Source: a virus
Length of the DNA stretch: 64,000 nucleotides
IMG/VR virus record: IMGVR_UViG_3300013947_000003
Coordinates: 32,001-96,000 of that record
Strand: one strand, 5' to 3'
Each line of letters starts with the position of its first letter. Position 1 is the stretch's first letter. The notes beneath the pieces were generated by a model. It saw only the letters and a list, made by a program, of their open reading frames with translations. It did no database searches and had not been told where the DNA came from. Positions 1 through 64,000 of the stretch are shown piece after piece. The translations under genes and the position numbers were made by a program.

Positions 1-488
1 AAGACTTCCTTTGAAATATTATTAAATTTGGCACTAGACTCATGCCTATCTCTAATAATAACTCCTACATTTTTTAGTTCAGTACAAATAATATATCTAG
101 ATACTTCAAATTTTTTTGCTATCTCTTCTAAAGTAAATTTTTTATTAATGTATAAATTTATTAAATCAGAAATACTCAAAATTTTTCTTTTAAATCTAGG
201 TGTATTACCGCCTATACTAGCATTATAACCTTTGGATTTATCAGTAGAATTATATAATTCTATATAGTACATTTCTTTATAATCTAGATCTTCTAAATCA
301 CATGTTTCTAACATTTCTATATAGAATTTATCTACTCCATACTTTTTCATAGCTCTATTAATAATTTGCTTACCATATTGTGCATGCCTAAGATGCTCCT
401 TCCATCTTTGTTCTACACTAGTTCTGGTTTGCCCTATATAAACCTTATTATTAATAGTGTTTCTGATTATGTAAATAAATCCGTTCAT
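1..488 (-). CDS. GIY-YIG homing endonuclease (C-terminus runs off left edge)
   Basis: Own minus-strand translation from ATG 488-486: MNGFIYIIRNTINNKVYIGQTRTSVEQRWKEH... This shows the GIY..YIG motif plus downstream R/E, then an HTH-like tail. It is absent from the ORF track because there is no stop inside the window. Confidence 0.8.
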   Translation of the reverse strand, partial: MNGFIYIIRNTINNKVYIGQTRTSVEQRWKEHLRHAQYGKQIINRAMKKYGVDKFYIEMLETCDLEDLDYKEMYYIELYNSTDKSKGYNASIGGNTPRFKRKILSISDLINLYINKKFTLEEIAKKFEVSRYIICTELKNVGVIIRDRHESSAKFNNISKEV

Positions 489-690
489 AGTTTCATCTTC
501 TATGCGTTACACTGTCCATAGATATTATTCTATGTCTTAGCACGGTGTTGTCCTTTACTATTGGAGGATTTCACCGTTTTTACCCAATTTTACAAGGGCT
601 TAACTTGTGAGTCAACCCTTCCAATGCTGGAATCCAACCATTTGGAACTTACCTAATTTACCAGCCATAAATTATATTATATTAAAAATT

Positions 691-1827
691 TTAAACATCT
701 AAAGTCCAACCTTTTCCTATAAAGGATTCAGGATCTTTACTGCCTCCCATAAAATTAAGGTTTCCATCAGAAGATCTTTGAGTATTATTAAGAACATTTT
801 CCAGTTCGCTAATACCCCTTTTTACTTCTTTTTTAACCTTACCTTTTATAAAACCACTTAAATCTTTAAACCCATTTGTTAATGTAAAAATAAGTCCCAG
901 ATTTTTAATAAAGTCTACTTTATTCTCCATTTCATACTGTTGAATTGCAGTATAAAGTTCTCCAGTGCTTTTATCTTTATGCACAGGCTTCATTATATTA
1001 TCCAGAATCCTTTGTCTTGTATTTCTATCTACTTCTAAATCACCAAAAAATTTTTTATCTTCAAGTATAGATTTTTTAAGAGTTTCTATTTGTTCGGCCT
1101 ATTCTCTTTTGCTCTTCTCGGCTTCTTCTTCTGCATCTTTTACAACTTTATTATATGCAGTTTTATAAAAATCTATATTTCCTTGAAGAGCTTCTTTTGC
1201 ATCTTCTATATCTGTTCCGCCCTTTATAGATTTATCTACCTCTCTTTGAGCTTTATCCTAAGAATATCCTCTATTAATAAAATCCTAGTATATTAATTTC
1301 TTTCTTAAATCTTCACCTTGATCACTTTCTTCTTCTATAGCAGATTGCTAAATACTGTCTAAATAATTTAAAGCTCCTTCATATTGTTTAATAAGATCTG
1401 GTTCTACACCAACACCTAAAGCTTTATTTATTCTTTTATATTTATCATCTAATTCTGAAGAAATCTTACTTTCAATAAGTGTTCTAAAATCTTCCGGTGT
1501 TTCTATTTTAGAAATGTCTTCTTCATTAAGGTCAGGGAAAATACCATCATCTGCAAAAGCTTTAGCAATGGAAGAATAAAATTTAGGAGAAGTGCCCTTT
1601 TCAGATGTGGTACTTTCCTGTTCCTTAATTGTATCTTCTTCACTACTTACGCTCTCTGGTGAATCCTCAAATAAATTATCTGGATTAACCTCAGTAGTAT
1701 TTTCTTCTTTTTTCTCTTCTTCAGGGGCTCCTTCTACAGTTTCTGTAGTATCCTCCTGTACATCTTCATTAAACAGGTTTTCTATTTCTGAACCTGTATA
1801 AATATTATCAAATGATAAACCTTCCAT
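691..1827 (-). CDS. late protein, acidic N-terminus and coiled-coil-like C-half, function unknown (TAG read as sense)
   Basis: Track fragments 691-993 and 1348-1827 share one frame, joined through 4 in-frame TAG (1348, 1285, 1258, 1099). There is no TAA/TGA until TAA at 691. Confidence 0.6.
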
Positions 1828-1929
1828 TTATTCTCCTTTTATCTAGTTTATTCAATACAAAATTACTATATTTTAGATTATATTACGCTGTAATTAATAA
1901 AACCTTAATAGTAATATTAACAAAAATAT

Positions 1930-1953
1930 AAGGTGGGGGAAATTCCCCACCTT
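1930..1953 (-). terminator. rho-independent terminator hairpin
   Basis: aaggtgggg-gaaatt-ccccacctt, a 9-bp GC-rich stem. On the minus strand it is followed by atattttt, 6 nt after the TAA at 1959. Confidence 0.7.
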
Positions 1954-1958
1954 ATACC

Positions 1959-2360
1959 TTAAAGTTCAACTATAGATTCTAGAGCATCTTCAAACATCTA
2001 TTGTGCTAAATTACCACTAAGATGTGCAGCTTCTTCTGAATAAGGATTAATATCCAAAGCTTCACATAAATGCATTTCTAAATGATTCTTTTCATGTACC
2101 AAAGTGTTTAAAAACTCTGCAATGCTACTAGCTTTATGTATAACAATAATGGTCATGTGATTATCAAAGCTGGAAAAAGTTAATCCTGTATCTAATTCTG
2201 CTTTATCTAAATTTGTTTTTACGGAGTCTATAGTACTCTAATTCTTGCTCATCTAAGAGACCTTTTTAATAATTTCGTTTCTCTACTAAAAATCCAAAAC
2301 ATAATAGATATTTACATCCCAGTTATATTTAGTCACTTTGAATTTTTGGCATAGTCCCAT
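1959..2360 (-). CDS. small HExxH (zincin-like) protein, TAG read as sense
   Basis: ATG 2360-2358 overlaps the upstream stop (TAATG). There are 5 in-frame TAG. Motif TLVHEKNHLEMH. Ends at TAA 1959. Confidence 0.5.
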
Positions 2361-2566
2361 TATTTATATTTCTCTTTAAGTTTCTCTAATTTTTCCTCAA
2401 AGCCTTCTCTATAGCTTCTTCCGCTTCTTTCTCCGTAACCTTCTAGTTCTCTCATGGCTTTTCTATAACCATGTTCACAGCCTTCTTTAAATGCTTTTTC
2501 CAGCATTTCTTCACTGTCACGAGATCTTTCATTATAATCTTCTGTTATATGATAAATTCTTCCCAT
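2360..2566 (-). CDS. hypothetical Arg/Glu-rich protein
   Basis: Intact 68-aa ORF in the track, with a TAA 1 codon upstream of its ATG. Confidence 0.55.
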   Translation of the reverse strand: MGRIYHITEDYNERSRDSEEMLEKAFKEGCEHGYRKAMRELEGYGERSGRSYREGFEEKLEKLKEKYK

Positions 2567-2717
2567 AGTTTAATCAGTTTTAGTTTCTTTTTTAAGAGTG
2601 GCCATTACTTCTTTTATGCTTCCCATTAATTCAGACATTTGTTGTTTTAACGCATTAATCTCTTGCTTCTATTTTTTCTATTCAGCAAACTCAGGATTTA
2701 AAGTCTATAATAAACTT

Positions 2718-3077
2718 TCACAATCCTATACTATTTTTTTTATGGTAGTCTACACTATTTAATATACCCAAACTTTTCTATCTTAATGAGTCCACTTCTG
2801 CATTCATAGCTTCTCTAGAAGTTGTTATTACCAATGCACCATTTACTGTACCCTAATCTGCAACATCTAGATTAGCCGGTAATTTCTATAAAGTAATATT
2901 ATTATCATTTATTTTAACCACAACATCTACAACCATTTCCTACGGATTTATAAAATTAGTTACTGGAAATTTTGGTTGTGGCTGTGATATGCTTACAACT
3001 TGTCCTACTTCTATATAAGGAGACGCCTCTTTATGAAGTATATATATTTGACTATTAGCTCTTAAATTTTGAAACAT
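2718..3077 (-). CDS. hypothetical late protein (zero-frame part; possible frameshift extension to 2570)
   Basis: ATG 3077, 4 in-frame TAG, TGA at 2718 just after an A8 run (T8 at 2734-2741 on plus). The +1 frame stays open to TAA 2570. Confidence 0.55.
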
Positions 3078-3089
3078 ATTAATATTTTA

Positions 3090-3512
3090 TTATGCCGTAG
3101 CCGACGTTATTACTAAAGTTAAAGAATCATTAATTGTGTAAGATAATGCACATCCACAATTAATATTAGAACCGTATTGTTCTCTTCCAACATTTGTTAG
3201 AGTTATTGTGGTAGGAACAGTAGTCTACCCCTAAAATGCAACTACATAATTCTCTGTAAATAGTTGTGTATGAGCATTACATCCGCATTTACCATCTTGT
3301 GTAACAACTGTTATTACTACTTTCACAGGAATAAAAACTGTTGTTTCTACCAACCTTGGAGTTCCAGTAGTGTAAACTACTGAAACCTACGGTTGAATAG
3401 TGGAATCAATACAAAATGGCCTACATAACTTCTCTTTATAAGTCGCCATAAAAGACAACTGATTAGCAACAGGGGCTGTTGCTAATCCTACAGGTGATAT
3501 TGTTACTGCCAT
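3090..3512 (-). CDS. hypothetical late (structural?) protein
   Basis: ATG 3512 to TAA 3090, checked codon by codon: 3 in-frame TAG (3387, 3231, 3225) and no TAA/TGA. Thr/Val-rich sequence. Confidence 0.6.
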
Positions 3513-3524
3513 AATGATTAATTA

Positions 3525-4430
3525 TTAACAATTACAACTACCTGTAGTATAAGGATATCCATAATTATTGCAGCCACATCCATAAGGGTTTGGAACTACA
3601 TAAGCAGGAGAGGGAGAAGGTCTAACCTAACTTACTATATTAGCAGTCTATGCCTACTGAGAAGCTGCCAAAGCAAGTTGACTATTTTCCTATCTAAGAG
3701 CATCAATCTTATTCTGCATCTCTCTCATTTCTAACTAACAGAACTTATCATTAATAAGAGTAGTTTGCGCGGCTATAGCATTCTTTAAATCACAAGTCTA
3801 CTATGCAGTAGCATATGCTGTAGAAGAAAATCCTCTCTCAACAGAACTATTTACAAAATTTATAGCATTCTATAAAGTGTTAGTTTGATTTACATTAGAT
3901 AACTGATTCTCATAATTAGTTTTAGTTATAGAATCCTAAATACTGCAGCAACATTGTGCTAATTGACTGCCTAACTGACAATTTCCGCTCTAGATAGAAT
4001 TGATAATCTGTTGGCCTGTCATACCAACCTGACTACCCACAGTTTGTATAGAGGATTGTACTTGACCTATAGCAGTTTGAAGAGTATTTACATCACAATT
4101 TAAAGTAGTGGCAAGTTGACTTAAAGCCTAACCATTACCATTAATAGCCTGTAAAAGAACTTCTCTACCAAAATCATTATTCAATTGGTTAGGTATACCA
4201 TCAGCATTTCCACCAAACATACCATTACCTCTACCTCCCCAAAGCCAGAACATTATGATTACCCAAATCCACCACATGCCTCCACCTCCCCAAGCATCTT
4301 GGTTTTTAGAAGCATTTGTAAGCATTGCCATAAGATTAGGATCAATACCTTTATTCTGCATTAGACTAGCAATAAGAGCAGAGGAATCAAAGCCCTTATC
4401 TGCTGTATCAAAAACATAAGTTTTTTCCAT
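3525..4430 (-). CDS. membrane-anchored Gln/Asn-rich coiled-coil protein with Cys-rich C-terminus
   Basis: Track ORF 4128-4430 continues through 11 in-frame TAG to TAA 3525 (906 nt). It has a TM-like GGGGMWWIWVIIMFWLWGG segment and the tail ...YGCGCNNYGYPYTTGSCNC. Confidence 0.6.
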
Positions 4431-4517
4431 ATATAAATAATAAAGAAGTTAATAAATAAGTGATCACTGCACAAAGGTATTATTTATATGTCAAAATTAA
4501 CAACAATGCTAAACAAC

Positions 4518-4552
4518 AAAGGCAATACTCTGTATTATAGAATATTGCCTTT
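4518..4552 (-). terminator. hairpin downstream of amidase gene
   Basis: aaaggcaata ... tattgccttt, a 10-bp stem 11 nt after TAA 4563. The T-tract is weak. Confidence 0.45.
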
Positions 4553-4562
4553 AGTATTGTTT

Positions 4563-4973
4563 TTATAAATCCTTATACTCAGTTTTTGCATCAAAAGAAG
4601 GGCACGCTTTATTGGCATATTCTCTATGCCCGTGTATAGTAGCGTTAGGATATTTCTTTCTAAGATCTTTTATAAGTTTTATTAAAGAAGCTTTTTGAGC
4701 AGCTGTTCGAGTGTCTTTAGGTGTTTTACCGTCTTTCGCTACGCCTCCTATATAACATACTCCTATAGAATATGCATTATGACCTGAGCAATGGGCTCCT
4801 ATTCTTTCTATTGGTCTACCTGTATGTATAGAGCCATCTCTATAAACAACATAATGGTAACCAATATCACTAAATCCTCTTTGTTTATGCCACTACCTTA
4901 TTTGATTTACTGTATAATCCTTTCCTTCAGGAGTAGCAGAACAGTGTATTATAATTTCATTTATTATTCTCAT
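4563..4973 (-). CDS. N-acetylmuramoyl-L-alanine amidase (T7-lysozyme/PGRP type endolysin)
   Basis: Own translation: MRIINEIIIHCSATPEGKDYTVNQIR(TAG)WHKQRGFSDIGYHYVVYRDGSIHTGRP...HREYANKACPSFD. It carries the family motifs HCSAT, GYH and KACPSFD. There is one in-frame TAG at 4893-4895. Confidence 0.9.
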
Positions 4974-5259
4974 ATTTATTTATATATAAATCTAAATCCT
5001 TTTTATACCAAAATAATTCTTTAAAGCCCGCTTGTTTCATTCCTTTAGGCAATCTTCCTTGTCTAACATAATTATCAAAAGAAGCCCTACTGATATTTAA
5101 ATATTGGTAAGCCTAATATTTACTCAGTCTTTCTTGTTTATCAGAAAGAACTCTTAAAGATTTTAGTATTTGTTCTTCTTCCTCTTTTGTTAAATCACAA
5201 CTTCCTTTATCTATATTTTCTATAAAACCTTTTAATAAATGTCGGATTATTTTTAACAT
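4957..5259 (-). CDS. small HTH (excisionase/MerR-like) DNA-binding protein
   Basis: ...LSKY(TAG)AYQYLNISRASFDNYVRQGRLPKGMKQAGFKELFWYKKDLD. The only ATG is at 5259. It overlaps both neighbours and ends at TGA 4957. Confidence 0.4.
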
Positions 5260-5620
5260 AACTATATAATAAATAAAATAACATAATTCCTGTAATTATA
5301 ATATGAAAAACAAATAGATGAAAATCCGAAATATTAATTCCTATATGATAATCAATTAAGTTTAAAGTTTCTATAACAAATATATACCATAAAAATATTT
5401 TATGATATGTACAAAATCTAAAAACAATTGCAGATACATATATAAATACCCAGGGTAAAAAAGACATTCCACCAAGACAACTTAACAGCCATGTATCTAT
5501 ATCAAAATAAGCAAATAAAGTGTTGAAGAAATAACATAAAGCTCCTAATATTGGAATTAGCTTTAGTAATTTCAACAACACTTTATATAAAATCTTATTT
5601 AAGTTTTCCTCCTTTAGCAT
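5207..5620 (-). CDS. multi-pass membrane protein (holin candidate by position)
   Basis: Track ORF with about 4 hydrophobic helices, adjacent to the amidase and lipoprotein genes. Confidence 0.5.
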   Translation of the reverse strand: MLKEENLNKILYKVLLKLLKLIPILGALCYFFNTLFAYFDIDTWLLSCLGGMSFLPWVFIYVSAIVFRFCTYHKIFLWYIFVIETLNLIDYHIGINISDFHLFVFHIIITGIMLFYLLYSYVKNNPTFIKRFYRKYR

Positions 5621-5658
5621 ACTATCCTTTCTTTAGTCCTGCTTTCGGAGTTAGAGGC

Positions 5659-6051
5659 TTAGGCCTTCTTGTCTTTGTTTTTGTTTTTGCCATTTTCATC
5701 TTTTTTAGGCTAGCTCATAATTCTAAGCTAGCAGGTTAAATCAGTACATATTTGAGTAGTTAACTATATTACCGCAGTTTTAAGATCTTCAAGTTCTCTC
5801 TTTAAATTATCATTATCCTATCTTAAAGTGACAATTTCAATACGAAGTTCCTTGTTTTCCTATAGTGCAGTATCCAATCTTTCTTTATTGTCGTTACTTA
5901 ACTTTTCATAAAACTCTAAAGATGCTTCCATATTACTTATTACTGAATTATCTACTTCACTATTATATTTCTTTCTTGCTAAAAACCATGATAACCAGCT
6001 TCCTGCTGTAGTAGAAACTACTCCAATTACTGCTATAATAATTTCAGTCAT
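5659..6051 (-). CDS. N-terminal TM plus coiled-coil protein (spanin-like)
   Basis: Track ORF 5860-6051 continues through 5 in-frame TAG to TAA 5659. It has a TM helix and then the heptad region ENKELRIEIVTLR.DNDNLKRELEDLK. Confidence 0.5.
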
Positions 6052-6055
6052 CGGA

Positions 6056-6442
6056 TTAAGATTTTTTTAGTTTATACCATGTTATTGCGGCACCTCCTAT
6101 TATAAATGCAGCACCTAACCACATTAATAACTTTTGATACCATTTAATTTTATTAACTTCTTTCACTTCAGTTTTTGTTATATATATCGGCGTTTCAATA
6201 GAGTCTTTCTGTATCATAGTATCAGTATGATTTAGATATTTATAAATGTACTTATACTTATATAAGTACAAGGTATCACCATTTACAAATCTGTCAATAC
6301 TATCATGAACATATATACTGTCTATTTTTAATGTATTTATATATTCTGTTTTTACTTTTTCTATAGGAACTTCTTTTTCTATTATTTTAGTAGACCCACA
6401 AGCAACTAGAAAAACAAGAATAATTATTAATAAATATCTCAT
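6056..6442 (-). CDS. lipoprotein with C-terminal hydrophobic helix (outer spanin-like?)
   Basis: MRYLLIIILVFLVACGS lipobox. Track ORF. Confidence 0.6.
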   Translation of the reverse strand: MRYLLIIILVFLVACGSTKIIEKEVPIEKVKTEYINTLKIDSIYVHDSIDRFVNGDTLYLYKYKYIYKYLNHTDTMIQKDSIETPIYITKTEVKEVNKIKWYQKLLMWLGAAFIIGGAAITWYKLKKS

Positions 6443-6465
6443 AGTTTGTTTTTTGTATACATTAT

Positions 6466-8004
6466 CTAATGTAACGTTCCATTATATACATTAGGTTCCA
6501 CAATAATTATATTGTCTTTATGGGTTACCATACTTCCGTTGCCTCCAAGGGGACTGCTAGACTTTCCTGTAGGAATTCCTTTAGATATGTTTTTAAATGT
6601 CATTTTAGATGCTTTAGTATTAAACATTGCAGTATTTAAGTTTTCACACTCAAAATCTATTGTACCTAAATAAACAGATCCGTCTTCATTTCCATTTTCA
6701 AAACATCTATTATAATAACAACACACCAGCTTTATACTTTGTTCATCAGACAAATAATTTTTAACATAAGTTATTCTAGGTAATGCTCCCTATAAATGTC
6801 CCCCTGCAGTATTTATTTTAATAGGAACTAAAGGTTGATCTGCATTACCATTAATACCGTCAGTAATAGTACTGCATAAAGGATCTATAATATTTCCTCC
6901 AAATCCTAACCAAAACAATTTATTATACTAGTTTCCGACATTACCCACTGCACGTATTACATAAAATATATGTCCAGATTCTGTGATTGTAAAATCAGGT
7001 TCAGAAACTAAAGTAGTATTACCATGTAATATAGAGGGCGTAATTGTAGCATCCCATTCTACTCCTGAAAAATCAGCTAGTTTCATTCCATCAAAAGTCT
7101 CAAAATCTTCAGTATGAACCAAATATATAGATCTCCAACAACCATCTGCAGAAAAATTTAATCTGTTTCTTGCGTAAGCCATAAAGTAATACAGCTTATT
7201 AAATTTGATTACTTTATTAGTGGGTATAACATGCATGTTATTGATAACAAGGTCTAAATCTTTAGATGTCCAAGTTTTACCACCATCTATAGATTTATAT
7301 AATGTTGTTATTTGGTCGCTTGTAAACTTTAGAGATATTATAACTTCGTTAAGCTCTTTATCTGTAAAATTAACACAGACGCAGTCTCCAAACATACTTG
7401 CAGCAGCATTGGGAACCTCATTATCATATATAAGTTCTTCAGTAGTATTTTCGTATATTTTATAAACTCGGTCTCTATAATTAGTTATAGAGTATAAAGT
7501 AGCTTTTTCCTGTCTTTCAAGTCTATACAAATACTGTTTATCATAGTATTGGTCTTCTCCTACTATATATTCCCAAGAAGGACTCCAAGGAGTTGTCTAT
7601 TTAGTAGCATCAACTTTATTAAAATACTTTATATCTTCTTCAATCTTTTCATTAATACTATCAATATCTTCTGCTTGTTTTTCAACTTTAGAAGTAAGAG
7701 CCTTAATAGCAGTGTTTAGAGTATTTAATTTATTATCAGTATTTGTTTTCCAAACATTTAATTCCTATATGGCTGCTTTATTGTCTGAAATGTCTTTTTC
7801 AATAGTTTGAAAATGAAAAATAGTATCTTGAAGGATATTATCCTTAATTGTGCTAAGATTAACTCTTACATTTTTAGCATTCTACACTATTACTATAGAG
7901 TCCTCATCTTTAATAGAACTTTTTAAATCAAACTCTAAATCTTTAACTCCTTTAGAATTTAACCATTTTTCTATTTTCTCTAATTCTAATCTTCCTAAAA
8001 ACAT
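6466..8004 (-). CDS. tail fibre/spike protein with BNR (Asp-box) propeller-like C-domain
   Basis: ATG 8004 to TAA 6466, checked codon by codon: 5 in-frame TAG (7882, 7765, 7597, 6928, 6790). N-terminal coiled coil. Asp-box SIDGGKTWT. Confidence 0.65.
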
Positions 8005-8717
8005 TATTCTACAGCTATTAATTGTATTTTTATTTTTCGACTACCATTATTAATAATACTACTAGTATCAGTCATTTTGGGAATGGTTACTTGCAAATAT
8101 GCTTTAGTTCCAGCAGTTGCAACTCCTTCTGAGTTTTTCCAACTTGAAGTAATAACATCGCTTTTATATACGCGTTCTCTGTCCTAAGTAAGTACATCCC
8201 CCACTTCATGTTTACACCATATTACTATAGGTTCTAAAAAATAGTCTTGTATTCCTATATAAGGAGCACTATTCCAATAAATACTATACCCATTAAATTC
8301 TTTTATATCAGACTAGTAATCATACAAACCATTATTCAACATAGGTACCGCCACAGTTTTAGAACTTCCTACTTTTAGGTCTTTAAAAAAGTTTCTAATA
8401 CCAAGAGTAAATACAGGCATTGTTAGTTGATCATATTTAGAAGCATAACTAGCACAATCTCTTTTTGATATATAATTCGCATTAATACCTTTTACCTCAG
8501 TTTCTAAAGATGATACACTATACACAAAGTCATCCATATTTCCTACAGGGGACCAGCTACCGTCTATATAATGGTAGATTATATCATTATCAGAATGTAA
8601 CTCATAAGATTCTTCATCCTAATCGCTTTTTATTTTCTGTTTACCTGCTTTTATCCAAAGTACATTTGTTTGTTTGGGAGGATTGGCAGAATATATAATA
8701 TTTTCGTACTTTATCAT
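8004..8717 (-). CDS. tail-fibre-like protein (shared N-terminal module)
   Basis: ATG 8717 to TAA 8004 (TAATG overlap with the next gene), 3 in-frame TAG. The N-terminus MIKYENIIYSANPPKQTNVLWIKAGK parallels that of 8720-9502. Confidence 0.6.
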
Positions 8718-8719
8718 AA

Positions 8720-9502
8720 TTAATCTATTAAGGTTACTATTACTTTATTCAAACTTGCATTTGCTTCAATTTCAGTCACACTATAAAACTCTACCTTAAT
8801 CCTTTTTTGTATATGTTCTACACTACTACCAACATCAATAGTAGTTTCTGTAATATATGTAGGTCTTAATTCCTAACTATAATTAGTTTTAAAAGCAAAG
8901 TTTGTAGAAGTAAAATCTAACTTACAAGGAACTCCTGTTTGTGTATTACCACTTAAAGTATTTGTTATGATTATATATGGAACATGATAATAATAAATTG
9001 CTTTTCCCACAGCTTCCCATTTATTATTGCTGGTAATAGTGGGTGTTATAGCAATATCACGTGTGATGCTAACTGTATCCATAGAAAGTTCATGAAGGTT
9101 ATCAATCTAAATTACAGGTATAGCCAAAGAAGACTCAGTGCCTTTATAAGTAGTAAAGTTGTCACTAAGCACATTAACACTGTTATTAAGGGTAGTAACG
9201 GTATTATTTACAGTAGTAACAGTATTATTTACAGAAGTAATAGACTCTTTAATATTGTCCGTCTCACTTTGAAGAGTTACAATATCTTCTTTTATACCTG
9301 ATATATAGTCAGCCGTATCATCCGCATTATTTACAGACCTCCAATTTCCGTCTACAAATTGATACAGTTTACTCCCAGGATATTCACTTTTATCCTCTTC
9401 AGGATTTTGTAAAGATTCAACGTATTTACCTGCTTTTATCCACAAAACATTATGTTCTTCAGGAGCTTTTTTTGAATATACTATATCTTTATATTTTATC
9501 AT
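8720..9502 (-). CDS. tail-fibre-like protein (shared N-terminal module)
   Basis: Track ORFs 9107-9502 and 8873-9082 are joined by TAG (9107, 8873). Ends at TAA 8720. N-terminus MIKYKDIVYSKKAPEEHNVLWIKAGK. Contains TVNNTVTT repeats. Confidence 0.6.
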
Positions 9503-11904
9503 TTACTATTAGTATTAGTAGGTTTATTTATTTGCTTTAATTTAAGAGCCTCATCGGCTTTATTTTTACGTTTAGTTTCAGCTAATTTATCTTTTTCTAA
9601 TTCCTATTTAGAATTAAACTATCTAATTTTTTCGTCAAGTTCAGCTTTTGCTTGTTCCGGATCTTCTTTATAGAAATTCTAATTAGCCATAGATTCAGCA
9701 TTTATTTCTGCAACAAGTATTCTGGTTTCATTGTCTCTTTGATTTATGGAATCTTTAAGTTCCATTTCTGCCTATTTTTGCTGCGCTTCCTGCTGTATTT
9801 GTTGCTGTGCCAATTCTTGTTGCTGTTGCTATTGTTGCTATGCTCTCTATAACATGTCTTCTTCATTCTTTTGGACCATTCTTTGTTTCTCGGCTAATGA
9901 AGTACTATTGTATAATTTCATAATAGTAGAGAAGTTAAGTGTTTGATTCTATAGGGCTGCCTATGCTAGCATATCTAACTTTTGTTTAAGCTCCTGCATA
10001 CCATCACTATTATCAACAACTAAACCATAGTCAGCTTCAGCAAACTCATCACCATCAATTTCAGTAACTTTCATAGTATTATCTGCTAATAAATACTAGA
10101 ACTTCTTACTTCTTCCTTTAAGTGCAATTTTTGCAGTTTCTAAAAAGCATTCTAAAGCTCTTCTTTTAACATCGTCATGGACCATAAACAGCCATTCAGT
10201 AATATGAGAAGACTGTAAAGTAGCCCTTTCCACACCACCAACAGTTTCTCTATTACTAATCTAGCCTTCTCTTTGTCTAGAAATGCCTGCAACATCAGAC
10301 ATTTCCTACTTAATATACTCCAATAGATTTACATATTGCTATATGGTATTACCAACATCTGCGTTAAATGCTCCCTGTTGTGCATTATTTAAAGCCCCTG
10401 AAAGCTTTCCCATAGCTGCTCCTGAATTGCCTTCTTTAAAACTATCAGAAACAACAATACCGGAAGTTTTAGCAAAATACATCCACTTTTCTATATCCCA
10501 TCCAGTAGGAACTTTGGCTAAATCTAGATTAATTAGAACACCCCAATTTCTAGCAAGTAGTTTATTAAGTCTGTCGTGTATAACATCATATAAGTAATTA
10601 TATGATTTCATCTTATCAACTAAAGAAAATGGTTTTGAATCATTAAGATTATAAACAGATCCTACAATACCAAAATGGCATCTTGAAGGATTGGAGAGTC
10701 TATTATACTAAACTACCCTAGGACGCATATTTACATAAATATCTGTGCCTATTTTAGTTCCTTCCCAAGCTTCATTTATATAAAAAACTGTTTCTTCCTC
10801 ACCCTCTTCTGTTTTTGTTATATAAGTTTCCGGATAAAAATTAAATACTTCTTCACCTGTTTCTGGATCATAAGATTTAACTTTTTTTATTTTTCTTCTA
10901 GATTTCCAATAAACTCTAAGAACCCTTATATTACCATTCATATCAAAAGGAAGAAGCGAATCATTAACTCCATCAAGTTCTCCTGTAATATTAGAAAAAA
11001 AATCAGTTTGGGAATTAAATGTTTCACCTAACATAGAACCATTTATAAATCCATATCTTTCATCTATATTATCCATAGAATCAGTAGATCCTTGCCCCAA
11101 ATTGTCAGGCATTTCTTCTATATACTCTCTGTCCTTTTCTGACAATACATCATAATAAGTATCTATTATCTTCCCGGGGCTCCAATAATCCTCAAGTATT
11201 ATAATATCTGCATCTTCTAATCTATTAGAATATCCAGATCTAAATGCGCGTATTTTTAAAGGGTTTATTCTTTCAATGACGGGTTCTCCACCAACAATAT
11301 CACATTGATATATTTCTTCACCAACAGTCATTCCGTCCATAAATCCTTGGTTAAATATCAAAGGCATGTTAAGTTCCTTAACATAGTGGTGTAATAATGA
11401 ATTGGCCCTTATTTCTCTCATATCTTGCCATTCTAGAGAAAAATAATCTCCCATCTATTGAATGCGTTGATTAAACTCTTCCTCAGAAGAGGAAGTATCC
11501 TAAACAGCTTTTTGAAGTTCCTAATATATTTGATCCCTTTTATTGTTTTCTATTTCAGATATAGAATTAGGATTTGTAATAACAACTCTATAATCAAATA
11601 CTCTGGCAGATTCTTCGCCTCTCAGAACATCTAGTTTGCTATTCATGATAGGATAGTGTTGTATTTTATCAGGAATAAATCCAGCCTGAAGATGCTCGGG
11701 ATTTAATATCATCATAAGGTCACTCATATGAAGTTTACCATTAATTAAATCATAATTAATCTTCTTATGAATAACACTGTTCCTAACAGGTGAATAGTTG
11801 AAAAATGTCTTAGAGTCTGCCCAATCACAATGAAGTTTACGCCATTTTTTATTCTTTTTATTAAATGGCAACTATTGTGGGGGTAATTTAACAAAATTAC
11901 TCAT
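9499..11904 (-). CDS. portal protein
   Basis: ATG 11904 to TGA 9499 (2406 nt). Three track fragments and the gaps between them join through 18 in-frame TAG; 9499-10710 was checked codon by codon. Support: about 800 aa, adjacent to the terminase, and a podovirus-connector-like core. The C-terminal tail is poly-Gln. Confidence 0.7.
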
Positions 11905-11983
11905 ATATCTTTCAACTTTAAATTTTATACAAAGGTATCATATAATAAACAAATACACAACATAATAATTATTTTATTAACTA

Positions 11984-14221
11984 TTATAAAGTATTAAGTT
12001 TAAACTGTCTATAATTTTTTTCAAAGAATGGGTCTATCTCAAGTCCTTTAGGTTTTACCTAAGCTCTTCGCATATCCCCTTGATATAATATCATCTTTTC
12101 TTCTCTAAAGAGCATTAACTAAACTAATGACATCAATCTATCAACATTTATATCAGGGTTAAATAATATAAGTTCTTTTAGTAAAGCTCTATTTTTAATA
12201 AATGATAAATTAGGCACAGTATAAGAAACTTCATGACCATTCTATTCTTCATTTATAGTAACAGGCTTTAATAACCAATCTCTAATTAAAGTTAGTCCAA
12301 AGTTTTTAATAGGTACTGTTGCCTAAACTCCCTTACTAGAATTACCAAAATTAGAGGACTTTATCAACTATTTATTCCTTAAATATTCAGGTGTATCAGC
12401 CAACATGTACAAACTATTAGTTCTACTAAAGTAAGAAAATGTGTTCTTTTTATTACTTTCATAGAGTAATTGACAATTATAAAATAAACATATCTTTCTA
12501 GCTATCTCATTTAAATCATCTACAAACATAGGTCTGCCTGTGTACTCTGCAACTATTCTATCAGTCCATAGGTCCATTACAAACAAAGAACCTAAAGACA
12601 TTGTATTAGATTCATCATTTTCATAATTATCTAGAGATGCTATATACCTATCCTATGGAATCTTACCTTGTACTTCCTAAGGCATTTCAAATATTTCTAA
12701 AGCTCCGGTACTTTTATTATCCTTTAATGGGAAGTCTCTAATAGGTTTATCATAACTAGGCTAGAACTCTACTTCATGTTTTTTATTAAATACAAGATTT
12801 CCTATATAAGTATCATCGTAGAAATTAGGGTTATTATCAATTTCATTTAATCTAGCTGTTAATTCTGTTATAGGAAATATATTGCCTTTAGCTCTCTGAA
12901 TAGCTTCCTACGGTGTTATAGGAATTTCAGCAATACGTTTAGTAATAGCATTAATATTAGTTGAATTATATTTAACAAGATACCTATCTTTTAGTATTTG
13001 TACTAATGCCTTAATAACATCGCTATTACCATCTTTATCATAACAATCAGCCCTATTTAAATATCCAGGAAAAAAGTATGTAAACTATTTCCTTCCCTAT
13101 CCCTCTTTATCATAAATATTATCAATCCCTAAAACATTGTAGCCTTTAGGATTATACATAAGTTCCTGCATAGAACTAAAGTCAGAGTCATTATCACCTG
13201 CTGTACCCCAAGCAGCAATAATTCCCCACACACTATCACCATCTTCTACAGAAGGCCTTAATACCTACCATAGATTTAATAACCTAGGGAACGTGCCACT
13301 CTCCTCGATTATATATAAAACTCCTCTAGAACCTCTAAGTTTAGATTCATCATCTTTAGAAGTAATACCCATAACACTATTTTCTGTACCCATTCTAACA
13401 CCTGTTTCAACATCTAAATAGCCCATAGTCCATTGCATATTCTAAAGACTAGATGTTAATCTTCTAGAGGGAAATTGAGTATTACTAGCACAGAAATCTA
13501 TATAATACTAAAACATGTCTAGAATCTAATTAGCCCCTTGTATATATTTTCTTTCAGATGCAGTTACGACACACTATACTTTCTTATTTACTTCGTAACC
13601 TTCTCCTAATATAAATCTTTTAGCTAACAAAGAAGCACCACAAAAAGACTTACCACAACCACGTCTTGATAGTTCCATATAATGATGTCCTCGATCTCTA
13701 CACTATTGTAAAAAATGAAATTTATAATAGTGCCCTTCCCAAAATAATGGCATACCTACAGAACGTATTGTTTTACCTTTTGCATCTTTTTTTATAAGCT
13801 ACATAGGGCAGTAGTTTAAAAAGAAATACATATCACCGGTAATCCACTCACCATCAGATGGCCTTACATACCCTTCATAGCATCTTCTAATTTCCTCTCT
13901 AATCCATTTACCAAATTCACTATTAGGATTAGCATTAGGTTTTAAATCTGTTAGTCTTCCTGTTTTCTAAAAATGTATTGCTGTGGGTCTAAAATAATCC
14001 GTATCTTCTAATATGTGGGGTTTTGTTATGTCAATAATGATTTTACCTTCTTCATCTCTAGGAAGATCTTTAGCATAGGGTCTATCAGCAGAAATTAGCT
14101 TTTTTATATAAGGAACATTATTAATATAATCAAAGAACTGCTCCTTAACTTCTTCATTCATAGAATCAAGCAGTTCCTAAGTTATACTAGTCTAGCATTT
14201 ATTTAATCGAAAGTTCTCCAT
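11984..14221 (-). CDS. terL: terminase large subunit
   Basis: Checked codon by codon from 14161 to 11984: 19 in-frame TAG and zero TAA/TGA over 726 codons. Walker A LSRRGCGKS and a WGTAGD-type nuclease half. An upstream ATG at 14221 adds 20 codons (2 more TAG). Confidence 0.85.
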
Positions 14222-14489
14222 TTAATACCAGTTTTATTATTTCTTGTATTATATATAAATCAAACTTTTTCTAAAAACTCTCTAAGGAAGTGGTTGATAC
14301 TTTATCTGTTTTAGTAAACCTTTCTATAAGCTCTCCTTTACTTTTAGTTATTTCATACAACTCCCCTGTGAAAGTCTTAATAATCTTCATTGTAGAATGT
14401 GTCTCCATAGTTTTTCTAACAACAAGATTTTTACCAACTGCTTTCCCTATAGTATTTATTACTTCATTAAAGGTTAAGTCCATCTTCAA
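14199..14489 (-). CDS. small protein upstream of terL (small terminase by position only)
   Basis: Track ORF 14271-14489 continues past TAG 14271 to TAA 14199. Confidence 0.4.
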
Positions 14490-15015
14490 ATAACTTTTTT
14501 TCGCCCGAACCTCTCATTTTTCCTGAACTAACCATTTCAGTGGTAATGGCTTTTTCTGCATCTGCAAGGTCCTTAACTAATTGTGGAATCATTTTAATAG
14601 TAGAGGTTATACTATTTATAGTATAAATAGGCTTTCCTTTATCATCTGAGGCATTAAGATCAACATCTCTAAGGAATGTTCTAACCTTATCTACTGCAAT
14701 ACGAGTATCCTCAAGAAGAAGCGCAGAGGGGGATTTAAAGGACTCATAAAACTACATAGCTTCTTGAACTTGTTTATCAGGTTTCCAATCCTTTAATCCC
14801 TCTCCCTCTATAACTGCTTTTGCCCTTTCTTTTGGGTCAATAATATATTGATAATCACTTCTAGGATCGCACATAAAATAAATATAAGCCAATTCCTAAA
14901 GTGCTTTATTTTTACCATTAGTTTTATCTCTAGACCATATTAATTTGAATGGCTTAAGCATTAGTGCTTCTTCCGAGATAACAACTTTATATGCATCATA
15001 TTTAAACAACTTCAT
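14467..15015 (-). CDS. hypothetical late protein
   Basis: ATG 15015 to TAA 14467 (549 nt), 2 in-frame TAG. Own translation: MKLFKYDAYKVVISEEALMLKPFKLIW... Confidence 0.5.
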
Positions 15016-15030
15016 AAATAATAAATTAAA

Positions 15031-15054
15031 AAAGCCTCTCAACTGAGAGGCTTT
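15031..15054 (-). terminator. rho-independent terminator
   Basis: aaagcctctc-aact-gagaggcttt, followed on the minus strand by a T-rich run. It lies 6 nt after TAA 15060. Confidence 0.7.
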
Positions 15055-15059
15055 GTCCT

Positions 15060-15470
15060 TTAAAGAATAATGTCTTTATTAGGATGGATAATTGAAGTAT
15101 CTTCAGTTTCCTCCCATTCTTCTACTACAAATTCTATATCTCTGTCCTACAGTAGTAAACAGGGCTTATTATCAATTACAACAATATCAAATCTATATTC
15201 AATAACCGGATTGTCTGATATAATACCGTCTTTAAGACTGCCGTCTTTATGCTTTTTGATTGCAAATCTGTTTGGGTTTATTGAGACAAGATCTCCTACT
15301 TTAATGCCTCTAACAGAATCTCCAACAGCTAATACTTTTTGATACTCTTTTACAGTACCTGCTTTTTTTGTAACATCTATAATATTTCCTATTTTACCAT
15401 CTTCCTCATATACATCCATAGTTGTAACAAGGGCAGTAAACATAGGTTTAATTTTTTTTACTATCAACAT
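15060..15470 (-). CDS. GroES/gp31-like co-chaperonin candidate
   Basis: Track ORF 15147-15470 continues past TAG 15147 to TAA 15060. The pattern IKP..ALV...Q.VLAVGD.V.GIKVGDLV resembles Cpn10. Confidence 0.45.
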
Positions 15471-15690
15471 ATGCTTTTATTCTTTTATATTTATCATAAG
15501 GGCAAGCTAACTTACCTAATGATGGAATATTAAAACTAGTAGTTAATTTAGAAAACTCTTCCTCTGATAAGTTTTCTTTTAAAGGTAACTCTTCTATGTG
15601 TTTTCTAATACATAGCCAAAAGGCTTTATAGGTTTTCTCCACCACATTTACTGGTAAATTTAACTCTTTTGCTATCTCTTCTATAGTCAT
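15448..15690 (-). CDS. hypothetical (HTH-like) protein
   Basis: Track ORF with overlapping gene junctions. Confidence 0.5.
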   Translation of the reverse strand: MTIEEIAKELNLPVNVVEKTYKAFWLCIRKHIEELPLKENLSEEEFSKLTTSFNIPSLGKLACPYDKYKRIKAYVDSKKN

Positions 15691-16070
15691 TCTGTAAAAT
15701 CAAATAACAGCATAAACTTAAAATTACCCTCGTCTTTTGTAATATTAGGTATGAATTTAGGATTTATTTTATCATCTATAATGATCTTCTTATCCCTAAG
15801 TTTAGACATTATAACCTGAAAATGAGAACTTGTAATACCACAATCTTCTCTTACAGCCTTTTTAATCTCCTCACTCATTAATACCCTATTAAGTAATTCC
15901 TCACTTGTAATATTGAGGCTTAATTGATACCTGTGTTTTACAAATGAGGAAATTACTTCAATCTCTCTATTTGTGAGATTATGAAAGGGCTTAAGAAACT
16001 CAAACCAATATTTAAAGAACTTTTCTTTTGTAGTGGGAATCCTAACAACATTGTTAATCTTCCCTAACAT
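15687..16070 (-). CDS. hypothetical protein
   Basis: Track ORF with an ATGA-type junction to its neighbour. Confidence 0.5.
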   Translation of the reverse strand: MLGKINNVVRIPTTKEKFFKYWFEFLKPFHNLTNREIEVISSFVKHRYQLSLNITSEELLNRVLMSEEIKKAVREDCGITSSHFQVIMSKLRDKKIIIDDKINPKFIPNITKDEGNFKFMLLFDFTE

Positions 16071-16071
16071 A

Positions 16072-16329
16072 TTATTCTTCTGCTTGAGTTTCTTCTTTTA
16101 CAGGAGTCATAATCTCAACAATCTCCTTAACACACTTATCTACAAATTCCTTATCAAAGCTAATTTCATTTTCAATTACCTTAAAAAGATAATCAAGACG
16201 CTTAAAAAGAGTAGTAGTGCTAAATTGTTGAAGTTTATTATATAATGCATTATTATCCTGCTGAAGCTGTTCTGCAACTGCTTTAAGTTGTTCGTACGTA
16301 AGCTCCTTTACTTCTTTATTATCTTCCAT
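16072..16329 (-). CDS. hypothetical coiled-coil protein
   Basis: Track ORF. Confidence 0.5.
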   Translation of the reverse strand: MEDNKEVKELTYEQLKAVAEQLQQDNNALYNKLQQFSTTTLFKRLDYLFKVIENEISFDKEFVDKCVKEIVEIMTPVKEETQAEE

Positions 16330-16332
16330 TGC

Positions 16333-16563
16333 TTATAAAGTATTATTTAAATATTTAAATCCGTATTTATTTTTATAAAGAGTTTCCCACTCTTTAATAT
16401 TTAATTCTCCTGTATCTGTTCCTCCACAGTTATCACAGTATACAAGATCGTCTAAGCCCATTCTGAGTATCCTTAAAGACAAGCATTTCTTACAGTATAC
16501 AACAGGTTCCTCATCATACTTTGTAGGCTCCTTGAATTCTAAAGTATCAATTGGTTCCTCCAT
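16333..16563 (-). CDS. zinc-ribbon protein
   Basis: CKKC...CDNC four-Cys pattern. Track ORF. Confidence 0.5.
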   Translation of the reverse strand: MEEPIDTLEFKEPTKYDEEPVVYCKKCLSLRILRMGLDDLVYCDNCGGTDTGELNIKEWETLYKNKYGFKYLNNTL

Positions 16564-16723
16564 CTTTATAGTATACTAATATAAAACTACCATTTTCTTT
16601 GACTAAAGATACTATGTCTTCTCTTTTAACATTTAGGTTATTTGCTTTTACTACCAACTATCGAATATTAGTTGCAGATATGGCAGTCATAACCTTTCCA
16701 TCTTTAACCATAGGTTCCATCAT
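16547..16723 (-). CDS. hypothetical small protein
   Basis: Own translation MMEPMVKDGKVMTAISATNIR(TAG)LVVKANNL... ATGA overlap upstream. Ends at TGA 16547. Confidence 0.4.
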
Positions 16724-16902
16724 TTCTTTATTTTACCGCCTGAAGCCATCTTCATAGCATTGGCTCTTCTTTCTAATGCTGCTGCTTGTGCTTTAGCGGC
16801 CTTAATAGCAGCATTCTTTCTACTAGGACTATTCATAATTTCCTAGTATTGTGCTAATGTATGAGCATCACTTTCAGCTTGCCATTTTTTATCAATTTTC
16901 AT
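16720..16902 (-). CDS. hypothetical small protein
   Basis: MKIDKKWQAESDAHTLAQY(TAG)EIMNSPSRKNAAIKAAKAQAAALERR... ATGA overlaps at both ends. Confidence 0.4.
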
Positions 16903-17081
16903 CTTTTTACACTTATTTTATTAAGTTCATCATAGAAATTTAGTACAAACTACTCATTTTCTAGTGAGTGTATTTCTATAATTTTATCTATAAAGTTAAG
17001 ATCGTCTAGTATAGCCAGCATGGCATGTTTAAGATATTCAATACTGGGCTTATTAAAATTATCAAGAATAGTCTGTTCCAT
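16899..17081 (-). CDS. hypothetical small protein
   Basis: MEQTILDNFNKPSIEYLKHAML...ENE(TAG)FVLNFYDELNKISVKR. Ends at TGA 16899. Confidence 0.4.
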
Positions 17082-17095
17082 AATATTAAATTTAG

Positions 17096-17168
17096 TCGCC
17101 CCACTCAGAGTCGAACTGAGATCTTCAGATTTAGAGTCTGTAGTAATAAACCGTTATACTATAGGGCA
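17096..17168 (-). tRNA. suppressor tRNA, anticodon CTA (reads TAG); probably Gln-accepting
   Basis: Hand-folded 73-nt cloverleaf. Acceptor TGCCCTA/TGGGGCG (2 G-U pairs). Anticodon stem CAGA/TCTG with loop C-T-CTA-A-A. T arm CTCAG-TTCGACT-CTGAG. U1 and a weak 1:72 pair, as in bacterial tRNA-Gln. Confidence 0.85.
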
Positions 17169-17172
17169 TTAA

Positions 17173-17406
17173 TTAAAATATATATTTATACATTAGTATA
17201 TAAAAAGCAACTGCTAAGAACTGCCCTACTATGCCCCCTGCTAATGTCATTAAAATATCCAGTTCGTCAAATTTATTTCCATATTGCTTGTCTTTAAATT
17301 CCATTCCTATGGCCAAGCCTAATACAAATAATATTGTGCCAATAAATCCTGCAGGTATTGCATAAAAGAAATGTTTGTTCCTGTTACTTTCCGTAAACCA
17401 ACTCAT
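17173..17406 (-). CDS. small membrane protein
   Basis: Track ORF with 2-3 hydrophobic helices, lying between tRNA genes. Confidence 0.45.
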   Translation of the reverse strand: MSWFTESNRNKHFFYAIPAGFIGTILFVLGLAIGMEFKDKQYGNKFDELDILMTLAGGIVGQFLAVAFYILMYKYIF

Positions 17407-17421
17407 AATATTTATTTTTTG

Positions 17422-17486
17422 CGGTTCCTAGTAGATTCGAACTACTATCTTCCATTTCAGGAGTAATACCATTATACTAAGGAACC
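17422..17486 (-). tRNA. tRNA-like element with truncated anticodon arm (pseudo-tRNA?)
   Basis: Acceptor GGTTCCT/AGGAACC, a D arm near-identical to the suppressor's, and T arm AGTAG-TTCGAAT-CTACT. Only about 12 nt (tcc-tgaaat-gga) occupy the position of the 17-nt anticodon arm. Confidence 0.35.
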
Positions 17487-17566
17487 AAGCTCCCTCCTTC
17501 CGTCTTCTCAGATTAAGGGAGGTTATTGTACAAATTAACAACAATTAAACATCTTTCCACCGTGTG

Positions 17567-17638
17567 TCTCCCCAGAAAGACTCGAACTTTCAATGTGGGA
17601 TTAGAAATCCCAAGTTATATCCCTTTAACTATGGGGAG
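17567..17638 (-). tRNA. tRNA-Arg (anticodon TCT)
   Basis: Perfect cloverleaf. Acceptor CTCCCCA/TGGGGAG, D stem GTTA/TAAC, anticodon stem TGGGA/TCCCA with loop TT-TCT-AA, T arm GAAAG-TTCGAGT-CTTTC. Confidence 0.85.
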
Positions 17639-17704
17639 CTTAATCAGAGTATTAAGATGCCACAAAGTAAAGTATAATATTTTAATTATACAAATATTTT
17701 AACA

Positions 17705-17890
17705 TTATTTAAGATTATTATTTATTTCATTGCTTAATTGTTTCATTTGTTCTTGGGTATTATCTATTCCGCCCCCATCAGCAAATTTATTATAAGTTTC
17801 TTTAATACTATTTACATCCCTAAGACCACTCTGAACACCAAGACGTATTATAATAGCCCTATCTCTCATTGGTAAGTTTTCCCAAGCCAT
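17705..17890 (-). CDS. hypothetical small protein
   Basis: Track ORF. Confidence 0.4.
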   Translation of the reverse strand: MAWENLPMRDRAIIIRLGVQSGLRDVNSIKETYNKFADGGGIDNTQEQMKQLSNEINNNLK

Positions 17891-17941
17891 ATATATATTA
17901 AAATTAAAGGGTATAGGGTTAAAGCCCCATACCCTTATATA

Positions 17942-18514
17942 TTATTGAATATTTACAAAATCTATCATTAAAAATTCTTTATCAGTGCCTTCCTCTATAT
18001 TCTTTTTATTATTAAACTTAGCATATATCCAAGGCCACCAATCATCTAAATAAGTCCCTGTACATGGAGTACCTAGAGTATTGTTAGATGAATACTTATC
18101 CTCATAAGTAGGATTATGTTTAAATTCATAAACTACTGTCCAAGACTCTTTGTCAATACCTCCACAGAACTTTACTCTAGGATACTTTTTTACTAAAGTA
18201 TCACAGTAATGCTGAAAGAGTTGTATATCCTCTTCATCTAATTTCCTTTCTAGAACTAGTCTAACATAACAATTTCTTTTCTTATTAAGGAAGTCTAAGA
18301 ATGTTTCTATATCTCCTTTATAAGCCATAAGACCATGCCTTATTTCTACATTAAAATCCCTATCAAAACTAATCCTAAAATCAAAAAATCTAATACCTAG
18401 CTTATACTGCTCCTCTATAGATTTACTTTGACACCTTGCTACAAATCTAAAAGGATATAGATACCATTTCTTAGGAGGTAAATATGTTAGAGAATTGTGT
18501 GATGCTATGATCAT
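17942..18514 (-). CDS. PI-PLC X-domain-like phosphodiesterase
   Basis: N-terminal IIASHNSLTY and GIRFFDFRI resemble the PLC-like phosphodiesterase TIM-barrel signature. Track ORF. Confidence 0.5.
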   Translation of the reverse strand: MIIASHNSLTYLPPKKWYLYPFRFVARCQSKSIEEQYKLGIRFFDFRISFDRDFNVEIRHGLMAYKGDIETFLDFLNKKRNCYVRLVLERKLDEEDIQLFQHYCDTLVKKYPRVKFCGGIDKESWTVVYEFKHNPTYEDKYSSNNTLGTPCTGTYLDDWWPWIYAKFNNKKNIEEGTDKEFLMIDFVNIQ

Positions 18515-19275
18515 CTTATAATAATATTTTTTGTAGAAAATCCTTCTTTTATTTGTACTTTAGGAAGTATTGTAACTGTATAATCATACCCGATGCCATT
18601 ACATATAGCATTTGGATTGGTTTCTGTAATATAGAATGTTTCTCTTCCTGTAGTATAATTTGCTAGATCCTAGCATTCTGTACTTATACTATAACCTCCA
18701 GAACTTTCTGTAAACTGATCAGATGTGGTTAAAGTTGCTACAGTACTTAGTACACCTATATTAAAATCTGGGGAATATGAGTTATAATATAAAAATGAAT
18801 ATTTATTACTAAATAATTCAGTCCTACTTAATATTAAATTTGGAGAAGTGTCTTTTTGGTAGTCTAGAAGATTTTTATAAGAATCATTATGATCTGGTAC
18901 CCCTATATAAACATTTGCTGTAAGTTTTACTCCTTCAGGGAAATCATTTCTTAATACCTGTATACCCCGATATATTCTAAAATTATCACCTTCTACATTG
19001 CCTGCCAGCATCCCCGAATAATTGTCAGCAAAGGGAAGATTTGAAGTGTCAGTACTTGGAATAACAGTTTTAAAGTAATCACCTATTACAACAGTATATA
19101 TATCATCTTTATCTATATAATAAACAGGATCAGTAATAGCAAAATTGGCTTTTGGGCTATCATCTCCAATACTATCAAGAACTTCCCAATACTTCAAATT
19201 ATTCTTCTGCTCTTCAAGACTACCACCACCAGAGACAATAGTCTTACCATTTCTTTTACCTATAATATGTTTCAT
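18511..19275 (-). CDS. first late-strand gene, function unknown
   Basis: Track ORF 18670-19275 continues past TAG 18670 to TGA 18511 (ATGA overlap with the next gene). Confidence 0.55.
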
Positions 19276-19761
19276 CTTTTACTTAATTTTAAGCATATTA
19301 TTAGCGTTCCTATTAATCAACCTTTATTATAAAAATTAGAGATTATAGAGAGACCTGCCCCACTTTTCGCCAAATTGGGAGCCTGGCATAGGTAATTATA
19401 GCCCTTGGGGCGTTTATATAATATTAGTCTACCTCTCTTATCTCTAGCTTCCATTTACCTCTGCCCTACTACTAGTACCCTTTATTCTCCTAGGTTGGCC
19501 GGAAGACCCGCAGACTATAATTACCTCATCTCTAACACTCTATGGTGTTTAAAGGCTATGTGATTAACAGTACTTGACCGTTCACTTCTTATAAGAAGCA
19601 CTGCAAAGTTACATAAAATATTTTTAAAAAACAAACTATTAATAAAATCCTAATAATACTATTAATGAAAAATGTTCAATGTTTAGAATATTAACACTTA
19701 TTAAATTTCTTTTCTAGAGTAGTTAAAATATGTATATCACTGTTAATAATTTAATTTTTTA

Positions 19762-19945
19762 TTTTTTATATTTGTAAGGATGTGGAGGGTAAAATAATAA
19801 AAATTTTTATACTTATAGGAATGAGGTATTTTAATTTTTTATATCTGTAAAATGGAGTATTCTAAGTTTATAAAAATAAAAGTTTTTTATTTGTAAAGAT
19901 GGGGGCATTTTTAAATTTTTTATATATTTATATAAACGAGGTATT
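19762..19945 (+). promoter_or_regulatory. five tandem promoter-like repeats
   Basis: Units start near 19762, 19804, 19835, 19883 and 19916. Consensus TTTTTTATAYNTRTAARRATGRGG. Unit 1 contains TATATTTG (19767-19774), which matches the Bacteroidota -7 box TAnnTTTG. Confidence 0.4.
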
Positions 19946-20402
19946 ATTACCCACTCCTCCCCACCCCTGGCGAGCCAGGGGGATATCCCCCGGGGGGCTA
20001 TATATCACAGTAGTCCCAACATGGCCCATACAGCCGAACATTGCTGCTATGGCCCAATTAATGCTTGCTAGTGTTCACTCAACTTCAGGAGTGAGGGAGC
20101 TGACCTATTCAGCCTTATAATTAACATGTTTCACTTAAAAACCATATAGGATATGAAAACAAAGCATTTCCTTATGGGGGCAAAGCAATAATTGCCTCAG
20201 CATTATTCTTTGCTGGGGCAATTGCATATGTCTTCATCATTTGGACATCCTCCAAAGATGAGGACTAATGCCCCATGTTGGGTTGCCAACACCCAACGTA
20301 TGTAGATAAAATTGGCCAACATTATTCATTCTCCCCATCTCCTCTTTTTATTATTAACCCAAACCTTCACACTGGGAATATAGTCTATCTAGACTGGTTA
20401 AA

Positions 20403-20891
20403 GTGTATAAAAAAATGCGATATATGTGGACGATAGAAAATGGGTACGGCCTGCTGCAAAAATGCAGCAATGCTGCAACCCTAGAAGGGGTCTTCACAGA
20501 AATTTTAGAAGAGATCCGGGAGCACTTTATAGTGTGCTCTATATGGACATCGTTTAGCGACAGGTATCCTATAAGGATACCTTTCACGGCAACTTCACTC
20601 CTCGGCGAATACTTCGCCGGGGAGGTGGTATATGATAAGGCGGAAAACCGCCTCATCATATATGAGGATGAATATTCTGCCCCCTCTAAAGAGGTGGCAA
20701 GACGGTGGTGCGAGGGGCCCACCAAACCCAAAGAGTTGCTCTTATATTGGAGCAACTCTCCATTTAGGGCAGATGTGCAGAGGGCCTACAGCCACACAGC
20801 TCTCTGTGTGGCATTCCTGGCCACGGGGGAAGTGGCCTCCTCATACGAGGAGGCGTGGAATATTGTTAGAGAGGCTGCTGAGCAGTCTTAA
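20403..20891 (+). CDS. hypothetical early protein
   Basis: Longest ORF in the G+C-richer block. Overlapping alternative-frame ORFs were judged to be shadows. Confidence 0.45.
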   Translation: MYKKMRYMWTIENGYGLLQKCSNAATLEGVFTEILEEIREHFIVCSIWTSFSDRYPIRIPFTATSLLGEYFAGEVVYDKAENRLIIYEDEYSAPSKEVARRWCEGPTKPKELLLYWSNSPFRADVQRAYSHTALCVAFLATGEVASSYEEAWNIVREAAEQS

Positions 20892-21212
20892 CAATATCCC
20901 CAGGATGAGCTCAAGAGCGATTGAATAAAAGGCCCTACAAAGCCTTTTACTTCACTCTTGAGTTCACCAAAGGTGGGTGGCCTGTTGGGTTTGTAGGCAC
21001 CCCAACATTAGACAAAAACCTACAGCACACTGCTCCCTCAGTAATATTCTATGCCCTCCATTAATTGGTTGTAGCCCTCAGTTTGCATATTGTATTATAT
21101 ATATGTAAACTTCTCTTTAGTTATGCATAGTTTCAGGTCATTCTTATCCATAGAATGGCTTGTTACTAATGCTGTATGTCTCGTTGATTTATTAACTCTT
21201 AACCTCAAAGAT

Positions 21213-21521
21213 ATGGAGTTACATAATTATACTCCTCACACAATCTCTTTGAATAATGGCACACAGTTCCCCTCTGAAGGGTTGGCTCGTGTGGCCAATA
21301 CATTCACAGAGTTTGTGGAAGGTATCTGTGAGGTACACTTTGGAGACATCCAAGGACTTCCTGAGCCTCAGGAAGGTGTCCTGTATATAGTGTCTGCACT
21401 TGTATTGTCTGCAGCTAAGGCTGCTGGCCGTACAGATTGTGTGGCACCTGCGACAGGACATCCTGATTGCATCCGTGATGCAAAAGGATTTATCCTGAGT
21501 GTGCCTGGCTTTGTTCGATAG
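21213..21521 (+). CDS. hypothetical early protein
   Basis: Internal ATG of track ORF 21090-21521: MELHNYTPHTISLNNG...GLPEPQEGVLYIVSALV. Ends in TAG. Confidence 0.55.
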   Translation: MELHNYTPHTISLNNGTQFPSEGLARVANTFTEFVEGICEVHFGDIQGLPEPQEGVLYIVSALVLSAAKAAGRTDCVAPATGHPDCIRDAKGFILSVPGFVR

Positions 21522-21636
21522 AATAGAGCCTTCACGGAGTTTTCACCTTGCAAAATAATGGGAGTTTTGTAAGGGCTTTCCTTGGCAACAGAATAAAGCC
21601 AGGTTCCCATAATGTTTAATTCATAATATTATAATA

Positions 21637-21882
21637 ATGTTAGCATTGTTACAATATAATGAAAGCGAGGTCTATAGCAGCAGCCTCTTTCTTAACAAAG
21701 AAGAGGCTAAACTGCAATTCGCCAAGCTCAAAGAAGAGTTTGCCAAAGAGGAAGGCAATACCTTCGAAGAACTTGGTGAGGGCCATTTTACATGGTGTTC
21801 TTGGGACAGCCTGGAATTCCAATATGTAAAATTGGTGGACCTCGGTCCCTCCTTAAGGGAATACTTTGGAGTAAACCTTTGA
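21637..21882 (+). CDS. hypothetical acidic early protein
   Basis: Track ORF. Confidence 0.5.
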   Translation: MLALLQYNESEVYSSSLFLNKEEAKLQFAKLKEEFAKEEGNTFEELGEGHFTWCSWDSLEFQYVKLVDLGPSLREYFGVNL

Positions 21883-22085
21883 GAACTTTGGGTTTATGCT
21901 TTCCCAAAGTATAGATAAAAAAGCACAATATTAAAAAACTTATATCCCTATGAGTTTCTTTTATTAAAAGTTTTAGATTAGGGACCTTGTTTTAATCTCG
22001 GTTTCACACCACTATATTATATAGTGTGTTATAGTGGTGGCTTTATTAAAGTATATCACACACTACCACCAAAACATATACATCT

Positions 22086-22232
22086 ATGGAAACATTTGAT
22101 GTTATGTGCCTCCTAACAGTATTGCTTATAATAGCAATTCTGGGAGGCATTGTGTTCCTCCTAGAGGCCACCCCACTGTGGAAGAAGTTTCAAAACTTCA
22201 TTCTCCACATATGGGGTGGAGAGGAAGACTAA
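22086..22232 (+). CDS. 48-aa single-TM peptide with acidic C-terminus
   Basis: Own translation: METFDVMCLLTVLLIIAILGGIVFLLEATPLWKKFQNFILHIWGGEED. Confidence 0.35.
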   Translation: METFDVMCLLTVLLIIAILGGIVFLLEATPLWKKFQNFILHIWGGEED

Positions 22233-22348
22233 CTCACTCTCCTCTCTCCTCACCTCTACTCCTCATTCACTTAATTCTAACCAAAACCTCCCAGGTAGTA
22301 AGGGTGTATTCCCAAGCTTATAAAGCTGTTAAGACCTGTTCAAAAATC

Positions 22349-22738
22349 ATGACAAAATTTAATTTTGCTTACAATCGTCTTCGTGAAGCCTACATGGCAT
22401 TCACACACAGCCGTTCGTACAACTCCTTTCAGGCATGGTATAATGAGTGCCACTACATAGATTGGGTGTGGGGGTATTATGGGGGAATTTTCGAAAGGGC
22501 GGACTACTATAGTAGTCCGCAAAAAGAAAGAGCGCAGAGGGAGTGGGAGAGCTTCCTCCTAAGGACCGCTAAGATATTTGATATCTTAGCGGACTGCACA
22601 GACTGGCACGAATCTGTGCCGTACTTCTATAAGAACGGAGACCCAGAGGCGACTCTCCGTCAATTCTTCCCAGAACTGGAAGAAGCAGACAGAATAAAGA
22701 GGGAATCCTCTTTAGGGAAGGACTACTTCCCATTCTAA
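22349..22738 (+). CDS. hypothetical early protein
   Basis: Internal ATG of track ORF 22106-22738. The upstream 81 codons look non-protein-like and overlap the TM peptide ORF. Confidence 0.5.
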   Translation: MTKFNFAYNRLREAYMAFTHSRSYNSFQAWYNECHYIDWVWGYYGGIFERADYYSSPQKERAQREWESFLLRTAKIFDILADCTDWHESVPYFYKNGDPEATLRQFFPELEEADRIKRESSLGKDYFPF

Positions 22739-22820
22739 TACTCCTAGAAAAAAACTAGTACCCCTAGAGTTTCTACATGAGTAGTTTTAAATAGGGGTTT
22801 CACTTAAATCCTATAAAACA

Positions 22821-23108
22821 ATGAAAAAAGGATTTTATGAGTTCAAAGAAGAACTCCTTCAGCAAATAGATGCTGAAATAGAAAATGCACCTCAACAGTC
22901 AATAACTGTTGAGGAATTTGAGGAATACCTCAACATCCACAATAAAGTAACTAAGTGTGTTGACACCATAGGGCTACTAAAGCTAGCCCAAACCTTTTAC
23001 AGGACACGCTTGTTTAGTGTTTGTAGTACCCCGGACTCCCCAACAACGTCTTCCATAGAGTACTATCTGGGGAAGCTCCAAGAAGTAAGGAGGGAGCTTT
23101 ATGGATGA
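22821..23108 (+). CDS. hypothetical early protein
   Basis: Track ORF, preceded by a hairpin plus the TTCACTTAAA motif. Confidence 0.5.
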   Translation: MKKGFYEFKEELLQQIDAEIENAPQQSITVEEFEEYLNIHNKVTKCVDTIGLLKLAQTFYRTRLFSVCSTPDSPTTSSIEYYLGKLQEVRRELYG

Positions 23109-23364
23109 GAGGCTCTATGAGTTATTGTTGGATTTGACAATCCACATGGCTCAAAGGAGATTCGATCAAAGGATCTCCAAAAGAGATCTCTCTACATGGG
23201 ATCTCTATGAGATATATGAGGAGCTAGACCTCCTCTATAACATGAAACGCACTGAATGGCCTACATTAGTGCGCCTTTCAAAAAAGTACATTGTGTACTT
23301 ATTAAACCAAGAAGGGACAGATAAACTGTTCTTTAAGTCCCTCCTGCAAAACCTAAAAGTATGA
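23101..23364 (+). CDS. hypothetical early protein
   Basis: Track ORF with an overlapping junction. Confidence 0.5.
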   Translation: MDERLYELLLDLTIHMAQRRFDQRISKRDLSTWDLYEIYEELDLLYNMKRTEWPTLVRLSKKYIVYLLNQEGTDKLFFKSLLQNLKV

Positions 23365-23603
23365 GCGAATACTGGGAATGTCTCCAAAAGGATATCAAGG
23401 AGACCAAAGCAGCTGTGGAGGACCTCAACAAACATCTTGAGAAAATCCGCCGTCTAAAAAGAGCTACTCCACAAGAACACGTGGAGAAACAAGAGGAGTT
23501 AAAACAAATAGAGCGAGAGCTCTCTAATGACCTAGACTACTATGAGTTGAAACTCCAAGACCTCACAAAAGAAGAGTGTATGTACGAGTACTTCTGCTCT
23601 TAA
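23361..23603 (+). CDS. hypothetical coiled-coil early protein
   Basis: Track ORF with an ATGA junction. It is followed by the 10-bp hairpin cttggtgggc/gcccaccaag. Confidence 0.5.
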   Translation: MSEYWECLQKDIKETKAAVEDLNKHLEKIRRLKRATPQEHVEKQEELKQIERELSNDLDYYELKLQDLTKEECMYEYFCS

Positions 23604-23699
23604 AATCTGAGCAATTCACTTGGTGGGCTTAAATAGTATGGGCCCACCAAGGCTTTGTATAAGTCAACACATACTACCACATCTAAAACTTATAATACA

Positions 23700-23903
23700 A
23701 TGGAAAAGTTTTCAGATGACCCTATTTGGGTAACAAAAGATGGAGTTAAACTCCATCTTTCTGAGATGTCAACCAGGCATCTCATTAACAGTTTAAACCT
23801 TCTAAGGATTAACTGTGGGTGGAGAGAGCGCTTTGTAGTTCCCATGCTTCGGGAACTTAAAAGGCGTAACATGTTATTTGACTGGTGGTTCTATAATCTC
23901 TAG
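23700..23903 (+). CDS. hypothetical early protein
   Basis: ATG inside track ORF 23655-23903. Ends in TAG. Confidence 0.45.
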   Translation: MEKFSDDPIWVTKDGVKLHLSEMSTRHLINSLNLLRINCGWRERFVVPMLRELKRRNMLFDWWFYNL

Positions 23904-23976
23904 TTAGCATAGAACTAATACCTTCCTAAGTTCTCAAGTTCTTAAAGGGAAGGTTCACTTAAAACGCATAACAACA

Positions 23977-24261
23977 ATGGAAAACAAAACAAATGGAAGG
24001 TGTTTAGCTATCATAGATAGCATCACCTATAATCTTAGGATGCTAGTAGCCACACCGAAACATCCTAATGGAGGTGTATTCTATGTGTGGGCAGCAATAC
24101 AAGCCCACTATCCATATGAGGTACACTTCATTACAGAGTACCAAGGGATGTACCTTGTAGATCCTCGGGTACTCTGCAAAGCAGATAGGAGTACCATAGA
24201 TAATATGGAACTAGAGGCTAAAAGCCTTAGAATCTTAGTATACGAACAAAAAATAAAATAA
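23977..24261 (+). CDS. hypothetical early protein
   Basis: Track ORF, preceded by a hairpin plus the GGTTCACTTAAAAC motif. Confidence 0.5.
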   Translation: MENKTNGRCLAIIDSITYNLRMLVATPKHPNGGVFYVWAAIQAHYPYEVHFITEYQGMYLVDPRVLCKADRSTIDNMELEAKSLRILVYEQKIK

Positions 24262-24319
24262 TATATAACACTCTAACTAAAGCTTGTAGGCTGCTCTAGT
24301 GTGGAACCTTCAAATAATT

Positions 24320-24613
24320 ATGAACATACAGCGTTCCTTCACACTTCTTATCTACTCCATCCTGGCAAATAAGCCCCACACACTCTTTGCAGATAGCTTA
24401 TATCCTGTTAGAGGGATGGCTTTTAAACAAGGAGGCCACCTCTATACCTCAAAGATACATCTGGGGTATATGTTCTACCTAAGCACCCCATACTCAAATG
24501 GTAGGTGCTTTGACCTGCTTGTAATAAGGCAGGGAGAGCAGGTTGATGAACACTGGGGAATAGTGCTTCCCGTAGACACTTTAAAATCTATTATCAATTA
24601 CCTAAAATACTAA
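24320..24613 (+). CDS. hypothetical early protein
   Basis: First ATG within track ORF 24299-24613. Confidence 0.45.
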   Translation: MNIQRSFTLLIYSILANKPHTLFADSLYPVRGMAFKQGGHLYTSKIHLGYMFYLSTPYSNGRCFDLLVIRQGEQVDEHWGIVLPVDTLKSIINYLKY

Positions 24614-24624
24614 CCACCAAAACA

Positions 24625-25083
24625 ATGAAGTTAATAATCCGGCTTCAAAGTAACGTGAATACGTTGCTTACAAACCATTCCCTAGATGGGAAAAGGTTTC
24701 ATAATCATGTGGTTTTCTATCTTAACCTTCATAAAAAGATAGAGCAAAACAGATTCAATCTGTTTAAGACGGCGCTTGTTAATAAACTTAACAGGTGCTG
24801 TCCTGAGTTTGAGGATGTATCCATCAAGCAGGTTAAACACCATGCTTATGATGGGGCAAAAACAATTAACCTCAAAAACCAGCTTTGGGCACTAAATGCC
24901 GCAAGTGAGGAATATATGCTAGAGTTAGTTCTCAAATACATCGTCGATATACTGCGCCTTAATTGTACGCTAAGCAACTATGAAGGCATTGGCGAAAAAG
25001 CCTTTATAATAGCAGATACAGATGATAACATGTTTGAGTATATACTCAATACATATAAAAACGGGGTCATTATAGACGCCTAG
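24625..25083 (+). CDS. hypothetical early protein
   Basis: Track ORF. Ends in TAG. Confidence 0.5.
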   Translation: MKLIIRLQSNVNTLLTNHSLDGKRFHNHVVFYLNLHKKIEQNRFNLFKTALVNKLNRCCPEFEDVSIKQVKHHAYDGAKTINLKNQLWALNAASEEYMLELVLKYIVDILRLNCTLSNYEGIGEKAFIIADTDDNMFEYILNTYKNGVIIDA

Positions 25084-25108
25084 TATCTGTAATCAAATAT
25101 CTAAAATA

Positions 25109-25285
25109 ATGGATAAAGAAAAGAGGCTTGAAGAGCTGCGGTTTGATATAATGCGGCAAGAACTTATCAGTGGATACCTAAATGAAAGACTGATAGAAGT
25201 ATCAAAGAAACTCAAAGAACTGCGTAAAGAAGAAGATGACCTTGAAAGGCAAATCTTCGAAGAACTTGAAGCAGAAGAATACTAA
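25109..25285 (+). CDS. 58-aa coiled-coil protein
   Basis: Own translation MDKEKRLEELRFDIMRQELISGYLNERLIEVSKKLKELRKEEDDLERQIFEELEAEEY. Below the track length cut-off. Confidence 0.4.
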   Translation: MDKEKRLEELRFDIMRQELISGYLNERLIEVSKKLKELRKEEDDLERQIFEELEAEEY

Positions 25286-25470
25286 ACCATCCTATATAAT
25301 AGTGCCCTTGAGGAGTAAAATCCTTGAGGGCATTATTTTTTTCTGCCCGCTTGCGCGTGCAAGTCACTCTTTCCCATGCATGGAAGGCAAGGTTGCCAAT
25401 GAGAGGTTCAACCACCTTCCACATCTTTTCACTTAAAACCTTATGGTGTATAGGTTAACCGTATACTGTT

Positions 25471-25758
25471 ATGTCTAAGTCAATTCTTAGCGGCAAAGTT
25501 TATGCAGGTTCTTGGAATCTCGACTCCACTGAAAACCTCAGCCAAGAGGAACTCAATGCCTTCGAGAAGGCCACGGTGGTAGATTCCATGTATGGACTTT
25601 CTTGCTGCTTTCTAATGCATAGCGGCGAGAAGATCTACGTCCCCATGGCCACCCAAAGTGGGGCCAAAGCAGGGGATGTCCTTGACTTGCACACCATGAA
25701 GAAACTCACCCTCTCCAAATCAGGAGAGGAAGATATTCTTCGTATCATGGAGGGATAA
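25471..25758 (+). CDS. hypothetical early protein
   Basis: Track ORF, last gene of the G+C-richer block. Confidence 0.5.
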   Translation: MSKSILSGKVYAGSWNLDSTENLSQEELNAFEKATVVDSMYGLSCCFLMHSGEKIYVPMATQSGAKAGDVLDLHTMKKLTLSKSGEEDILRIMEG

Positions 25759-25783
25759 TTAAACCCCCTCCTTCCGCTCTACA

Positions 25784-25823
25784 TACCCTCCTGGGAATTA
25801 TTCCTGGGAGGGTATTTTTTTTT
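25784..25823 (+). terminator. rho-independent terminator
   Basis: taccctcc...ggagggta stem followed by a T9 run (25815-25823). Confidence 0.8.
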
Positions 25824-25904
25824 CAGTCACCTCTCTCATCTAAGTTTCCATTACTATTTATTAATCTATATTAACATTAATTAATAGTAATAACATTACT
25901 TTAT

Positions 25905-25975
25905 ATTGGTATATTACCAATTATACCATACTTTTTATTGGTTTATTACCAATTTATACTATTGGTATGTTACCA
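25905..25975. repeat. three palindromic operator-like sites TTGGTA-N3-TACCAA
   Basis: ttggtatattaccaa 25905-25919, ttggtttattaccaa 25937-25951, ttggtatgttaccaa 25961-25975. Confidence 0.55.
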
Positions 25976-26157
25976 ATTTTATCACAACAACCTCACTATA
26001 TGTGTGGGTTATGTTGTTGAATATCAGTGAGTTACAGATGTCCTCACTCCTCCCCACAGTTGGTGGTGCACCGAGTAACTTATAAAAAATCAAAAGGATA
26101 AGTTAAATTATAGCTTTTTTTACCCGCTATTAATTCTCCTCCTTTTTGGTTTTTTAT

Positions 26158-26188
26158 TTGCACACCTTAAAATTTATATATAATTTTG
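26158..26188 (+). promoter_or_regulatory. Bacteroidota-type promoter (-33 TTTG / -7 TAnnTTTG)
   Basis: TTTG at 26158-26161 and TAATTTTG at 26181-26188, 19-nt spacer, 10 nt upstream of tRNA-Leu. Confidence 0.5.
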
Positions 26189-26198
26189 TATAAAATAA

Positions 26199-26284
26199 GC
26201 CCTTATGATGGAATTGGTAGACATGAGAGACTTAAAATCTCTTGGCCATTATTGGCTGTGTGGGTTCGAGTCCCACTAGGGGTA
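26199..26284 (+). tRNA. tRNA-Leu (anticodon TAA), long variable arm
   Basis: Acceptor GCCCTTA/TAGGGGT. Anticodon stem AGAGA/TCTCT with loop CT-TAA-AA. Long variable arm. T arm GTGGG-TTCGAGT-CCCAC. Confidence 0.85.
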
Positions 26285-26316
26285 CAATTAACAGTATTAA
26301 CTTAAAACTAAACAAA

Positions 26317-26781
26317 ATGGAGTACATTTACAAGATGACTTTAGTGGCAGGTGGAACCACTATCTGTACAAGAAAAGTAAGAACAAAAGAAGAAGGTGAA
26401 TTTCAAGCAAAAGAAATTCTAAAAAACAGACAAGATGTAGTAAAAGTGGAATACTATATCAAAGAAGGAGAAAAAAATAAATGTAATCCTTCGAAAGAAG
26501 AAAAAGTATATAACTACATACTCAAAACGTACTCACAGTTATACGAAACTCCCCTTAAAAAATACCCTAATGTATCTACATTAGCGGTTTTTGGTGCTAC
26601 ATCTAAAATAGTAGATGATATAGAGAGCTATCTTAATATATCTTTTAATGGAGATAGGACATCTTTAGAAGAAGGAGCTCTCTTCATACGCAAACATATA
26701 GAAGACCTCTATAATGCAATAGAAAAGTATAAAATGGACCTCTATAATGCCGACATAGTCGATATTATAGACACATATTAA
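26317..26781 (+). CDS. hypothetical protein
   Basis: First ATG after tRNA-Leu, in the frame of track ORF 26242-26781. Confidence 0.55.
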   Translation: MEYIYKMTLVAGGTTICTRKVRTKEEGEFQAKEILKNRQDVVKVEYYIKEGEKNKCNPSKEEKVYNYILKTYSQLYETPLKKYPNVSTLAVFGATSKIVDDIESYLNISFNGDRTSLEEGALFIRKHIEDLYNAIEKYKMDLYNADIVDIIDTY

Positions 26782-26947
26782 ATGACGTCCTACTTTCTTG
26801 TAGGAACATGTACTATGTTACAGCAGTACTAAAAAAGTCCCAGAAGATGTTGGTGACAAAGCAACCTTCTTAAAATCTATCTGCTACATCGACACTTTGT
26901 CCGTATGAGATGTATGATAGAGGTTAGAGACAATTGGTACTCTAACA

Positions 26948-27044
26948 GACTATATAGTTTATGTGTTAAAACATTCTTATATTACCTATGTGAAAAGTGC
27001 ATGGGGTTATAAGAAAGAAGTAAGTTCGCAACTTACTGTAGTCG
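26948..27044 (+). tRNA. tRNA-like gene with 32 nt between the anticodon-stem halves
   Basis: Acceptor GACTATA/TGTAGTC, D stem GTTT/AAAC, T arm GTAAG-TTCGCAA-CTTAC. Anticodon stem TTCTT (26974-78) and AAGAA (27011-15) enclose 32 nt instead of 7. Confidence 0.4.
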
Positions 27045-27063
27045 CACTTCATTTTGTAATAAT

Positions 27064-27183
27064 AGGTATATAGTTTAACTAAAGTAAAACACCATTACAG
27101 TCTATTTTTAGAGTGTTAGTTTGATTTTTTGTTGGCCATTGTTTTCAGTAATGGAGATATAGGTTCAAATCCTATTATACCTT
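27064..27183 (+). tRNA. tRNA-like gene with 44-nt insertion flanked by CCATT direct repeat
   Basis: Acceptor AGGTATA/TATACCT, D stem GTTT/AAAC, T arm ATAGG-TTCAAAT-CCTAT. CCATT occurs at 27092 and again at 27136, and AATGG at 27150. The loop next to the second copy is gttttcagt. Confidence 0.45.
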
Positions 27184-27243
27184 CTATATAAGTATCGTTT
27201 TTAGATTGTTAAAACTAGTGGTACGTGAGTATAGCTAGTATAT

Positions 27244-27317
27244 GGTCCTTTAGCTTAGTTGGTTAGAGCACCTGACTCATAATCAGGGAGTCGTAGGTTC
27301 AAGCCCTACAAGGACCA
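27244..27317 (+). tRNA. tRNA-Met/Ile2 type (anticodon CAT)
   Basis: Canonical cloverleaf GGTCCTT...CCTGA-CTCATAA-TCAGG...GTAGG-TTCAAGC-CCTAC-AAGGACC-A. Confidence 0.9.
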
Positions 27318-27363
27318 CTTCATTGTATTGTTGGTTTTAAGTGAAACAATTGGTTATTAACCA

Positions 27364-27431
27364 GGCTCTTTAGTTTAATGTAAAACATTCTATAGTATAG
27401 AAAGATGTAGGGTCATATCCTACAAGAGCTG
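27364..27431 (+). tRNA. tRNA-like gene with 5-nt anticodon loop
   Basis: Acceptor GGCTCTT/AAGAGCT. T arm GTAGG-GTCATAT-CCTAC. The anticodon arm TTCTA-tagta-TAGAA is 15 nt instead of 17. Confidence 0.35.
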
Positions 27432-27490
27432 CAAAAATTAAGTGTTTTATAACATTTTGATTAACATTTTGGTCATATTCACTTATTTTA

Positions 27491-27527
27491 CCTTGCGGTT
27501 CGTGAGAATAGCAAGGTTTTATTTTTT
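27491..27527 (+). terminator. hairpin plus T-run after tRNA cluster
   Basis: ccttgc-ggttcgtgagaata-gcaagg followed by ttttatttttt. The loop resembles that of a second hairpin at 27214-27239. Confidence 0.55.
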
Positions 27528-27547
27528 AACTTAAAACACAAAAGATT

Positions 27548-27736
27548 ATGGAAAAATGGATAATTAAATTAAGTAATAACGCATTTGCTTATATAGCAAA
27601 TAACACCTTATATATCAAATATAACTTTGAAGAAGCATCTATGTTTGATACTATAGGTGATGCATGGAAAGCTGCAATATTTGTAAACAAATTGCTAAAT
27701 ACAAATGCTGTAGCAGTATCTTACTATGTACATTAA
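27548..27736 (+). CDS. hypothetical protein
   Basis: Track ORF. Confidence 0.5.
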   Translation: MEKWIIKLSNNAFAYIANNTLYIKYNFEEASMFDTIGDAWKAAIFVNKLLNTNAVAVSYYVH

Positions 27737-27937
27737 AGAAAGGAAATTCTATAAATCACTGTTTGGTATATTACTATAAATATACCAGAAGAGTTAACTT
27801 CTTTAAAAAATCTCTAGCAGATAGTTCATGCAGTAAGGTGTGAGGGCTCAACTCCCTAGAAGAAAACATAGTAGAGGAGTTTTCGATAAATTGTTTTAAA
27901 ATCTACTATCTCGAATATTCATTTAAAATTAATATAT

Positions 27938-28129
27938 ATGAAACCTACTAAAAGTCAATTAAAAAGTTTAAATTTTTGTGTTATTACCTTAGGAGAACCT
28001 TTCTATGGTAACATTAATAATAAAGATGAAGTTCAGGAGTATCTAGATGAGCATTTAGAATGGGCTATAGATGCTGCTGAACAAAAAATAGATATAATGA
28101 CTAATTTCTTAAAACAACTAGACAAATGA
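27938..28129 (+). CDS. hypothetical protein
   Basis: Track ORF. Confidence 0.5.
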   Translation: MKPTKSQLKSLNFCVITLGEPFYGNINNKDEVQEYLDEHLEWAIDAAEQKIDIMTNFLKQLDK

Positions 28130-28446
28130 AAAGATGGACAGAAGAGGAAAAAAAAGCCATCATAGATGGGGTTTCCTCACATCCCGAGAATCTAACAAAA
28201 TGTTTTATCACTTTATCTTCACAAATGGATAGAAGCTTCTGTGCAATATGCCAAATGTGGTATCAAATGCAAAATCCAAAAAGTCCTCATTATATAGGAA
28301 CAAGAACTGCATTTGTACTATTAGGCAAAAGCAGTGTCTATAGAGGAAAAGTAAACAGAAACAACTCTAAAGAAACAATTAACGTTAAACCAACACTTTT
28401 ATATAAAGTAATAAATGCAATTAAAAAAATATGGAACCAAAAGTAA
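28126..28446 (+). CDS. Myb/SANT-like DNA-binding protein candidate
   Basis: The MKRWTEEEKKAIIDGV pattern. Track ORF with an ATGA junction. Confidence 0.4.
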   Translation: MKRWTEEEKKAIIDGVSSHPENLTKCFITLSSQMDRSFCAICQMWYQMQNPKSPHYIGTRTAFVLLGKSSVYRGKVNRNNSKETINVKPTLLYKVINAIKKIWNQK

Positions 28447-28820
28447 GTATTACATTTATAGTACCAGGTGCTCAAATGTACTCAGAACAAAAATGTAAAG
28501 ACAACAAAGCATTCGAACAAACAATTGTTAACACAGAATACTACACAGGAAGAGGAAAGGAGAAGAAGAAAAACAAGGAAAAACTTGTTATATATTCTCG
28601 AGGAAACAAGCCTGCAAAACATCATTTGAACATATGTAAAGAAACATACGATCATATGATAATGCCTGAAGGTATTCCTACTATAGAAAACTGGACCAAA
28701 AAACATTCAAGATATGTATGGTCTCAGTATTCTAAACAGCAACGTTTGGAAACACATATAAAACTTATAGCAAAAGAGCTTAATGCTCTTAGCTTTACAT
28801 ATGAAATATTAGATGACTAG
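28431..28820 (+). CDS. hypothetical basic protein
   Basis: Track ORF. Ends in TAG, which overlaps the start of the next gene. Confidence 0.5.
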   Translation: MEPKVSITFIVPGAQMYSEQKCKDNKAFEQTIVNTEYYTGRGKEKKKNKEKLVIYSRGNKPAKHHLNICKETYDHMIMPEGIPTIENWTKKHSRYVWSQYSKQQRLETHIKLIAKELNALSFTYEILDD

Positions 28821-29982
28821 AGAAGAAGTATTAAAAGAGGTATTAAGTTTAGAGGGTAAAAACTTCCTTTTTGAAATGGCTACAGGAGTTGGTAAAACAA
28901 GAATAGCTATAGAAAAGATAAAAACCCTTAATATTAAAACACTGCTTATAGTAGTACCAAGAAATGTTTTAAAACAAACTTGGGAAAATGAGTTTAATAA
29001 GTGGTGGAAAGATAATAATCTTAATATCTCTTTTACTACATATATCTCCTTCCCTAAGTATGCAGGAAAGTGGGATGCAGTTATTTATGATGAATGTCAT
29101 CATCTATCAGAAAGATGCCGTGATGTTCTTCCTAAATTTAACTCTTCCCACTCCCTCTTGCTCTCTGCTACTGTAAACAAGGAACTTAAAAAAGAATTAA
29201 CATATTGTTTTAATCCTTTAGTACAATATAAAATTAATCTTAAAGAAGCAATAGGAGACATATTACCTGATCCTATAGTTTATTTAATTCCTTTAGAATT
29301 AGACAATAAAATAAAGTCTGAAACTATCTATAAGAATAAAAATAAACCCGGTAAAATGATTACTATAGACTATTCTAAAAGATGGGAATATAGGAACATT
29401 AAAACTCCTATAGCCATCAAATGTACTGAGGCACAATATAACTTGGATATAAGTAATCTTATAGATTGGTATAAAACCAAATATATGAATACTCGTAACT
29501 CTGTTATAAAAAACATATGGTTAATGAAATGTAACGAACGCCTTAAATGGCTTAGTACACGTAAAACCACTATAGTATATAACATATTAAAAAAGTTCAA
29601 AAACAAAAGAACTTTAGTATTCTGTAGTAGTATTTTACAAACTGAAGCATTGGGAAAATATTGCATTAACAGCCAAAATAGAAATACATCTAAATATCTA
29701 CAAGACTTTAATGATGGTAAAATAAACCATATTACAGCATGTAATGTGCTTAATGAAGGCGTTAATCTTCATAACTGTCAAATAGGTATATATGCAAATC
29801 TTAATAGTTCTGAAACTATAGTGGCTCAAAGATGTGGTAGACTTCTAAGACATCCTAATCCTATTATTATAATACCTTATTATAAGAATACCAGGGAAGA
29901 GGAGTTAATGAAGAAAATGCTTGAAAACTATAATCCTGAATTAATTAAAACCGTATCATTAGATGACTATCTCAATAAATGA
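28813..29982 (+). CDS. superfamily 2 (DEAH/SNF2-like) helicase
   Basis: Motif I MATGVGKT, motif II DECHH, motif VI QRCGRLLR. Confidence 0.8.
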   Translation: MTREEVLKEVLSLEGKNFLFEMATGVGKTRIAIEKIKTLNIKTLLIVVPRNVLKQTWENEFNKWWKDNNLNISFTTYISFPKYAGKWDAVIYDECHHLSERCRDVLPKFNSSHSLLLSATVNKELKKELTYCFNPLVQYKINLKEAIGDILPDPIVYLIPLELDNKIKSETIYKNKNKPGKMITIDYSKRWEYRNIKTPIAIKCTEAQYNLDISNLIDWYKTKYMNTRNSVIKNIWLMKCNERLKWLSTRKTTIVYNILKKFKNKRTLVFCSSILQTEALGKYCINSQNRNTSKYLQDFNDGKINHITACNVLNEGVNLHNCQIGIYANLNSSETIVAQRCGRLLRHPNPIIIIPYYKNTREEELMKKMLENYNPELIKTVSLDDYLNK

Positions 29983-30556
29983 TAAAGTATGCACAGATAA
30001 TGGCATTACAATGCCTCAATTGCTTGCATTACTTTTAGTAAAAACAGGTGAAAATATTCCTAAACTTCTACAAGATTTAGAGTCTAAAGAAATGATAGTA
30101 AGGGAAACCTCTTTATTAGAAGATAACTATATTATAACACAACGATGGGATAATGTGTGTTGTAATATAATTTTATCTTCTGATAAAGATATTCCCAATG
30201 ACTCTCATATAGAAGAATTAGCAAAAGAGTTAATGGAACTTTTTCCTAAAGGTAAAAAACCGGGAACCAATACTTATTGGAGGGGCAACCTTAAGGATAC
30301 TAAATTAAGACTTAAGAAGTTCTATAAACTATATGGTAATAAATATACTGATAATCAAATACTTGATGCAACTAAAAAGTATATAGGTGATCATGTAGAC
30401 TTATCGTATATGAGAGTACTTAAATACTTCATTTGGAAAGACATTAAAAAAGTAGACTCTGAAGGAATAGGGTATATAGAAGAAACTTCAGATTTAGCCA
30501 GTTACATAGAAAATGAAGGTCAAACTGAAGATAATTGGCTGAATGAAGTAAAATGA
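29963..30556 (+). CDS. hypothetical protein (helicase loader/initiator by position only)
   Basis: Track ORF immediately upstream of the DnaB-like helicase. Confidence 0.4.
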   Translation: MTISINDKVCTDNGITMPQLLALLLVKTGENIPKLLQDLESKEMIVRETSLLEDNYIITQRWDNVCCNIILSSDKDIPNDSHIEELAKELMELFPKGKKPGTNTYWRGNLKDTKLRLKKFYKLYGNKYTDNQILDATKKYIGDHVDLSYMRVLKYFIWKDIKKVDSEGIGYIEETSDLASYIENEGQTEDNWLNEVK

Positions 30557-31737
30557 AACTTAAAGATAGAGTGTTGTTGAATCTTAAAGAGAGAAGGGAA
30601 AGACTATTATCTGGAAAGATTAATAGCATCCCTTCTCCTTTTATAAGATTTAAAGATGATTTTGTTGGTGTGGAACAAGGACGTTATTATTTGGTGACGG
30701 CAGCCACTAAAGCGGGAAAATCACAATTTGCCTCCTTTATGTTCATATACAACACACTACTCTATGCTTACGCTCATCCTGAGCAAGTTAGTGTAAAGAT
30801 TATCTATTATCCTTTAGAAGAAACTCCTGAAAATGTTATGGAGAGGTTTATGAGTTATTTACTATATACACTTTCAGGATTTAAAATAAGGATAAGTCCT
30901 CAGGATTTGAAATCAACTGATAATACTAAACCATTATCTGAAGAAATACTTAATATACTTAATTCAGAAGAATATGGAGAAATACTTCAATTCTTTGAAG
31001 ATAGTATAACTTTCTCATATAGTACAAATGCTACAGGTGTTTGGAAAGAATGTAAAAAGTATGCTGAAGAAAATGGCACAGTACACACTAAACCTATTAA
31101 AATAAAGGATGATTTTGGTCTAACCAAAGAAGTAAATGCATTTGATTATTATGAACCTAATAATCCAAATGAATATAGAATAATCTTTTTTGATCATCTA
31201 AGCTTAATTTCTACAGAAAAAGGAATGGATTTAAGACAATCTATGAGTAAGTTATCAGAATATTTAGTAACTTTGCGCAATAGATATAAATTTACTCCTG
31301 TAGTTATACAACAACAAGCAATGTTTGAAAATACAGATGCATTTAAAATGAATAAACTTACACCTAGCATAACTAACTTAGCTGATAACAAAGCTATAGC
31401 TAGAGATGTAGATGTATGTTTAGCTCTTTTTAGTCCTTTTAGATATGAAATTCCGGAACATCATGGATATAATATAAGGATGTTAAAAGATAATGTACGA
31501 TTTTTAGAAGTATTGCTTAATAGAAGTGGTCAATCAAATGGCGTTGTTGCACTATATTTTGATGGCGCAGTAAATTATTTTGAAGAACTACCTAAAGCTG
31601 ATGATCAAATAGCATTAAATAAAGTATATAAACAAATACAATCAAGAAAAAGTAAATCATTTTTATTAATCACTAAGTATGGCAAACATTTGTATGATAC
31701 TGGGAAAAAGTGGTTCAGGAAAATCCACAAGTATTAA
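30553..31737 (+). CDS. DnaB-like (RecA-fold) replicative helicase
   Basis: Walker A TAATKAGKS, Walker B IIFFDHLSL, RecA-like C-terminal domain pattern. Confidence 0.65.
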   Translation: MKLKDRVLLNLKERRERLLSGKINSIPSPFIRFKDDFVGVEQGRYYLVTAATKAGKSQFASFMFIYNTLLYAYAHPEQVSVKIIYYPLEETPENVMERFMSYLLYTLSGFKIRISPQDLKSTDNTKPLSEEILNILNSEEYGEILQFFEDSITFSYSTNATGVWKECKKYAEENGTVHTKPIKIKDDFGLTKEVNAFDYYEPNNPNEYRIIFFDHLSLISTEKGMDLRQSMSKLSEYLVTLRNRYKFTPVVIQQQAMFENTDAFKMNKLTPSITNLADNKAIARDVDVCLALFSPFRYEIPEHHGYNIRMLKDNVRFLEVLLNRSGQSNGVVALYFDGAVNYFEELPKADDQIALNKVYKQIQSRKSKSFLLITKYGKHLYDTGKKWFRKIHKY

Positions 31738-32359
31738 AACACTTGATCCTAAAGAAACTGTAGTATTTAATGTATTAAAAAAGCGTCTACCTTTTAAAGG
31801 GAGTAGGGCCATCTACAACACAGAGAATAAAAACCTCTTTAATGTAGATGATTATAGCACTATAGTAACATATTTATTAGGCATTAATGATAAAATGCCC
31901 AACGTAAAAAATGTTATTATAGATGACATGACTTATGTTATGCGTAAAGAATATTTTAAAACAGCTAAAATAACAGGCTTTAATAAGTTTGTGGACATAG
32001 CTGCACATTTTCAAAGCATTATTAATACTGCAGAAAATCTTCGTGATGATTTAAATGTATTCCTCATAATGCATAGCGAGGAAATAGTATCGGATGGTAC
32101 TATTATAGGATATAAACCAGCTACTGTAGGTAAACTTATAGACAGTAGTTATAATCCTGTAGAAGTTGTTCCTATGGTATTATTCTCTTCTGTAAAATAT
32201 GACGATAAAGGAAATGCATCATATGGCTTCTATACACATAAATGTATGGAAGGAAATGTAGAAATTCCTGCTAAATCTCCCGATGAGATGTTTACAGAGA
32301 ATTTTATCCCCAATGATTTAGGTTATGTAGTTAAAGCAATGAACGAATATTATAATTAA
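31679..32359 (+). CDS. P-loop ATPase (Sak4/RecA-like)
   Basis: N-terminal Walker A ILGKSGSGKST and Walker B VIIDDMT. Confidence 0.65.
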   Translation: MANICMILGKSGSGKSTSIKTLDPKETVVFNVLKKRLPFKGSRAIYNTENKNLFNVDDYSTIVTYLLGINDKMPNVKNVIIDDMTYVMRKEYFKTAKITGFNKFVDIAAHFQSIINTAENLRDDLNVFLIMHSEEIVSDGTIIGYKPATVGKLIDSSYNPVEVVPMVLFSSVKYDDKGNASYGFYTHKCMEGNVEIPAKSPDEMFTENFIPNDLGYVVKAMNEYYN

Positions 32360-32361
32360 TT

Positions 32362-32736
32362 ATGAAAGAATTAACAACATTTCAAATTGCAGCAGTTAAA
32401 CGTCAATTTAAAAACTCTCTGCCTGCATTAAAAAAGATTGAGTCTATTGATAAAAAGATTCAAGAACTTAAAGAAGAACGTGATATACAGCAAGCTCTAT
32501 TAGAAAATGGAGAAGCCGGTATTAAAATGCTTACAGGAGGTTATAAATCAACTGACCTCATTAGGTGTACCTATGAAACAGTTCTTAATGAAGACGGTAC
32601 TCCTAAAATGAATGGTAAGTATCCTCAAAAGAAGCAAATACTTACTTTTGAGTACCCTGTAGAGACTGTAGAAACATGTGAAACATGTGTAGTAGAACCT
32701 ATTGTAGTAACACCTAATATAGATAATATAGATTAA
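32362..32736 (+). CDS. hypothetical protein
   Basis: Track ORF. Confidence 0.5.
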   Translation: MKELTTFQIAAVKRQFKNSLPALKKIESIDKKIQELKEERDIQQALLENGEAGIKMLTGGYKSTDLIRCTYETVLNEDGTPKMNGKYPQKKQILTFEYPVETVETCETCVVEPIVVTPNIDNID

Positions 32737-32738
32737 TT

Positions 32739-33659
32739 ATGAAAAGCAAAACATTTATGGCATTTGCCAAAGGTACTGACACCTCTAAAACAGTAGAATT
32801 TAATCGTTATTGGGGCATTGCTCCCTGTTTTGTTAAGGCAGTAAATCCTAATAAAGAAGAAATGGAAAAACTATTTAATACCACTATAGAAAATGAGCCT
32901 AGCTATATAAGTGAATTAGATATAGATGGTGAGAAAATCATCAATGCCAGAGTAACTTTTGTAGTACAACCTGATATAGAAGGAGTAGAACCTATTTCTA
33001 TATCCTTCTTTGTAAGGCACCAATATCGCTTTAATCGTGATAAAACTAAAATACAAGTTATAGACAAGTATGCTCGTACAGCATGGGTAACTAAAGAAGA
33101 CCTACAGACTCATAATATACCTATCTATAGTAATGGCAAGCTCGCCAACATAGACAAGGACTATCGTCCGGTATTTGTTGGTGAGGAAAATCTTACTAAG
33201 TTTATGATAGAATATCTTGGTGTTCCCGGCTTAGAGTATTTCCGTGATGGTGAATGGCATAAAAATACCAATTCTGCAGACTGTGAAGCCCGTTTTGATG
33301 GTATTGAAAAGATCTTTACAGGGGATGTCAAAGAAATTAAGGAAATCATTGCACTTCAACCCACAAATAAAGTAAAGATTATGTTTGGTGTACGTAATAC
33401 CAATGATGGTAAACAGTATCAGACATTTTTTAGCGACGGCTTCCGTCGTAATAATTCTCAAAAGAAATCTACCCTTGCATTCTTTGAAAAAGAACTTGAA
33501 GATCGTAAAGCCATTGGTGCTTATAGTACTTCTGAATTTAAAGTAGGTGATTTTGAAAAATATACAGTAGAACCTACAGAAATTAAGCCTAATGACACCA
33601 GTGATCTTCCTTTTGGGGATGATCCATTCTCTACAACTCCTAAAACACCTTGGGAATAA
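32739..33659 (+). CDS. hypothetical protein (ssDNA-binding role possible by position)
   Basis: Track ORF. It has an acidic C-terminal tail DLPFGDDPF, typical of SSB-type proteins. Confidence 0.45.
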   Translation: MKSKTFMAFAKGTDTSKTVEFNRYWGIAPCFVKAVNPNKEEMEKLFNTTIENEPSYISELDIDGEKIINARVTFVVQPDIEGVEPISISFFVRHQYRFNRDKTKIQVIDKYARTAWVTKEDLQTHNIPIYSNGKLANIDKDYRPVFVGEENLTKFMIEYLGVPGLEYFRDGEWHKNTNSADCEARFDGIEKIFTGDVKEIKEIIALQPTNKVKIMFGVRNTNDGKQYQTFFSDGFRRNNSQKKSTLAFFEKELEDRKAIGAYSTSEFKVGDFEKYTVEPTEIKPNDTSDLPFGDDPFSTTPKTPWE

Positions 33660-33662
33660 AAG

Positions 33663-34649
33663 ATGTTTAGCCACGGACAGCCAACTATATCAATAGATGA
33701 TGTTTTAAAACATACTACTGAAGCAGATATTGCTTCAAAGTACCTAGGGATAAATAAAATTCCTACGGTCATTTGTAGTCCTTTAAGAGAAGATAAAAAG
33801 CCTTCCTTTGCAATATATTCTCCTGATGATAAAAGTGTAAACTATCGAGATTTTGCTAATGGGGATAAAGGAACTATTTTTACCTTACTTTCTCATATAT
33901 GGAATACTTCATTTAGAGAAACTCTTAAAAGAATAAATGATGACAATGTTCATAGTTCAATTAGTATTAGGAAAACTATCTCTAAAAACAGCATTATTAG
34001 AAACTCTCGCATAGAACTTTTATGTAAAGTAAGAGAATGGAGAGATTATGATATAGAATATTGGAAGTCTTATGGTGTACCTTTAAAGTGGCTAAAATAT
34101 GCAGATGTATATCCTATATCTCACAAAATAATAAAAAAAAACAATGAGACTTTTATATTTGGTGCAGATAAGTATGCATATGCATTTGCGGAATTTAAAG
34201 AAGGCAAAACAACTTTAAAGATATATCAACCTTTTAATAAACAAGGCTATAAGTGGTCTAATCAACATGATAAAAGTGTAATAAGTTTATGGACTAAAGT
34301 GCCTTCTTTTGGGGATAGAGTATGTATATGCTCCTCCCTAAAAGATGCACTATGTCTATGGGCTAATACAGGAATTCCTTCAATTGCCATTCAAGGAGAA
34401 GGCTATAGTATGAGTAATACTGCAATTAATGAACTCAAAAGGCGTTTTAAACAAGTTTTTATATGTTTGGATAATGATCCTCCGGGCTTGTTAGATGCAC
34501 AAAAGTTAGCTTCAAAAACAGAGTTTATTAATATAGTTCTTCCTAATGAATACAATCAAAAAGACATTTCTGACTTATACAAATATTTAAACAACAAACA
34601 ACTCTTTATTAACATTTTTAAAAAGCTTTTTAATTATGGAACCTCGTAA
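33663..34649 (+). CDS. DNA primase (Toprim domain)
   Basis: The IQGEG acidic motif and the CLDNDPPG DxD motif of Toprim. Confidence 0.65.
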   Translation: MFSHGQPTISIDDVLKHTTEADIASKYLGINKIPTVICSPLREDKKPSFAIYSPDDKSVNYRDFANGDKGTIFTLLSHIWNTSFRETLKRINDDNVHSSISIRKTISKNSIIRNSRIELLCKVREWRDYDIEYWKSYGVPLKWLKYADVYPISHKIIKKNNETFIFGADKYAYAFAEFKEGKTTLKIYQPFNKQGYKWSNQHDKSVISLWTKVPSFGDRVCICSSLKDALCLWANTGIPSIAIQGEGYSMSNTAINELKRRFKQVFICLDNDPPGLLDAQKLASKTEFINIVLPNEYNQKDISDLYKYLNNKQLFINIFKKLFNYGTS

Positions 34650-35232
34650 AATTTATGTAGTAGACACTCGCCGTGAAAAAACAACTATTACAACAGGTGC
34701 AGAAACTCTTGGCGAACTCAAAGAAGCACTTCACAATCACAATATTGAATGTGATGGTATGACATTCTTTGAAGGCTATAGTGCTGTAGAATTAAAGGAC
34801 GACTCTTCACAACTTCCTAAGGATGTAAAGAAGCGTAATGGCGAAACTACGAATGAGCTTCTTATTATGATTACAAATTCCGCTAAAAAGATTAAATCAG
34901 GAATGATGTCTCGTCAAGAGGTTTATAATAAGATTAAAGAATTAAATCTTGCTGCTAAAACACGTGAACACTTTGGTAAACCTTATACACAGATATCTAC
35001 AGCAGAGCTATTAAGCTTTATTGAAGATCAAAAATATCCCGCAGAAAAGTGTGGTTATGCTGAAGATCTTCGTACAGCTTTAGCTCAGCTTACTAATCTT
35101 CTTGTAGAAAAAGAAGTTATTTCTCGTGCAGAAGCAACTGAAGCTATGCGTTCAGTTAAATGTGAATGGGAAGAAAAAGTTGATTTCCCTTCAGATGAAG
35201 AAATCGACGAGATGTTTGCGAAATTTAAATAA
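34636..35232 (+). CDS. hypothetical protein; N-terminal about 88 aa has a beta-grasp (ubiquitin-like) secondary-structure pattern
   Basis: KIYVVD-TRRE-KTTITT-GAETLGELKEALHNHNI-...MTFFEG...ELLIMITNSAKKIKSG. This is pattern only, with no sequence motif. Confidence 0.5.
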   Translation: MEPRKIYVVDTRREKTTITTGAETLGELKEALHNHNIECDGMTFFEGYSAVELKDDSSQLPKDVKKRNGETTNELLIMITNSAKKIKSGMMSRQEVYNKIKELNLAAKTREHFGKPYTQISTAELLSFIEDQKYPAEKCGYAEDLRTALAQLTNLLVEKEVISRAEATEAMRSVKCEWEEKVDFPSDEEIDEMFAKFK

Positions 35233-35248
35233 TTAATTCTATTAAACT

Positions 35249-35294
35249 AAAGGGAGAGTGAGAGTTTCATCATCTTGCTCTCCCTTTATTTTTT
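35249..35294 (+). terminator. rho-independent terminator/attenuator
   Basis: aaagggagag...ctctcccttt, a 10-bp stem followed by a T-rich run. It ends 3 nt before ATG 35298. Confidence 0.65.
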
Positions 35295-35297
35295 ATT

Positions 35298-36314
35298 ATG
35301 GAAAGTATACAGAAAGACATTTGTTCAAGATTTATAGACTTCTTTGGAGAAGACTTTGTTGATGTACAAGAACCAGCTAATACATCTACTATTAAAATAA
35401 TAATATATTTTCCTAAACTAACGGTAACTAATGAGGGTAATGACAGTATTGACATTAAAGATACTTATGTAAGGTTTAGTATATATGATGACGGTTCTAT
35501 AAGCACGCACATTAATGTAGCAAGGGCTTATTATACATATAAACAATATGCCAGTCATTATGTACATAGTCATTGTCCCAGATTTAATACGCCAGGCCAA
35601 TGGTCAGCCTTTTGTTTAGGAACAGGTCCTATAACATTTACTATGTTTAATATTTGTAGAAATATTACAAATGGTAATGTAGATTTAGACCTATATACGC
35701 TCTTTGCAAGTGAGCTAAAACTATTATTAGGAGTGGAGTCTTTAGATGGAGGTCCTTACATAACATTAAGTTCTGTACATAATTATACCGAATATCTGGA
35801 AGAACTACAAATTCAATATAATATAAAGATGAGAGACTCTTTAATGGATGGATTTATAGACTATTTATGTAGAATACAACCATTTGAGTTTAATTTTAAC
35901 GGTTATTATTATGGATTTGCATATAGTACTTCGGATTTAATGATATTAATGGCAAATGAGTTTATAAAGTATTGTAATACCTTTAGCGAGGATAAAAGGC
36001 CTAATATGGATACTTTATTTTCATTAGGAGTTTTGTGTAAAGGATTTAAACGTTCTGGACGTATTTATAAATACACTAACGGAACATTAAGTGTTAATAA
36101 TATACCAAAAGCAACTGCTATTACTTTCAAAGGAAAAGTTGTTCCTTTAATAGTTGAACCTGATAAATCAAATAAAAAGTCCTATATAGTACTTTTAAAT
36201 CCTAGTAAATTTGCATATGTAACAACAACAATATTAGAAAGACTAAATTATGCAGCAACAAGTGGAAATCACCCAGAATCACCAAGTATCACCATACTTA
36301 ATTGTGGGCAGTGA
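35298..36314 (+). CDS. E2 (UBC)-like protein candidate with extra C-terminal domain
   Basis: HYVHSHCPRFNTPGQWSAFCLGTGP resembles the UBC HPN-x(n)-G-x-(I/L)-C-L active-site stretch, preceded by a beta-meander-like region. Motif-level evidence only. Confidence 0.35.
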   Translation: MESIQKDICSRFIDFFGEDFVDVQEPANTSTIKIIIYFPKLTVTNEGNDSIDIKDTYVRFSIYDDGSISTHINVARAYYTYKQYASHYVHSHCPRFNTPGQWSAFCLGTGPITFTMFNICRNITNGNVDLDLYTLFASELKLLLGVESLDGGPYITLSSVHNYTEYLEELQIQYNIKMRDSLMDGFIDYLCRIQPFEFNFNGYYYGFAYSTSDLMILMANEFIKYCNTFSEDKRPNMDTLFSLGVLCKGFKRSGRIYKYTNGTLSVNNIPKATAITFKGKVVPLIVEPDKSNKKSYIVLLNPSKFAYVTTTILERLNYAATSGNHPESPSITILNCGQ

Positions 36315-37299
36315 TGTAGAAAATAAAATAAAATATCTATGTAATAAAATACCCGACACTGAATGGTCAGGAGTATTATTTTACAAAACAAAAGATACTT
36401 ATGAAGAGGGACTTAAAGTTATATGTGTAGATTTATATTTAATGGATATAGGAACTATAACATATACTGAATTTAATACTTCCCCCTCCCTTGCTCATTA
36501 TATTGCAATGAATGATTTGTTTGAATATGAACAAGCGTTAATTCATTCGCATAATCACATGGCTACCTGTCCTAGTGGCACTGATATTGCTACACTAAAA
36601 GAAGAAGGCAGTGAAAGAATACATTTTGTATCATTAATTGTTAATAATGCAGGTACTTATAGTGCGTTTATAACTAGAAAATGTATTACTATTCAAAATA
36701 TTGAAGAAACTGCAAAATACAAAACTTTTGGTGGTGTAGAAGTGGAATCTAAGAATATATATACAAAAGAATTAACTAAAATAGAGTATAGTAAAATGGA
36801 AATTATCAAAGAAGATATAGACTATTCTGAAATTGATTCTAGAATAGCAGAAATACAAGAAGAAAAAAGGAAGCAAGAGGAATTAAGGAAAAAGGAAGAA
36901 ATAAAAAATCCTTTTTATTATCAAAAAATATTTAATTACGAAGAGTATAAAAAGCCTTTAATAAATCTTCCTATTGATGATAAACAAGTACAAAGTATTC
37001 TAAGACAAATAATTACCGGTAGTGTTCTTTCTGCCAATAATATTAAACTGGATTTATATGAATGGGTTCCTAAAATGGAGTCTATATATGATCATAGATT
37101 TAAAACTTTAGATTCCTATAACTGTTGGATAGACAGCTTTTTAGAAGCATTGTTTTCTGAGTATACCGAGGGAGAAGGCTTCTATAAAATAGATGAGGGT
37201 AGAAATCTCGCCGAAAAACTTTATAATGAAATATCTAAGTTTACACCTAATAAATATATTAAAATTATTAAAAACAGTCTTTTATTATGGATGGAGTAA
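36250..37299 (+). CDS. JAB/MPN+ (JAMM) metallopeptidase
   Basis: The conserved Glu (DTEWSGVLF) and the complete JAMM motif HSHNHMATCPSGTD (HxH-x7-S-xx-D). The start is uncertain: it overlaps the upstream gene by 65 nt, with an alternative GTG near 36303. Confidence 0.8.
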   Translation: MQQQVEITQNHQVSPYLIVGSDVENKIKYLCNKIPDTEWSGVLFYKTKDTYEEGLKVICVDLYLMDIGTITYTEFNTSPSLAHYIAMNDLFEYEQALIHSHNHMATCPSGTDIATLKEEGSERIHFVSLIVNNAGTYSAFITRKCITIQNIEETAKYKTFGGVEVESKNIYTKELTKIEYSKMEIIKEDIDYSEIDSRIAEIQEEKRKQEELRKKEEIKNPFYYQKIFNYEEYKKPLINLPIDDKQVQSILRQIITGSVLSANNIKLDLYEWVPKMESIYDHRFKTLDSYNCWIDSFLEALFSEYTEGEGFYKIDEGRNLAEKLYNEISKFTPNKYIKIIKNSLLLWME

Positions 37300-38096
37300 A
37301 TAATATAAGTGAAGATCTAATGGCAGAAATAAATGCTGCTATAGATGCAATAGAACAAGAAGAACAACAGCCTCTTCAAGAGAATTCTGAAACATTATTA
37401 GTAAAAGAGAATACCATTCGTTTTAATAGTGCAGAATGGTTTAATCAGATACAAAAAACATCAGTGGCTATTGCCGGTTGTGGAGGAATCGGCTCTTGGA
37501 CATCATTATTAATAGCCAGATTGAATCCTATATGGATATATCTATTTGATAATGATACTGTGGAAGAGGTTAATCTTGCGGGGCAACTGTTTTCCAATAA
37601 AGATGTAGGAAGGTATAAAACAAACGCCTGTGTTGAGAATATAGCGAATTTTTGCAACTATTCTAAGTTCAATGCCTATAATAGAAGGTTTGAATGTGTC
37701 TCTATAGTGCATTCTAAAAATCTAATTTGTGGCTTTGACAATATGGCTGCTCGTAAAGATGCTTTTAAACAATGGTTTAATGCAAACAATGGAAACTCGG
37801 AAGCTATATTTATAGACGGAAGGCTTAATGCAGAAGATTTTCAGATTTTCTGTATTACAGGAGATAATGAGAGTGCGGCTCATAAATATAGTAAACAGTA
37901 TTTATTTGACGACAAAGATGTTGAGAATGCAGTTTGTTCATACAAACAAACTTCATTTTGTGCTAGTATGATTGCGTCATTAATTACCAATCTGTTCGTT
38001 AATTATGCAGCTAATATAGCCTTAGGAGATTTTAGATGTCTTCCTTTTAAGATATCTTATGATGCAACAACTATGTTATTAAAGACTGAAGTATGA
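37287..38096 (+). CDS. ThiF/MoeB/E1-like adenylyltransferase
   Basis: Rossmann motif AIAGCGGIGS, then LFDNDTVEEVNLAGQ, DVGRYKT and CGFDNMAARK, the ThiF-family adenylation motifs. Confidence 0.8.
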   Translation: MDGVNNISEDLMAEINAAIDAIEQEEQQPLQENSETLLVKENTIRFNSAEWFNQIQKTSVAIAGCGGIGSWTSLLIARLNPIWIYLFDNDTVEEVNLAGQLFSNKDVGRYKTNACVENIANFCNYSKFNAYNRRFECVSIVHSKNLICGFDNMAARKDAFKQWFNANNGNSEAIFIDGRLNAEDFQIFCITGDNESAAHKYSKQYLFDDKDVENAVCSYKQTSFCASMIASLITNLFVNYAANIALGDFRCLPFKISYDATTMLLKTEV

Positions 38097-38692
38097 AAAT
38101 ATCGGATCACACCAAAGCAACAATATTTAAATTTTTAACAACTGCTGATATTGTCCATCAATATAAGACGGACTACTCAATATCTTTAGTATATAATAAT
38201 ATGTGTTTTCCTAAAATATTAAGAAAGGAGATTGATATTGGTAATTTAGGAAATATAATAAGGGGTATACCTTTAAATATAGATCGTTGTCTTTTAAAAG
38301 TATCTTCAGTTTTAAAAACAATAAAATATGCTCCAAGAACTAAATTAGCATTTTATAGTGTTGATAACAGTCTTAGATATTTTATTGGATGTGGATGTAT
38401 ATTCAATGACAAATTAGATCCCGTTTTACTATCATATTGTAATAAAACGGATCTGTTTGGAAGACAACATGCAAATTGTTTATATGCAAATATATATATA
38501 AATGCTTCGTTTATTAATAATAACAATAAACTGAATAATTTTATAAGTAAAAAAATCATTCCAGTAGCTACAATATATAAACATAATGTTACTATACTAG
38601 ATGATTCTAAAATGCGATCATTAGTATTTAAACCTAATAATGTTGGAACTGATAAAAATACTTGTTGGCATATGATAAATCTGCGACAATAA
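38093..38692 (+). CDS. hypothetical protein translationally coupled to the E1-like gene
   Basis: ATGA overlap with the E1-like stop. Track ORF. Confidence 0.5.
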   Translation: MKISDHTKATIFKFLTTADIVHQYKTDYSISLVYNNMCFPKILRKEIDIGNLGNIIRGIPLNIDRCLLKVSSVLKTIKYAPRTKLAFYSVDNSLRYFIGCGCIFNDKLDPVLLSYCNKTDLFGRQHANCLYANIYINASFINNNNKLNNFISKKIIPVATIYKHNVTILDDSKMRSLVFKPNNVGTDKNTCWHMINLRQ

Positions 38693-38733
38693 TTCAAATT
38701 TAATTAGTACCTTTGCATATAAATATTTTTATT

Positions 38734-39204
38734 ATGAAAACCGATATAAAGAAAATTACTTTTACAGAAGAGGAGTTTTCGAAATTCCTTATTGATTTGA
38801 TTACAGATCCCAGTAAAGTATGCAGAGTTATAGATGAAAAGCTACAAAAACCCAATGCTCTGGACTTATACAGAAGAGCCATTGAAAAACTTGCATCTAA
38901 ACTCAATTGGAAACCTGAAAAGCTTCTTAATATTCTAGATAGATTGAAAGAAGTCAATATTGTAGCAACGTTCTCCTTCATACTTAAACAAATAGCTATA
39001 GAGCTTGATAAAAAGTACGAAGATCATATTATGCAAAGCCCCGAGCTTTACTGTATAAGCCTTTTTGATGGGACTATCTGTAAAATAACTCCCATTAAAC
39101 ATGGAAACTATTCTAATATAACATTATTCAGATCTGAAGAAGATGCTAAGACAGCTATAGAAGCACTAGAACCCATATATAAATTAATGTTTCCTGATGA
39201 ATAA
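38734..39204 (+). CDS. hypothetical protein
   Basis: First ATG in track ORF 38713-39204. Confidence 0.5.
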   Translation: MKTDIKKITFTEEEFSKFLIDLITDPSKVCRVIDEKLQKPNALDLYRRAIEKLASKLNWKPEKLLNILDRLKEVNIVATFSFILKQIAIELDKKYEDHIMQSPELYCISLFDGTICKITPIKHGNYSNITLFRSEEDAKTAIEALEPIYKLMFPDE

Positions 39205-39703
39205 AAAAATTAGGAATGCAACTATAATCAAACAGAAGAATATTACGTTTAAATCTCAGTTGGAGAAGACTATTTATAATGCTCTTCAACAACTGGGATT
39301 TAAACCGCAATATGAACCTAAAACCTTTACTTTAATTGATGCTTTTGAAGCAAAAACTCCGTATTATGATAAGGAAACTGATAATCAATTAAAGAAAAGA
39401 AGAGAATTGGGGGATACTTCTGCAAGAAAACTAGTTAAGAAATCAAATAAATTTCAAGGTATTAGATATACTCCGGATTTTTACTTTAAATATCAAGGAG
39501 TTGATATTTACATAGAATCTAAAGGGTTTGAAAATGATATTTTTCCTATAAAGAAAAAACTATTTCTTAGATATTTAAACACCGTAAAAACACCTTCTAT
39601 GTACTTTGAAGTTTATACAAAAAAACAATTGTTACAAGCTATAGATATTATAAAAGATGCAACCACTATATTAGATAAGAATGCTACTTCCAGCACTTCC
39701 TGA
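39197..39703 (+). CDS. PD-(D/E)xK endonuclease, T7 endonuclease I-like (junction resolvase candidate)
   Basis: IRYTPDFYFKYQGVDIYIESKG matches the YTPDF...E.KG core. Confidence 0.55.
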   Translation: MNKKIRNATIIKQKNITFKSQLEKTIYNALQQLGFKPQYEPKTFTLIDAFEAKTPYYDKETDNQLKKRRELGDTSARKLVKKSNKFQGIRYTPDFYFKYQGVDIYIESKGFENDIFPIKKKLFLRYLNTVKTPSMYFEVYTKKQLLQAIDIIKDATTILDKNATSSTS

Positions 39704-39911
39704 GAAGGATTTTAAAATCTGTAGTAAATATCTTGAAAACAGAAGGTTTCAAGATATTCTAGAGATTGTAGAGTCTGATATATATAAACTTAGAAAAACT
39801 TTTGGTGATACTGAAGGAGATTACCTAAAGCAAGAAGCTGCTGTTGAAGATTTAGAGAGTTTACGTTATGCTTTAATAGAATATATTTCATATATAGACA
39901 TCGATGATTAA
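39681..39911 (+). CDS. hypothetical protein
   Basis: Track ORF. Confidence 0.45.
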   Translation: MLLPALPEKDFKICSKYLENRRFQDILEIVESDIYKLRKTFGDTEGDYLKQEAAVEDLESLRYALIEYISYIDIDD

Positions 39912-40950
39912 ATCATTAAAAGAAATTAGCTGGAGTGTATCAGAAGATACATATAGAAAAGATCCGGCTTTATCCTATTCTACATTAGCAAAGTTTGAAA
40001 GGGAGGGCTTTAATAAACTTGATAGCTTATTTGATCATATAGATACTCCATCCCTAACTTTTGGTTCTGCTGTAGATAGTATTATTACAGGAGGAGAAGA
40101 AGAATTTAATGCCAGATTTATGGTAGCAACTTTTCCTAATGTTCCTGATTCTATAATAAGTATAATAAAACATGCTTTTGAAGTATATAAAGAACAGTAT
40201 ACTTCTTTAGAAGATATTCCCAGCAATGTATTACTACCTATTATAGATAGTCATAACTATCAACAAAATTGGAAACCTGAAACAAGAGTTAAAGTTGTTA
40301 AGGAGAAGGGAGAGGAGTATTATAAACTTCTGTATATAGCCCAAGATAAAACTATATTATCTCAAGATGTATATCAAGATGTTATAAATGCTGTAAATGT
40401 TTTAAAAGAAAGCCCCTCTACAAGCCAGTATTTTATAAACAATCCTTTTGGTAATGTAGAACAACTTTATCAACTAAAGTTTAAACATACATTCAATAAT
40501 ATCAACTACAGAGGAATGATGGATCTTATAATAGTAGATCATGATAAAAAGTTAGTCATTCCTGTAGACTTAAAAACATCGGGTAAACCTGAATGGGAAT
40601 TTTATAAAAGTTTTGCTGATTGGAGATATGACATACAAAGCCGTCTGTATTGGAGATTACTTAGGGCCAATATGGACGAAGATGATTACTTTAAAGATTT
40701 TAAACTTACAAATTACAGATTTATAGTTGTTAATAGAAAAACTTTAACACCTTTAGTTTGGGAGTTTACTGATACACAAGCTGCAGGCGAGTTAGTGTAT
40801 GGTACAGGTTTTGCTATTAAGATGAGAGATCCTTTTGTTATAGGTGAAGAACTCCAGGAGTATCTGGAATCTAAACCTAGAGTACCTAAGGATATCTATG
40901 AAGATAAACCTAATGATTTAATAAAATGGATTAACAAAATAAACAATTAG
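39904..40950 (+). CDS. PD-(D/E)xK (RecB/Cas4-family) exonuclease
   Basis: GMMDLIIVDHDKKLVIPVDLKTSGK (D...D/E-x-K) plus a downstream Q..Y motif. Ends TAG-TAA. Confidence 0.6.
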   Translation: MIKSLKEISWSVSEDTYRKDPALSYSTLAKFEREGFNKLDSLFDHIDTPSLTFGSAVDSIITGGEEEFNARFMVATFPNVPDSIISIIKHAFEVYKEQYTSLEDIPSNVLLPIIDSHNYQQNWKPETRVKVVKEKGEEYYKLLYIAQDKTILSQDVYQDVINAVNVLKESPSTSQYFINNPFGNVEQLYQLKFKHTFNNINYRGMMDLIIVDHDKKLVIPVDLKTSGKPEWEFYKSFADWRYDIQSRLYWRLLRANMDEDDYFKDFKLTNYRFIVVNRKTLTPLVWEFTDTQAAGELVYGTGFAIKMRDPFVIGEELQEYLESKPRVPKDIYEDKPNDLIKWINKINN

Positions 40951-40952
40951 TA

Positions 40953-41850
40953 ATGAAAGTATTAAAAAGAGATGGGACTCTTGAAATGTTTAACCCTGAT
41001 AAAATTATAGCAGCTGTAGAAGCAGCCTATAAATCACAGGGTAAAACTATGGGAAGTGATGTGTTATTAAGTCTTAAGGGCATTATTAATATTCATGGGG
41101 AAATTATAAGTGTTGAAACTATTCAGGATAAAGTAGAAAAGATACTTATAGACCTTGCACCTTATGATGTTGCTAAATCTTATATTATATATAGGGAAGC
41201 ACATAATCAATCTAGATTTGTTAGAGAAAGACTTGATTATATGAATAAATATGCTAATTCTTCAGATAATGCAGCTACTTCATCAGAAACAGATGCCAAT
41301 GCTAATGTTTCTATGAAGAATGTAGCTAATCTTGAAGGAGAAGTATATAAAACTACTAATAGAATTATTCAGAGGCAACGCATGAAAGATAAACTTAACG
41401 AACTCTTCCCTGAAGTTGCTAAACAGTATGAAAAAGACTTAAATGATCATATTATATATGTCCATGATGAGGCTTCTAGTCCTACTTTAAAATATTATTG
41501 CTGTGCAGTAACCCTCTATCCATTAATGGTTGAAGGGGTTGGTAATATAGACGGTATTACTCCAATACCCCCTAATGATATACAATCTTTCAGTGGGCAA
41601 ATTACTAACCTTGCATTTCTACTATCTTCACAATGTAAGGGTGCAGTAGCTTTTGGAGATTATTTTATCGCACTTAATTATTATGTAATTAAAGAATTTG
41701 GTCCTAAGTGGTATGAAAAAGTAAATGAAGTTGTCACTAATGAGTATTATATAGAAAAGCATACTATGGCTCACTATATAAGAAAAGGTATGAAACAATT
41801 TATATATGGAGTAAATCAACCTGCTGGTAATAGAAGTTATAATTCTCCGT
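40953..41850 (+). CDS. nrdD: anaerobic ribonucleotide reductase NrdD, exon 1
   Basis: ATP-cone-like N-terminus. The frame stops 2 codons after ...YNSP. Joining 41850 to 43162 restores SPFTNVSYYD. Confidence 0.8.
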
Positions 41851-43161
41851 GGTAAAAATAAAACTTTTTTTGTCATTTGGTTGATTAGGAATTTTTTATT
41901 AACTTTGCATAAAGATTATAAATTATGCAAAGAAAAGATAGAAAATTTAATAAAACTCCAGAATGGTTATACGAACAATATGTTTTAAAGGAAAAACCTA
42001 GGACAGAAATAGCCAAAGAATGTGGAGTATCTGAAGCTGGATTAAAAAGTGTTTTAATAAAATACAATATTAAAAAAATTCCATTTGTACGCCCTATAAA
42101 AGAAATAAAACAATATTTGCAAGAAGGAAAATCCGTTACTGAAATATCTAAATTATTAAAATGTGGTAAAACTACTATATATAGAGTAATGAAGGATTCA
42201 AATTTATCTATTAACTATACACCTGATTATAAACAATATGATAGTAGCAAAGACGAATTAATAATTTCACTATATTTAGAAGGATATTCTTCTACAGAAA
42301 TTGCGAAAGCTCTTAATAGTACACACACAACTATTATAAAGCATCTAAAACACAATAATATTCCCATAAGAAGTTTTGTAGAATGTCAATTTAATCACTT
42401 GAACAAAGAGATTCCTAAAGAGCTAATCTCTTATAAGTTATTACATCAGCTCTATATAATAGAGCATAAAAGCAAAAAAGAAATAGCAAATTCATTAAAT
42501 GTTGATGCTGGAACCATTAATACTGCTTTAAAAAAGTTTAATATTCATATAAGAGGAAATTCTGAGTCTAAAATAGGTTTAAAATGTGGAGAAAACCACC
42601 ATAATTGGAAAAATGGCATAACTCCATTACATTTAAGACTTAGAGAAGCTTTTGGGGTACAATTAACGAACCAAGTGCTGAAAAGAGATGGTTACAAGTG
42701 TACAAAATGTGGAACTAAAGGTAAATTACATGTACATCATATAAGACACTTTAAAGATATTTTATGGGAAATAATAAATGAACATCCGACTTTAGATATA
42801 CAAAAAGATGTAAATACTTTATATGACATTATAGTAAAGGATACTAGATTTTTAGATTTAAATAACTTAATAACCCTTTGCCCTAATTGTCATTATGAAG
42901 AGCATAGTAAGAAACATTGTTTTGCGGAGAATAAACGTAGTGAATTGCTGGAAAATCCAGAAGTGGACAATCAGCAGCCGAGCATTAATAACAATGAAGG
43001 TCCAGAGACTATTCCAAAAGGAAGTACACTCAAGTGAGTGGAAGTGCTACGCTCTATTTAGAATATTCTATTTAGATGAAGATATAGTCCAAACTCTATA
43101 GTAATATAGAGAAGTTCATAAGAGAACTGCATAGAATTAACGACTCTATGTGAATATAATG
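41851..43161 (+). mobile_element. group-I-type intron carrying an HNH endonuclease
   Basis: The 5' exon ends in T and the insert ends in G (aatG at 43161). Precise excision gives an in-frame NrdD. It has 74 nt plus 124 nt of non-coding flanks. Confidence 0.7.
41925..43037 (+). CDS. HNH homing endonuclease with repeated HTH modules
   Basis: HVHHIRHFKD...NLITLCPNCHYEEH, plus 4 or more sigma/HTH-like repeats (TEIAKECGVS, TEISKLLKCG, TEIAKALNST, KEIANSLNVD). Confidence 0.8.
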   Translation: MQRKDRKFNKTPEWLYEQYVLKEKPRTEIAKECGVSEAGLKSVLIKYNIKKIPFVRPIKEIKQYLQEGKSVTEISKLLKCGKTTIYRVMKDSNLSINYTPDYKQYDSSKDELIISLYLEGYSSTEIAKALNSTHTTIIKHLKHNNIPIRSFVECQFNHLNKEIPKELISYKLLHQLYIIEHKSKKEIANSLNVDAGTINTALKKFNIHIRGNSESKIGLKCGENHHNWKNGITPLHLRLREAFGVQLTNQVLKRDGYKCTKCGTKGKLHVHHIRHFKDILWEIINEHPTLDIQKDVNTLYDIIVKDTRFLDLNNLITLCPNCHYEEHSKKHCFAENKRSELLENPEVDNQQPSINNNEGPETIPKGSTLK

Positions 43162-44426
43162 TTACAAACGTTTCTTACTACGATAAATATTACTTCAAAT
43201 CTTTGTTTGAAAACTTTAAATATCCCGATGGAACAGAACCAGAATGGAAGGCTATAGATACTTTACAGAGAATGTTTATGCAACTTCATAGGGAATTAAG
43301 ACTTATAAAACCATTAACTTTCCCTGTAAGTACAATGGCTCTTGTATATGATGATCAAGACTATCTAGATAAAGAATATAAAGAGTTATGTGCAGAAGAA
43401 TGGGCAAAAGGAGGAAGTTTCTTCCTATATAGCAACAACAACCCAACATCTTTGGCAAGTTGCTGTAGAGTTTTGTCCGAAATAACCGATAATACCTTTA
43501 GTTCTACTACAGGTATGGCAGGTATTATGACTGGTTCTTGTAATGTCATTACATTGAATATCAATAGAATAGTACAAGATTGGTATAGAACACTTCCTAA
43601 TGGCTATGTATATGGAGATTATCAAGGTCTTAAAGATTATATTAAAGTCATATTAGAACGTGTATATAAGTATCACATAGCTTTCAAAACAATGCTCTAT
43701 GATTTAGAGAATAAAGGTATGTTTGCCGCATCTAATGGAGGATACATTTATATGAGAAAGCTATATAGTACTATAGGTATTATAGGGTACTTTGAAGCTG
43801 CTAAGTTTTTAGGAATTACTCCTAATAATAATGAAGAATATAAACACTTTTTACAAGCAATTCTTGGTGTAGTAAAAGAAGAAAATACAGCACATTCTAT
43901 AAGAGATAAAAAGCGCCCTATTTTATTTAATTTTGAAGCTATTCCTGGTGAGAATTTAGCAGTAAAATTATATAATTGGGATAAAAAAGACAACTATGTA
44001 GTTCCTAAAGATCAAAATTTGTATAATTGTTATTTCTATAATCCTTGGGATAATACGTCTATCTTAGATAAAATTAAACTGCATGGCAAAGAAACTAGTA
44101 AATTAACCTCAGGAGGCCAAGCTTGTCATCTTAATTTAGACGAACATCTATCTAAAAAGCAGTATTTACAACTTATGGATATATTTAGAACAGAAGGCGC
44201 TAATTATGTAACTTTTAATATACCTATGAGTGAGTGTAAAGAGTGTGGATGTACAGTTAATGCCCCCATTATAGAATGCCCTAAGTGCAAGTCTAAAAAT
44301 ATAAAGTGGTGGACGCGCATAATTGGTTATCTTACCAGTGTAGATGCTTGGTCTAAACCTAGACAAGAAGAGTTTAAAAAGAGAGTATATGCTAAAATAT
44401 CTAGAGACACAGATAACATTCAGTGA
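43162..44426 (+). CDS. nrdD: NrdD, exon 2
   Basis: C-terminal CKECGC...CPKC zinc site and the glycyl-radical motif TRIIGYL. Confidence 0.8.
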
Positions 44427-44865
44427 AATACCTGATGAAGTTGTGTTATGTATCAACATAACAGGATGCCCCAATTATTGTGAAGGTTGCCATAGTCCTC
44501 AATTACTTGAGGATATTGGAGAGCCCCTTGATCTCGAGCATTTAACAAATCTTATTGATGCTAGTATAGGCATTACTTGTGTATGTTTTATGGGTGGTGA
44601 TGCTAATCCCAGTGAAGTAGATGACATAGCACAGGATATTAAAGAATACTATCCAAAGCTTAAAGTGGGGTGGTATAGTGGGAAAAACACAATAAGTAAA
44701 GAAATCAGCTTATATTATTTTGATTATATTAAAGTGGGTCCTTATATAAAAGATTTGGGGCCGCTTAATTCAAAAACAACAAACCAAAAAATGTATCAGG
44801 TAATACATACAAGTGTTGGTAAGGATAAATTAATAGATATTACACATAAATTCTGGAAAGTATGA
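44389..44865 (+). CDS. nrdG: NrdG activating enzyme (radical SAM)
   Basis: CPNYCEGC (CxxxCxxC) cluster motif. The ATG at 44389 was chosen over the track start at 44344, which overlaps nrdD by 83 nt. Confidence 0.75.
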   Translation: MLKYLETQITFSEIPDEVVLCINITGCPNYCEGCHSPQLLEDIGEPLDLEHLTNLIDASIGITCVCFMGGDANPSEVDDIAQDIKEYYPKLKVGWYSGKNTISKEISLYYFDYIKVGPYIKDLGPLNSKTTNQKMYQVIHTSVGKDKLIDITHKFWKV

Positions 44866-45044
44866 TTAAGAAAATTCATAAAGAATATTTAGAAGGGGAT
44901 TACGCTATATGTATATCCACATTAAAAATTTTTGGCATAACGATATATGTTAATAGAACATATACAACTAATAAAAACATCATTTCTTCATTAACTAAAT
45001 TAAAAACTAAAACATTAGGATTTAACAATGAAATTAAAGATTAA
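44862..45044 (+). CDS. hypothetical small protein
   Basis: Track ORF with an ATGA junction. Confidence 0.4.
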   Translation: MIKKIHKEYLEGDYAICISTLKIFGITIYVNRTYTTNKNIISSLTKLKTKTLGFNNEIKD

Positions 45045-45558
45045 AATTAAAAAGATAGGTAATGCCTATCTACCTAGAGAAATTAAAAAGGGAGACTGGA
45101 TTGATCTTTCTGCTGCATGTGATGTTTATTTTAAAGGCCCTCAATCCGAGACTTTAAAGCGTAAAACAGTTAATGGCATAACAACTGCCACTAGAGATGT
45201 TGTTTTTAGTAAAAAGATGGTACCTCTTGGTGTAGCAATGAAATTGCCTAAAGGGTTTGAAGCCCTATTAATAGTTAGAAGTAGTCTACAAAAACAATGG
45301 CTTATTCAAGCTAATTCTATGGGTATTATAGACAATAGTTATAATGGTAATAATGATGAATGGAAACTGCCATTAATTGCTTTAAAGGAGACAGTAATAC
45401 CTGAAGGCACAAGAGTGTGTCAATTTAGAATTCAACTTAGTCAAAAAGCTAATATTTGGCAAAAGTTGAAATGGTTATTTACTAATGGTATTAAAATAGA
45501 AGAAGTGCAAGATTTAGAGAATGTTGATAGAGGAGGCTTTGGAAGCACTGGAGTATGA
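45028..45558 (+). CDS. dut: dUTPase
   Basis: Motif 3 GIIDNSYNG and motif 5 RGGFGSTG. Confidence 0.8.
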   Translation: MKLKIKIKKIGNAYLPREIKKGDWIDLSAACDVYFKGPQSETLKRKTVNGITTATRDVVFSKKMVPLGVAMKLPKGFEALLIVRSSLQKQWLIQANSMGIIDNSYNGNNDEWKLPLIALKETVIPEGTRVCQFRIQLSQKANIWQKLKWLFTNGIKIEEVQDLENVDRGGFGSTGV

Positions 45559-46076
45559 TGTTATGGGCAATAATTGGCTGCATGGCAGCATTTATTATAA
45601 TACTAACAATAAAGTTTATTGTATATAAACATATTAACTATATATCTTTACAAGAATCATTAAATCTTATAGGATTACCCGTGATAACTCTAGAATCTGA
45701 AGGACATAAGCTAAATTTCATTTTAGATACCGGAAGTAATGAATCTCATGTAAGTAAAGAAGCATTTGAGAAACTATGTGTAGAAAAACGTAAAACAGAA
45801 ACACAAGTATATGGAGCAGGAGGTATAGCATTGTCTGTAGGTAAAGCAGACATAGAATTTACATATAAAAATGCTACATATTTAACTACATTAATAATCT
45901 CCCCCTCCCTCGATGCTACTTTTAAAGCAATTAAAGATTCTGAAGGCGCTAGTATACACGGAATTTTAGGAAATGATTTCCTTATAAAATATTCTTATAT
46001 AATGGACTTTGAAAGTTTAGTTGTCTATTCTAAGCGAAATAAATATAAAATATTTTGGGACTGGTTTAAAATATAA
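45555..46076 (+). CDS. membrane-anchored retropepsin-like aspartic protease
   Basis: N-terminal TM helix, then FILDTGSNESHV (D-T-G) and ILGNDFL. Confidence 0.6.
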   Translation: MMLWAIIGCMAAFIIILTIKFIVYKHINYISLQESLNLIGLPVITLESEGHKLNFILDTGSNESHVSKEAFEKLCVEKRKTETQVYGAGGIALSVGKADIEFTYKNATYLTTLIISPSLDATFKAIKDSEGASIHGILGNDFLIKYSYIMDFESLVVYSKRNKYKIFWDWFKI

Positions 46077-46079
46077 TAA

Positions 46080-48119
46080 ATGGTATATTTAGTAACAACT
46101 GAAAATAGATTAGTTGATACTTCCTATAAGATAATAAGTGTTGAGGAGTCTTTAAAGCTCCTCAGCACATTATCTATAGTGGGTTTAGATACTGAAACCT
46201 CAGGGTTAGACTGCCACAATGACACATTATTATCTTTGCAATTAGGTTGCTATGATTTTCAAGTTGTAGTGGACTGCACTAAAATAAACATCCTACTATA
46301 TAAAGACTATCTAGAATCTAATAGAGAATTCTTGTTTTGGAATGCTAAATTTGATTTGAAATGGCTTTATAAATATAATATTATTCCTAAGAAAGTTTAT
46401 GATGGTTATTTAGCAGAAAAACTTATGTATTTAGGGTATCCTTCGGGGTATCACAGTATGTCGTTAAAATCTGCTGGTGAACAGTATTTAAACATAGAAT
46501 TGGATAAAACTATAAGAGGACAGATTATCTGGAAAGGCTTAACAGATGACGTTATTATATATGCAGCTAAAGACGTTCAATATCTAGAGAAAATAAAGAA
46601 TGCTCAATATAAAGAACTTAGTAAAAAAGAACTATTAACTGCTATAGAATATGAAAATAAGTTTGTCTTAGCACTAGCTTATGAAGAATTTTGTGGAGTA
46701 AAACTAGATCAAGAAAAGTGGTTAAATAAAATGAAATCAGATAAAGCAGCTTTAAATGAAGCAGAAACAGCTTTAAATAATTTCATTATAAATCTTGCTA
46801 AAACAGACAACAATTTTAAGAAATTTACGTTTATAAACACACAAGGAGATTTATTTGAAGGGTTTGATTTAACTCCTAAATGTACTATAAATTGGAATAG
46901 TGCGCAACAAGTAATTGAAGTATTTACTTTATTGGGATTTAATCTATTATCTAAAGATAAAAAAACTGGACAAATGAAATCTTCAGTTGATGCTAAAATA
47001 ATAAAACCACAAAAGGACTTATCACCTATTGCTCCTATATATCTCAAATATAAAGCAGCACAAAAAGTAGTGAGTACTTATGGTCAAAATGTTTTAGACC
47101 AAGTCGACAAAAAAACAGGAAGGCTCTATACGCAATTTAACCAACTTGGCGCAGATACAACTAGAATAACCTCAGGAGGAAAGGACGGGAAGAAGGAATA
47201 CATTAACTTCTTAAATATGCCGTCTGATGAAATGACTCGTTCTTGTTTTGTGGCAGAACTTAATAATAATTGGATATCAATAGATTATGTGGGTCAAGAA
47301 ACTTACTTAATGGCATCTATAGCAAATGATAAAGCTATTCTTAAAGAACTTAATGAAGGCTCTGGAGATATTCATTCTTTAACTGCCTATATGACATATA
47401 AAGAAATTCCTAGAGATACTCCTATTAAAGAAGTCAAGAAGAAATACCATAATCTTAGACAAGAAGCTAAAGGTATTGAATTTTCAATTAATTACGGCGG
47501 AAATGCAGACACTATAGCAAGAAATAAAGGAATACCTTTAGAAGAAGCTAATAAAATCTATAATGAATATATGTCGGGTTTTAAAGGACTTAAAAAATAT
47601 CAAAACTTTAGAAGAAAAGATTGGTTTGATAAAGGTTATATTTTATTAAGTCCATTAACAGGACATAAAGCATTTATATATGATTATGAAGACCTTAAAA
47701 CAACACAAGAATCTTTCAAAGAACCCGGATTTTGGGATTATTATAGAGAAATGAAAAAGAATTCTCCTATGTGTGATACTGTACAAAACGTAAAACACTT
47801 CTTTAAAAGAAAATCCGAAAATGAGAGGTGCAGTATTAACTTTCCTATACAAGCTGCAGGTTCTTTTTGTTTAAGAGTTTCTATGATTAATTTCTTTGAA
47901 TGGCTCAGAAAAGAAAATTTATTATTTAAAGTTCTTATATGTATAACTCCTTACGATGAATTTGATGTAGAAGCTCCTAAAGGAATCGCCGAAAGAGTTG
48001 CATTAAAGCTTAAAGAATTTATGGTAAAAGCTGGTGCATATTTTTGCGATAAATGCAAACTAGATGCCGATATAAGTTATGATAAAAATGGCCATCTTCC
48101 AACTTATTGGATACATTAA
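46080..48119 (+). CDS. family A DNA polymerase with 3'-5' exonuclease domain
   Basis: Exo I LDTETSGLD, motif A IDYVGQETYL, motif B RQEAKGIEFSINYG, motif C YDEFDV. Confidence 0.85.
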   Translation: MVYLVTTENRLVDTSYKIISVEESLKLLSTLSIVGLDTETSGLDCHNDTLLSLQLGCYDFQVVVDCTKINILLYKDYLESNREFLFWNAKFDLKWLYKYNIIPKKVYDGYLAEKLMYLGYPSGYHSMSLKSAGEQYLNIELDKTIRGQIIWKGLTDDVIIYAAKDVQYLEKIKNAQYKELSKKELLTAIEYENKFVLALAYEEFCGVKLDQEKWLNKMKSDKAALNEAETALNNFIINLAKTDNNFKKFTFINTQGDLFEGFDLTPKCTINWNSAQQVIEVFTLLGFNLLSKDKKTGQMKSSVDAKIIKPQKDLSPIAPIYLKYKAAQKVVSTYGQNVLDQVDKKTGRLYTQFNQLGADTTRITSGGKDGKKEYINFLNMPSDEMTRSCFVAELNNNWISIDYVGQETYLMASIANDKAILKELNEGSGDIHSLTAYMTYKEIPRDTPIKEVKKKYHNLRQEAKGIEFSINYGGNADTIARNKGIPLEEANKIYNEYMSGFKGLKKYQNFRRKDWFDKGYILLSPLTGHKAFIYDYEDLKTTQESFKEPGFWDYYREMKKNSPMCDTVQNVKHFFKRKSENERCSINFPIQAAGSFCLRVSMINFFEWLRKENLLFKVLICITPYDEFDVEAPKGIAERVALKLKEFMVKAGAYFCDKCKLDADISYDKNGHLPTYWIH

Positions 48120-48121
48120 TT

Positions 48122-48412
48122 ATGAAGAATAAAGAAGTATGTAAAGAATTTATCTGCCGTAGAGTAGCATCAGGGAGTAATTTAATTTCAACAGGGGATA
48201 AGTTATTTTCTTATAATACCTGTATAGCACAATGGTATCCTAATGGAGTAATATATAATGAAACTAAGTATTCATCTACTACCAGTAGGCATCAAAGCTA
48301 TTTAAAAAGTGCTATTACCCATAATATAGGATGGGAAAGAGCGGTAATAATAGATAATATAAATTTTAATACAAGAGACTTAACATCTGATTATGAAAGA
48401 GTATATATGTAA
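48122..48412 (+). CDS. hypothetical protein
   Basis: First ATG in track ORF 48107-48412. Confidence 0.5.
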   Translation: MKNKEVCKEFICRRVASGSNLISTGDKLFSYNTCIAQWYPNGVIYNETKYSSTTSRHQSYLKSAITHNIGWERAVIIDNINFNTRDLTSDYERVYM

Positions 48413-48788
48413 AAAAGATTTTTATATTGAGGATACACAGTTTGCTAAAGAAGGAGATCACGTTATATTAATGCCGGATAATAATACTGTAGTTAATACT
48501 AATGGTAACCAAAAAGTAACTTGTATGCCTCAAATTGTAGGGGATAAAGAATTTTTTACTCCCACATTTGAACGTATAAAACCTGACATGGTTAATTCTC
48601 CTTCTCATTATTCTTGGTTAAAAGATAAGTGTGGTATTGAAGTAATTGATATTGCAAGACATTTAGATTTTGACTTAGGTAATGCAATTAAATACATACT
48701 TAGAGCGGGGAGGAAGAGGGATGCAATAGAAGATCTAAAGAAGGCTATATGGTATTTAAATGATAAAATAAAACTATTAGAAAAATGA
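48393..48788 (+). CDS. DUF3310-like phage protein
   Basis: SPSHYS...IEVIDI...GNAIKYILRAGRK pattern, recalled from the DUF3310 family. Confidence 0.5.
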   Translation: MKEYICKKDFYIEDTQFAKEGDHVILMPDNNTVVNTNGNQKVTCMPQIVGDKEFFTPTFERIKPDMVNSPSHYSWLKDKCGIEVIDIARHLDFDLGNAIKYILRAGRKRDAIEDLKKAIWYLNDKIKLLEK

Positions 48789-49033
48789 AAATAATTAAAT
48801 TTGGTGCACCTTGGTGTGGTCAATGTAAGGTAATGGTTAGTGAACTCAAGGAAACACCTTTAGATGTTCCTGTTGAAGAAATTAGTGTAGATAATGATGA
48901 AAAAGATTTAACTACCTTATTCGGTGTTAGATCTCTTCCCACACTGATCTTACTTAAAGGTGATAATGAAATTAAACGTTGGGTAGGACTTACAAAGCCC
49001 TCGGAAATAAATGATTATATTAAATCTATATGA
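48785..49033 (+). CDS. thioredoxin
   Basis: WCGQC active site, 82 aa. Confidence 0.75.
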   Translation: MKIIKFGAPWCGQCKVMVSELKETPLDVPVEEISVDNDEKDLTTLFGVRSLPTLILLKGDNEIKRWVGLTKPSEINDYIKSI

Positions 49034-49156
49034 TTTGGGCATTAGCATTAATAGTACTTATAATACTATTTTGGATAATTAAAATAAGTATAGATATTAA
49101 ATACTTATTTGAAGAGTTTGAAAAACAGTATCCACATTTATTTGACCCTAAAGACG

Positions 49157-49957
49157 ATGAAACTGATTAAACCTTCAATAGAAATAATGCATATACCTCT
49201 TGATTTTAAAGAGGCTTTAGAACAGATAGAATTGGCAGCAAGAGTGTGCTATAAATCAGAATGTAATATACAATATGATGATGATAATAGAAGTATTACT
49301 GCTGAACCATTTGTATCTAAATTATTAAATGTATATAAACATAGAAGTGTTGCAGAACACGGTACTATATATTTAACAGTACCTAAAAATTGTAGTGTGT
49401 CAGAACTTGATTGGATATGGTTTTTAGTAGCAAATCCATACACCAAATTTAATGAAGATGATAATTATGATTATATAACAACTAATTATAGAGTTATAGT
49501 CGATAATAATCTACAAAAAGCGCTTAAATTTCTAAGTACACCCACCGATAAACATGAAAAAAGAATTACTGTAAGGTTTATATGTAGTAGAGTATGTGCA
49601 CAACAGTTAACAAGACATAGATGTGCTTCATTTTCTATGGAAAGTCAACGTTTTTGCTCCTATGATAAGGGTAAATTTAATAATGAAATTACTTTTATTT
49701 ATCTTGGTGAAGGCATAAATCCTATACAAGCAGAGTTATACCAACATGCTGAACATGTTTATATGGAGCTTATAGATAAAGGTTTTAAACCTCAAGAAGC
49801 AAGAATGGTTTTACCTAACGCTACTAAAACTGAACTAGTAATGACCGCTTTTCAAAGTGATTGGAGTAACATATTTGAATTACGTTGCTCTAATAAAGCA
49901 GACGAGGAAATTAGATTATTATGTACAACACTTAAAGAAAAAATAAATGCGTATTAA
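49157..49957 (+). CDS. thyX: FAD-dependent thymidylate synthase ThyX
   Basis: Exact ThyX signature RHRCASFSMESQR (RHRxxSxxxxSxR). The ATG at 49157 lies within track ORF 49109-49957. Confidence 0.85.
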   Translation: MKLIKPSIEIMHIPLDFKEALEQIELAARVCYKSECNIQYDDDNRSITAEPFVSKLLNVYKHRSVAEHGTIYLTVPKNCSVSELDWIWFLVANPYTKFNEDDNYDYITTNYRVIVDNNLQKALKFLSTPTDKHEKRITVRFICSRVCAQQLTRHRCASFSMESQRFCSYDKGKFNNEITFIYLGEGINPIQAELYQHAEHVYMELIDKGFKPQEARMVLPNATKTELVMTAFQSDWSNIFELRCSNKADEEIRLLCTTLKEKINAY

Positions 49958-50174
49958 AACTAATTGGAATTTATATATTAAAGATTTAAAAGAAAAACCC
50001 TTATATGCAGAATGTATAATAGAGAAGAAGGGGGAAAAATACCCCGAAGATGTTATATATTCTTTTAATCCTAGAGATAAAGAACATTTCGATTCTGTAG
50101 AAGAGTTTATTAAATTCATTAAAAAAAGTAAAAGTGAGTTCGAATTGATAGATTGTTATTTTAAGAGTAAATGA
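49947..50174 (+). CDS. hypothetical protein
   Basis: Track ORF. Confidence 0.45.
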   Translation: MRIKTNWNLYIKDLKEKPLYAECIIEKKGEKYPEDVIYSFNPRDKEHFDSVEEFIKFIKKSKSEFELIDCYFKSK

Positions 50175-50247
50175 TTATAGGGGGAGGAGAAAGAATTATT
50201 TCTTCTCCTCTTCCCCTATTCCTAATTTAGATATTATAATCAGTAAC

Positions 50248-50652
50248 ATGTTTAAGAAGTTAAAGAAAAAAATTAAATTGTGGAATGAATACCACAATCC
50301 ATTTTTTCCATGGTATAAAGCAAGAAAAAAGTTTAAAAGACCTAAAGCACATTTTATATATGAAAAAAATGTATGGTTTTACGGAATGCCTATTAATAAG
50401 GAATTATATAATCCTATTTTAAGTATTCATTTGTCTTCCTTAGGTTGGAAAACCAAGTATGAAATGTTTAGGCATGAATGGGATCCATATATAGATATTT
50501 GCTTCTTTAGAAAATATCACTTTATGTGGGTTTTCAATTATGCTAAAACTATTGAAAATAAAGCAACCGACGAAGATTTTAATAAGTCTTATACTGATAA
50601 TATATATTATTGGGAATCAATGTTAGAATATTTATATGGCAAAAAATTATAA
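50248..50652 (+). CDS. hypothetical protein
   Basis: Track ORF. Confidence 0.5.
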   Translation: MFKKLKKKIKLWNEYHNPFFPWYKARKKFKRPKAHFIYEKNVWFYGMPINKELYNPILSIHLSSLGWKTKYEMFRHEWDPYIDICFFRKYHFMWVFNYAKTIENKATDEDFNKSYTDNIYYWESMLEYLYGKKL

Positions 50653-50821
50653 ACTTTGGAATGTAGGAGAAAAAGTTGTAATAACCAGAACTGGACCTAA
50701 AAATAATGATTTAGGTAAAGAAGGAGTTATTACTTGTGTCAGAAATAGTTTTTGTAAAATACTTATTGATGGTAAAGAATACAACCATACTTACGGACAA
50801 TTTAAAAGAATTGAAGAATGA
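50636..50821 (+). CDS. hypothetical small protein
   Basis: Track ORF. Confidence 0.45.
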   Translation: MAKNYKLWNVGEKVVITRTGPKNNDLGKEGVITCVRNSFCKILIDGKEYNHTYGQFKRIEE

Positions 50822-51060
50822 AATTAACATATACTGATGGATGCACTACCTATAATTTAAGTATTGACGGTAAATGTGCAGAAGATCTTACTGTAGATGA
50901 AAAGAAAGAAATAATGAAATCATTAATTGACAAATATGAAGATATTTGTGATTTTAAAAATATGATTATAGATTTCCTTGAAATGAATGCAGAACCCGAA
51001 TTTAAATACCACTGTGATCAATGCGGTGATAGTGTTTATGAATATACTTTAGAGATATGA
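50818..51060 (+). CDS. hypothetical small protein (C-terminal CxxC)
   Basis: Track ORF with an ATGA junction. Confidence 0.45.
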   Translation: MKLTYTDGCTTYNLSIDGKCAEDLTVDEKKEIMKSLIDKYEDICDFKNMIIDFLEMNAEPEFKYHCDQCGDSVYEYTLEI

Positions 51061-51353
51061 ATAGTTTTAACGTAATAATTGAAGATAATGGTAAGTTCAT
51101 TCCTTATGATGTAATACCTTATCTTTATGAAAGGTACAAAAAATCAAAACCAAAACCCAAAACTCACGAAAATTTAAAAGCATGGATTAAAAATGAATCT
51201 ATGCGACAATGGTGGAGTCGCTGTGAATATGAAATAATAATATCGGATTGGCCGCCATCAGGCAAAGAAGAAAAATGGGATGTGTATAAGCAAATAGAAA
51301 TAAATCTTGATTTAATAACTAGTATCTTAGAAAAAGAAATTAAAAAGAAATAA
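51057..51353 (+). CDS. hypothetical protein
   Basis: Track ORF with an ATGA junction. Confidence 0.45.
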   Translation: MNSFNVIIEDNGKFIPYDVIPYLYERYKKSKPKPKTHENLKAWIKNESMRQWWSRCEYEIIISDWPPSGKEEKWDVYKQIEINLDLITSILEKEIKKK

Positions 51354-51380
51354 AATACATAATACTTTAATTAAATGTGA

Positions 51381-51572
51381 ATGAAATATATAATACTTTA
51401 TTTGACATTGGAAAATGGAGACCATATTCCAAATTATAATGTGGTATCTTCTAAAGAAAACATTTTAAGTTTTATAGAAAAAGCTAAGAAAGATTATTTA
51501 GCTTGTAACTTTAGAATATTTGAACTTGGTTCTGAAATAACTGAAGAATATGAAATATATAATCCTATATGA
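51381..51572 (+). CDS. hypothetical small protein, paralog pair member 1
   Basis: Starts MKYIILY and ends ...FELGSEITEEY. Confidence 0.45.
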   Translation: MKYIILYLTLENGDHIPNYNVVSSKENILSFIEKAKKDYLACNFRIFELGSEITEEYEIYNPI

Positions 51573-51750
51573 TTGGGAGGGCGGTAATACCGCCACCCAA
51601 ACAGACTATGAAATAGCCACTTCTTTACATGAAGTGCAGGAAATAGTTGACAATATACCCAAAGAAGTTGGGCGAAGTTATATTGAAGTCTTTGAGTTGG
51701 GCGATGATATTAGTACTAAATTTATAGGAACTAAAATTGAATGGCAATGA
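51550..51750 (+). CDS. hypothetical small protein, paralog pair member 2
   Basis: Starts MKYIILY and has ...FELGDDISTKF. Confidence 0.45.
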   Translation: MKYIILYDWEGGNTATQTDYEIATSLHEVQEIVDNIPKEVGRSYIEVFELGDDISTKFIGTKIEWQ

Positions 51751-52010
51751 CTATTGAAGAATATAACAAAATAAAGGCTTCCCTTGATGAAGCAAAAAGA
51801 TACATTGAAGTTATTAGCTGTTGTGAATCTTTAGATAAATATAAAGATAAAAAGAAACTGGAAATTAAAATAAATGTAGGTGATGAATCTGATTTTTATT
51901 CCTGGAGAGTTTGGACACTAAATAGCTATGATGAAGATCTTCTTCTTGATGTTATGAGTGCTATTAAAAAGTATCAAGCGAGGCTAATTGATAAGTTGGA
52001 AGGATTATAA
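51741..52010 (+). CDS. hypothetical protein
   Basis: Track ORF. Confidence 0.45.
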   Translation: MAMTIEEYNKIKASLDEAKRYIEVISCCESLDKYKDKKKLEIKINVGDESDFYSWRVWTLNSYDEDLLLDVMSAIKKYQARLIDKLEGL

Positions 52011-52410
52011 TGAATTTTAAATATATAGTCATATATTCAAGTTATTCAAAAAGAAAGAAAAGAAAAAAATTAATTCAAAAGAGCTTTGGAATCTTGATAT
52101 AACAATTATTGAATGGCTTGTCCCGAGACTTAAAGCTTTTAGAGAACAGACAGAAGGTTATCCTGGTGATATTACTGAAGAAGAATGGGATAATATCCTT
52201 GATAAAATTATCACAGGCCTCGAAGCTTATAAAGCAGAACATGATTGGGATGATAATATCTCAAAGAAAGAAAATATGGAGTGTGCTAAAATATTCTATG
52301 CCGATAAAAATGCAAAGTTTCAAGAAGCTATGCGATTATTAGCTAAACATTTTAAAAAAGTCTTTGATGGTAACGGTAATTCCGAAAGAAATAACAATTC
52401 TCAAGCATAA
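52010..52410 (+). CDS. hypothetical protein needing a -1 shift at A_AAA_AAA (52063-52069)
   Basis: ATG 52010 (TAATG coupling) opens a 30-codon frame. The -1 frame from the A7 run encodes a protein-like 113 aa (KELWNLDITIIEWLVPRLKAFREQTEGYPG...) with no start codon of its own. Confidence 0.4.
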
Positions 52411-52690
52411 AATCAAAGTCATACATGTAAGGACTTTGGAAGATAAGTTTGGTGAATTTGATCCTGTAAAACTTGAGATAAAAATTGCCCAATATGCACT
52501 TTCAAATGATAAGGAAGTTGCTTTATCCTCTGAGCAAGTACTTCATACGTTTTGGCACGAAGTCTTCCACGTCTTTCAATGGTTTTATGAAGGAGAATAT
52601 AATGAAGGTCAATCCCAGACTTACGCAGGGTTTATGTTAGAGGTTTTTGATGCAATAGAGAAAATAAGTAAAGATATAAAATGTTCTTAA
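52367..52690 (+). CDS. small HExxH (zincin-like) protein
   Basis: FWHEVFHVFQ motif. Track ORF. Confidence 0.5.
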   Translation: MVTVIPKEITILKHKIKVIHVRTLEDKFGEFDPVKLEIKIAQYALSNDKEVALSSEQVLHTFWHEVFHVFQWFYEGEYNEGQSQTYAGFMLEVFDAIEKISKDIKCS

Positions 52691-52768
52691 TGGGATTTAT
52701 TATGGGGCTTTTAACAGGTCTATTTATCACATGTGTAGTTGGTATGTATTTACAAAAAGGTGATTAAT

Positions 52769-53098
52769 ATGATGGCATTATATATTATAGGAACCCTTTT
52801 CGCAATTATGTTAATTATAAGCTATTTTTATAGAGTATATGAAAATACTCAATGTAAAAAAGAAGGTATAAAACAAGACAAATGTCCTAACTTTAAAGAA
52901 CCACATAAATTTTATTATCTAATTAAATGGTGGTCTATTTTAGATAAAAACCATCCATTTTCAAATAATGTATATAGTAATGGAGATGTTTCCCAAGTTA
53001 GAAAAATAATAAAGAAATTGAGAAAAAGGTATGGAGCCACTCTTAATTATGTTGTATACGAACAAAGAGATTTAACTGATTTTATTGATTGGGAATGA
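52769..53098 (+). CDS. N-terminal TM protein
   Basis: ATG within track ORF 52739-53098. MMALYIIGTLFAIMLIISYF. Confidence 0.45.
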   Translation: MMALYIIGTLFAIMLIISYFYRVYENTQCKKEGIKQDKCPNFKEPHKFYYLIKWWSILDKNHPFSNNVYSNGDVSQVRKIIKKLRKRYGATLNYVVYEQRDLTDFIDWE

Positions 53099-53138
53099 GT
53101 TTTACAGTTTTACTATATTACCCCTATATTTAAAAATT

Positions 53139-53291
53139 ATGGGAAAGAGATATTTAAGCACAACAGATGGAATAATCTTAGTCTTTATTATTGGATTATT
53201 AACTTTAGTGACTTGGTCTCTCAGTGAAAAGGTTGACAACCTTTCTATAGAAATAGTTCAAATAGAAAAGCAAATAGATACAATAAAATAA
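53139..53291 (+). CDS. small TM protein
   Basis: ATG within track ORF 53085-53291. Confidence 0.4.
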   Translation: MGKRYLSTTDGIILVFIIGLLTLVTWSLSEKVDNLSIEIVQIEKQIDTIK

Positions 53292-53323
53292 ATAATTATA
53301 TTAATTAATGAGATTAATAAGAA

Positions 53324-53548
53324 ATGAGCAAACTATTAGAAAGTCTTGAAAATTACTTCAGGAATACACCGAAAGAGCAATTAGACAAAGACTGGGAAGA
53401 AATTGAATATCTCAATGAAATCGGTCCTGATGTCTTTGAGTATGCTGAATTTGTAAAAAATCAACATTTTATACCATCTTGTTGGAAAGAGGGAGAACAG
53501 GAGAAAGAATATAATGCAACAAACACTTCTATAAGCGTAGATAAGTGA
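53324..53548 (+). CDS. hypothetical acidic protein
   Basis: Track ORF. Confidence 0.45.
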   Translation: MSKLLESLENYFRNTPKEQLDKDWEEIEYLNEIGPDVFEYAEFVKNQHFIPSCWKEGEQEKEYNATNTSISVDK

Positions 53549-53913
53549 TTTAATATATTTTAAGACTCTAAAATTAAATGTTTTAGACAATTTATTATAT
53601 AAATAAATAATATAACAACTTAAAACAAAAGTCTTTGTAAGTCTTTAGATGCTGTTGAAAATTGCATAGAGCGTCTCAAAAGTAAATATGAAATTCAATG
53701 GTTAAAAGTATTTCCAATGTCATCTGAATTGACACAATATGGCATAGATAATGGGGTTAAATCCTCTGTTCTCTAAACCAACTCAATTAAACTTTTAAAA
53801 GAAGTACTGGGGAATTAAATATCGATGGTAGTCTATTAAAGCCATAATAAGGAGAATTCCTAAATGGAATCTCCCCATTGGAGCTATTGTCAAGGTAGAT
53901 AGGAGAATGAATT

Positions 53914-54387
53914 ATGTTTTTCAAATTAAAAAATGATATGGGAACAAATTTCTATATAAAAAAATATATGACTTCTGAACAAAAAAAGAAAGTCATAGAT
54001 GCTATCAATAATGACCAATATGATGAAGCCAGAGATATTATAGCTGAAGTTGGGGAGATTCACATAGGGAAAAGATCTTGTGGATGGAAATTTCTTTGGG
54101 ATGCAAATGACTTCAAGTATTTTAAACCCACTAAAGAATCCCTCATTGAATGGCTTAAATCGGGCCAGATCGTTGACGAGTATGGACAAGAATATACTTT
54201 TATGGAGTTTTGGAATGATGCATTAGATGGATTTTGGGAAGGATATGATGCAATAACCTATGAAAAAGATTATCCTGGAAGAGGGCATTGGCGTAATCCA
54301 TGTGCTATATTTTACGGTATACCAGTAACGCTTGGAGAATTTTATATAGATGATTTACGTTTTAGTATATATACAGATTTTGGATAA
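53914..54387 (+). CDS. hypothetical protein
   Basis: Track ORF. Confidence 0.5.
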   Translation: MFFKLKNDMGTNFYIKKYMTSEQKKKVIDAINNDQYDEARDIIAEVGEIHIGKRSCGWKFLWDANDFKYFKPTKESLIEWLKSGQIVDEYGQEYTFMEFWNDALDGFWEGYDAITYEKDYPGRGHWRNPCAIFYGIPVTLGEFYIDDLRFSIYTDFG

Positions 54388-54563
54388 TGGGAATAACATA
54401 TAAAAGAAAAACTAATAAAAAAGCAACTCTTAAATTAATGAGTGCAATAAGTTCATATTTATTTGAACAGGAATGTGATGAACTTAAAGGAGTTGGTAAT
54501 ACGTATATAAATAAAATAAAAGAAGCATGTAAGGTTCTTACTTCTATAGTAAATAAAAATTAG
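54387..54563 (+). CDS. 58-aa hypothetical protein
   Basis: TAATG coupling. Own translation MGITYKRKTNKKATLKLMSAISSYLFEQECDELKG... Ends in TAG just before a terminator. Confidence 0.4.
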   Translation: MGITYKRKTNKKATLKLMSAISSYLFEQECDELKGVGNTYINKIKEACKVLTSIVNKN

Positions 54564-54581
54564 TTGAACCATTATAAATAG

Positions 54582-54628
54582 GGGGGTAAGTTGCGGCATA
54601 TGCTGCTTCTTGCCCCCTTATTTTTTTT
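54582..54628 (+). terminator. rho-independent terminator closing the middle-gene block
   Basis: gggggtaag...cttgccccc stem, then tta plus a T8 run. Confidence 0.8.
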
Positions 54629-54682
54629 ATAAGTAAGATATACATTTATTTAGAATTTATTGTGTTATAAGAAATTAATTAG

Positions 54683-54690
54683 TAATTTTG
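54683..54690 (+). promoter_or_regulatory. TAnnTTTG -7 box upstream of the giant gene
   Basis: TAATTTTG, 22 nt upstream of ATG 54713. Confidence 0.4.
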
Positions 54691-54712
54691 TACTATTAAA
54701 CAAAATATAAAT

Positions 54713-57700
54713 ATGGGAAAGTGTTATATAACATCTGACTTAGATAGAGCTGTAGCTAAAGCCGCCGGTAATTTCATGGGGAAAGGAAGTACAGCGCGGT
54801 ACTTTGCATATATGCGAGGGCTATATGATGAGAAAAATGGTGATTAGAATTGGAAAGCCATGAGTGTTGAAGAAGTAAAAAATCTTTTAACAAAATTTGA
54901 AGGAGATTTAAGAAAAGAAGATACTAGAAAAATAAAAGCGTCTGGTACAAATGCTTCTGATATGTTTGTACAACTTCAATAGGAAATTCCCGATGCAGTA
55001 ATTAGAGAAACTAGAATTAGCTGGATTAGTCACCTGTTTAGTGAAACTGTAGATAGAATAGCAGAAAATGACTCTAGGTCTTTGGGTCTGGATAGAAAAT
55101 TTATTATTAAAGGAACTATTGACGAAGAAGGTAATACTATTTTTGGATAGAGTTACATATTTAATGCTATGTATAGAATACTTGGATCAAAATTTACCAG
55201 TGCTTGGGATACATATAAAAGCACTGATTCAAATATAACAGAAGAATAGAAAAAACAAGCATTATATAAAGCACAGCAAATACGTTTAGTTTTAAGAAAT
55301 TGGCCAGCATTTGTAACTATTGCTAGGCTTAGAATTAGAGATATTGAAGGAATAAAGTTAGGAGCCTTTAATGATTTTACAGCTGATGCAGATGAAGGTA
55401 ATTTTGAAATAGAGAATTTACAAGAAAAAATTGATATAGAAGAAACTTCTATTAGAGAAGGGTGGTAGGAAATAGCAGAATCTATGTCAGCATATGCTTC
55501 AATAGGCGCAGAAGTTAGAGAACTACTAGCTTCTATACCACAACGTAATTAGTTTGGAGAGGTGGAAAAAGATGATTTAGGCAACACTAAGTATTTAGAT
55601 CCTTTATAGGTACACCAGACTTTATTAGATGCAGTAAGAGGTTCTACTTCTGAAGCAAGTATGCTTAGAAAGCTTACAAAATATGTTAATTCTCAGTATA
55701 AGGAAAGTCATAGTAAAACAGGAGCAAATAGAAGAAGATATTGGTTAGCCCCTATATTAGATAAGTTGACTTTATCTGTAGAAGATGATGATGGTGGAAT
55801 TACTATATTTGAAACTACTTAGGATTATCTAGATGCACTATCGGAAGAGCAAAAAAAACTAGCAGTAGCAATTGCTTAGGGAGATTAGGAAAACATAGAA
55901 ATACTAACTGACAATATAGAAGGTATGAAAGAATCTGTAGAAAGAGCAGCAAGGTTAAGAAGTAAAGTTTTTGCCGATTTAAAGCGCAATTTTCAACCTT
56001 TATATGTAGTACAGGAAGTTTTTGAGAAAGGGGTACATTATTTAAAAACTACATGTTTAAATGATAAAAAAGGTTTCAGTTTTTCAGAATAGGCACAAGC
56101 AAATCTAAAGAGAGGGCGTTCTGAAAAAGATGAAACTAACCCTCTTATTTCTAAAAGAGGAAGTAATGCACTTCCATAGGTTAGCAAAGAAAATGTAGAT
56201 GCACTTGCAAAATTTATAGAAAACAAATTCATTAAGGGTGAAAATGTAGATCTTATTAGTGGTAAATCATCATCGTGGTTTATGACAAAATCTGAGGATG
56301 AAAGCACTAAATAGGAAAAAATATCTGCAGTTCAGTATATTGGCAAGACTCTTGGATTTAATATTTCAAACGAAGCTGCTACTAAGATTGTAACAAATTC
56401 TAGATATGCAAAGAGATTTCAAACTGCCATGTAGAACCTTCATAAATATGGATTAACCCATTCTTAGATGGCCAAACAATTTAAAAATGGAGGAAGTTTA
56501 AATATTATTGACTTTTTAAATGTTAAACCGGGAGGTTCTGTAAGTGAAAAAGGTGCAGTTACCGAAGCAATCGAGGTAATAGGTGATGTAATATCTGCAG
56601 TAACAACTACCTAGGAAGTACGAGTTTCCTATAAAGATAAAAAAGGTAAAAATACAATGTTATCCAGTGATGTATTGCCTTCCTATTTAGGAGATTTTGT
56701 AGAAGACATTAAGGAATTTGTTGATAATAAAGATACTGCAGGTCTTAGAAGTTTCCTTGAAGAGAGGTACTTTAATAACTGTCCAATGTTTGCTGTAAAA
56801 GATGAAAATGGAAACTGGAAAATCCATAATATATGGTTAAGAGAATTATATAATTCAGATCTTTCTGAAGACGGAAATTTTGCAGAAATATTTGGCTCAT
56901 TTAGACTTTTAGGGGACTCTAAAAATACAGGCGCTAAAAGGTTTGAAAACTATACTAAAAAACGTCATGCCTGGTCAATGCTGGAGTTGTTTTTAGCCCC
57001 AAGAAAACTTGCAGGCACAAAAGATAACAAAAAGGATTATGCTAATTATCCTTTATTTGTTTTAGGAGATAGTGGTGTTTGTAAAAATATAACTGCAAAA
57101 TATTATACAAGAGATACAGTAATGAAAGAGCTTGTGAGTCTAGCAAATACTGAAGTTGAACGTGCTAGATTGGTTTTAGAAATGAACCAAACATGTGAAT
57201 TAAATGGTTGGGAAAAGCTGGAAACTTTTAGTGATGAAAATGCAGTATTAAAATTTACTTCTTTGCCCTTTTTAAATGATTACTTAGAGCTGAGAAAAGT
57301 TTAGGAAGTCAACCCCATAACCCAGGAGACAAAAACTGTTATAAAAGTATTTGATAAATTATCAGAAGAAGAAAAAGACTAGGGTAAAAAGGCTCAGGTT
57401 GTAAATGATGTTTATATAGAAACTTGCATAAGACAAGCCATTGATAGGGATTTTGAAAATTTCTATAGACAGATAAGTGGAAATGAGGCTTTGAAATCAG
57501 ATTCAGATATGGGGCTTACAAATCTAAACTCTGGTAATAATGTTCCCTTATATTTAAGTGGGTTTTTGACAAAAAAGGAAATAGCAGATGCGCCAGAGAA
57601 AAGTAAAGAAGAAATGCAGGCATTACTAAAAGAAAGGGTAAAAGATTTCTATGCTAATTATAAATTAGCAACAGCTTGTCAATTATAGATGTTTACTATA

Positions 57701-59503
57701 GATGCAGGTTTTTATGGTAATACTGAAAATTTACAAAAAAGGTATAAAGAACTGCATGCTCCTGGAACAAAGGTATCAGATGATGCATTAGATTGGAAAC
57801 TCGATAAACTTGCTATAGAAAACGGCGAAGAGCGTGTAGTATACTTTGATGACATAAGTATAAGTGCAGATGAAATGGATCCCGGATTTATGGATATTAT
57901 TAAAGCTAGATTTGGAACTAGCGATCCAAGTGTTGTAGATGCCTATACTAAGAATACTTTAACTGATGGCCAGGGTTATAGAACTCTAGAAAGCTATAGA
58001 AAAGTTATGATTGCTGCAGGTAAATGGAACGACTATCTAGAGCAGACTTATGATAAGATACAAGTCATCAGAGACAGAATGAGAGCAACAGGAAAAGAGC
58101 AGTTAGAGCCTGAAGAAATAACATAGTTGACGTAGTTGTTCGTAATATTCCAGCCATTAAAACCTTATTTATATACAATTGAAGATATTGGTGTAAGTAA
58201 CGGTAGAATGCTTAAAGTTCCTGTACAACATAAATATGCAGAAGTTATTATTATTCCTGAACTTTGTGTCCCCGGCTCTAACCTTCGCGCTTTGGGAGAA
58301 GCTATGGAAGAAAATAATATAGATGTAGTTTGTTCTACTAAATGTGTTAAAGTGGGATCATTTGGATCTATGGCTTTAGACTTTAAAACAAATGATAAAG
58401 GGCAGTTTGTAGATAAATTTGATGATATTATTAAAGGTATAGACGAAAATGGAAATATAATAGACTCTCCTAATGTAACAAGAACACAGCAACGTGCTTA
58501 TATAAAGAAGTATGGAGAAGAGGGATTACAAAGGATAACTCCTTAGACTATTAAAGATTCTATGCAAGTAATTAGAGATTCACAAGGCGCTTATGTTCAT
58601 AAATTAAAATATCGTGATTATAGAATACAAACTAATGTTCCTGCACATATAAATGCCTCTAATCTATTTGGCACTTAGATTAGAAAAATTATAATGACAG
58701 GAATTGATAAAAATGGTAACTATAGTAGTTATTTAGGAAATTCAGAAAAAGTAAATTTAGGAGACGGTTTAGTAGATCTTAATGGTAATAGGCTTATATA
58801 GTTCTACAATCAATTAATTGTTGCAAATGTTTTAGAAGGCTATCGTGATTTTGAAAAAGCTATAGATTCTATGGATAAAGTAAGTAAGTCTCTAATTTAG
58901 AATGTTATAGCTAATAGTAGAGAAGATGAAGCTAATATAATGGCGTATTGTCTTACAGGTGACGGTTAGTTTTTAGTTCCCTTATATGAGCTAGGAATAG
59001 AACATAATACATCACAAGCCCTAATTTCTTTATTTAAAAAAATGGTTAATAAATAGAGAATATAGGGAGGCGCATTAGTTTAGGCATCTGCTTGGGGAAT
59101 AACTAAAATTGAAGAGGGATCTAAAGATTATGGCGATCTAGACTGGCATACTGTTGAAGAAGGTAAAAATGGTAATATAGTCTATGGAGATTGTGAAATA
59201 CCATTTGATTTTAAATGGACAGATCAGTTCGGAAGAGAACATTAGTTAGATTTTAATGACTATTGTAATCCTGATGGTACTTTTAAAATGTCGGGAAGAA
59301 AACTTAATATAGGAGGCATTATTATAGATGAAACTTTAATAGAAAAAGACTATCCCGGAATACTTGATATAGTATCTTATAGAATACCTACAGAATCTCA
59401 ATACTCTATGATGCGTCTTAGAGTGAAAAGATGTACATTACCAACACAAGGAGGTGTTATCAGAGTTCCTGCACAAGGCACTACAACTGCAGGATTTGAC
59501 TTT
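54713..59503 (+). CDS. giant virion-RNAP-like protein, exon 1 (TAG read as sense)
   Basis: All track fragments (56657, 57491, 57689, 58136, 59288) share one frame with ATG 54713 and are separated only by TAG. 54713-56657 was translated by hand. The exon ends ...TTAGFDF. Confidence 0.75.
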
Positions 59504-60389
59504 AAGCTATATTGAAGTCATTAAATTGTGTTAATTGCTGGGAACCCTTATAAAAGTCATCAATTTATATGGAAATCAGCAGCCAAGCTAGTTGAAATAC
59601 TAGAAGGTTCAACGACTAAATAAATCATAGAAATAACATACGTTAATCGTTATGAAAAGTAAATTAAATAAAGATAGTAGAAATTTATTAATAGGATTAT
59701 TATTAGGAGATGGTACAATATCTAATAATAATGTGTTTAAAATAGCCCATTCAGAGAAGCAAAAAGATTATTTAGAATGGAAAATAAAGCAGCTTAAAAA
59801 TCATGGAATACGAAATAATGGCGTTAAAACTTATATTAAAAAGGGTGGATATAATTCAGGAGTTCCTGTATATTACACACAGCTAAATATAATACCATTT
59901 ATTAAAGTGTTAAGACGTGTATTTTATAAAGGCAAGAAAATTATTGGAAATAGGAAGTTATTAAATAGATTAAATGCTTTAGGTATTGCCGTTTGGTATA
60001 TGGATGATGGGCATATAAATATTAGAAAGTACAATGGAAAACCTTGTGGATTTTATATAAAAATCTCCACATGTGAACCTAAAGAAGAGGTACAAATAAT
60101 AATAGACTATTTCAAAGAAGTTTGGGGAATAAATTTCTACATGTTTCATGAAGGTCATAAAGAGAATAGCTATTCTTTATGTTGTGGTGCTAAAGAGGGG
60201 ATTAAATTTATAGAAATTGTTAAACCTTATGTACAGCAAGTTCCTTCAATGATATATAAAATAAATTATGATTTATCTCAAAGAAAAAGAAGTATTTGAG
60301 AGTACCCTTAAATGGGGAAATGCACAACATGCTACTAGCATGAAGATATAGTCTACTCTTTACAAAATAAATAATGTAAAGTATATAGG
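59504..60389 (+). mobile_element. group-I-type intron carrying a LAGLIDADG endonuclease
   Basis: Exon 1 ends in T (gacttT) and the insert ends in G (tatagG). Excision joins GFDF to DIDKLYL in frame. Confidence 0.7.
59652..60299 (+). CDS. LAGLIDADG homing endonuclease (double-motif)
   Basis: LLIGLLLGDGTIS and GIAVWYMDDGHIN. Confidence 0.85.
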   Translation: MKSKLNKDSRNLLIGLLLGDGTISNNNVFKIAHSEKQKDYLEWKIKQLKNHGIRNNGVKTYIKKGGYNSGVPVYYTQLNIIPFIKVLRRVFYKGKKIIGNRKLLNRLNALGIAVWYMDDGHINIRKYNGKPCGFYIKISTCEPKEEVQIIIDYFKEVWGINFYMFHEGHKENSYSLCCGAKEGIKFIEIVKPYVQQVPSMIYKINYDLSQRKRSI

Positions 60390-63374
60390 GATATTGACAA
60401 ATTATATTTAATGCGTAAATAGTTTTCTTTTGTATAGCGTTATGAAAGTGAAGATGAAGATATAACTGAAGAAGAAAAAAACACAGTATGGGCTAAAATT
60501 TATAATGAAAACCCGTCAATTAAAAATCATTTAGAACAAACAAAAAAATAGTGGGAAGAAAATCCCGCAAATAAAAATAAGTCTCACAAGAAGTCATTAA
60601 ATTCCTTTTGGGATGAAAGCGAGTATTTAAAGAATAATTATGATAAGAATGAAATTTTTAGTAATGCATTATTGGACTTAATAAATCAAGGAGTTCTTGC
60701 CCCATTAGAAAAAATAGTAAACATAACTCGTAAACAAACTTATAAGTATAACCTTAATAAAAGGGTTATGGATAGTTATGATGAAACTGGTAAGTTAATA
60801 AGAGGTAATAATAGAATTGCTAGGAACAATATGCTTTTAGATCTTATTATAAAGCGTCTTGAAGATCCTGAAACTCTTGATGAAAGATTTCAGCCGGGTG
60901 AGTTTAAAAATGCAAAGCAGTCTGCTAAAATAATGCGTATATTAACACTGTCAGATAAATCATTTGAAGATTATGTACTTAATGGGAAAAAAATGAACTT
61001 TTCTGAAATAGAAAATAGTGCTAACAAAATTGCAGACCCAAAACCTAACTATGATTATACTGACCCCTTGACATTATTAACTTATAATGAGTAGAATTAG
61101 GTTGCAGGAAAATTAATTGGTATATTTGCAAACCAAAATGTAAACTATGCTATTTCTACAATGTTATACAAATATAATCTTAATAGCCCTATAGCTTTTG
61201 GAGATCATATGCAGGGATTGTCAGATTTAATACATGCTCCTTCTGCTAAAAAAACTTGTGCCGAACTTCTTTCTGCATCTGTAGATGCTGTTAAAGATCC
61301 TGTATTGAATTATTTAAATCTCAATGAGATTACTGCTAATGCTGCAGCAGTATTAGCTAGATTGGGATATTCTACTACAGAAATAGGGTTACTATTAAAT
61401 TAGCCGGTAATTAAAGATCTGTGCTAGTTTGCATTAAATAGTGGTAGAAGTACTAGTAGTGCTTTAAACCATTATATGAAGAAATATGCAGGAATAAAGC
61501 TTGTTGGTAATGAGTCTAAAACATATTTAACTTCTAATGCATTGGCAAATAACATAGTTATAAATAGTGCTAGAAATTCTGTAAAAGCTGAAGTTAGAAA
61601 TGCTGCAGATTTAAAAACCCAAAATTATGATTTTCAAAGAGGATAGGCTGCAGTACTATAGTTATTTTCTGAAATTTTAGGAGTTACTAAAGAAGTTTCA
61701 GACTTTGTAACAAATACTAAATTTACTGCTGCTAATGCTGTTTCTGTGTCATTTGGTAGCATGATTGCTCAATAGTTAAAAGTTAAAAGATATATAGAGG
61801 ATTAGGCAAATGCAGTATTAGACTAGAAAAACGGCAAATCCTCATTAAAAACATCTATGATAGTCTCTGAAATGCACGGTGATTCAAAAAGATTTATAGG
61901 AATGCCAAATATAAATGTTGATGATTGGAGTTATTTGAGATCCATCGATTTTAACCCCTTTGCATACGAACAATGTATGTTTGATATGAATAGAAGAGCA
62001 TTAGAAAAAATGGCAGACTACTTTCCTTATAGAAGTCCACTATATAAAGAAACAACAGACTACTTTGATGAAATGGCTAGCTATCCTATGGATGAAGATA
62101 CTGTAAATGATATTATACATGATATAATGGTGTATAAAATGGGGTCAATGCCTGGTAATAGATTTAATAAAAACACTCTTATAAAAACCAATGATGGACA
62201 AATTATGACATAGGAACAATACTATAAATATGTGTTTCCTGATATTATAATGAATTCATCAGAGTGGGAAACATCTTTTGATGAAAAGATAACAAATGCT
62301 TTAAAGTTACTAAATAACTATGGTATTTTATCAGTTGAGTCTCATAGTGAATGGTATACTAAAGATCGTATACCAACACGAAGAACTTGGTATACCTTTG
62401 GTTTAAGAGGGTCTGCTAATCTAGACTTTGATAAAAAACAAATAACAGCTTTATTTGAAGAACTTTATGATGATCCTAAAACAAGATGGTTTATTGAAGA
62501 CTTATATATGTATGACTTTTTCTAGGGAGAAAGGGGGTTTGGTCCCAAAAGTTTCACATCTTACTTGCCGCAGTCTATTACTGCTAATATAACTATGTAT
62601 ATTGATGGTAATGGTAACCCTGTAACATATAGAGATTGGTTAATTAAACATAAAAACGAAGGATTTGGAATAGAAGGTAATGCTAAAAATAATATAATAA
62701 CTTATTATATTAGAAGGCATAGTGACAACAGACGATTTGTAAAAGAGCTCTACTCTAATGACACCTATTATAACTATTTTAAAAACAAAATTAAGAATGA
62801 ACAAGGTGTTATTTCCTAGAGTATAGAGGTTTCTACAGACAAAGAATTTGAAAGTGTTGATAATAAAGGACGATCTGAAGTTATAGACAATCCATTATAT
62901 AATGCATAGAAAAATGCTTTTGTCCCTGCTTTTACTATAAATATAAATGGAACTGATTATTTGTATATATGTAAAAGTAACATAAGTGATTTTAATAAAC
63001 CTAATGGGCCATTAATGGAATATGAAAGATTTACCCCATTAAAGCCCGGATTTACTGAATATAATATAGGAACAACTTCTGAAGAAACAGAAAAAGAAAA
63101 AGCAGTAAACCAAGAAAATTTAATTGGAGTATTTGATGAATCAGATATGAAGAAGCCGGTTACATATGCATCACTATATGAATAGGCTAAAAAAGAAACA
63201 CAAGAAAAATCATATGAAGATGCAATAGTAGAAAAAATGGACCCGACACTTAGGAATATATATGAAACTTCTAGTGAAGAAGGTAAACGTGAAATTTTAA
63301 ATGATATTAAAAATAATAAAAAGTGCTATGCAATGAATGATGATGGCACTATTAGTAAAACTGAACTTTGTTAA
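60390..63374 (+). CDS. giant virion-RNAP-like protein, exon 2
   Basis: Fragments 60672, 61161, 61857, 62232, 62565 and 62961 are all in frame with 60390 and are separated only by TAG. First true stop is TAA 63372-63374. Confidence 0.75.
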
Positions 63375-63376
63375 TT

Positions 63377-64000
63377 ATGGGATTTTGTATAATTAAACCT
63401 AATAAACACCAATTATGGGATGAAATTGCAGAAGTAGTTGGAAATGAAAACAGAGGGCTTATAAAATATTGGTATAATGTTGCTCACGATAATAGGTTTT
63501 TAGAAGCTTCTGCTAATGATATAGTCTTAAATGAGGAGGGGGAACCCACGTTCTCCTCCTTATTAAAGGCTGCTAATACAACAGAATATAATGAAAAAAT
63601 AAAAGAAACCCTTAATAAAAAAATAGGTGCAGGAGAGATGACATATAAAGAGGCTTGTGAAAAGCTGTTTAACTTTAATAAGAACTCTAATTATAATGAT
63701 AAATATCTAGCAACTATTCAAAGAACTGAGGGAGGGAAAGTGCGTTTATTCATAACAGAAAAGACAAACAAAACAACTAAAGACCTGTACAAACAATTAA
63801 AAAATGGTTCTATAGCAGAAAGATTGTAGGCAAAACTAAATGAATGTGGTGTTACCTATGAATTTCTTGAAAATGCTAAATTTGAAGGTAGATATAGTAC
63901 CATGAATAGTGAAAGGGTTCTTAATGGATTAAATGCTTTAATATCTATTAGAGATGGTCATATTGTAGATGAAACTTTAGCTGAAGAGGCAGGCCACTTT
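63377..64000 (+). CDS. next large late-type protein (partial; TAG read as sense)
   Basis: ATG 63377 lies 2 nt after the previous stop. The frame continues past TAG 63827 to the window edge. Confidence 0.55.

Follow-up and report, generated by a model that had tools for sequence, protein, structure and literature searches.

A LAGLIDADG-encoding group I intron, probably mobile, within the metal-binding DFDID motif of a virion-type RNA polymerase gene of a crAss-like phage

The stretch of DNA analysed here, referred to as the window, is 64,000 nt of a virus genome (IMG/VR record IMGVR_UViG_3300013947_000003, positions 32,001 to 96,000) and belongs to a crAss-like (Steigviridae-like) gut phage that recodes TAG. 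If TAG counts as sense, the plus strand has two long open frames, 54686..59512 with 30 TAG codons and 60375..63371 with 17, and the sole interruption of both is an insert of 886 nt at 59504..60389. With the insert excised they form one gene of 2,591 codons that is otherwise free of TAA and TGA. Exon 1 (54713..59503, TAG as Gln) begins at the first ATG, at 54713, and ends ACT GCA GGA TTT GAC TTT, the last four codons giving G-F-D-F, and exon 2 (60390..63374, with the 17 TAG codons and a stop at 63372-74) begins GAT ATT GAC AAA TTA TAT, giving D-I-D-K at its 5' end. A suppressor tRNA with the anticodon CUA is found on the minus strand at 17095..17168 (by ARAGORN, and with 52.4 bits against the Rfam tRNA model) and makes the TAG codons of the polymerase exons readable; in the alignment with L056, a related contig, a CAG (Gln) of the window stands opposite a TAG. 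Within the insert, on the plus strand at 59652..60299, lies a gene for a homing endonuclease of 215 aa that has no in-frame TAG.

The interrupted gene had been taken in the initial annotation for a virion RNA polymerase, an assignment that single-sequence phmmer of the 2,591-aa product against the PDB could not recover, as it returned only noise and homology required a profile. A profile of 17 spliced homologues searched against the PDB matches 6VR4 chain A (phi14:2 gp66) with an E of 9e-60 over chain residues 1188-1621, with DFDID aligned to the DFDID of 6VR4 and the region TGSDFDIDKMY aligned around it. The closest GenBank proteins are those of crAss001 and its relatives that are labelled 'putative RNA polymerase', and the polymerase segment has no match in PHROGs. 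The alignment of polymerase homologues holds 8 invariant columns in total, to which the D, F, D and D of the motif belong, and DFDID is the sole invariant stretch of a protein that is very divergent elsewhere, which fits the annotation's remark that homing endonucleases typically target the most conserved sites. These comparisons support homology of the gene to the virion RNA polymerases of the crAss type (phi14:2 gp66-like). The phi14:2 polymerase is packaged in the virion and transcribes the early genes (cited in PMC7886860), and by its homology and its late-gene (TAG-recoded) context the window polymerase would probably be packaged and act in the same manner.

The insert splits DFDID in phase 0 after the Phe and before the second Asp, it is preceded by a T (59503) and its last base is a G (60389). 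If exon 1 is read past the junction the frame continues AAG CTA TAT TGA and stops after three codons, and if 59503 is joined to 60390 the frame is kept and TTAGFDF|DIDKLYL is encoded, so that the split between the first and second Asp is exactly as first described. Excision yields GGATTTGACTTT|GATATTGACAAA (GFDF|DIDK), with GGAUUUGACUUU|GAUAUUGACAAA as the predicted ligated-exon junction. It had been proposed that the junction be compared with intron-less alleles of related phages, and such an allele is present in L056, which has no insert, has 81% amino-acid identity to the window polymerase over 291 residues and carries GGATTTGACTTTGATATTGACAAA unbroken, 24 nt spanning the junction that are the same as the predicted ligation product. 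The junction of exon 1 and the intron is spanned over 59265-59601 by contigs of two independent runs with zero differences, thus the insert is not an artefact of assembly. The only runs with the sequence are such low-depth contig sets, in which a spliced or intron-less form was not found, and none of the RNA runs searched contains this phage. As L056 is uninterrupted and 50 further loci have homologous inserts in the same motif, the observation of an intron here is far beyond chance.

The product of the gene within the insert is a single-chain LAGLIDADG protein of the I-SceI type, as had been read from the sequence at the outset. It matches Pfam PF03161 (LAGLIDADG_2) over aa 11-181 of 215 with an E of 3.7e-26 and 92.5 bits (the cut-off being 25), phrog_11023 with an E of 2e-22, and the I-SceI structures in the PDB with E values of 3e-5 to 7e-5 (1r7m, E 7e-5). 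There are two LAGLIDADG motifs, LLIGLLLGDG at aa 12-21 and LGIAVWYMDDG at aa 110-120, the second aligned through its MDDG to the YWFMDDG of I-SceI. The Asp at the end of each LAGLIDADG helix is the catalytic residue in this family. The 38 distinct homologues of the endonuclease have no premature stops apart from recoded TAG, and the TAG content of the endonuclease genes follows the genetic code of the host. From its family membership the protein would be expected to be an active endonuclease with a defined target and cleavage site, for which GGTTCTGACTTTGATATTGATAAA, the consensus of the intron-less target alleles, is a candidate substrate.

LAGLIDADG domains are known in inteins too, and an insert removed by protein splicing might be considered, the more so as inteins are common in crAss-like phages (PMC7886860). 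The reading frames refute this and leave it a practically negligible probability, as an intein would be inserted in frame, with Hint splicing blocks and a nucleophile at either junction, whereas here a TGA occurs three codons past exon 1, the endonuclease starts at an ATG of its own 148 nt into the insert and has a separate stop, LAGLIDADG_2 is the only Pfam match in the ORF, and both flanks of the ORF are accounted for by RNA structure.

That structure begins in exon 1. The last seven nucleotides of the exon, UGACUUU (59497..59503), are the 5' strand of P1 and pair with GAAGUCA (59514-59520), U59503 and G59514 forming a U·G pair at the splice site, and this helix is present in the minimum free energy (MFE) fold. 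The internal guide sequence at 59509..59520 consists of this P1 3' strand and, immediately 5' of it, AUAUU (59509-59513), which pairs with GAUAU, the first bases of exon 2 (60390-60394), to form P10. The guide sequence thus has complementary bases on either side of the ligated junction, UGACUUU|GAUAU. In the initial annotation the start of the intron, AAGCTATAT, was seen as an echo of AAATTATAT early in exon 2 that may reflect guide-sequence pairing or a repair footprint. It is no echo; guide-sequence pairing does account for it, though with a different partner from the one proposed, AUAUU with GAUAU. Exon and guide sequence covary across the intron family at all three types of insertion site that are described below.

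The 5' half of the ribozyme core (59526..59618) has the 5' strand of P3, UUGUGU (59526-31), P4, UGCUGG/UCAGCA (59536-41 / 59576-81), P6, GCC/GGU (59582-84 / 59606-08), together with P5 and P6a, and the 5' strand of P7, GACUA (59614-18). The 3' half (60304..60381) begins with an extra hairpin, ACCC/GGGG (60304-17), followed by the 3' strand of P3, GCACAA (60322-27), P8, CAUGCU/AGCAUG (60328-42), the 3' strand of P7, UAGUC (60349-53), and P9, CUUUACA/UGUAAAG (60358-81). The terminal G of the intron (omega-G) is 60389, a position fixed by the sequence and by the junction in the intron-less allele. Among 23 relatives 98.3% pairing is found in P3, P4, P6, P7 and P8, against at most 43% if the partners are slid out of register, and double changes occur in 57 cells, where shuffled alignments give 17.7±3 and 0 of 500 shuffles are as high. 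Compensatory changes are seen in five of the six pairs of P3 and three of the four pairs of P8; P5 and P9 are of variable length in the MAFFT alignment and lie outside this scoring, P9 being assessed sequence by sequence. In the MFE fold of the ORF-deleted intron P1, P3-P6, P8 and P9 are formed, with a z-score of only -1.99. With this core, the U·G pair in P1, the omega-G and P10, the insert is a group I intron, and guanosine-initiated splicing to ligated exons would be its expected behaviour.

It could be argued that RNA splicing is absent and that a free-standing endonuclease gene lies between two halves of the polymerase, each translated on its own and joined to the other as a subunit. Split genes that arose in this way are known from T4-like phages. 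Such an arrangement agrees with the deposited annotation of cr116_1, cr131_1 and bajarodcaudo virus 1, in each of which the polymerase is given as two CDSs, apart from a CDS labelled hypothetical or endonuclease, and there is an ATG seven codons into exon 2. However, exon 2 translated from that first ATG would be without D-I-D and exon 1 would end in D-F and three junk codons, which would leave the only invariant motif broken; the flanks of the ORF are a covarying group I core whose P1, P10 and terminal G fit the exon ends exactly; and there are versions of the insert without an ORF, which a free-standing gene cannot account for. A split gene is therefore extremely unlikely.

A covariance scan for group I introns had been suggested as a check. 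Scanning the 1.1-kb region gave two half-matches to RF00028, one on each flank of the ORF, at 59533-59620 (36.6 bits, E 1.8e-7) and at 60284-60381 (18.3 bits); the window intron was reported neither at the Rfam gathering threshold (50) nor in the E-value scan of the whole window. The 648-nt ORF splits the model, which is why the intron scores below the gathering threshold, and the miss is thus not evidence against an intron. Scores of 78.8 and 73.6 bits, above that same threshold of 50, are reached by two ORF-less introns of 296 nt, which lie at the neighbouring site A of the same motif in homologues of the RNA polymerase. The core pattern GGTTCAACGACTAA...GAAGATATAGTC matched more than 117 contigs, only 2 of them in the polymerase motif, and being generic to phage group I introns it is unusable for counting the family.

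The low Rfam score might also be taken as a sign that the intron is a relic that no longer splices, or does so only with the help of the host or a maturase, in a genome that is a defective or assembly-chimeric copy; one relative, L044, lacks the G before exon 2. Against this, every core helix of the window copy and its endonuclease ORF are intact, the remainder of the 2,591-codon gene is free of TAA and TGA, the exon 1-intron junction is the same in contigs of the two independent runs and the 50 related loci have retained the architecture. Decay is on this evidence considered very unlikely.

The interpretation of the initial annotation is supported overall, with splicing itself predicted from sequence, and it is held with high confidence that 59504..60389 is a mobile group I intron with an I-SceI-like LAGLIDADG gene, in phase 0 inside the Mg-binding DFDID that is encoded by a crAss-like phage's giant gene for a virion-type RNA polymerase. 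Folding of the late pre-mRNA would bring the guide sequence (59509-59520) into pairing with the ends of the two exons, an external guanosine would attack after U59503, and the freed exon 1 would then attack after G60389. Ligation would restore GAC UUU GAU AUU GAC and the full-length polymerase could be translated, with TAG as Gln. From unspliced RNA the product would stop three codons into the intron without two of the three Asp residues, which would make the phage dependent on splicing. The endonuclease is predicted to cut the intron-less alleles of co-infecting phages around the highly conserved GACTTTGATATTGA, and repair from the intron-bearing genome would copy the intron along with a few flanking synonymous bases.

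The window intron is one of 51 homologous introns, which occupy three sites in phase 0, spaced by 3 nt, D|FDID (A), DF|DID (B, that of the window) and DFD|ID (C), each of which has its own guide sequence. The motif is uninterrupted in L056, DAC15, crAss001 and at least 416 IMG/VR contigs, and the target is likewise uninterrupted in DAC17, which like DAC15 and crAss001 is in culture. The endonuclease proteins are 73-94% identical while the flanks of the host polymerase are 16-57% identical, and with presence/absence polymorphism and horizontal spread the endonuclease-bearing family carries the signature of homing. The intron is flanked by synonymous codons specific to the site: the first Asp is GAT in 15/15 distinct site-A junctions versus 4/57 distinct intron-less targets, and the Phe is TTC in 13/13 at site C versus 3/57. 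In GenBank phages where megablast matched the intron and not the exons, a different host gene was considered and rejected; it is the same gene with a shifted site.

A further proposal, put forward tentatively and with slightly less than even confidence, is that group I introns of a single endonuclease-bearing family have changed target repeatedly among these three codon-adjacent phase-0 sites in a 15-nt motif, with the core and endonuclease as a shared cassette that passes from site to site and from one phage family to another (Steigviridae, Suoliviridae and probably others). On this proposal the leader with the guide sequence (~20-45 nt) is specific to the site, and so, to a lesser degree, is the 3' tail. 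It is given an even chance that the sites instead reflect three old and independent colonisations by distinct intron lineages, with the likeness across sites due to later gene conversion and with no move from a site to its neighbour. Such a history would agree with the 5' terminus (guide sequence), whose nearest neighbour is of the same site type in 42/42, and with the core and endonuclease, which are concordant with site type in 36/42, the exceptions resembling exchange of the central part; L005 at site C and L014 at site A have a core and endonuclease 90% identical, with termini of 40% and 55%. However, all types have one ribozyme and endonuclease family and one layout of the 5' leader, from which it follows that at some point they had a common ancestor at a single site, and three B-type introns (L023, L026 and L027) have their 3' tail and host clade in common with A-type introns. 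If re-targeting is the case, the target of the endonuclease would be uncoupled from the splice site of the ribozyme, there would be a natural series of a group I intron changing its insertion point, and polymerase genes broken within DxDxD, for which an 'unknown expression mechanism' was suggested, would be explained.

Polymerase genes of this kind are deposited as two 'hypothetical' fragments and an orphan ORF in at least four GenBank crAss-like genomes and in dozens of IMG/VR genomes, and exact splice rules allow the fragments to be joined into one catalytic protein. It would appear that an enzyme needed in the cell at the start of infection is made only after RNA splicing. The uninterrupted target in DAC15, DAC17 and crAss001 makes the proposed action of the intron's nuclease against co-infecting relatives testable in laboratory Bacteroides strains. 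The staggered sites, the exchangeable cores, the ORF-less relatives and the TAG content that tracks the code together form an unusually complete natural record of homing, of the proposed re-targeting and of adaptation to a host with a recoded genetic code.

An intron of this kind is already known: publications describe introns of crAss-like phages, among them a LAGLIDADG intron of the transcription block, and for PhiPA3 an intron that interrupts the RNA polymerase gene. The site within the catalytic motif stands as initially described, but the case is less exceptional than that description suggests, as phage introns in the catalytic motifs of essential genes, RNA polymerase included, are documented (PMC11620839). 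The gp210 intron of PhiPA3, putatively of group I and equipped with a homing endonuclease, interrupts the RNA polymerase beta-subunit gene right at conserved Asp residues (Birkholz et al., Science 2024, PMC11620839), as in the window. Cleavage by that endonuclease of the homologous gene in a co-infecting phage gives a competitive advantage (PMC11620839). By this precedent the window nuclease is a plausible weapon against co-infecting relatives, and a competitive role for it is likely by analogy. The two differ in that the PhiPA3 nuclease is HNH and that of the window LAGLIDADG, in that the PhiPA3 host gene is of a multisubunit jumbo-phage polymerase, in Pseudomonas, and that of the window a single-chain crAss virion polymerase, and in the site, which is after two Asp of the beta subunit in PhiPA3 and inside the Mg-binding DxDxD in the window. 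A staggered set of sites is reported here for the crAss-like introns and not for PhiPA3.

Closer in host are the introns and inteins described, along with TAG/TGA recoding and suppressor tRNAs, in crAss-like phages of the same order as the window (Yutin et al., Nat Commun 2021, PMC7886860), where an 'intron-encoded endonuclease maturase' of LAGLIDADG type is marked, by the legend of Fig. 3, within the block of transcription genes. Polymerase ORFs of the Zeta group were there found to be disrupted within DxDxD and left as possible 'unknown expression mechanisms' (PMC7886860). The introns in that work were located via protein domains, without splice sites, RNA structure or site variation, whereas here the disruption is resolved to the base; this is also so for L045-L052, contigs of 93-174 kb with DxDxD disrupted, which may be Zeta-like. 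What is new is the 51 introns at three staggered sites, endonucleases far more alike than the host polymerases, and a TAG content that tracks the host code.

I-SceI (omega) belongs to the group I intron of yeast mitochondrial LSU rRNA and is the closest solved structure to the window ORF, with similarity confined to the C-terminal ~125 residues. Both are single-chain, two-motif LAGLIDADG proteins in a group I intron that homes to a highly conserved site, the host gene being an organellar rRNA for I-SceI and a protein-coding phage gene in the window. Among phages, the introns of T4 td, nrdB and nrdD and of the SPO1 and Bastille DNA polymerases are likewise of group I, have an ORF that loops out of the core and interrupt essential genes in catalytic regions, but their endonucleases are GIY-YIG or HNH, not LAGLIDADG as in the window. 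The SPO1 and Bastille introns are reportedly at different positions in one gene, with endonucleases (I-HmuI and I-BasI) that are said to recognise homologous sequences; to our knowledge these sites are not codon-adjacent. The crAss-like family differs in having three sites within 6 nt, between which parts of the core have been exchanged.

Read in the standard code the whole region around the insertion appears broken up. When TAG is read as sense two long plus-strand frames are found, 54686..59512 with 30 TAG codons and 60375..63371 with 17, and their sole separator is the 886 nt from 59504 to 60389. Exon 1 ends with ACT GCA GGA TTT GAC TTT at 59503, after which the frame runs into AAG CTA TAT TGA, and exon 2 begins at 60390 with GAT ATT GAC AAA TTA TAT TTA ATG CGT AAA TAG; the two join in frame, and counted from the first ATG (54713) the product has 2,591 residues, with the predicted junction peptide TTAGFDF/DIDKLYLMRK (slashes mark splice points). 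A relative without the intron, L056 (IMG/VR 3300045988_177920), is 81% identical to the window polymerase over 291 residues and has the uninterrupted GGATTTGACTTTGATATTGACAAA, the predicted ligation product across the junction, and the crAss-like phages DAC15 and crAss001 also lack an insert at the motif. The boundaries and in-frame join proposed in the initial annotation are thus confirmed, and the comparison with intron-less alleles that it called for agrees with them.

TAG is probably read as Gln, as a TAG in L056 aligns with a CAG in the window, and a suppressor tRNA with the anticodon CUA, labelled Pyl by ARAGORN, is present. It is part of a small set with Arg-UCU, Leu-UAA and Met tRNAs and two more tRNA-like matches found by Rfam only (ARAGORN and Rfam together: 17095-17168, the suppressor, 17422-17486 and 17566-17638 on the minus strand; 26199-26285, 27244-27318 and 27364-27431 on the plus strand). 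Use of TAG as sense is limited to two blocks of large ORFs, 694-14221 (minus) and 54686-63371 (plus), the latter including the polymerase, with up to 21 TAG per large ORF, and TAG is nearly absent from the central plus-strand block 28105-48785; this is the early/late code split reported for crAss-like phages. Directly behind the polymerase stop another TAG-containing frame opens and continues to the window's edge (63365-64000, plus); it is probably the transcription block's next large gene.

That the host gene encodes an RNA polymerase, split in its Asp motif, is borne out by homology to a solved structure. As a single-sequence query the polymerase has no match in PDB, and a profile built from 17 spliced homologues matches 6VR4 chain A, the DNA-dependent RNA polymerase of phi14:2, with an E of 9e-60 and TGSDFDIDKMY aligned residue for residue. 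The only invariant columns in the alignment of the 17 are S, G, the R and P of YRIP, and D, F, D and D of DFDxD, with identity between lineages of 15-43% outside the invariant stretch, so the intron occupies the sole part of the polymerase that never varies. The nearest polymerase genes in GenBank, those of Bacteroides phages DAC15 (Steigviridae) and DAC17 plus cr106_1 and cr126_1, have 40% amino acid identity and are all uninterrupted.

At the gathering threshold Rfam reports only tRNAs and no intron. The covariance scan for a group I intron suggested by the initial annotation, restricted to a 1.1-kb region, gives two Intron_gpI matches on either side of the ORF within the insert: 59533-59620 (36.6 bits, E 1.8e-7), covering J3/4, P4, P5, P6 and the P7 5' strand, and 60284-60381 (18.3 bits), covering P8, the P7 strand GAAGAUAUAGUC and P9. 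P1 pairs the final seven bases of exon 1, UGACUUU, with GAAGUCA (59514-59520), placing U59503·G59514 at the splice site; just upstream AUAUU (59509-59513) pairs with GAUAU, the five bases that open exon 2, as P10, and the 3'-terminal base is G60389. The minimum free energy fold of the ORF-deleted RNA has P1, P3, P4, P5, P6, P6a, P8, P9 and an extra hairpin before P3' (z-score -1.99). Across 23 distinct homologues, with P7 treated as a pseudoknot, P3, P4, P6, P7 and P8 are 98.3% paired, compared with at most 43% when the partners are slid by 1-3 columns, and changes on both sides of a pair are found in 57 cells against 17.7±3 in shuffles, none of 500 shuffles reaching 57. Compensatory changes are found in 5 of 6 P3 pairs and 3 of 4 P8 pairs. 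The element is predicted to splice, whether unaided or with a maturase. No RNA run was found to contain this phage. The sole runs with the sequence are low-depth contig sets, which reproduce the exon 1-intron junction (59265-59601) without differences and lack both a spliced and an intron-less form.

The ORF, at 59652..60299 on the plus strand, encodes 215 aa and sits downstream of the P7 5' strand, ahead of the hairpin preceding P3'. Its LAGLIDADG identity holds (Pfam LAGLIDADG_2, E 3.7e-26; phrog_11023), the closest solved structure is I-SceI, and as it has two motifs, LLIGLLLGDG (aa 12-21) and LGIAVWYMDDG (aa 110-120), it is a single-chain enzyme, presumably an active endonuclease. In-frame TAG is found in endonuclease genes only in hosts whose polymerase exons read TAG as sense, and in-frame TAA and TGA are absent from every copy. 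The endonuclease gene seems to drift toward the code of its host (the loci concerned are the window copy, L002, L012, L013, L016, L022-L027 and L040). In the window copy TAG is missing from all 215 codons, where about 4 would be expected given the 47 in about 2,600 of its host gene; this suggests that the copy either came recently from a phage with the standard code or has been selected for translation prior to suppression. TAG content could act as a rough clock of intron residence time.

The sole DNA match among GenBank phages, 79% identical and in cr116_1, covers the intron itself; there it splits the same gene one codon further on. A protein scan with the endonuclease found 54 IMG/VR loci, and unique splice sites were assigned at 51, the window included, on the criteria that U precedes the 5' site, G precedes the 3' site, P1 pairs and D[FY]DxD[KH] is restored. 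These form three classes. Class A (20 loci) splits D/FDxD, with exon 1 ending GAU, exon 2 starting UUYGAY and a P1 of 8-13 bp; class B, that of the window (14 loci), splits DF/DxD, with GACUUU, GAUAUY and 7-10 bp; class C (17 loci) splits DFD/xD, with UUCGAU, RUNGAY and 6-9 bp. No alternative reading turns one class into another, because the shifting codon is present on one intron side only. P1 and P10 are distinct in every class and exon and guide sequence covary, as in the class A pairings of ACUGGUUCGGAU with GUUCGAACCAGU, ACAGGGUCUGAU with GUUUGACCCUGU, and ACUGGCUCUGAU with GUUUGAGCCAGU.

GenBank members span two ICTV families, with cr116_1 (Steigviridae) in class C and cr131_1 (Suoliviridae) assumed to be class A via L022, taken as the same genome. 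In all of them the annotation shows the polymerase in two fragments with a hypothetical or endonuclease ORF besides, and leaves the intron out; the polymerase is two 'hypothetical protein' CDSs in NC_055882 (cr116_1, 39997-50862), NC_055902 (cr131_1, 47198-65316) and PQ006092 (53623-61806), and in cr116_1, the one record examined, the second CDS begins at an internal ATG, so that part of the catalytic motif is lost. L211 (5586-5904, minus) and L238 (985-1281, plus), RNA polymerase homologues, carry a 296-nt ORF-less intron at neighbouring site A (GSD/YDIDK), scoring 78.8 and 73.6 bits in Rfam, above the gathering score of 50; these represent either the homing cycle at a stage without endonuclease or a distinct lineage at the same motif. 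L044 (IMG/VR 3300010356_000998) has a class-A-like 5' splice site (P1 GCGGAU/GUUCGC) and no G before exon 2 (…ATAATTT/TTCGACATAGAC), which could mean a terminal nucleotide other than G, a copy in decay or a sequencing error. L053 and L055, more distant endonuclease relatives (31-42% identity), lie in group I introns without DFDID context, thus the family is also found in other genes.

There are signs of mobility, as the endonuclease proteins of different hosts share 73-94% identity where the polymerase flanks are only 16-57% identical (82% and 29% between the window and L003). In class A all 15 distinct junction sequences have GAT as the Asp1 codon, found in 4 of 57 distinct intron-less targets, and in class C all 13 have TTC as the Phe codon, found in 3 of the 57, whilst class B flanks have the common intron-less form; this fits co-conversion during homing, P1 constraint, or both. 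At least 416 IMG/VR contigs have an uninterrupted DFD[IV]DK in a polymerase homologue by motif scan, and the commonest target, GACTTTGAT, accounts for 44 of 57 distinct 33-mers (L057, L058, L062-L141). Synonymous positions in the target are unusually uniform despite proteins 23-48% identical to that of the window, the exception being L062, its close relative, and this may be due to codon preference, single-clade sampling or selection tied to the endonuclease and intron.

The nearest neighbour of the 5' leader is of the same class in 42 of 42 cases, against 36 of 42 for core plus endonuclease. L005 (class C) and L014 (class A) have exons of 76-77% DNA identity and leaders of 40%, 3' tails of 55% and a core plus endonuclease of 90%; L010 (class C) and L014 share a core 91% identical with exons that scarcely align. 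It follows that the central cassette has passed between introns occupying different sites. The first site shift may have come from reverse splicing once the guide sequence had changed, from microhomology-mediated repair in the quasi-repeat GAU-UUY-GAU-AUU-GAU, or from an exchange of leaders; nothing relevant emerged from a literature search on group I intron sliding.

The observation made in the initial annotation is confirmed and its interpretation supported. No description of the staggered three-site pattern, the exchanged core or the code-tracking endonuclease genes was found in the literature. Yutin et al. (PMC7886860) mark a LAGLIDADG 'intron-encoded endonuclease maturase' in a transcription-block figure legend and describe polymerase ORFs of the Zeta group that are interrupted within DxDxD, proposing unknown expression mechanisms, an account repeated in a 2023 review (PMC10136315). 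L045-L052 have class B introns with a P1-loop insertion of about 47 nt, large P5/P6 extensions and endonucleases of only 45-50% identity to that of the window, and their large contigs (93-174 kb) suggest Zeta-like crAss phages, the group with those unexplained disruptions. The window element itself is a known kind of intron, resolved precisely here, an ordinary selfish element in a striking place, the main interest being the family-level pattern. A comparable case is the RNA polymerase gene of PhiPA3, where a putative group I intron encodes an HNH endonuclease that attacks co-infecting PhiKZ (Birkholz et al. 2024, PMC11620839), that intron differing in being inserted right after two conserved Asp and in the HNH type of its endonuclease.
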